From positions 668,228 to 700,227 of the forward strand of contig CAKUSQ010000001.1 of assembly GCA_934691225.1 (NCBI GenBank): 32,000 nt of DNA, read 5' to 3'. Origin of the DNA: an uncultured Opitutales bacterium. Its GTDB lineage: Bacteria; Verrucomicrobiota; Verrucomicrobiia; Opitutales; UBA9783. Each line of letters begins with the position of its first letter. Within the stretch, counting starts at the first letter, position 1. Below the pieces are notes generated by a model, which was given only the letters and a program-made list of their open reading frames with translations, did no database searches and was not told the origin of the DNA. Below, in pieces: positions 1-32,000 of the stretch. A program made the translations under genes and the position numbers.

Positions 1-1048
1 GAAAGCTTTTGTCGCGATTAACTTGAAAATCGTTGATACAGGTTTTGTTTTTTAATTCAGCTAAACGTTGTTTTAAAATGATTTCTATGAGTTCCCAAGC
101 AACGGATTCTTTGAGGTCATTTAAGATGAGATGAGAGCGAGGTGTCAAATATCGTTGCGCTTGTAAATAAAGTGTTGTTTCAGGTAATTCTTTATTGGAA
201 AAAATGCTAACTTCTAATTTGTCTTTAGGCGATGAAATAGGCCCAAAATCAGGATTAGATAATGTTAATGCATTATTTTTTTCTTTTTGTGGAGTAGCAA
301 ATGTAGCTTTAATGTGTTTTAATACATCACGTTTATTTAGGTCTCCTGTTACGATGATAGACATTCTGTGTGGTTTATACCATTGATTATAAAAATCAAA
401 AAAATGCTTGGATGTGAAACTATTTATAGTGTCTTCCACACCTATAATAAATCGTTTTGAAAGTAAGGAATCAGGATATAAAAATTTAGACATTGCTTTG
501 TAAGATCTGTAGAGAATGGAATCGTGTGTTCGCATTTCGGATAATATAACACCGCGTTCACGTTCAATTTCTTCCGGTAAAAATAAGCAACCGAAAGCTT
601 GATCCCATAAAACTTTCAGACCTTTAATAAGGTCGGCATTATCATTGTGAGGAAGGTCAATTTGGTAGCAGGTATAAAGGTAATGTGTAAAAGCATTAGT
701 GTCGTTACCAAACCCCATACCGTTATCTTGAAAGTAATGAATTAAAGTTCCAGGTTTGAAATTTTTGGTTCCATTGAATGTCATATGTTCAATAAAATGA
801 GCAATACCATCATTGGTCTCATTTTCCATGGCCGCACCTGCATTGACCATTAAGCGTAAACTGATAAAACCTTTGGGGGAAGCGTGAGGATAGATGTAGT
901 AATGCATACCATTAGGCAGTACTCCATGCGTTAATTCAGGTGCTTGTTTGAGGGGTGCATTCCATTCAGGTGATTTTTTACTAAAAAGCCCTGGCAAGCA
1001 GGTAAAAATGATGAAATAAAGTAGGATGTTTTTATAAATGCGTATCAT
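1..1048 (-). CDS. M16 (pitrilysin-family) zinc peptidase, secreted; 3' end runs off the window
   Basis: Hand translation of the minus strand from the ATG at 1048-1046 gives MIRIYKNILLYFIIFTCLPGLFSKK, which looks like a signal peptide. It continues to NDGIAHFIEHMTFNGTKNF, which carries the HxxEH inverted-zincin motif. The frame stays open to position 1. Its ATG overlaps the TGA of the upstream M16 gene (ATGA). It is absent from the ORF track because it has no stop codon in the window. Confidence 0.85.
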   Translation of the reverse strand, partial: MIRIYKNILLYFIIFTCLPGLFSKKSPEWNAPLKQAPELTHGVLPNGMHYYIYPHASPKGFISLRLMVNAGAAMENETNDGIAHFIEHMTFNGTKNFKPGTLIHYFQDNGMGFGNDTNAFTHYLYTCYQIDLPHNDNADLIKGLKVLWDQAFGCLFLPEEIERERGVILSEMRTHDSILYRSYKAMSKFLYPDSLLSKRFIIGVEDTINSFTSKHFFDFYNQWYKPHRMSIIVTGDLNKRDVLKHIKATFATPQKEKNNALTLSNPDFGPISSPKDKLEVSIFSNKELPETTLYLQAQRYLTPRSHLILNDLKESVAWELIEIILKQRLAELKNKTCINDFQVNRDKSF

Positions 1049-3657
1049 AAGTTACAAAGTTTAGGGGTTATGAGTAAAGTGCATGCGTTAGAGGGTGATA
1101 ACCATTGTCGGCAATTTTCAAAGAATTCATCTAAGGTTATAGAATTGATATGTTGTTCATAAGCATTCCATTGTTCTAGTGGTAAACCTAGAAGGCAATG
1201 ATAACCTACTTGAAAAGCTTTGCGTCCTATGGTTTGTAAGCGCAATTGATGGTTAACGTTTAAACAGGTTCGGCAAATTTCAAATTCTTGACGTGTAATT
1301 TTTTGATCTAATACGCGTTTAATGCATTTAAACATTTCCTGTTCAACCGTGTTTATAGCTTCCCTTTGTGTACCTGCAAATAAGCAAAACATACCTGTTT
1401 GCAGGCCTAACAATCGGGTGGCTCCAACTGTGTATGCAAGCCCTCGCTTTTCACGAACTTCTTCTACAAAAAAGCTGGATAATCCATTAAATAATTCCTC
1501 TAAAAATTCGCTTGCGTAAAAGTTTTTACCTATCATGCCATCGATAGGATACGCTTGAAAAACCATAGCTTGTTCTTTGTTCAGTTGCAAAGTTGAATGG
1601 GGTAGCGGTTTAAATGAAAGATTGTCTTTTAAAGGTAAAAAATCGCGGTTGTACTTCAATGCTTGGCACAAAGGACTTAAGTAGTTCGTGATTTCTTCTT
1701 GCGATAAAGAGGTAGAAACAGAAAGAATGCAGTTGTTTTTGCATACAAGTTGTTTGTAAAGTTGTATGCAGTCTTCAAGATTTATGTTCGGGATGCTAGA
1801 TTCGCAACCTAATTGTCCTATGCAATAGGGATGTTGCTGGAAAAATTGCTGGCGAATTTTTTGAAAACCTACATAGAATACATCATCTTGCATTTCTTGC
1901 AGTTCGGCTAATTGAGCATTTTTTTCAGTTGTAAATGTATCGGGTAAAAAAGCAGGTTCGGTAAGCGCATTTTTTAAAATATGACATGCAAGTTCAATAT
2001 CTTTTGATAGAACTTCAACCGATAAACCAAAGTGATTATTACCTGAAAAACTATTAAATTGCCCACCTATGCGTTCAATGGATTCGGCTATTTCTAACGT
2101 TGATTGGTGTTGAGTGTCTTTGGTTAGTAAGGTTGCTAACAATTGTGTTAATCCGCGCTTATCGTTGGTTTCATAGAGTGATCCAGCTGCAAAAAGTGCT
2201 TGAATATTTGTTTTAGGAAAATGATCGCAATGCTGTACAAGAACACGAACACCTTCAATCGTAATTTCTTGAATGCCTAATGAAACGGTTTTAGATGTAC
2301 GTTGAAAATGCTTGTCATTAGAACAGCCATAAGGATCTAAAGAGACATGCGTGCAAGAAACTTCTTTAAAATATTTACCAATAATACTTTTTACTGCATC
2401 CGGTGTTAAATTCCGTAATTCTTCTAAATAATGTTTTGTATAATTTTCATCGCCTAAACAGACGTTAGCCCATCCAATGTGATGCGCCTGACCTGAAACC
2501 GTTTTTTGTGTATCTAACTCAGAAATGATAGCTTGATTATAAGCTTTTTGAATGGTTTGTTCTGATATATGATCGTAAGATAACTTCGCTAAATTTGTTT
2601 GTAAATAAGACTCAACTTGAGCTTTTTTATGACTATCACAGGTATATTGTATCCAAAATAATCCTTGTCCGTCGGCCATCCAAGAAGAGGCATCAATGTT
2701 ATATATGATGTGCAATTCTTCACGAAGTTTTTGATATAATAGAGAACTTTCACCACTGCCTAACACACTTGCAAGTACTTGCAATTTAGCGCTATCTTTG
2801 TGACCAATCCCTGGGATTTTATACGCAATGGTACCGCGCGATAATTGATAATCTCCGTGGTCTTGAGCGTTTCGCTGTGCTAATTGAAAGGGTTCTTGTG
2901 GAATAAATATTGGGGCAACGCTTCTAGGCAGATAATTGCCTAGATAATGTTGTACTTTGTCTTTTACCTCTGAAAGCTCTAAATTGCCTGCAATAACCAA
3001 GGTCATGTTATTGATAGCGTAGCGTTCTTTCCAGTAAGCTAGTAAATCATCGCATGTTAATTTTTTAAATATGTTGCGAATGCCAATGATAGGATAATGG
3101 TAGGGGTGTTTTTGAAAGGCATTTTTGAAAAGAATTTGGCTTAAGCGATCATCTGGATCATCGTTGCACATGTCAATTTCTCGCAGGATAACATCGCGTT
3201 CCTTATTGAGTTCATTTTCATCAAAAATTGAACATTGAAGCATGTCACCTAAAATATCTAAACCCGTATCTAACGATTGCGTGCAACCATCATAGGTATA
3301 AACTGTCCTGTCAAATGAGGTATAAGCATTTATTTTTGCCCCTTGCGCTTGTGTTTCTTTGAAAATTTGACCATAGGTTCTTTTTTCAGTCCCTTTAAAC
3401 ACCATGTGTTCAACAAAATGAGAAATGCCGGATCCTAAAAATCGACCTTCATGAATGCTGCCTGTTTTAACCCACATTTGAAGTGCAAGCACATCCGTGT
3501 TTTGTACAGGAAGGAATAAAATAGATAGTCCATTATCAAGTTGAAAATGTATAGATTTTTGCGATAAAAAAGATATTTCTTCCTGCGAAACCATAGACAT
3601 TTTTATTATTGTTTTATAGGTTTGAGTTGTAAAGACTAAAATTGATAAATAGTTCAC
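1045..3657 (-). CDS. Two-unit M16 zinc peptidase (fused active and inactive halves)
   Basis: 870-aa ORF. The N-terminal half carries GISHFVEHMVFKGT (HxxEH) and a downstream REIDM-type Glu region. The second half repeats the M16 fold without HxxEH (LTQLLATLL). The start is more likely the ATG at 3600 (MSMVSQEE...) than the one at 3657. Confidence 0.9.
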   Translation of the reverse strand: MNYLSILVFTTQTYKTIIKMSMVSQEEISFLSQKSIHFQLDNGLSILFLPVQNTDVLALQMWVKTGSIHEGRFLGSGISHFVEHMVFKGTEKRTYGQIFKETQAQGAKINAYTSFDRTVYTYDGCTQSLDTGLDILGDMLQCSIFDENELNKERDVILREIDMCNDDPDDRLSQILFKNAFQKHPYHYPIIGIRNIFKKLTCDDLLAYWKERYAINNMTLVIAGNLELSEVKDKVQHYLGNYLPRSVAPIFIPQEPFQLAQRNAQDHGDYQLSRGTIAYKIPGIGHKDSAKLQVLASVLGSGESSLLYQKLREELHIIYNIDASSWMADGQGLFWIQYTCDSHKKAQVESYLQTNLAKLSYDHISEQTIQKAYNQAIISELDTQKTVSGQAHHIGWANVCLGDENYTKHYLEELRNLTPDAVKSIIGKYFKEVSCTHVSLDPYGCSNDKHFQRTSKTVSLGIQEITIEGVRVLVQHCDHFPKTNIQALFAAGSLYETNDKRGLTQLLATLLTKDTQHQSTLEIAESIERIGGQFNSFSGNNHFGLSVEVLSKDIELACHILKNALTEPAFLPDTFTTEKNAQLAELQEMQDDVFYVGFQKIRQQFFQQHPYCIGQLGCESSIPNINLEDCIQLYKQLVCKNNCILSVSTSLSQEEITNYLSPLCQALKYNRDFLPLKDNLSFKPLPHSTLQLNKEQAMVFQAYPIDGMIGKNFYASEFLEELFNGLSSFFVEEVREKRGLAYTVGATRLLGLQTGMFCLFAGTQREAINTVEQEMFKCIKRVLDQKITRQEFEICRTCLNVNHQLRLQTIGRKAFQVGYHCLLGLPLEQWNAYEQHINSITLDEFFENCRQWLSPSNACTLLITPKLCNL

Positions 3658-3794
3658 AGCAAATGCCTAGTTTTAGTAGAATGCTGAGGTTATGAACGAA
3701 TGCATTATTAAAATTGACATAATTTTTATTTTTGTCAAAATGTGTACCTATGTGGATCTCTAAGTGTTTCTGATGCAATTCTAGAATAATTAAT

Positions 3795-5189
3795 GTGAGG
3801 AGAATATTCATATTTTTTTTTGCAAAAGTAGCTGTATGTATGGCTATCATCGTAAGTTCGATTGGCTATGCTTATCCTAGGTTTTTTGAAACAAAATTAA
3901 CGGAAGATAAAGAAGTCGTATTGTTTAGGCCTTTTGTAGCTAGGTATAAATATAATTTGCATGGAAATTATCGTGAAGAAAATTATTTGCTGTATCCATT
4001 AGGTCGAGAGTATCGTCAGAAAGGCCATTTATACTGGAGTACTTTGTTGGGTTTGTTTAATTATGAACTCAGGGAAACCGATCGTAGGTTGCAAGAGGGG
4101 GCGTTTTATCCTTTTTATTTTTTTAAGAAGGGATTTAGTAAAGAAGCTGATTATGCTGCTATTTGGCCATTAGGAGGAACGGTTAAAAATTTTTTAGGTA
4201 AAGATCAATCCGATTGGTTTTTATGGCCGTTGTGGGTAAAAACAAAGAATAACGGAACAATTAATTACTGGTTTCCATGGCCATTTTTAAATAAATGTAC
4301 AGGAAATGCAGATGGTTTTGGATTTTGGCCATTGGGAGGACATTTTTTTCAAAAAGATGTGTATGATAAGCGTTATGTGCTTTGGCCTTTGTTTTATCAT
4401 CATGCGTATTTTCAGGATAACACAATTAAGAAAGGTTTTTTGCCATTTTATGCGTACGAATATAGTCCTAATGTTAAAGATTTATCCATTTTTTGGCCTA
4501 TTTGGGGGCATCGTTGGGAAAAAACACCGCGCTACGAAGAGCATCGTATTTTGTGGCCATTATGGGTTCAAGGACGAGGGGTAGAACGCAATGTGAATCG
4601 TTGGGCCCCTTTTTACACACATTCGGAAAATAAACGTTTAAAGCATGAAAAGACGTGGTATCTATGGCCTTTGATTAAACATCAACGTTGGGAAGAGCGT
4701 GGAGTTGATGTCCAACAAGAACAGTTTATGTACTTTATTTTTTGGCATCAGGAACAAAAAGATTGTAAAACGAAAAAATTTTTGGCAAGGAAAACACATT
4801 TTTGGCCGTTTTATAGTTATTGGGAGAATAATCAAGGCTGCAAACAATTACAAATGTTGAGTCCTTTTGAAGTTTTTTTTCAAGGTAATAAAGTGATTCA
4901 GGATGTTTATACACCTTTGTTTAGTTTGTATCGTTACAATGAAAATAGCTATGGTGTTGAACAGAGTTTTTTGTTCAATATGTTTCGTGAAAAAAGGACG
5001 ATGAATGATGAAGTAACAATGAATTTTAGTTTTTTGTTGGATTATAAAAATACGCAGCAAGAAAAATCAATTTCGTTATTGAAAGGTTTGTTTGAATATA
5101 AGAAAATTAACAATGAAAAATCCTTGAAATTATTTTGGATGAGATTGAAAAAAAATCAGACAAGCAAAAAGGATTGTAAAGTTTTATGA
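3795..5189 (+). CDS. Secreted repeat protein of unknown function with about 16 aromatic-Pro-Leu/Phe repeats (WPLW/WPLG/WPFY)
   Basis: 464-aa ORF with a GTG start and a signal-like N-terminus (MRRIFIFFFAKVAVCMAIIVSSIGYA). The motifs YPLG, YPFY, WPLG, WPLW, WPFL, WPLG, WPLF, LPFY, WPIW, WPLW, APFY, WPLI, WPFY, SPFE and TPLF recur every roughly 18-25 residues. Its TGA overlaps the mlaE ATG (ATGA at 5186-5189). Confidence 0.7.
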   Translation: MRRIFIFFFAKVAVCMAIIVSSIGYAYPRFFETKLTEDKEVVLFRPFVARYKYNLHGNYREENYLLYPLGREYRQKGHLYWSTLLGLFNYELRETDRRLQEGAFYPFYFFKKGFSKEADYAAIWPLGGTVKNFLGKDQSDWFLWPLWVKTKNNGTINYWFPWPFLNKCTGNADGFGFWPLGGHFFQKDVYDKRYVLWPLFYHHAYFQDNTIKKGFLPFYAYEYSPNVKDLSIFWPIWGHRWEKTPRYEEHRILWPLWVQGRGVERNVNRWAPFYTHSENKRLKHEKTWYLWPLIKHQRWEERGVDVQQEQFMYFIFWHQEQKDCKTKKFLARKTHFWPFYSYWENNQGCKQLQMLSPFEVFFQGNKVIQDVYTPLFSLYRYNENSYGVEQSFLFNMFREKRTMNDEVTMNFSFLLDYKNTQQEKSISLLKGLFEYKKINNEKSLKLFWMRLKKNQTSKKDCKVL

Positions 5190-5929
5190 GAATTTTAAAA
5201 GATTGGCAATATGCGTTTAGTTTGCTGGTGGGTTCCTTGAAAGAATTGAGGTACCTGATGCGTCAGCTGCCACGTTGCATTGCACATAGTTGCAATATTG
5301 GTTATAAAACATTACCGATTGTTGCCATTTTAAGTTTGTTTATGGGAGGAATTTTAGCCCTGCAAACCGGGTATAGTTTAAGTAAATTACCCGGAGCACA
5401 ATCGTTTTTGGGAAGCATTGTTGGATTATCTATGTGTCGAGAATTGGGGCCTTTAATGACGGCTTTTTTGTTAACCGGGCGCGTGGGATCAGCTATTACA
5501 GCAGAATTAGCTTCGATGTCCGTTTATCAAGAAATTGATGCATTACGAACGATGAATTTGTCGCCAGTTCGTTTATTGGTGATGCCACGATTGTTAGGAG
5601 GATTATTAATGATGCCATTTTTAACCATGTTTTCAAATGTTTTGGGATGGTTAGGTGGATGGCTAATTGTAAAAATGGTAGATATAATTTCCATTGATGG
5701 AAGCATTTATTGGCGCAGTTTGAAACAGTATGTGGATGTGGAAAGCATTTGTGATGGTTTGATAAAAGCTGAATCTTTTGCATTAACCATCATACTTATG
5801 AGTTGTTCAATCGGGCTCAGGACGCGTGGAGGGCCACGAGAGATAGGTGCTTCCGTAACTAGCACCTTGGTACAAACGATGGTAGCTATTTTGGTACTAG
5901 ATTACTTTTTAACCAATTTGCTTATTTAA
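5186..5929 (+). CDS. mlaE: MlaE-type ABC transporter permease
   Basis: 247-aa polytopic membrane protein. It has MlaE/YrbE-like segments (LPIVAILSLFMGGILALQ, MCRELGPLMTAFLLTGRVGSAITAELASM, EIDALRTMNLSPV) and lies immediately upstream of the cognate ATPase. Confidence 0.9.
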   Translation: MRILKDWQYAFSLLVGSLKELRYLMRQLPRCIAHSCNIGYKTLPIVAILSLFMGGILALQTGYSLSKLPGAQSFLGSIVGLSMCRELGPLMTAFLLTGRVGSAITAELASMSVYQEIDALRTMNLSPVRLLVMPRLLGGLLMMPFLTMFSNVLGWLGGWLIVKMVDIISIDGSIYWRSLKQYVDVESICDGLIKAESFALTIILMSCSIGLRTRGGPREIGASVTSTLVQTMVAILVLDYFLTNLLI

Positions 5930-5932
5930 ATT

Positions 5933-6718
5933 ATGTCTATTTTTAATTCGAAAACAAAAACAGCTGTTTCTATCAAAGTAGAAGAGGTAAGCAAAACCTT
6001 TGGTTCACATACGGTTTTAGAGAAATTAAATCTGTCGGTATCACCAGGTGAAGTTTTTGTTTTAATGGGACCAAGTGGTACAGGTAAAAGTGTTTTTTTA
6101 AAGTTGCTTTCAGGGTTGGATCAGCCTACTTCCGGTAAAATTGAAATCAATCATACGCCATTGAAAGAAGTTCGGGCGACACAAAAGTACGTATTAGGAC
6201 TTGTTTTTCAAGCAGGTGCCTTATTCAATTCGATGAATGTATTTGATAATTTGGCACTGTACTTTCGCGAGCATGCTCTATTTAGCGAAGCTGAAATAGA
6301 AAAACGTATTGGGCAAGTTTTGCATCTTTTAAACTTGAGGGATGCAGCCTTATTGATGCCAGCTGATTTGTCTGGAGGTATGAAAAAACGTGTAGCGTTG
6401 GCTCGTGGATTGCTTATGGAACCTGATGTTTTATTGTTTGATGAGCCTACTTCAGAACTTGATCCGATGACGGCCGCTTCCATCATAGAATTAATTGGCT
6501 ATGTCAATAAGAATTTAGGCATTACTACCGTTATTGCTTCACACGATATTGCTTTAGCCAGAAGTATAGGGCACCACATTGGCGTTTTACAGAATGGTAA
6601 AATTGAGGAGATTTATACCCCAGAAACGCTTATACAATCCAGCAATGTTTTTGTTAAGAATTTTTTAAATCCAACCGTTAATATAGAACATCCTAAATTT
6701 GTATCTTTTTTATCATGA
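5933..6718 (+). CDS. mlaF: MlaF-type ABC transporter ATP-binding protein
   Basis: Walker A GPSGTGKS, ABC signature LSGGMKKR, Walker B LLFDEPTSELD and H-loop SHD. Its stop overlaps the start of the MCE gene. Confidence 0.92.
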   Translation: MSIFNSKTKTAVSIKVEEVSKTFGSHTVLEKLNLSVSPGEVFVLMGPSGTGKSVFLKLLSGLDQPTSGKIEINHTPLKEVRATQKYVLGLVFQAGALFNSMNVFDNLALYFREHALFSEAEIEKRIGQVLHLLNLRDAALLMPADLSGGMKKRVALARGLLMEPDVLLFDEPTSELDPMTAASIIELIGYVNKNLGITTVIASHDIALARSIGHHIGVLQNGKIEEIYTPETLIQSSNVFVKNFLNPTVNIEHPKFVSFLS

Positions 6719-7707
6719 AAACAAAGTATGAAAGTATTCGCGTAATTCTGTTTGCCGTATTTGGGTTATTCCTAATGTATGTTGTTTATTCAGCGTTGAA
6801 TAACTTATCTGTTTCGCGACATGACAGTTACAATATTAAAGCACTTTTTACCGATTTAAAACAATTGCAAATCGGCGATGATGTTAGGATTGCGGGTGTT
6901 CGTGTAGGAAGCGTTACCCATACTTATCTTAATAAGGGTTTGGCTGTAGCTGTATTGAGCATAGAAAAAAAATACGCTATACCTGAAGATTCTGTCGCTA
7001 CTATTTTAATGGCTGGATTGTTGGGAGCGAATTATATTTCTATTGTTCCAGGAATCTCAACAAATATGATGGATGAATCAGGTTTTTTAGAAACGCAAAA
7101 AGTTTCGGATGTTTCTTCAGTGATTCAAAAATTTAGTTCTATCGGTGATCGATTGAATCGAATTTTGTCAGGATTTGATGGAAGCGATGAAGGTGATGCC
7201 TCAGGAAGGCCTAATTTGTTTCAGGAATTGGGTGATTTCTTCCACAATAATAAAGATAAATTAGAAAAAATTGTGGACAATATTTCAGAGATTACCGGAA
7301 AGATTTCAGAAGGGCAGGGGACTTTGGGCCGACTTATCAATGAGGATCAAGCTTACAATGATTTGTTAGATACCATGCAGTCTATAAAAACAGCTGCACT
7401 TAAGGTGGATTCTATATTGAAAAATTTTGATGATATTTCCAAAAACATAAAAGATGGTGACGGATTGCTGTGCAAATTAATTTCAGACGAAAAAACAGCG
7501 CAATCCTTTGAAGAAATCTTAAACAATATTAAGTCGTTTTCAAATAAGTTAAATAGTGAAAATAGCACTTTGGGACGTATCATTTCAAATGATGATTTGT
7601 ATAAGCAGGCAGAAGCAACTTTAGGAAAAGTCGAAAAAGCTGTGGATAGCGTTTCAAATTCAGGCCCTATCACTGCTGTTGGAGCCGCTGCAAGTGCATT
7701 ATTTTAA
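6715..7707 (+). CDS. mlaD: MlaD-like MCE-domain substrate-binding protein with a long helical C-terminal extension
   Basis: N-terminal TM anchor (VILFAVFGLFLMYVVY) and an MCE core (GDDVRIAGVRVGSV). The C-terminus has three copies of a TLGRLI(N/S)xDxxY-like motif, which is typical of extended MCE proteins. Confidence 0.85.
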   Translation: MKTKYESIRVILFAVFGLFLMYVVYSALNNLSVSRHDSYNIKALFTDLKQLQIGDDVRIAGVRVGSVTHTYLNKGLAVAVLSIEKKYAIPEDSVATILMAGLLGANYISIVPGISTNMMDESGFLETQKVSDVSSVIQKFSSIGDRLNRILSGFDGSDEGDASGRPNLFQELGDFFHNNKDKLEKIVDNISEITGKISEGQGTLGRLINEDQAYNDLLDTMQSIKTAALKVDSILKNFDDISKNIKDGDGLLCKLISDEKTAQSFEEILNNIKSFSNKLNSENSTLGRIISNDDLYKQAEATLGKVEKAVDSVSNSGPITAVGAAASALF

Positions 7708-7714
7708 TACAAAG

Positions 7715-8884
7715 ATGCATTTTAATTTAACTAAATCTTCTTTTGAAAAATGTTGTAAGTATTATGAAGAGATAGCAGAGGTAGAAAAACGTTTTGATCG
7801 TATCCAAGCACAAAATTTGCATCCATTGGATAAAATTTATATCCTTTTGCAAACATGTAAATTAGGTACACTTAATTTTTCACATTTGGCACGTTGTGGT
7901 TTCATTGCTAGTTCGTTTTTAAAATCATTTGTAACAAAAGGTATTATTTCTGAGGAAGAAAAGACGGCACTTATAAATAATATTCAAACGATTACAGGAC
8001 AATTTTTTGAAAAAACGCAAGAAGCTATAATGGGTAATATTTCAAAAGAAGATTGCATTCAAACCTATGGCCATTTGCGTCCTGGTACGTATGATATTAC
8101 TTCCCCAACTTACCGTTCAGATCCAGATAAATATTTATTTGCTAATACTTCCGTAAAGGAAAAATCTAAAACAGCTAAAACGGTATTTGGTAGCACTAAA
8201 TTGGAATCAAGTTTAAAAGAATTGTTTGATATTTCTTTGGATGATTTTAAGAAATTTTTATCACAAGCTATTGCAGGACGAGAGTATTCTAAGTTTGTTT
8301 TTACACGTTATGTTTCACTTGTGTTAGATCTTATTAAAGAGATGGGTCAGTCTTACGGTTTTAGTGCGGACGACATGTCTCATTTGCCTGTCACTGTATT
8401 TGAAGATGTTAGAAATGGGTTATATTCTGTAAAAGATGTAAAAAATTTGTTTAAATCTATCATTGAACCAGGTAAAGAGTACGATCGAGTTATACAAAGT
8501 ATAGAATTGCCACCATTGATAAAGCAAACAGAGGATTTTTATTCATTTTTTGTTCCAAAAACATTGCCTAATTTTATTGGGGATAAGTGTATAGAAACGG
8601 AATTGATTTATTTAAAAAATTCAATGCATACAGATGGAGTTTGCTTAAAAAATAAGATTGTTTTAATTGAAAAAGCAGATCCAGGTTTTGATTGGATTTT
8701 TAATTACGGAATTGCTGGACTTATTACAGCTTATGGGGGTCCTAATTCTCATATGGCGATTCGAGCAGCTGAATTTCATTTGCCTGCTAGTATTGGTGTG
8801 GGGTCATCATTGTTCGATAAGTTAAAAACTGCACAATTTGTTCAATTAGACTGTTCAGCTCATAGGCTTAATGTTATTCGGTGA
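7715..8884 (+). CDS. PEP-utilising-enzyme mobile (phosphohistidine swivel) domain protein; resembles the C-terminal half of PpsA/PPDK/Cj1418-type kinases and has no ATP-grasp half
   Basis: The C-terminus carries GGPNSHMAIRAAEFHLPASIGV, the PEP-utilisers His signature. The upstream segment YGHLRPGTYDITSP resembles the linker region of PPDK_N-containing enzymes. The ATG at 7715 lies just after the mlaD stop. The track's 7679 start would overlap mlaD. Confidence 0.7.
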   Translation: MHFNLTKSSFEKCCKYYEEIAEVEKRFDRIQAQNLHPLDKIYILLQTCKLGTLNFSHLARCGFIASSFLKSFVTKGIISEEEKTALINNIQTITGQFFEKTQEAIMGNISKEDCIQTYGHLRPGTYDITSPTYRSDPDKYLFANTSVKEKSKTAKTVFGSTKLESSLKELFDISLDDFKKFLSQAIAGREYSKFVFTRYVSLVLDLIKEMGQSYGFSADDMSHLPVTVFEDVRNGLYSVKDVKNLFKSIIEPGKEYDRVIQSIELPPLIKQTEDFYSFFVPKTLPNFIGDKCIETELIYLKNSMHTDGVCLKNKIVLIEKADPGFDWIFNYGIAGLITAYGGPNSHMAIRAAEFHLPASIGVGSSLFDKLKTAQFVQLDCSAHRLNVIR

Positions 8885-8888
8885 TATT

Positions 8889-9485
8889 ATGTTAAAAGTT
8901 GGTATTACTCAACGTGTTGATTACATTGAATCCATAGGAGAAACGCGTGATGTTTTAGACCAGCGTTGGGTAGAACTACTGAAAAATAATGGGATAATTT
9001 TGATCCCTATACCTAATAAGTGTTTTGTTCAAAGCTTTATTGATGTGGTTAAGTTGAATGGAATTATTGTAAGTGGTGGAAATGATCATGCATCTCGTTT
9101 AGCTTGTGAAACGGATTGCGTTGATTACTGTTTAAAACATCAACTGCCTTTATTAGGTGTGTGTCATGGGATGCAGTTTATAGGACAATTTTTTGGTTCC
9201 CATTTGGTACGTATTGAGGAGCATGTTGGAAATTGTCATGATGTAAATATAAGAGATAATCGTTATGGAATTCCAAGAGGTAATTTTAAAGTTAACTCTT
9301 TTCATAATTTTACATTGGATAAGGTACCGAGTGTGTTTTTTGTTTTGGCAACCGATAACGCAGGACATTGTGAAGCTATGTTTCACAAAAATTTACCAGT
9401 AGTAACCTTTATGTGGCATCCTGAGCGTCCACCATTTTTGAATTGGTTTAATCATTTTATAAAGAATTTTTATGAAGAATACTAA
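8889..9485 (+). CDS. Class-I glutamine amidotransferase / peptidase C26 (gamma-glutamyl hydrolase type)
   Basis: Nucleophile elbow LLGVCHGMQF and a C-terminal catalytic His-Glu (FMWHPER). It is about 200 aa, begins MLKVGITQR and starts 5 nt after the upstream stop. Confidence 0.8.
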   Translation: MLKVGITQRVDYIESIGETRDVLDQRWVELLKNNGIILIPIPNKCFVQSFIDVVKLNGIIVSGGNDHASRLACETDCVDYCLKHQLPLLGVCHGMQFIGQFFGSHLVRIEEHVGNCHDVNIRDNRYGIPRGNFKVNSFHNFTLDKVPSVFFVLATDNAGHCEAMFHKNLPVVTFMWHPERPPFLNWFNHFIKNFYEEY

Positions 9486-10212
9486 GATTTTTGTTCTTTG
9501 TGCCGGTGAAGGGAAACGTTTGCGTCCGTATACAGAAGATAAACCTAAGTGTATGGTACCTTATAAAAACAAACCATTATTGCAGTATCAGTTAGAGGTT
9601 TTTGAAAAATTTCATTTAAATGATATCACGCTTATCGGCGGGTACCACTATGAAGCTTTACCGAAAGACTTGTACCCTGTGGTTGTTAATCATGATTTTT
9701 CAACTACCAACATGCTTTTTAGCTTGTTTTGTGCCGAAAATGATATGCCAGAAGACCACGATATAATTATAAGCTATGGAGATATTATTTACAATGCTTC
9801 TGTTTTAGAATCTTTATTAAAAGCTAACGATGCTTGCAGTATAATTACGGATATTGATTGGCGAACTTATTGGAATAATCGTATGGAAGATCCACTGAAA
9901 GATGCTGAAACATTTCGTTGGAATGTAGAAACGCGTCGTATTTTCGAGTTAGGTAAGAAGCCAAAAACACTAGATGATATTCAAGGGCAGTATATCGGTT
10001 TATTTAAAATTGCAGCTCCATTTGTTAAAAAATTCAAGCAAATGTACGAAACATTTAAACGCACCTATCCGAACTATAAAGATGCGTACATGACAGATTT
10101 TTTACAGTTTCTCATTAATAAAGATTTCCCAACGTTTGGTGTTCCTATACATAATAAATGGGCAGAATTTGATACCGTTAATGATTTAAATCTAGATATT
10201 CATTGGTTATGA
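9472..10212 (+). CDS. LicC/Cj1416-like nucleotidyl (cytidylyl) transferase
   Basis: N-terminal signature LCAGEGKRLRPYTEDKPKCMV (GxGxRLxPxTxxxPK) in a single-domain protein of about 246 aa. Its start overlaps the amidotransferase stop by 14 nt. Confidence 0.85.
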   Translation: MKNTKIFVLCAGEGKRLRPYTEDKPKCMVPYKNKPLLQYQLEVFEKFHLNDITLIGGYHYEALPKDLYPVVVNHDFSTTNMLFSLFCAENDMPEDHDIIISYGDIIYNASVLESLLKANDACSIITDIDWRTYWNNRMEDPLKDAETFRWNVETRRIFELGKKPKTLDDIQGQYIGLFKIAAPFVKKFKQMYETFKRTYPNYKDAYMTDFLQFLINKDFPTFGVPIHNKWAEFDTVNDLNLDIHWL

Positions 10213-11522
10213 AAGATTTTTTAAAAAATTCGTTGTTTAACTGTTTATTACCTTGGGCATTTATTTGTTTTCGGTATAATCAATGTCATGGATATTTTGC
10301 TGAAAGCTACGAAGTTTTATTCGCTTTTTTAGGACTTATATGGCTTGTTAACATTTTTTTGTCATTTATAAAGTTACCGATTAACTTTATTGTATCTTTG
10401 TGGGTTGTCCTTATTTTACCTAATTTGTCTGGTAGCTTAATAAAGGATATTATTTATAAGATTTTTTTCGTTTTAGGGTGTACTTCTGTTATAAAGAAAT
10501 CATCTACAAATCCGATTAAAATTTTACTTTCAATTATTATTGGATTTAACCTTTTTCAAATTGTTCAAAGAGATTATTGTGCAAGAAAAACAGCTAATAA
10601 ATTGATAAAAAATGTTTCTATAAATAAAAATTTTTCATGCAATGAAAACATTTATTGGATTGTCTGCGATGCTTACACAAGTTTGGATGGTTTGAAGGAT
10701 TATTACCACTTTGATAATACAAAATTTTATCAAGATTTAAACGATTTAGGATTCTTAACACCTGATGGACAAGTGCCATATAAGAAAGTAAATCAATTTC
10801 CAACGTTAAAAGCACTAAATTTTTATACCAATTTTAATCATTTTGATGTTACAAAAGAAAATTCTTTGACATTACATTATGGGTTAAAATATAACATTTT
10901 TTTTAATACTTTAGTTGCAAAAGGTTATTCATTGTGGGCAACTTATTCTAGAGCCCCGTTTTTATACAAATTACAAAATGTGAGTTCGTTAGGGAACAAA
11001 GGTGTTTCAGTAGCTTTGCAATTTTTTTATCATTGTTTTAACCATAATAAGTTTTTAGCAAAAATAGTTTCGAAAAAACTTAATGAGCAACTGTATATTC
11101 ACCAAAAGGATGTTTTTAAGTTTTTACGTTATAATTTTAAAACAACTAATAAATGTTTTTATTATATTCATATAGATTCTCCACATGCTCCTTTTGTTAG
11201 AGGTCAAAACAATGAATTTGTAAATGATCAAAAAAGTGTCGTTTGGGGAGAAAATGAGGTTGGAACAAATGCATATAAATTTAAAGATTACCGAAAAGGA
11301 TATATAAAACAATTACAGGGATTAAATAAGAAAGTTTTGGAATTGATTAAGTTGATTTGCCAAAAGGATCCTCATGGAGTTATCATTTTGCAAGGTGATC
11401 ATGGAACATTTACAACCGATGATTTACGAGAACATCAGTCATTTTTGTTTGCTATAAAAACAAATATTGCGTACAAATATCTTCAAACAGAACAATTTTT
11501 CAAACAGTTTATTTATGAATAG
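10209..11522 (+). CDS. Membrane-anchored alkaline-phosphatase-superfamily (sulfatase/NPP-like) phosphotransferase or phosphodiesterase
   Basis: Several N-terminal TM helices are followed by IYWIVCDAYTS (metal-binding Asp), QFPTLKAL (candidate Thr nucleophile, NPP-like FPT), YYIHIDSPHAPF and ILQGDHGTF (DHG motif). It has an ATGA overlap with the upstream gene. Confidence 0.65.
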   Translation: MKDFLKNSLFNCLLPWAFICFRYNQCHGYFAESYEVLFAFLGLIWLVNIFLSFIKLPINFIVSLWVVLILPNLSGSLIKDIIYKIFFVLGCTSVIKKSSTNPIKILLSIIIGFNLFQIVQRDYCARKTANKLIKNVSINKNFSCNENIYWIVCDAYTSLDGLKDYYHFDNTKFYQDLNDLGFLTPDGQVPYKKVNQFPTLKALNFYTNFNHFDVTKENSLTLHYGLKYNIFFNTLVAKGYSLWATYSRAPFLYKLQNVSSLGNKGVSVALQFFYHCFNHNKFLAKIVSKKLNEQLYIHQKDVFKFLRYNFKTTNKCFYYIHIDSPHAPFVRGQNNEFVNDQKSVVWGENEVGTNAYKFKDYRKGYIKQLQGLNKKVLELIKLICQKDPHGVIILQGDHGTFTTDDLREHQSFLFAIKTNIAYKYLQTEQFFKQFIYE

Positions 11523-12735
11523 TATGAGAATTATGATTTTTATATTTATTTTGTTTCTTGTAATAGAACATTTTTTAAAAAAATATTTAATTAAAACAGG
11601 GTTGTTCCTTAAAGAATTTCCTAACATTGATAAGAGGATAATAAATCGTTATAAGACATTTGATAAAGTATTGGGTTGGAAACCTATACCTACTCTAAAT
11701 CATCCGGACAATACAGGATCGTACATAGGTATAAATTCAGGAAGTTTTTTTTCTATAAATGAATTCGGTAGTAGATTTTTTAAAAATTCTTTTTCTTCAA
11801 AATACATAGCGACATTTGGAGATTCTTTTTGTATGTGTAGGGAAGTAAACGATGATTGTACATTTCAATATTTTTTATCACAACAAACTAATTCTTTCGT
11901 TTTTAATTATGGAGTTGGTAATTATGGATTAGATCAAGCACTTTTAAGATTCGAAACAACTAAATTGCCTCCTTCGGTAAAACATGTGATAATGGTAATA
12001 ACCCCTTGGACAATAGAGAGAATTATCAGTATTTGGAAACACTACTGCGAACCAGGTAATTTGTTAGCTGCAAAACCAAGATTTGTATTGGAAAATAAAA
12101 AATTAAAGTTAATCGATAATTTTATTAAGAATACTAGTGATTTTTTAAATTTAAAAAAATATAAGGATTTTTTACATAACTATGACGGTAATTATTGTTT
12201 TTTTTATCAACAATTAAAAACATTTCCAAAAACAGCATTAGGATATTTATTTTCCAATCCAGATGCTATAAAATATATTTTAGCTGTAAGTAAAATAAAA
12301 AGCATAAAACTTGAAGAAAAAAATAGAAAGGAAGCTATAGGAAGCTTTTTAAAGCAATCAGAACCATTTTTATTAAAAAAGTTTTATCAAGAAAATCAAT
12401 ATTTACAATCCTTATATGATAAACAAAAGGAGTTATTAAAAAATATATTGAAAAGGTTTGTAGAGTCTTGTGTTAACGATGATAAGGTACCGTATTTAGT
12501 ATTTTTACCATCATATTCGCATGTAAAATTTATAAAACAAGGAAATCCTTTGTATAGAAATATAGTAAATCCCATATGTGAAGGGATTGGATTGAATTTT
12601 ATAGATGGATTTAATTTTTGGAAAACGTTTGATGAAGACGAATTAAAAAATTGTTACATAGATACTTATGGCCATCATTCAAAAATTGGGAATAAGTATA
12701 TAGCTGATTTGATTTATAAAACGTGGTTTATTTAA
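11515..12735 (+). CDS. Membrane-anchored GDS(L)/SGNH-like esterase or acyltransferase (tentative)
   Basis: N-terminal TM helix (MRIMIFIFILFLVIEHF), ATFGDSFCMC (block I GDS), YGVGNYGLDQ (Gly/Asn blocks) and C-terminal IDTYGHHS (Asp/His block). It overlaps the upstream stop by 8 nt. Confidence 0.5.
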   Translation: MNSMRIMIFIFILFLVIEHFLKKYLIKTGLFLKEFPNIDKRIINRYKTFDKVLGWKPIPTLNHPDNTGSYIGINSGSFFSINEFGSRFFKNSFSSKYIATFGDSFCMCREVNDDCTFQYFLSQQTNSFVFNYGVGNYGLDQALLRFETTKLPPSVKHVIMVITPWTIERIISIWKHYCEPGNLLAAKPRFVLENKKLKLIDNFIKNTSDFLNLKKYKDFLHNYDGNYCFFYQQLKTFPKTALGYLFSNPDAIKYILAVSKIKSIKLEEKNRKEAIGSFLKQSEPFLLKKFYQENQYLQSLYDKQKELLKNILKRFVESCVNDDKVPYLVFLPSYSHVKFIKQGNPLYRNIVNPICEGIGLNFIDGFNFWKTFDEDELKNCYIDTYGHHSKIGNKYIADLIYKTWFI

Positions 12736-12789
12736 AACTTTTATATCAATAAAGTAACCAGAATTTTCTTTGATTAAAGAAATTGTAAT

Positions 12790-13771
12790 TAACTTGTGTC
12801 TATCTTGCATTTATACGAGCGATAGAATCATCAGTTAAAAGACCGGAAGCCAAAAGTTGAGCAATTTTCATCTCCAATAATGGTTCTAGCGACGGATAAA
12901 TACTCAGATAATCTTTGATTATCGTTTTGTGCATATGGATATGAAATTGCCATGCAGAAAAAAAGCTATTGTACAACTATACCCAAATACACTTTCAAAG
13001 CAAGGAATGTTGAGTGAAGGGGGCATGCCGCGTGAAACCTGGCTGTTTTTCTTGCTAACTCCATAACTTATCTGGTTTGTAATTCTCCATTTTTATAATT
13101 TGTAAGGGACATTTAGACGTGCCTAAATTCTTGACTATTGAACCTGGAATGTTTAAAACAGAAAAGTTAACGTGTGGTTGGTAGTTTTTTATTAACATTG
13201 TAGCTAAGTTATCCATGTAAAAATTGAATAATAAAGCCACCTGTATAGCTTTGTAGTTGAGGTTCCAGTAAAGCTCCAGATAGAGGATTAGGACGCTTTA
13301 AAATGAAAACCTTTTTTTTAAATGTAAGCAGGTTTCTAAAGTATAACGCATACAAGTTATGTATGTGTAACATCAAACACTTACATCCACTAGATCTATT
13401 ACTAAAGTATCAATGTTGTCAAATATAGCAGATTCTATTTTTTTTGTATTATTTTTATATAAAGAATTTTTATAAGTGTCATCTTTTACAGCTTCTCCAG
13501 CTTTTGCACAGCCCGTAAGTCTATGTTCTGGAGAAAAAAAGCAGCTTACGCGACTGAATAGATTTCCTTGTTAATCTTGATTGGCATCTGCAAAAATATC
13601 ACTTGTAGGAATATTTTTGGAACTTGTAGCGGACACATGTGTTAAAACACCTATTTTTCTCCCACAGTTTTTTAAGTCATTAAAATTACGCTCTATGAGG
13701 CAATTTACCTCCAATTTCAGTGGCTCTGCATATAAAACTGATGTGAGCGTAAAACAGAAAATTATTACCAT
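12790..13771 (-). pseudogene. DUF1343 / NamZ(YbbC)-like exo-muramidase-family pseudogene
   Basis: Hand translation gives a signal peptide plus KIGVLTHVSATS, an in-frame TAA, and then FFSPEHRLTGCAKAGEAV...DNIDTLVIDLVDVSV. A TGA follows, then CYTYITCM. After a frameshift the reading is VFILKRPNPLSGALLEPQL...GGFIIQFLHG followed by a stop. These match the family blocks FxPEHG, DxQDVGxRxYTY and LDRPNP. Confidence 0.6.
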
Positions 13772-14025
13772 GACTGATTTTGCTTGTAATTTATGCGATG
13801 TTATTTTGCAAAAATGGTAACTGCCGAAAATATCGATGAATATGAACAGCGGATGTTGGAAAATTTAAAAACATTTGAAATAAAAGAACATTACCCTCAT
13901 ATAGATTCTTTAGAGGATTTAATTCAGCAAAATGCCAAAATAAGTAAGTACTAGATCAAGTAAGAAGTTAGATCAAACTGCTTATTACACCCTTACAATT
14001 CTCGAGAACAAATTTTCACTGATTG

Positions 14026-14047
14026 GAATGAACATATAAGTTCATTC
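14026..14047 (-). terminator. Hairpin downstream of the 14059-14577 gene (no clear U-tract)
   Basis: GAATGAAC-ATATAA-GTTCATTC, a perfect 8-bp stem with a 6-nt loop, lies 12 nt beyond the stop codon. Confidence 0.3.
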
Positions 14048-14058
14048 TGCAATAAAAG

Positions 14059-14577
14059 CTACTTACGATTGTTCAACGCTCTCAATGCTTTATCCATTTT
14101 ACTTACATGTTCTTCTGAAGTTTCAAAATCATCTGAATCTGGATTACTCCAGGGAAAAAACCTATACAACTTAATATCATTTAAATCTGGGTCTAAAATT
14201 GTATGCAATTTATCATCTGAGAGATTATAGTGGTCTTTCAATTTTTCCCAGATCATGTTATTTATGACATCCCATTGCTTTGAATATTTACTACAATCTT
14301 TTCTTAGCGCTATGATTGAATAAAATTTATCCAACAAAGAACGATTAGGTTCAGTTTTCAATAGGAAATACGAATATAAGAGTCTTGCTTTTTCATACGC
14401 TATACAACTAAACAAGAACTGTTCTAAAATCTCAACATTTGCCTCAGAAGCCTCAATTTTAATAGAGCTTAATTCTTCTCCATTATAATTTTTCATAAGG
14501 ATTTCAACATCGTTTGTATTTCCAAAACACATTTGCATTTCCAACAACCCTAATATCAATAAGCACATTTTTTTCAT
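14059..14577 (-). CDS. Secreted hypothetical protein (orphan, helical)
   Basis: The ORF is probably headed by the ATG at 14577 (MKKMCLLILGLLEMQMCFG, signal-like). I recognise no family motif. Confidence 0.55.
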   Translation of the reverse strand: MKKMCLLILGLLEMQMCFGNTNDVEILMKNYNGEELSSIKIEASEANVEILEQFLFSCIAYEKARLLYSYFLLKTEPNRSLLDKFYSIIALRKDCSKYSKQWDVINNMIWEKLKDHYNLSDDKLHTILDPDLNDIKLYRFFPWSNPDSDDFETSEEHVSKMDKALRALNNRK

Positions 14578-14661
14578 AGAAAAAATGCTAAATAATAAAG
14601 ACGTAGAGATCAAGGCTATTTTTATAAAATTGGTGTATTTATTGCTTTAAAACAAAAATGT

Positions 14662-15705
14662 ATGTATCAAAAATTAATACGTAAAATTATTATTGGTTTA
14701 TTTTTAACCATATCTTCGCATGTTTTTGGCATAAAATTTGAAGATTTATCTTCTTTGCAGAAGCAAATACATGCGCTTTTATTCCAAATTGCTCGACAGG
14801 AAACACAAGATAAGGAAAATCATTTTGCGGTTGCTCTAGAAATCGTTACGAACACACCAGAAAAAACATACGTATTTTTATTGAAAAATATAAGACACAG
14901 GATTTCGTTTATTTCAGAAGGTACAAGTGAGATAGGAAAAGATAGGAAAAGGGTACACAATAACCTTTATGGAAAAGAACGTGATGATTTTGATAAAAAA
15001 GATTGTAAAGTTCCTAATGGAAGACGTTGCAAATACGTTAATGCAATAACTAAAGAATGTGGTTGTTGGGGATATGAAAGACAAGAATCATGTTATTGTT
15101 ATAGAAAAGGATTTTTTGATAGTGAATTTGCATGTATTGCTTTTTTAGAAAATAATAAAGAATGCATCGCTGATTTTATTAATAAGCAAATAAAGGGTAA
15201 AGTCACAAAAATTTCCTTGCATGGATTTACGACGCGAGATACATGCAGTGCATGTTTTCAACATTTAAAGTCTTATTGCAGAAATGCTAATCGTGAGTTT
15301 CATGACAGAAAGGATTTTAAAATTAAGTGTACAGAAAACATTCCGGAGAATAAAGAAACTTTCTGGAAAAAACTAAAAAGTACATTGGGGGAAAAAGTAA
15401 AAAATTTGTCAGTTCCTGTCGATTTTTATATTTCTTCAAGGATTTATTTTAGTGGAAGCAGACGGTTAGTAAGACCTATGGTGGATGACAAAAATATAGA
15501 CAATCCTATGAAAATGCTTGTTTTGAGGAAGGAATTTGTCAAAGGACAAGAAGAAATAACAGACGCATTCACATGTAATTTAGATGGAGATTTTTGTAGT
15601 TATTTGAATGAACAAGAACAGCATTTAAAAGCTATAAATGACCAAATAAATAAGGACCGCACAGACGTAGGCGTAATAGACATAAGCGATCAGATAAATA
15701 AGTAA
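14662..15705 (+). CDS. Secreted Cys-rich hypothetical protein with a deaminase-fold-like motif arrangement
   Basis: The signal-like N-terminus is MYQKLIRKIIIGLFLTISSHVFG. The order of elements is HFAVALEIV...YVFLLKN, then a Cys-rich insert, then FFDSEFACIAFL, then about 38 aa, then LHGFTTRDTCSACFQHL. This mirrors the (H/C)xE ... PCxxC layout of cytidine-deaminase-fold proteins, but with Asp where His or Cys is expected. Confidence 0.6.
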   Translation: MYQKLIRKIIIGLFLTISSHVFGIKFEDLSSLQKQIHALLFQIARQETQDKENHFAVALEIVTNTPEKTYVFLLKNIRHRISFISEGTSEIGKDRKRVHNNLYGKERDDFDKKDCKVPNGRRCKYVNAITKECGCWGYERQESCYCYRKGFFDSEFACIAFLENNKECIADFINKQIKGKVTKISLHGFTTRDTCSACFQHLKSYCRNANREFHDRKDFKIKCTENIPENKETFWKKLKSTLGEKVKNLSVPVDFYISSRIYFSGSRRLVRPMVDDKNIDNPMKMLVLRKEFVKGQEEITDAFTCNLDGDFCSYLNEQEQHLKAINDQINKDRTDVGVIDISDQINK

Positions 15706-15738
15706 ACAATTCCATTGAAGCAAAATCAAAATGAACTA

Positions 15739-15771
15739 AGTGAATCTATATTAGATTCACTATAATTTTTT
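15739..15771 (+). terminator. Rho-independent terminator of the 14662-15705 gene
   Basis: AGTGAATCTA-TAT-TAGATTCACT is a perfect 10-bp stem followed by ATAATTTTTT. Confidence 0.6.
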
Positions 15772-15818
15772 AAATTAAATAGTAACGAGCATAATTGATA
15801 GTTGAAAGAAAAGTATAA

Positions 15819-16110
15819 GTGTTTCTTATATATTGTTTAGACAGGCATGTATTAGCGGATAATGGTTCTCGAGTTGCATTTTATTGGGAAAATGAAAAAG
15901 GCAATTGTCGCATCATTACTTATAAGGATATGTACGATGAAGTTAATCGTTTAGCTAATTATTATAAATCTATTGGCTTAAAAAAAGAGATCGTATCGCT
16001 ATTTATATGCCTGGCTATGTTAGCGGTCGAGCAGATGAAATGGTATCATTAGCAGATAAAGTATCGATGAAAGTGGAATCTACGTTGTGTTTCAGTGGTA
16101 TCTTTTATTG
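15819..16110 (+). pseudogene. Acetyl-CoA-synthetase-type (Acs/PrpE) remnant with a frameshift and a large internal deletion
   Basis: CLDRHVLADNGSRVAFYWENEKGNCRIITYKDMYDEVNRLANYYKSIGLKK matches the Acs N-terminus (LDRH...ITY...). After a +1 shift the reading is RDRIAIYMPGY, joined directly to VSGRADEMVSLADKVSMKVESTL. That segment matches the C-terminal GRxDDVxNVSGHRxGTxExESAL block. Several hundred codons are therefore missing. Confidence 0.55.
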
Positions 16111-16252
16111 GTATACGAACTTTGACAATCAAAATAAAAAATGCAGTTTCTTTAACATCAAATATTTAAAGCCTGTAGCATTTTCAAAATTAATTATTTT
16201 TTCAGGAATTCACTGTGTTATGTGCTAATATCTATGGAACAGTTAAAGAGAT

Positions 16253-16702
16253 TCATGATAATAGATTACAGTACTTCTTAGAAATAGTAGATGCAATCAT
16301 TAACAGCACAATAGATACCCATAATTTGCTAGGATAAAATCTTAGTTTATAAGTAAGTGAAAAAACAGCACAATACATTCCCATTATAAAAAGTGGGGAA
16401 GTACACGGTTGCTTAGCTATAAAAGCTGACAAAGATTTCCATAAATAAAACATCGTAAAATTGAAAGGAACAAGCAATAAAAGGTACAGCAAATAAAACG
16501 GAGCATTCTCAAAACAACAAAAAACAAGCCCAATAAAAGCATTAATAAAAGAAACAAAATTTACTGAAATACTTTTTTGTAGTATCAAATGAGGCCAAAA
16601 TCTAAACCAATGAAATAAACAGAGTGCTAAGAACAAATATTTGTAAGAAACGTAAAAAAATAACAATAAAAACAATAATAACGATGTAATTTTATTAAAC
16701 AT
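16253..16702 (-). CDS. Small polytopic membrane protein, unknown function
   Basis: 149-aa ORF with about four hydrophobic segments. Its ATG overlaps the end of the upstream reading frame (TATGTTTAA). Confidence 0.5.
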   Translation of the reverse strand: MFNKITSLLLFLLLFFYVSYKYLFLALCLFHWFRFWPHLILQKSISVNFVSFINAFIGLVFCCFENAPFYLLYLLLLVPFNFTMFYLWKSLSAFIAKQPCTSPLFIMGMYCAVFSLTYKLRFYPSKLWVSIVLLMIASTISKKYCNLLS

Positions 16703-17086
16703 AATCTACAAAATTATCTACTTTAAACATACCACCATCATTCAACGTTAAAACAAAGACATTGTGTATTTTCTTGTGTGTTTTTAACAATTTATATGAA
16801 AACTCACTAGATCTAAAACAAGCAATAGCAATTATGGTTGCCAGAGAAGTATGTCCGCCTAACAAATAGCCAAATTGCTCCGTCGGTGAATAGCAAATAC
16901 TTTCTTTTAAAATACCATCTCAGAGAATATATCAACACCATAAGTGTTGCTTACATTATCCAAAGCGTCTTGTCTGGTATCGTACAAATAAACAATCATC
17001 TCCTGTTTATTGCATTGATGGAAATAATTTAATGCTTTCAAGTAACGTTGACCTGCAAAACCTGCCCCGAATAATGCTACTTCCAT
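16700..17086 (-). pseudogene. Rossmann-fold (Gfo/Idh/MocA-like) oxidoreductase fragment, frameshifted and truncated
   Basis: The ATG at 17086 (TAATG overlap with the upstream stop) gives MEVALFGAGFAGQRYLKALNYF..., a GxGxxG dinucleotide-binding start. The frame ends after about 59 codons and continues in another frame to 16700. The total of about 129 codons is far too short for the family. Confidence 0.35.
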
Positions 17087-17592
17087 TATAATTGCTCCAG
17101 TAAATTTTTATCTTCGTTTAATTGTGTTTTATTCACAAAAAAACTTGGGATTTGATTCATGAGATAGAAGTGATACCGTCTAACGATACTATCCTTGGGA
17201 TGTTGTTGAAGCAATTTATCAAATACTCGCAAGCTTTGTTCCATATAGACTAATTTTTGAGATAGATTAGGTTCAATATTAGATTTCAATGCTAAACAGT
17301 AAGCTTCACAAATAGAACGTTGCAAATCCGTGAGTTGCAAGTTTTTTATTTGTTTTTCTGTATAATTAAGTCCAATATAGCCGCCTTGTAGCGCATTGTT
17401 AGATAAAATTTTTAAAACTTCATCTAATGGTTCTACATTAGAAACATCTTGAAAATGCATTTCACCATTTGTTTTTTTTAAACGATTTACATTATGCGGA
17501 TTGTTTTGCAAATAAAAAGCAACACCACATGCAACTATGAACAACACAAATATTATATTCCCGACTTTTAATATAAACGTTTTATTGATCAT
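17086..17592 (-). CDS. Single-pass membrane-anchored hypothetical protein
   Basis: 168-aa ORF with an N-terminal TM helix (IIFVLFIVACGVAFYL) and a helical remainder. It sits 7 nt downstream of the FabZ-like gene. Confidence 0.55.
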   Translation of the reverse strand: MINKTFILKVGNIIFVLFIVACGVAFYLQNNPHNVNRLKKTNGEMHFQDVSNVEPLDEVLKILSNNALQGGYIGLNYTEKQIKNLQLTDLQRSICEAYCLALKSNIEPNLSQKLVYMEQSLRVFDKLLQQHPKDSIVRRYHFYLMNQIPSFFVNKTQLNEDKNLLEQL

Positions 17593-17598
17593 GTCGTT

Positions 17599-18024
17599 TT
17601 AGCGAAAGCTTATAATAATTTCTCCTCCTGCCACGAGTGTTTCGTTTTTATAAGCAGCGACTTTTGCTTTACAAAAATCTTCATATAAACCTAAACAAGT
17701 TGCTTCTGTTGTTAAAACAACACCTGGTTTAATCTTTTCAAAAAATTTTACATTACATTTTGCCATATATCCAAGGTCGGATTTAAGGACTTTTTCAGTT
17801 TTTGAATAAAGCATAATTCCAATCGTTTGTGCCATCATTTCTATTATTATATTACCTGGCAAAACCGGATTATTAGGAAAATGCCCTTGAAAGAACCATT
17901 CGTTATAAGTAATCGCCTTAGATGCTTTTGCAAACTTTAAATAGTCACACGAGATGATCTTATCTATAAATAAAAATGGATATCTCTGAGGAAGACACTG
18001 AATAACATCTAAACTATCCATCAA
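17599..18024 (-). CDS. FabZ-like 3-hydroxyacyl-ACP dehydratase (hotdog fold)
   Basis: LPQRYPFLFIDKI ... WFFQGHFPNNPVLPGNIIIEMMAQ matches the FabZ signature, including the catalytic His and Glu. It overlaps the ACP stop. Confidence 0.85.
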   Translation of the reverse strand: MMDSLDVIQCLPQRYPFLFIDKIISCDYLKFAKASKAITYNEWFFQGHFPNNPVLPGNIIIEMMAQTIGIMLYSKTEKVLKSDLGYMAKCNVKFFEKIKPGVVLTTEATCLGLYEDFCKAKVAAYKNETLVAGGEIIISFR

Positions 18025-18283
18025 TTTTATTATCTATCAAGTAATCTACAATATTATCTATCGTTCTCAACTTCCAATAATCTTCAATTTTAATGTGGAA
18101 AGTTTCTTCAATTTGTGAGACCAATTCCACAACATCTATGGACTCCAATCCTAATCCATCAGAAAATAATGAAACGTCTGTTTTTATTTCATCTTTTCTA
18201 AAACCATCCGGGTCAATAATTTCCCGAACTATATTAGTAACAGCCTCTTTGTAATGCTGCTTTAATTCCAATTTATTCATCAT
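18014..18283 (-). CDS. Acyl carrier protein
   Basis: 89-aa ORF with the phosphopantetheine attachment motif DGLGLESIDVVELV. Confidence 0.85.
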   Translation of the reverse strand: MMNKLELKQHYKEAVTNIVREIIDPDGFRKDEIKTDVSLFSDGLGLESIDVVELVSQIEETFHIKIEDYWKLRTIDNIVDYLIDNKIDG

Positions 18284-18469
18284 ATCTTAATAAAGAACAA
18301 AACAAACTTGCATCTTAAGTAAATCATATTAAAATAAATTGCAATACATTTTTAATATTTTGGCATAAATTTACACTACCCCTTTTATTAATTTTCCTAA
18401 AGAATACTATAAATCTTGTAATTTTATTGTGTAAAAATATTTCCCAACAACCCAATAACGTTTTTAATC

Positions 18470-19734
18470 CTAACTTTTAACAACTTTGCATTTCGGTTTG
18501 TAATTTGCTATACAATTGCGGGTGTCCACAATACATTTTGCATTTTTAGCAATCATTTCGTAGGGTACACTATTATGCGATGTAAGCATCAAGCAAACAT
18601 CATAGCTTTTTATCGTATTTTTAGACAAATTGATACATTTTTTACCTGTTAATTGTGAAAAATTACGAGTGTTTGGAATTTCAGGTACATAAGGATCATA
18701 ATAGTCAAAATTTATCCCTAATTGTTGTAGTCTTTTAATGATAGGAAATGCTGGCGATTCTCTTAGGTCGCAAATATTCGCCTTATAAGCCAAACCAAAT
18801 ACTAAAACACTGGAACCTTTGGCAGATTTTTATTGATCGTTTAACGCATTAACAACTTTTTCAACCACAAACTGATGCACTTTAAAATTGATTTCACCTG
18901 CAAGCTCAATGAATCGTGTATGCATTTCATATTCTTTTGCTTTCCAAGTTAAGTAAAATGGATCTACAGGGATACAATGTCCACCAATTCCAGGTCCTGG
19001 ATAAAATGGCATAAATCCATAAGGTTTTGTTTTGGCGGCATCAATTACTTCCCAAACATCAATTGCCATGCGATCACAAATCATCTTTAATTCGTTAATT
19101 GCAGAAATATTGATGGCTCTAAACGTGTTTTCCCAAATTTTTACCATTTCCGCAGTTGAACAAGTAGAAACAGGAACAAGTTGTTCTACAAATTTAGAAT
19201 ATAAAACCATTGCCTTGCTTTTACAAGCTTCTGTTACTCCACTAATAATTTTGGGAACATTATCAAAGTTCGACAAAGGATTCCCTTGATCTTCACGTTC
19301 TGGAGAATATCCCAGGTAAAAATCAACACCAACTTTGCCGAAAGCTTTTTCCAAAACAGGTAACATTACTTCTATTGTTGTTCCTGGATATGTCGTAGAT
19401 TCAAGCATAACCAAAACACCTTTAGAAGCATTTTCAGCAATGGATTTTACACTCGATTCGATATAAGATAAATCTGGCGTATGTTGTTTAGTTAGTGGTG
19501 TTGGTAAACAAATGATACCAGCTTCAGCTTCTTTTAGTATCGTAAAGGAAGAGGATAATTTTAACTTTCCAACCTCTATACAATTAGGAAAGTTGGAAAC
19601 ATCCAGTATGGAAATTTTATTGATACCTTTAGATAAATCTTCAATTCGATCCCTATCGCAGTCAATCCCTTTTCCAAGCAACGCTTCAATAAAGAACAAC
19701 CGACATAGCCTAATCCTATAACTGCTACGTTCAT
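18470..19734 (-). pseudogene. Nucleotide-sugar (UDP-GlcNAc/UDP-ManNAc-type) dehydrogenase pseudogene
   Basis: The ATG at 19734 gives MNVAVIGLGYVGCSLLKRCLEKGLTAIG. Compared with the intact paralog at 31467, a net 16-nt deletion near 19650 removes the VDIDG segment and shifts the frame. An in-frame TAA at 18830-18832 splits ...ALNDQ from KSAKGSSVLVFGLAYKAN; the two tracked ORFs share a frame. The catalytic GGHCIPVDP is still readable. Confidence 0.8.
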
Positions 19735-19905
19735 TTCTAAAATGTTACGTTTAAGATCTGTACTTTTTATCCTTTAAATCAAAATACATCCCAAACAAAA
19801 AACTTATATCTGTACCATAAGTATATGCACTTTTTTCTTAAAGCAAGAAAAATTTTCATTAGCGACAATTTTAAAAAATGTAACATCATGAAACCGTTAG
19901 GATAA

Positions 19906-20277
19906 TTTGAAACAAAAACCAACAAAACCACCCCACCAAAGTGTAAAATAATTGGGCTTGGATCGGGGCTTTTAATAGAGTACCCCTACCATCAAATTGG
20001 ATTTTGTAATTATTGCGTAAGCGAATTGTGGAGTTTACAGAAATATAATACGATAAAGGAACCTGGAATTAAGATTTGCCTTCAAGGTTTTTTTGACCTT
20101 CGTTGGGCAGTAAATTTAAGGAAATTAGATTACTGTTACAGAAATATAAATATCACCAATAATATTACTATTGCTTTTTCGATTTCCTTAAATTTCTGGT
20201 TCGTTTTCAGCTAGCGCATTAAAATTTAAATTCAGCCCTATTACGATTAACAATAATTTCTTAAAATTCATAAACAT
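19906..20277 (-). pseudogene. Possible small signal-peptide-bearing beta-barrel outer-membrane-protein remnant
   Basis: The ATG at 20277 gives MFMNFKKLLLIVIGLNLNFNALA (signal peptide). The same frame then reads strand-like segments (IGDIYISVTV, RFLYRIIF, FAYAIITKSNLMVGVLY, NYFTLWWGGFVGFCFKL) interrupted by five in-frame TAA codons. Confidence 0.3.
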
Positions 20278-20436
20278 AATATATATCTTTTCATAGCTCA
20301 AACGGATTAAATTACCTGTCTGAGTCAAGATTAATTATAAAAAAATTCACAAAAAAGTAAATATCTTTTTGAAAAATAGCAAAAATTTTATTTGACGGAT
20401 GTTTTTTAAATTAAAAAATCTGCCGGAATACGAAAA

Positions 20437-20660
20437 AATTACAGAAACCTTCTAAAAATTTTGCTAACCAAATTTAATTTACCAAAAGAAGCCAAAACTC
20501 ATCTAGCCAAAGCCCTGAAGAGCATAACATGCTCAGGTTTCTTTCGATATAATGCACTAACAAACATCGATCACTATTTTATCACACAAAATTGCTTGCA
20601 TTTGGTCTTTTGGCCTCAAGTTCTCAAAAATTTCCAACCTAAGCATTTCGTAATCCAGCG
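20437..20660. repeat. Degenerate dispersed repeat, copy A (decayed ORF; possible IS-transposase C-terminal remnant)
   Basis: This copy aligns by eye with 28024-28262. For example, ACCAAAAGAAGCCAAAACTCATCTAGCCAAAGCCCTG here matches ACAAAAAGAAACCAAAATTCATCTGCCCAAAGCCTTG there. The minus-strand reading is GLWLDEFWLLLVN in this copy and ARLWADEFWFLFVK in copy B. Confidence 0.4.
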
Positions 20661-21088
20661 ATTCTTCATTTGAAATGTTCTTCAAGCAGTTTTTTGTGAA
20701 AATCTCATGCTTTGTGGCATTTAAAGCCGATTTAGCTTTTCCTAATTCTGTCTGCAGCTTCGTTGATAACTACGTATTTTTCCGATTTGCCGATAATTTT
20801 TGTAATGATAATGTTACTATACCTGTTATTATCGGAGAAAAGAAGAGAAAATGAAAAAAATATTCGAGGTTTTTAGCAATTTATGAGCCAATCGAATACA
20901 TTGATTTGCTTAATGCCGTCGTAATTGAATGTGCCATAGTTGCGTGTTAGAAAGAATTTGGGATAATGATCCAAAATGTTATTTAAAGGAGCCAATTTTG
21001 GCAGTAAAGGAGAAGTTTAACTGTTTTTTGATAAATTTCTTTACAAAAATATTATATTAGTTTACTGATGTTTTTTAATATTGATATT

Positions 21089-22210
21089 ATGAATATTCCA
21101 TATTTTCGTTATGATTTTTTATACAACGAATTTAAAGAAGATGTAGATGCAGCTCTTCAAAATGTCTTAAATAGAGGCACATTTATCATGCAGCAAGAGC
21201 TCAAAGATTTTGAACAAGCAATGGCAAAATTTACAGGGGTGAAATATGCCATAGGAGTTGGAAATGGAACTGATAGCCTTATTCTAATGATGAAAGCCTG
21301 CGGCATCAAGGTTGGGGATGAAGTCATTATGTCCTCGCATACCTTTATTGCAACTGCTACTGCTGCCGGTTGGTTAGGTGCAGTTCCTGTTTTGGTAGAT
21401 TGTGGTGATGATCATTTGATGAATGTCGATAAGGTAGAAGCTGCGATAACATCAAAGACAAAAGCCATTATGCCAACCCAATTAAATGGGCGTACTTGCG
21501 AAATGGATAAATTGCAAAAAATCGCTGATAAACATGGTTTGATTATTTTAGAAGATGCAGCTCAAGCATTAGGTTCGAAATATTTGGACCGTTGTGCAGG
21601 TACATGGGGAAAAGCAGGTTCTATTAGCTTTTATCCAGCAAAAGTTTTAGGATGTTTCGGTGATGGTGGAATTGTTTTAACAGACGATGATAAAATCGCT
21701 CATGATATTTTTTGTATGCGCAACCATGGCCGTGATCCAGAAACAAACCAAGTTTGTATGTGGGGTATTGGTACGCGTTTAGATAACTTACAAGCTGCTG
21801 TTCTATTAGCCAAATTTAAACATTACGAAAAAACGATGCAACGTCGTCGCGAAATTGCCCAACGGTATTGTGATCAATTATCAAAAATTTCTGAAATTAC
21901 GCTTCCTCCAGCACCTAGTGATCACGATAAAAAACACTATGACGTTTGCCAAAACTTTGAAGTTGAAGCAGAAAATCGTGATGCTTTGCGTAATTATTTA
22001 AAAGAAAATGGCATAGGAACAATTATTCAGTGGGGTGGTAGAGCATTGCATCAAATTACAGAATTAAAGGATAACATGCGTTTCGATATAAATAATCTAC
22101 AACGTACCGAATTACTATTCAAACGTTGCTTTATGCTTCCTTTAAACACTTCGGTTACGGATGATGAGGTAGATTATATTTGTGAAAAGATTGAAAAATT
22201 TTATAGGTAA
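21089..22210 (+). CDS. DegT/DnrJ/EryC1/StrS-family PLP-dependent sugar aminotransferase
   Basis: Family blocks GVGNGTDSL, HTFIATA and EDAAQALGS are present. GSISFYPAKVLGCFGDGG carries the PLP Lys. The start is probably the ATG at 21089 (MNIPYFRYDF). Confidence 0.9.
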   Translation: MNIPYFRYDFLYNEFKEDVDAALQNVLNRGTFIMQQELKDFEQAMAKFTGVKYAIGVGNGTDSLILMMKACGIKVGDEVIMSSHTFIATATAAGWLGAVPVLVDCGDDHLMNVDKVEAAITSKTKAIMPTQLNGRTCEMDKLQKIADKHGLIILEDAAQALGSKYLDRCAGTWGKAGSISFYPAKVLGCFGDGGIVLTDDDKIAHDIFCMRNHGRDPETNQVCMWGIGTRLDNLQAAVLLAKFKHYEKTMQRRREIAQRYCDQLSKISEITLPPAPSDHDKKHYDVCQNFEVEAENRDALRNYLKENGIGTIIQWGGRALHQITELKDNMRFDINNLQRTELLFKRCFMLPLNTSVTDDEVDYICEKIEKFYR

Positions 22211-22215
22211 TTGGT

Positions 22216-22992
22216 ATGCCATGTAGTAATTCGGAGTTAACTAAATCTATTGAAAAAGACTGGTATGCGCAAAAAGCCAACATTCGTAGGAAGTATATCA
22301 GTTGGGTAGATTTTTGTCCTGATTATCTGAAATCTCCATATAAAAAATATATAGGATATTTTCGACAATTTGCAGATAAAGCTCCACGTATTTTAGAGCT
22401 TTGTTGTGGGATGGGAGAATTTTCTTTCGATATCGAGCGTTTAAGCAATGGAGATGTTTTTTGTTTAGATATTTCAAAAGAAAGCATCGATATTTGCAAT
22501 CATCATCTTAAAGAGTTAGGCAGACGTAATTTACGATTTGAAACAGCAGATGTAGAATCTATTGAATTGCCCGAACACGAATTTGATGTTATCTGTATGT
22601 CGGGCAGTTTATCATATCTAAATTTGGATGTCTTTTTGGCTAACATAAAAAAATGGTTGAAACCTGATGGATGCCTCATAGTCGTTGATACCTATGGATA
22701 TTCGCCTTTTTTTAATTTAAAACGAAAGTTAAATTATTTGTTTGGGAAAACAACGAAACAGACGGTTTTAGGCATTCCCAAAAAAGAAACGATAGATGCA
22801 ATAAAGAATTGTTTTGAATATTCTGAGATAAATTTTTATGGAGTGTTTGCATTTATAGGACCATTCCTTCGATATGTAGTCGGAGATAAAATGACAACGA
22901 AAATTGTTGATTTTTTGGATAAAACCTTCCCTAACTTGAGTAAGTATGCATTTAAATTTGTATTTAAGGGAGATATTATAAAAAATGATTGA
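22216..22992 (+). CDS. Class I SAM-dependent methyltransferase
   Basis: Motif I ILELCCGMGEFS, an acidic post-I residue (CLDIS) and motif II VICMSGSL, in a 258-aa protein. Confidence 0.8.
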   Translation: MPCSNSELTKSIEKDWYAQKANIRRKYISWVDFCPDYLKSPYKKYIGYFRQFADKAPRILELCCGMGEFSFDIERLSNGDVFCLDISKESIDICNHHLKELGRRNLRFETADVESIELPEHEFDVICMSGSLSYLNLDVFLANIKKWLKPDGCLIVVDTYGYSPFFNLKRKLNYLFGKTTKQTVLGIPKKETIDAIKNCFEYSEINFYGVFAFIGPFLRYVVGDKMTTKIVDFLDKTFPNLSKYAFKFVFKGDIIKND

Positions 22993-23743
22993 AAAAATTA
23001 AAAATTTAGAAGGAGGTTTGAGGACTCCTGCTGAGGCCGATGAAGGTCGTAGAGTAAAAGAATGTTTTGATAAAAATTGTTGTTCTTGGGAGAAAAAAAT
23101 GGAAAATTTCCCCAAATATGTGCGACGACAAAATCTGACACGATTTTTAGCCTTATACGAATTATTTAAAAAAATTCTTCCATTAAAAGGGTCTATCGTT
23201 TAATGTGGCGTGTTTCAAGGTTTTGGGATAATGTCATGGCTTAAATTTTCGGCTATTTTGGAACCTGTAAACTTGACACGTCGAATTTATGGTTTTGATT
23301 CGTTTTCTGGTTTTCCATCAGTTTCAGAAGCTGATAAGACTGTTGTTTCTAACCAGGTAGCAGAAGGTGGTTTATACGCTAACAGTAAAGAAGAATTGGA
23401 AGAATTAATTTCTATTACCGACAAAACAAGGTTTTTGGGGCATGTCAATAAAGTAGAATTAATCCAAGGTGATGCCTGTAAATCTATTCCTGATTTTATG
23501 AATAAAAAGAAACACCTCTTAATAAGTTTATTATTCATGGATTTTGATTTATATGAACCAACTAAAATTGCTCTTGAAAATTTTTTACCACGTATGCCGA
23601 AAGGTTCAATTTTAGCATTTGATGAATTAGATAATCCATTATGGCCCGGTGAAACACTTGCAATGATTGAAAAGTTTTCTAATAAGATTCCTAAAATTCA
23701 AAGGTTTGATTTTGATCCTTACATAGGTTATATTGAAATTTAG
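22985..23743 (+). pseudogene. TylF/MycF-like (macrocin-O-methyltransferase family) methyltransferase interrupted by one in-frame TAA
   Basis: ORFs 22985-23203 and 23210-23743 are in the same frame. Read through the TAA at 23201-23203, the sequence is LKGSIV-stop-CGVFQGFG, so the stop sits where the family has the conserved Glu of the (I/V)E(T/C)GVxxG SAM-binding motif. The downstream blocks FDSFSGFP and LLFMDFDLYEPT are intact. Confidence 0.7.
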
Positions 23744-23746
23744 AAT

Positions 23747-24547
23747 ATGAAAAGTGACCCCAAAACTTTAGCAAAAGAAACGCGATTAGATGCTTTATCT
23801 ATGATCAGTGAAGCAGGTTCGTCGCACATAGGAAGTAATTTTTCAATCGCTGATATTTTATCTGTTTTATACACAAGATTTTTAAAAATAGATCCTCTCA
23901 ATACAAAAATGGAAAACCGTGATCGGTTTTTCTTAAGTAAAGGGCATGCTGTTGCGATATTATATAGCACGTTAGCTAGGATTGGTTTTTTCCCATTGGG
24001 TGAGCTTAGTTCTTTTTATAAAAAAAATTCCCTTCTATTGGGGCATGCACATTACAAAGTTCCTGGAATAGAGTTGTCTACAGGAAGTTTAGGGCATGCT
24101 TTGAGTGTGGCAAGTGGGATTGCCTTAGCGGGTAAAAAACGAAAATTAGATTATAAGGCTGTGGTTTTATTGTCCGATGGAGAATTGGATGAAGGGTCTA
24201 ATTGGGAAGCTATTTTGTTTGCAGCACATCATCATTTGGACAATTTATATGTGATCATCGATTACAATAAAATTCAAAGTTTAGACAAAGTTCAAAACAC
24301 AGTAGCATTGGAACCATTAAAAGAAAAGTTTGAGTCTTTTAATTGGGAAGTTAAAGAATGCGATGGGCATAATTGCGATGATATAGAAAGTAAATTGAAG
24401 TCTTTCAGTAAAAATTCACCACATGTTTTGATCGCAAATACAATAAAGGGATATGGTGTTTCTTTTATGGAAAATACTGTCCTATGGCACTACCGTTGCC
24501 CCAAAAATGAAGAATATGAGCTTGCTCGAAAGGAGCTACTGAAATGA
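23747..24547 (+). CDS. Transketolase, N-terminal (TPP-binding) subunit
   Basis: SKGHAVAILYSTLA, GSLGHALSVASGIALA and LLSDGELDEGSNWEA (GDG-type Mg/TPP motif) in a 266-aa split-type subunit. Confidence 0.9.
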   Translation: MKSDPKTLAKETRLDALSMISEAGSSHIGSNFSIADILSVLYTRFLKIDPLNTKMENRDRFFLSKGHAVAILYSTLARIGFFPLGELSSFYKKNSLLLGHAHYKVPGIELSTGSLGHALSVASGIALAGKKRKLDYKAVVLLSDGELDEGSNWEAILFAAHHHLDNLYVIIDYNKIQSLDKVQNTVALEPLKEKFESFNWEVKECDGHNCDDIESKLKSFSKNSPHVLIANTIKGYGVSFMENTVLWHYRCPKNEEYELARKELLK

Positions 24548-25455
24548 GGGATTGCTTCATAGAATTGTTGCGACAAGAAGCGCTTAAAAACAAAAATATT
24601 TTACTTTTAACGGGGGATCTTGGGTTTGGTGTGTTGAATAAGTACAGAGATACCCTCCCCGATCAATTTTTAAATGTTGGTATTGCAGAACAAAACATGA
24701 CCGGCGTAGCAACAGGGTTGACGCTAGAAGGTTATAAGGTGTTTACGTACAGTATCGGCAATTTTTGTACGCTGCGTTGTTTGGAACAAATCCGTAACGA
24801 TGTATGCTATCATAATGCTGATGTTAAAATTATTTCTATAGGCAGTGGATTAGGCTATGGTTCTTTGGGAATGAGTCACCATGCAACTGAAGATGTTGCT
24901 ATTATGCGAGCAATTCCTAACATAAAAATTTACAGTCCTTCAGATTATTCGGAAATGTGTGTTTGTATTAAGGATCTGATAAATACGAAAGGACCTGGGT
25001 ATGTTCGACTTGCAAAGATAAAAGCTGATACAGCAACAACTCGTTATACAAAAATAGACGCTTGTAATGCTGTCGATCCAATCAGTAACAGTAAATTAGT
25101 GCTGTTGACTCACGGATCTATGCTTAAGATGGCACAAGATATTATCGCAGAGCTTGGAATTCCCTGCGATTTATACACCATACCCCAATTAAAACCATTA
25201 CCACAAAAAAGTTTGAAAGAAACGCTTAAAAAATATAGTCATGTTATAACATTGGAGGAACATAATCTTTGCGGCGGTTTTGGAAGCTCTATTTGTGAAT
25301 TTTTGATAGACAATCAAATCAATTTACCGGTTACTCGCTTGGGTTTACCGGATCAATTTATATCTGTTGGCGGGACGGCAAGTGAACTTATGAATTATGT
25401 TGGTTTAAATGTCGAAAATTGTGTAGAAAAAATAAGGTCTCGGATTTTGTTATGA
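24544..25455 (+). CDS. Transketolase, C-terminal (pyrimidine-binding) subunit
   Basis: FLNVGIAEQNMTGVATGL and GMSHHATEDVAIMRAIPN. It has a 4-nt overlap with the N-terminal subunit gene. Confidence 0.9.
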   Translation: MRDCFIELLRQEALKNKNILLLTGDLGFGVLNKYRDTLPDQFLNVGIAEQNMTGVATGLTLEGYKVFTYSIGNFCTLRCLEQIRNDVCYHNADVKIISIGSGLGYGSLGMSHHATEDVAIMRAIPNIKIYSPSDYSEMCVCIKDLINTKGPGYVRLAKIKADTATTRYTKIDACNAVDPISNSKLVLLTHGSMLKMAQDIIAELGIPCDLYTIPQLKPLPQKSLKETLKKYSHVITLEEHNLCGGFGSSICEFLIDNQINLPVTRLGLPDQFISVGGTASELMNYVGLNVENCVEKIRSRILL

Positions 25456-26177
25456 ACTCTATTTTCAACTATCTGTTATCTCTATTTATTGCCATTTTTG
25501 TCCTTCCGATAATATTATTTTTTGCTTTGTTAATTTACTTATACGATCGGCACAATCCTTTTTATGTTGCCAATCGTGTTGGCAAAAGTGGTAAACTTTT
25601 TAAAATGATAAAATTGCGGTCGATGTGTGTTGATTCGTATAAATATAAAATCGATTCTACAGCTAATGATGATCCAAGAATTACACCTATTGGAAAAATT
25701 GTGCGTAAATTTAAATTAGATGAATTTGCTCAAATCATTAATGTTCTTAAAGGTGATATCAATATCGTTGGTCCAAGGCCTCAGGTTGAAGTGGAAGTAA
25801 ATCGTTATACAACAGAAGAGAGAAAAATTTTGAACATGAAGCCGGGTATAACAGATATTTCTTCTATTGTTTTCTCAGATGAGGGAAGTATTTTAAATGG
25901 GTCTAAGGATCCCGATTTATTGTACGCTCAAATAGAACGTCCATGGAAATCACGTTTGGCTCTTTTGTATATTGAGCATGCTTCTTTCTTTTTAGATTTG
26001 AAAATAATGTTTTTTACATTTACAAATAGTTTTGCTCGCAAATGGACATTAAACAAACTTTCGAAAATTGTTAAAGAATGGCCTTGTGATGTAGATTTAT
26101 CGGAAATCGTTGCAAGACGTATTCCTTTGTATGCTTATCCAGTTCCAGGTGCGGATAAAATTATAGAAAAATTGTAA
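25452..26177 (+). CDS. Small monotopic phosphoglycosyl transferase (bacterial sugar transferase, PglC/WbaP C-terminal type)
   Basis: One N-terminal hydrophobic helix is followed by KLRSM, DDPRITPIGKIVRKFKLDEFAQIINVLKGDINIVGPRP. The ATG at 25452 forms an ATGA overlap with the transketolase stop. Confidence 0.9.
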   Translation: MNSIFNYLLSLFIAIFVLPIILFFALLIYLYDRHNPFYVANRVGKSGKLFKMIKLRSMCVDSYKYKIDSTANDDPRITPIGKIVRKFKLDEFAQIINVLKGDINIVGPRPQVEVEVNRYTTEERKILNMKPGITDISSIVFSDEGSILNGSKDPDLLYAQIERPWKSRLALLYIEHASFFLDLKIMFFTFTNSFARKWTLNKLSKIVKEWPCDVDLSEIVARRIPLYAYPVPGADKIIEKL

Positions 26178-26248
26178 CGCCTTTAAAACGCCTGTACAAT
26201 AGCCTAGAAGTTAAATTTTCCCTAGATGAACAGACGCAGTAGAGTTGT

Positions 26249-27376
26249 TTAGAAGTTTAAATCTATAATGGATTCACATAGTGATCTGTTTACAAAATCA
26301 AACATAACAATATTTAATGCAGATTTTTTTTGAAACTCTTTAAGAAAAGGCATGAGTTCCTGATGGGTAATTTTTGCTAAATCTTCCACCGATTTAAATG
26401 GATGCTTTGCAACGTATTTAGCATTAGGAGTTAAAACCCATTGTAGAACCCAAGGTTTTGAATGGGTAGTTTTTTCATGATAGTTGCTTAAACTTTGTTT
26501 TAGCTCACGTATATTTTGTTTATCGGCCCAAAAAGAATCACTTTTACCTAATAAAAATTTATATTTTTTAGAAAAAGAACTATCATCATAAAACAAACAA
26601 CATCTCTGATTATTTTTTATTAAATTTTCATAAGTTGCTGAAGTTAAGACATCTTTAGGTACACTAAACTCACCTAGATATTTTTGTATAAGTTTGATGA
26701 AATTTTCATGATTAACATTTTTAAAATGCGATAAATCTAAAATAATAATTTCACCTTTATTTTTGGCTAAAAAAGCAGCAAAAACTTTAAATACATCCTC
26801 TACTTTAACAGACTGAAGTCCGTGATACAGGTAAAATTTTTTATCAGTGTCTTGACTGACTCGTAGGTCAAAGTAACGTATACCACATTGTAATTGTTGA
26901 TGAATATTTAATTTTTGCGTTTTGCACCAACGTTCTATCGCAGATACAACCTCTGACCAAACAAAAGTTCCTACAGTCTTGTTAAGCCAACCGGGCAATT
27001 CTACTAATTTACTTTCTTTTGTGAATACGTAAGCACCGGAATCATGAGAACCTGGCAAAATTATTTCTTTAAGTTTTTTTCGTGCAAGTTCGTTTTGATG
27101 ATGTTCCATCCAATTTTGAAGGAAATTACTCTCCGAATTATCAATCAAAGGAATATGTACAGAATTTTCTGTCAATTTTTCCCTGTTAGGTTGTTGATTT
27201 ATAAGATTTTTACTAAAAGTGGTTTTATCTGAAAATGTTTCTATTTGCTCTAAAAATGCAGTTTCATGCTTTTCTTGCTCAAAAATTGAGCTATCTTGAA
27301 AAACATCTCCATAAGTGTGAAGTGCAAAACAGCCAAAAATTGCTTTTATCATTGTTTTTATTTTCATAACTTCCAT
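26249..27376 (-). CDS. Secreted PI-PLC X-domain (PLC-like phosphodiesterase) protein
   Basis: The start is likely at 27376 or 27367 (MEVMKIKTMIKAIFGCFALHTYG, signal-like). LPGSHDSGAY carries the catalytic His block, and GIRYFDLRV and YLYHG are also present. The track's longer N-terminus overlaps the upstream gene. Confidence 0.8.
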   Translation of the reverse strand: MEVMKIKTMIKAIFGCFALHTYGDVFQDSSIFEQEKHETAFLEQIETFSDKTTFSKNLINQQPNREKLTENSVHIPLIDNSESNFLQNWMEHHQNELARKKLKEIILPGSHDSGAYVFTKESKLVELPGWLNKTVGTFVWSEVVSAIERWCKTQKLNIHQQLQCGIRYFDLRVSQDTDKKFYLYHGLQSVKVEDVFKVFAAFLAKNKGEIIILDLSHFKNVNHENFIKLIQKYLGEFSVPKDVLTSATYENLIKNNQRCCLFYDDSSFSKKYKFLLGKSDSFWADKQNIRELKQSLSNYHEKTTHSKPWVLQWVLTPNAKYVAKHPFKSVEDLAKITHQELMPFLKEFQKKSALNIVMFDFVNRSLCESIIDLNF

Positions 27377-27380
27377 CCTT

Positions 27381-27878
27381 CTAATTTTCCTTGAGCTCGA
27401 ACAAATCTTCTTTTGTATGAACATTAATAGTACCTGTGCTTGAATCATCAAATGTATCTGGGAAGTCACCATAATTGAACAATTGTTGGTCATAAGGTTT
27501 AGACAAAATTTCTCCCTTTTCAATTGTGATTTCAACAGCTCTATCGATTACTTCTGGTTGACATAAGGCAAAATTAATATTTAAATTTACATGCTCATCA
27601 CCTGGATAATGTCTCAATATGTGCTGAAATAATGAAATTGATGGAACATTATTCTGGGCTAGTTTTGGCGATTTTTGTAGAATTTTTATGTTCAACTGAG
27701 CGATCATTTGTGCGATTAACTTGCTTTCAGTTGATATTATAATTTTGTTAACCAATTTTGATTGCTGAAGTTTTTCTACGCCCAGCTGTAGCATCGTTTT
27801 ACATCCAAAAGAAAGTAAATTTTTATATGGAAGACATTTGTTACCTAAGCAAGCAATAATAGAACCAACAACCTTCAT
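27381..27878 (-). CDS. Short, divergent acylneuraminate-cytidylyltransferase-like (CTP_transf_3) protein; possibly decaying
   Basis: VVGSIIACLGNKCLPYKNLLSFGCKTML aligns with the family N-terminus (IPARGGSKGIPxKNxxxLxGKPL), but the Arg/Lys positions are replaced. IIISTES matches the family's VSTD block. At 165 aa it is shorter than typical family members. Confidence 0.4.
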   Translation of the reverse strand: MKVVGSIIACLGNKCLPYKNLLSFGCKTMLQLGVEKLQQSKLVNKIIISTESKLIAQMIAQLNIKILQKSPKLAQNNVPSISLFQHILRHYPGDEHVNLNINFALCQPEVIDRAVEITIEKGEILSKPYDQQLFNYGDFPDTFDDSSTGTINVHTKEDLFELKEN

Positions 27879-28023
27879 AATGCAAAAAATGACAATGCAT
27901 GTAACACTTTAATATATTGGCCGTTTTTTTAAAACCTTTAGGAGAAATTTTAATTTTTTTGAAAATTTTTGTAAAAACCATTTCAAAACACCTTAATGTT
28001 GTACGAAAAAAGATATTCAGCAC

Positions 28024-28270
28024 GGATTCACTAAAGAACCTCGAGCATTTTACTAAGAAAACTTAATTTTACAAAAAGAAACCAAAATTCATCTGCCCAA
28101 AGCCTTGCGTGGAACGTAGTGCGCATATTTTTTTCAATAGAGCGTAACAGATGTGTTTTGTAACTGAGATGACTTTGTCGGCATTTTTCTGAAGGTAATT
28201 GAGCCACGGATTCATAAATGGAGTGTTTGCGATCGAACTCTTGGATGCCATTCTCGTAATAATTTGACAT
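28024..28270. repeat. Degenerate dispersed repeat, copy B (79-aa minus-strand ORF 28031-28270)
   Basis: This copy is homologous by eye to 20437-20660 and lies in the same orientation. The ORF ends ...IEKNMRTTFHARLWADEFWFLFVKLSFL, loosely like the Y-R-E-K C-terminal block of IS4/IS5-type DDE transposases. Confidence 0.4.
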
Positions 28271-28662
28271 GTTACCGATCGATCACAGTTTGTCTTCAAA
28301 GCTCTCTAGCAGATCGGCTTTAAACTTGTTAAGGTCGAAATCATTCAGGTATAAAATTCGCTGAATTGCTTACATTTTCCCAAAAGTTCGATGTCCATGT
28401 GCCTGTAATTTTCAGGAAAATGTTACTGCGACACCAAACATCGATCGATTGTTTCGTCAAAAATCAAGTAAAAATGACGAAACCGATGTCAATTTTTCTA
28501 CAACCGGAGGATTAGTTGTAATCATTTTTAAATGAAGCTTAAAAACTCCAACGAATGTCAATGTTTTTAAAGCATGTTTCATAAAAATTCTGCAAAACAT
28601 TTTTTACAAAAATTCCTAAAGATTTTTTCAAATTATGCCTTCTTCGTTTTTTGTCAGATAAC

Positions 28663-29747
28663 TCACCTCGCACTACTAATACGCTGAATCTGCTCTTCTT
28701 CCTTTTTCACAAGATTTATAAAACGGTCCATAGGCGGATAAACATCTTTTACTTTAAAATTTCTGAGAGCATTAAGCATCTTCTTTTCATAATTATCGTA
28801 ATTATCTAAGGTTAAACGATGCCAATCGCGTTTCGTGCAGTAAAAATAAAATTTTACAATATCAGGTTGTGCATGGTGAGAATCATAATAGTTCGCCAAG
28901 TTTTGGACAAAATCACAGTCATAAAATCCATAAATCTTTACATTATCAATTTCGGATAGTTTTTCAACTAACAATCTTTGCATATAAACATATTGCATTG
29001 TTAATTCAGTTTCTAAAAATCTTATAAAAGAGTAAGGCGGAATTACGAAGTGAAATGTTATATTTTTGGCTCTTAATACATGCGGTAAAATATGTTCGTC
29101 GATAATCTTCTTAAAAGTAGCTTTTTGTTCTTCAGAAATTTTTTGTTCTTCAAAATTTTGAAAAAGTTTAGTATATTTGGCTGTTTTCCAAAAACTTCTC
29201 TGAAGTTTTTGAAATTCGGGGTCTCCCCAACGATAGGACCAGCCTAACAAAGATTTTTTGCCACCAAAATTTTTGATACCAAAACCCTCGAAAAATGTCT
29301 TAAAAGCCCAATTTACACTTCTTAAAAAGACATTTTTTGTATCTAAATGAGAGCCTTGCAACCTTGGTTCCACCCAAAATGGTTCAAAAGAATAAACAAT
29401 GTGTTTTATGGATTTCGTATTTAAAAGTTTTTGAAACAAGAATTCAAAATCCAAATAATTACCACTACTGACGTAACCATTTATTGCATTGTCTGCTCTG
29501 ATATTAAAGGAATATCTTGGAAGTGTGAATTTATTCCGATAAATGTATCTATTTGAGGATTATTAGGCAAAATATTATTTATCAAACCAATATTCATAAG
29601 TTGATTGTTATAATACTTATGAAATTTGAACCATGGCATATGCCAAATACAAAAAGGATCCAATGTATATGTTAATACTGCAATGCTTATCGCCACCAAA
29701 ATATTGATGCCAATAAAAAATAACGTACAAAATTTGTAATTGCTCAT
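28663..29747 (-). pseudogene. MBOAT-partner protein (TM-anchored, SGNH/AlgJ/DltD-like), split by a frameshift
   Basis: The 88-aa ORF has a TM anchor (FFIGINILVAISIAVLTY) and ends at 29481. The 263-aa frame is already open from about 29560 (..RYSFNIRADNAINGYVSSGNYLDFEF..), so a single indel near 29490-29530 would join the two. The downstream part carries YYDSHHAQPDI, a DxxH block. Confidence 0.5.
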
Positions 29748-29751
29748 ATAA

Positions 29752-31263
29752 TTAAAACTGCCAGTAAAGAAAATCTATCCTGTCTGCATTTTCACAAATT
29801 CTTGAAACAATAGCTGCTATCGTTCCCCAAAAAACTGCTATTAAGAAGAAAATTTTGATAATAGAAGGTTTACAAAATCTGGAAAACTGATCTCGGATAT
29901 TTTTCAAAAACAGACAAATGAATAGGCAAACAAGGCAATATTTTAAATTATAATGAAGTTGGGAACTTGAGAACAATGTACCACGCAACAAAGCAGCGTG
30001 TGTTAGCGCATGCCAACCATTACAAATTTCCTTTAGCCAAGAAATATTGAACATGGTCTTAACCATTTTCTCTGCATCCCCTACAGACTCAGCTCTAAAA
30101 AAGATCAAAGCGAAATTGACAAAATTGAAGGTAATTAACCAGGCAAAAAACTTATTGAGATGCAAGCCAGTTTGATGCCAGAGACGATGAATGACGGTAG
30201 CGATACCATGCATAGTGCCACAAATGATGAAAGTCCAGCCGGCACCATGCCAAATACCACCAATAAAGAACGTAAGAAATAAATTGATACATGTTCTTAA
30301 CAATGTGCAATGGCTTCCACCAAGTGGAATATAGATATAATTTTTTAGCCAAGTTGAAAGGGTTATATGCCAACGGCGCCAAAAATCTTGTATGTCGAGC
30401 GCTTTATAGGGCGAATTAAAGTTTTCGGGAAGGCGAATACCAAAAAATAGTCCGGAACCAATAGCCATGTCGGCATAACCACTGAAATCGAAATAAAGTT
30501 GGAAAGTATAACTCAAACTAAGTAACCAAGCACCTAAAAATCCAATTTGATCGACATTGCCATATCCCTGTTGGACAAAGACAGCCAATTTATCGGCAAT
30601 AATAATTTTCTTAAATAAACCACAAATGAAGATGAACAAGCCTTCCCATATAAGATCCCAACGTACTTCCTTTTGTGCGCCAAATTGTGGCATCATTTCT
30701 TGGTAATGAACGATTGGCCCTGCAACCAGCTGTGGGAAATAGATTACGAAAAGTATGTAGGTAAAAAAGCCGCAAGGTTGGATTTCGTGCTTATAAGCAT
30801 CTACAATGTAGGCAATTTGCTGGAATGTGTAAAAGCTGATTCCCAAAGGCAAAACGATCTTTGCAAATTGGAAATGCGTTCCCAAAAGCCAATTGCAGTT
30901 ATCGATAAAAAAATTGAAGTATTTAAAATAACCGAGCAAACTTACGTTAAATAATACACCCAACAATAAAATGAAAGGATTCCTTTCTGTCGATAAGAGT
31001 TTCCTACCGATAAAGAAATTGGTTGTAGCAGACCCCAGCAGGAGTAAAAAGAACTTCCAACTCCACGTGATGTAAAATACCGCCGACGCAATGATCAATA
31101 TTGAAATTGCTAATGAAAAACGTCTACATGCGATAACCTTCCAATACAAAAATACTGTAATCGGCAATAGTAGTGCAAAATATATGAGATCGCAGAATAG
31201 CATGACTCTAGAATCGATAAAAATTTGAGAAAAAGCAAGCATAAAAAGACTATTCTTGGACAT
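29752..31263 (-). CDS. MBOAT-family membrane O-acyltransferase (AlgI/DltB/PatA-like)
   Basis: A polytopic protein with FWRRWHITLSTWLKNYIYIPLGG and GGIWHGAGW, which carries the conserved MBOAT His. The start is the ATG at 31263. Confidence 0.9.
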   Translation of the reverse strand: MSKNSLFMLAFSQIFIDSRVMLFCDLIYFALLLPITVFLYWKVIACRRFSLAISILIIASAVFYITWSWKFFLLLLGSATTNFFIGRKLLSTERNPFILLLGVLFNVSLLGYFKYFNFFIDNCNWLLGTHFQFAKIVLPLGISFYTFQQIAYIVDAYKHEIQPCGFFTYILFVIYFPQLVAGPIVHYQEMMPQFGAQKEVRWDLIWEGLFIFICGLFKKIIIADKLAVFVQQGYGNVDQIGFLGAWLLSLSYTFQLYFDFSGYADMAIGSGLFFGIRLPENFNSPYKALDIQDFWRRWHITLSTWLKNYIYIPLGGSHCTLLRTCINLFLTFFIGGIWHGAGWTFIICGTMHGIATVIHRLWHQTGLHLNKFFAWLITFNFVNFALIFFRAESVGDAEKMVKTMFNISWLKEICNGWHALTHAALLRGTLFSSSQLHYNLKYCLVCLFICLFLKNIRDQFSRFCKPSIIKIFFLIAVFWGTIAAIVSRICENADRIDFLYWQF

Positions 31264-31341
31264 CAAATCTACGGGCTAGTTCCTACGGAAATCATTTATG
31301 AAATCGTGAGAAACTACATCCTAGGATCAGTGCTTCGTGAT

Positions 31342-31422
31342 TTTATTTAGAAATTGACTTTATTTAGAAATTGACTTTATTTAGAAATTGACTTTATTTA
31401 GAAATTGACTTTATTTAGAAAT
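31342..31422. repeat. Tandem array: 17-bp unit TTTATTTAGAAATTGAC, four perfect copies plus a partial fifth
   Basis: Read directly from the sequence. The four perfect copies span 31342-31409, and a 13-nt partial unit (TTTATTTAGAAAT) follows. The array lies in the intergenic region between the divergent MBOAT operon and the dehydrogenase gene. Each unit contains TTGAC. Confidence 0.9.
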
Positions 31423-31425
31423 GAA

Positions 31426-31452
31426 TTTTCAATCAAAAATTGATTTTGAAAA
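31426..31452. promoter_or_regulatory. Imperfect 27-bp palindrome (operator-like) just upstream of the dehydrogenase start
   Basis: TTTTCAATCAA-AAA-TTGATTTTGAAAA. The outer arms TTTTCAA/TTGAAAA and the inner arms AATCAA/TTGATT are reverse complements, with one extra T. It lies 15 nt upstream of the ATG at 31467. Confidence 0.35.
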
Positions 31453-31466
31453 TTGAAGCAAAGAAA

Positions 31467-32000
31467 ATGAATGTGGTAATTATAGGTTTGGGTTATGTAG
31501 GATGTCCCCTACTAAAGCGCTGTCTGGAAAAGGGATTAACCGCAATAGGTGTTGATATTGATGGAAATCGGATTGAAGATTTATCCCAAGGTACCAACAG
31601 AATTTCGTCATTAGATGTTTCTATCTTTCCTAAGTATATAAGTTCAGGAAAATTGAAATTATCCTCTTCTTTTGATATTTTGAGAGAAGCCGAAGCTGTA
31701 ATTATCTGTTTGCCAACGCCGTTAACCAAACAACACACACCGGATTTATCTTATATTGAGTCAAGTGTAAAATCCATAGCAGAAAATGCTTCTAGCGGTG
31801 TTTTGGTTATGCTTGAATCTACGACATACCCTGGCACTACTATCGAGGTAATGTTACCGGTACTAGAGAAAGCTTTTGGTAAAGTTGGTGTTGATTTTTA
31901 TTTGGGATATTCGCCAGAACGCGAAGATCCAGGAAATCCTTTATCGAATTTTGACAATGTTCCTAAGGTTATCAGCGGTGTAACTGAAGAATGCAAAAAG
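31467..32000 (+). CDS. Nucleotide-sugar (UDP-GlcNAc/UDP-ManNAc-type) dehydrogenase, intact N-terminal part; continues beyond the window
   Basis: Hand translation gives MNVVIIGLGYVGCPLLKRCLEKGLTAIGVDIDGNRIEDL...CLPTPLTKQHTPDLSYIESSVKSIAENASSGVLVMLESTTYPGTTIEV...GYSPEREDPGNP, with a GxGxxG Rossmann start. It is a close paralog of the pseudogene at 18470-19734. Confidence 0.9.
   Translation, partial: MNVVIIGLGYVGCPLLKRCLEKGLTAIGVDIDGNRIEDLSQGTNRISSLDVSIFPKYISSGKLKLSSSFDILREAEAVIICLPTPLTKQHTPDLSYIESSVKSIAENASSGVLVMLESTTYPGTTIEVMLPVLEKAFGKVGVDFYLGYSPEREDPGNPLSNFDNVPKVISGVTEECKK

Follow-up and report, generated by a model that had tools for sequence, protein, structure and literature searches.

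Directly downstream of mlaEFD, the 32,000-nucleotide stretch analysed here (the window), from an uncultured Opitutales bacterium, carries overlapping genes for a kinase-like protein of half the expected size (K'), a glutamine-amidotransferase-type hydrolase (H) and a LicC-like cytidylyltransferase (C), followed by two membrane-protein genes (D and E). The families of K', H and C are also found, in this order, among the Campylobacter jejuni O-methyl-phosphoramidate (MeOPN) genes cj1418-cj1417-cj1416-cj1415 (with cj1419-cj1422), and in that organism four enzymes turn glutamine, ATP and CTP into CDP-phosphoramidate 3'-phosphate (PMC11800397). The locus raises the question of whether the short kinase marks a variant route to a P-N or other phospho-substituent on an envelope glycan or lipid, as originally predicted, or a pathway that has been lost. 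We consider the window copy very probably to be a deletion-truncated remnant of a phosphoramidate operon that is most likely inactive, with H, C, D and E still intact.

Gene content and family assignments

ORF positions and Pfam matches bear out the three overlap-coupled genes at 7715-10212 (table 1). K' starts 7 nt past the mlaD stop codon, the K'/H and H/C overlaps are 14 nt each, and D overlaps C with a start at either 10203 or 10209. Rfam and tRNA scans of the window gave no matches, and promoter and terminator scans found sites no more numerous than in shuffled sequence.

Table 1. Features of the mlaD-E region in window coordinates
Feature	Position	Strand	Description
mlaD	6715..7707	+	Last gene of mlaEFD; Pfam MlaD, E 1.5e-16
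Deletion junction	7706..7712		3781-bp deletion; imperfect microhomology AAT[G/A]CAA
K'	7715..8884	+	389 aa; 5'-truncated glutamine-kinase-like gene remnant
H	8871..9485	+	204 aa; class-I GATase / peptidase C26 hydrolase, Cj1417-like
C	9472..10212	+	246 aa; LicC-like cytidylyltransferase
D	10209..11522	+	Polytopic membrane protein; putative sulfatase/alkaline-phosphatase-superfamily domain
E	11515..12735	+	Membrane-anchored protein, family unassigned; GDSF and DxxH motifs

K' comprises a helical substrate-binding domain (aa 1-275) and a phosphohistidine swivel domain (aa 286-389) matching PF00391 PEP-utilizers (residues 313-381, E 5e-12). The swivel domain contains the conserved GGPNSH motif, with His346 encoded at about nt 8750-8752, and this histidine, YGHLRPGTYD and GREY.KF are invariant over 61 homologues. 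Its best NCBIfam model is the Cj1418-type NF004508 (PRK05849), of which K' covers only positions 410-788 of 789 with a score of 395.1 bits, below the curated cut-off of 501, versus 886.6 bits over model positions 5-788 for the intact, ATP-grasp-containing K of a conspecific genome (P0517). The central substrate-binding and His swivel domains of a Cj1418-type kinase are thus present and the ATP-grasp domain is absent; K' has no PPDK_N match in Pfam, and a search of the whole window found no trace of the N-terminal half of K. The AlphaFold2 (AF2) model of K' (pLDDT 89.5) finds its best fold matches in rifampin phosphotransferase (RPH-Lm, PDB 5fbs/5hv1/5fbu; E 4e-8 to 3e-6, TMq up to 0.61), aligning with the last two domains of that enzyme, where a His swivel domain likewise comes after a helical substrate-binding domain. 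Identity to K' is 14-16%, however, the substrates differ, and RPH has the ATP-grasp domain that K' lacks.

H matches GATase (E 3.5e-18) and Peptidase_C26 (E 2.9e-15) in Pfam and has the motifs GVCHG and WHPE. Among NCBIfam models it scores highest with NF045546 (gamma-glutamyl-CDP-amidate hydrolase; 115.5 bits), with the next family at 62.9; this is well short of the 250-bit cut-off, as is the Pelagibacteraceae orthologue (123 bits), and the likeness of K' and H to the C. jejuni enzymes is one to family models, not to C. jejuni sequences. C matches NTP_transf_3 (E 1e-11) with a GxGxR motif (AGEGKRLRP). Its best solved relative by sequence is LicC (1jyk), and the closest folds to its AF2 model (pLDDT 96.6) are LicC, a CTP:phosphocholine cytidylyltransferase, and PntC, a phosphonate cytidylyltransferase (TM 0.75-0.80). 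These are of the same fold class at 17-19% identity, whereas C belongs to a K-H-C operon; the combination of LicC-like fold, GxGxR motif and adjoining kinase and hydrolase genes is what would be expected of a Cj1416-type enzyme, and homologues at 43-61% identity are labelled 'L-glutamine-phosphate cytidylyltransferase' by JGI. PDB searches with K', H and C matched no C. jejuni protein. With K' and H best matched by the Cj1418- and Cj1417-type models and C LicC-like, the proposed Cj1418/Cj1417/Cj1416 order holds at family level.

D has no direct Pfam match, although 3060 relatives were found; PF00884 (Sulfatase) was matched by 32 of 40 D relatives (best E 8e-13), and a profile of the relatives reaches PDB sulfatases at E 1e-4. 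The motifs D...HxxPHxP...GDHG are invariant, with D154, H321, P325, H326, P328 and D397-H398-G399 conserved. By this transitive homology D can be assigned to the sulfatase/alkaline-phosphatase superfamily as a predicted membrane enzyme, in agreement with the original prediction for the gene after the trio. It follows C in nine related loci, and a 703-aa Sulfatase gene adjoins K in Pseudomonas. No Pfam or PDB relatives were found for E, for which an SGNH-like fold is only a guess; its orthologues stand after C or D in four other loci (L013, L020, L021, L031).

A deletion in the kinase gene

A conspecific genome (GCA_944389485.1, ~96% nucleotide identity) has the same M16-mlaEFD flanks and a K gene of 990 aa, to whose C-terminal 387 residues (P0517 604-990) K' is 98% identical. 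Comparison by blastn of the intact allele (L031) with the window resolved the boundaries of the difference to the single-base level: L031 300-8011 corresponds to window 1-7712 and L031 11793-17055 to window 7706-12965, and L031 8012-11792 is missing. The absent 3781 bp carries a methyltransferase gene, a TagF-like phosphotransferase gene and the first ~600 codons of K, encoding an NTP-transferase-like domain and the ATP-grasp domain, leaving the C-terminal 39% of K in the window (61% gone). A hairpin 3' of the mlaD stop codon in the intact allele (dG -10.7, z -4.5) is also missing from the window, and the loss of two bases (GC) between 7721 and 7722 brings the ATG at 7715 in frame for K'.

The half-size kinase is therefore the scar of a strain-specific deletion and not a new enzyme architecture. 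The original observation of a short kinase without an ATP-grasp half was correct, as Pfam and the NF004508 alignment indicate, but its reading as the mark of a variant route does not survive the full-length gene at the same locus in the conspecific and the clean deletion that separates the two alleles: the first gene of the trio is a truncated remnant. This removes the half-size kinase as a lead for this window. Compared with the intact allele, K' has a dN/dS of 0.083; this gives no sign of long neutral decay and suggests that the deletion is recent.

It is exceedingly improbable that faulty assembly or a chimeric contig produced the short gene. The sequence is of metagenomic origin, and frameshift errors in long-read assemblies do account for some of the short K calls at other loci (L010-L012), but the same junction recurs in many independent contigs and samples (ENA, Logan and NCBI; the longest contig 847 kb), with 99.75-100% identity to the window. 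The K' protein was found on 16 contigs (NCBI, ENA, Logan), versus one or two for each other allele, and as the most frequently assembled form the deletion allele has persisted and spread. The identical H sequence occurs on 23 contigs, and 19 of these places were shown or grouped with the same neighbour genes.

Other lesions of K in the same species are a +1C frameshift (P0513/P0511) and that frameshift together with an 853-bp deletion (L029/L030); L029 also has the identical deletion junction, and its E gene is broken. A related species carries an internal K-H-C deletion in two independent assemblies (L007/L015). Three other origins for a short K were considered and rejected. Short K genes on long contigs (P0120, P0071, P0015), candidates for a natural split-gene kinase, are frameshifted long-read calls with the N-half ORF directly upstream. 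A search with a relative's N-half, for a separate gene elsewhere, matched the same locus in conspecific strains and no separate gene. Lastly, the truncated forms (the window, L008 and L009) are not monophyletic, contrary to a shared ancestral truncation.

The cassette in related and distant genomes

In line with the original prediction, the trio is syntenic in relatives. Among 13 gut Opitutales/Puniceicoccales genomes examined, 12 have the K-H-C order intact, the exception being the internally deleted L015, and the order extends to Pelagibacteraceae and Pseudomonas; K and H were also seen with a TagF-like gene on a Vibrio plasmid. K matches across its ATP-grasp half in all 13 related genomes and is full length in 12 (frameshifted in L022), again excepting L015. 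In the intact layout, a methyltransferase gene and a TagF-like CDP-alcohol phosphotransferase gene, divergently transcribed, precede K, H, C, D and E. Both are conserved upstream of K in related loci; linkage to K extends to Pseudomonas and Vibrio for the TagF-like gene, and Pseudomonas also has a K-linked methyltransferase gene.

Intact K (~990 aa) comprises NTP-transferase-like, ATP-grasp, helical (predicted glutamine-binding) and His swivel domains, the first being an extra N-terminal domain of ~200 aa in the Opitutales clade. This extension was considered as the missing Cj1415 kinase and rejected on proving NTP_transf_3-like. No APS-kinase-like gene was found: Pfam showed none within 10 kb of K in the loci of the window's species, and tblastn with a single domain from contig L011 as query gave no match in the window or the related Opitutales/Puniceicoccales loci. 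The unrelated contig L011 itself encodes an APS_kinase-K fusion.

A cassette of methyltransferase, sulfatase-family, K (~1000 aa), H, C and TagF-like genes is found in Pseudomonas, Halomonas, Marinobacter, Vibrio and gut Opitutales, with a gene order that varies between phyla and generic public annotation ('PEP-utilizing enzyme', 'choline kinase', 'glutamine kinase'). The absence of a Cj1415-type kinase, correctly noted in the original prediction, and the linked sulfatase-family gene are thus traits of a widespread cassette variant and are not particular to this genome. The conspecific intact allele has the same gene set as the Pseudomonas/Vibrio-type cassette, whereas the window keeps H, C and D and is without the methyltransferase gene, the TagF-like gene and 61% of K.

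As with the C. jejuni MeOPN genes, a methyltransferase gene and a gene for a candidate phospho-group transferase adjoin the intact Opitutales allele. The allele differs from those genes in having no Cj1415-type kinase near any Opitutales copy, in the NTP-transferase-like domain fused to full-length K, and in its linked TagF-like and sulfatase-superfamily membrane genes; the window kinase differs further in lacking the ATP-grasp half, through the deletion. A phosphoramidate-related cassette of distinct make-up is thus conserved in gut Verrucomicrobiota and many Proteobacteria, and its product appears so far uncharacterised. We know of no genes assigned to the synthesis of the unmethylated LPS phosphoramidates of Xanthomonas and Shewanella. 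These modifications have been described from both genera (PMC3907429).

Fate of the pathway in the window strain

We propose that the C. jejuni MeOPN genes have a related cassette in a human-gut Opitutales species, the source of the window. In the strain represented by the window, a microhomology-flanked deletion has taken out the methyltransferase, the transferase and K codons 1 to about 600, fusing the K' remnant to the end of mlaD. As its ATP-grasp domain is missing, K' is predicted to be incapable of being charged from ATP and to have no Cj1418-type kinase activity. Without pyrophosphorylation from ATP no phosphoglutamine would be formed, leaving H and C without substrate; the likely transferase would be missing as well, and the modification would not be made, although K'-H-C-D-E is probably still transcribed by read-through from mlaEFD. 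Against the composition of a complete MeOPN-type pathway, the window lacks both transferase and methyltransferase, which lie inside the lost 3781 bp. The predicted variant route through a half-size kinase is further undermined by this loss of the TagF-like transferase.

Three features speak against inactivity: the reading frames of H, C, D and E are unbroken, with dN/dS values of 0.12-0.29 (clearly <1); K' has a clean 389-codon frame whose ATG was created by the 2-bp deletion; and the deletion allele predominates among the assembled contigs. The intact state of H, C, D and E may be explained by a recent loss. Accelerated evolution of K', H or C was considered and rejected; in relative-rate and dN/dS comparisons K' showed no increase, and any increase for H, C and D was mild and based on small counts.

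H, C, D and E might instead act without K, for example with C activating another phospho-alcohol and D transferring it to an envelope glycan or lipid, which would explain their survival after the loss of K; we regard this as unlikely. All four genes are intact (dN/dS <0.3), the fold of C is nearest to LicC and PntC, activators of small phospho- or phosphono-alcohols, and the superfamily of D includes phospho-group transferases. On the other hand, the best family of H is specific for gamma-glutamyl-CDP-amidate, with no obvious role in the absence of K, and in different phyla the cassette and K are inherited together. Furthermore, H, C and D show dN/dS values 1.3- to 2-fold above those in lineages with intact K (on small counts), and E is broken in the L029 allele.

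More doubtful still is that K' functions as a stand-alone substrate-binding and His-carrier module charged in trans by the ATP-grasp domain of a PPDK/PpsA protein or by PTS enzyme I, making K'-H-C-D-E a working variant. Consistent with such a module, K' is an intact ORF retaining all family-invariant residues, including the GGPNSH histidine, its dN/dS is low, its start lies close behind mlaD, and in two metagenomic contigs (L008, L009) K is cut near the same domain boundary and adjoins H and C. Against this, the truncation arose by a deletion at strain level, the conspecific has the gene at full length, all 13 related genomes have its ATP-grasp half, and the same event took the conserved TagF-like transferase and methyltransferase genes. 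The lack of monophyly among truncated forms argues against long-term retention of a half-gene, sister alleles wreck K by other routes, and we know of no precedent in the K family for one PEP-utiliser protein charging another in trans. We give marginally less credence again to the full scheme of a deletion allele that remains active, with K' phosphorylated in trans, expression by mlaEFD read-through and D, in place of the lost TagF-like enzyme, transferring phosphoramidate or a related phospho-substituent to the envelope. If K' were charged in trans, it would represent a natural split of a three-domain swivelling kinase.

Within one gut species, the first gene exists in an intact form and in at least three forms that were broken independently, and in a related species the central part of the operon is gone, a record also in keeping with an inactive remnant. 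Such a pattern resembles repeated selection for turning off a surface decoration. The MeOPN of C. jejuni is subject to phase variation and acts as a receptor for phages (PMC3417653). Should the organism ever be cultured, the natural K alleles would provide a possible comparison set.

A deletion reaching into the glutamine-kinase-like gene

Five genes with overlapping or abutting ends follow mlaEFD in the window (table below): K', a 5'-truncated glutamine-kinase-like gene; H, a Cj1417-like hydrolase; C, a LicC-like cytidylyltransferase; D, a membrane protein of the sulfatase/alkaline-phosphatase superfamily; and E, a membrane-anchored protein. The original prediction compared the first three with Campylobacter jejuni Cj1418 (L-glutamine kinase), Cj1417 (gamma-glutamyl-CDP-amidate hydrolase) and Cj1416 (CTP:phosphoglutamine cytidylyltransferase). 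Its description of the trio and their families agrees with the open reading frames and with the Pfam, NCBIfam and LicC matches, and its homology call was right. K' matches NF004508 (PRK05849, which we take to be the model that includes Cj1418) at 395 bits, below the cut-off of 501 and over model positions 410-788 of 789 only; several K' homologs carry the JGI name "glutamine kinase". For H, the gamma-glutamyl-CDP-amidate hydrolase model NF045546 is by far the best (115.5 bits, below the cut-off of 250), followed by GMP synthase subunit A (62.9 bits). No specific NCBIfam model matched C, whose best solved relative, both by sequence and by fold, is LicC; the only link suggesting a phosphoglutamine cytidylyltransferase is the JGI name of homologs at 43-61% identity ("L-glutamine-phosphate cytidylyltransferase") together with conserved synteny. 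None of the PDB matches of these three proteins was from C. jejuni.

Features of the window, with dN/dS between the window and the intact allele and, for comparison, from lineages with intact K (the full-length form of K')
Feature	Position	Strand	Length (aa)	Pfam match or description	dN/dS, window versus intact allele	dN/dS, intact-K lineages
mlaE-mlaF-mlaD	5186-7707	+		directly upstream of the five-gene run
K' (K)	7715-8884	+	389	PEP-utiliser mobile domain alone, residues 313-381	0.083	0.07-0.095
H	8871-9485	+	204	GATase, Peptidase_C26	0.29	0.12-0.18
C	9472-10212	+	246	NTP_transf_3	0.19	0.07-0.18
D	10209-11522	+	437	no Pfam match	0.23	0.15
E	11515-12735	+	406	no Pfam match	0.12
ORF-poor region	12736-14058			1.3 kb without a long ORF
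Acyl-carrier protein and dehydratase pair	17599-18300	-		FabA/ApeP/ApeI-like dehydratase
Dehydrogenase-family gene	18470-19699	-		UDP-glucose/GDP-mannose dehydrogenase family
PI-PLC protein	26249-27535	-	428	PI-PLC X domain
Dehydrogenase fragment	31732-31989			inverted, at the window end

The half-size kinase had been read as a possible natural form without an ATP-grasp half; it is instead a strain-specific deletion scar. The 990-residue protein P0517, from conspecific assembly GCA_944389485.1 (L031), shares the 90%-identity cluster of K', has the same flanks, and matches NF004508 at 886.6 bits over positions 5-788. K' is 98% identical (379/387) to its residues 604-990. L031 300-8011 corresponds to window 1-7712 (96.7% DNA identity) and L031 11793-17055 to window 7706-12965 (96.0%), and the 3781 bp between these blocks are absent from the window. 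The missing segment encodes a class-I methyltransferase, a PF04464 (TagF-like) CDP-glycerol-type phosphotransferase and approximately the first 600 codons of K, so the deletion that shortened K also took out a probable transferase. An imperfect 7-bp repeat (AATGCAA/AATACAA) marks the junction immediately after the mlaD stop; ten bases downstream of it, the loss of two more bases (GC) puts an ATG in frame with K'. Homology to full-length relatives begins exactly at this ATG (7715), and no sequence resembling the N-terminal half of K occurs anywhere in the 32-kb window.

Full-length K proteins in relatives have four parts, namely an NTP_transf_3-like domain of ∼200 residues, a PPDK_N-type ATP-grasp domain, a helical domain and a His swivel. 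The confident AlphaFold model of K' (pLDDT 89.5, pTM 0.80, 61-sequence alignment) comprises an all-helical domain (residues 1-275) and an alpha/beta swivel domain (286-389). This helical and swivel fold is shared with rifampin phosphotransferase, the best PDB match (E 4e-8 to 3e-6, TMq up to 0.61), but the shorter K' covers only part of those structures (TMt 0.21-0.36). In PEP-utilising swivelling enzymes, Cj1418 likewise, it is the ATP-grasp domain that uses ATP to charge the histidine; lacking this domain, K' should be inert as a kinase. Residues invariant in the family, His346 of GGPNSH among them, are still in place, and charging in trans is conceivable, though we regard it as highly improbable.

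Surviving genes and further broken alleles

The window locus is a degenerate form of the cassette, and its copy of the pathway is very probably inactive. H, C, D and E are all full length against their orthologs. For the flanking genes orf449, mlaE, mlaF and mlaD, dN/dS of the window against the intact allele was 0.03-0.11; with counts of 10-30 substitutions, the ratios for the surviving genes suggest at most mild relaxation, and recent loss would be the simplest reading. The mlaD stop of the intact allele is followed by a stable hairpin (dG -10.7 kcal/mol, z -4.5). With this hairpin deleted in the window, K'-H-C-D-E are probably transcribed by read-through from mlaEFD; promoter and terminator consensus scans were uninformative. 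It is unlikely, though less so than charging in trans, that the surviving genes do something else without a working K.

Lesions in the cassette are not confined to this allele. P0131, recovered with 600 N-terminal residues of a relative as query, lies on contigs L029 and L030, two independent assemblies of the same species with the flanks of the window (two M16 peptidases, a 449-aa ORF and mlaEFD). Here the N-terminal half of K is kept; an extra C (+1C) shifts the frame near codon 645, and most of the K' region has been lost in a deletion of 853 bp whose junction shows GCAC microhomology. E is split. Two further proteins of this species (P0513 and P0511) carry the frameshift alone. In a related Opitutales species (L007 and L015, independent assemblies, 99% identical), the segment from mid-K to mid-C is lost, and the join (about 6000-6050 in L007) adjoins an integrase-like gene (Arm-DNA-bind_3). 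L008 (3287-5260) and L009 (43-1518) also have a K cut close to the domain boundary of the window truncation, with an unrelated N-terminus joined in frame, a 5'-3' exonuclease-like domain in L008 and a membrane segment in L009. H follows in both; C is complete in L009, and L008 ends 36 codons into it. These truncated K forms are not monophyletic with that of the window; either further independent lesions or chimeric assembly may account for them. Among the alleles, the deletion allele of the window has been assembled most often (on 16 contigs, versus one or two per other allele). The intact cassette type undergoes repeated loss in gut Verrucomicrobiota.

The intact cassette and its predicted pathway

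A 410-kb human-gut metagenome scaffold contains the window sequence at 100% identity, and the same H sequence occurs on 23 contigs ("MERR22", Hadza_..._Nepal sample sets and other runs), with neighboring genes alike, shown or by grouping, at 19 of these places. Scanning species-representative genomes with a chimeric full-length query recovered 13 MAGs of Opitutales/Puniceicoccales (Verrucomicrobiota), which to judge by their isolate names come from human (Hadza), yak rumen and other animal-gut samples, and three Pelagibacteraceae genomes. The K match covers the ATP-grasp half in all 13 MAGs and the whole query in 12, the exception being L015 with its internal deletion; 11 of the 12 have a single K ORF of 919-1012 residues and the other (L022) is frameshifted. 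The predicted synteny was borne out: H and C come after K in 12/13 MAGs, with D and/or E next in most, and K-H-C also occurs in Pelagibacteraceae, indicating a conserved operon and not a chance juxtaposition. K proteins of ∼1000 residues, with GAGKSKQF in place of GxGxR in the N-terminal NTP_transf_3-like domain (e.g., L020 9404-10003; L031 10001-10600; P0121-P0239), are common in Pseudomonas, Halomonas, Marinobacter and Marinomonas, are seen in Vibrio too, and have only generic public annotation.

In nearly all Opitutales loci the methyltransferase and TagF-like genes are found upstream of K, and in two distant GC-rich contigs they adjoin it. A Pseudomonas locus reads methyltransferase - Sulfatase (703 aa) - K (1018 aa) - H - C - Glyphos_transf, and a Vibrio alfacsensis plasmid carries K, H and, after an unlisted gap, a "CDP-glycerol glycerophosphotransferase family protein" within a glycosyltransferase cluster. 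D, which has four or five N-terminal hydrophobic segments and 3060 relatives in a whole-library search, belongs to the alkaline-phosphatase superfamily because 32/40 aligned relatives match PF00884 (Sulfatase) and the family profile reaches PDB sulfatases (E 1e-4) over the HxxPHxP and GDHG region, the metal-ligand Asp being invariant. The original assignment of D to this superfamily is therefore supported; its periplasm-facing orientation is presumed.

In C. jejuni, Cj1415-Cj1418 jointly convert glutamine, ATP and CTP to CDP-phosphoramidate 3'-phosphate, loss of Cj1421 or Cj1422 abolishes MeOPN decoration, and Cj1419 and Cj1420 still have no assigned function (PMC11800397). Xanthomonas and Shewanella LPS bear unmethylated phosphoramidates (PMC3907429). 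The Opitutales/Pseudomonas cassette differs from the MeOPN genes in lacking a nearby gene for the APS-kinase-like Cj1415 and in its linked alkaline-phosphatase-superfamily gene. As originally noted for the window, no APS-kinase-like gene lies near K in the loci with Pfam lists (those of the window species and Pseudomonas), and tblastn with one APS-kinase domain found nothing in the other Opitutales loci. Both differences are thus real and proper to a widespread cassette type. It is plausible that in the intact cassette K, C and H would make CDP-amidate and that the TagF-like enzyme would transfer the phospho-group; this family uses CDP-activated donors with no 3'-phosphate on them. On the GC-rich metagenome contig L011 (6272-8044), K bears an N-terminal APS_kinase domain and so joins Cj1415-like and Cj1418-like parts in one protein; fragments of H and C and a methyltransferase come after it.

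Other features of the window

Within 10000-13000, G+C is 0.26-0.27 in D/E, clearly below the 0.33-0.35 of K'/H/C. The adjoining ORF-poor region had no match in Rfam and tRNA scans, and 12966-13573 has no counterpart in conspecific L031. The acyl-carrier protein and dehydratase pair (L001 18729-19413) has the cassette on one side and, on the other, a sugar-modification cluster at 21-25.5 kb (DegT, methyltransferase and split transketolase). An in-frame stop (..NALNDQ*KSAKG..) interrupts the dehydrogenase-family gene, whose Pfam match starts at position 28 of the NAD-binding-domain profile; the gene is probably another glycan-gene pseudogene; the fragment at the window end is its paralog, 84% identical. 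The PI-PLC X domain protein is unexpected for a gut Verrucomicrobiota genome.
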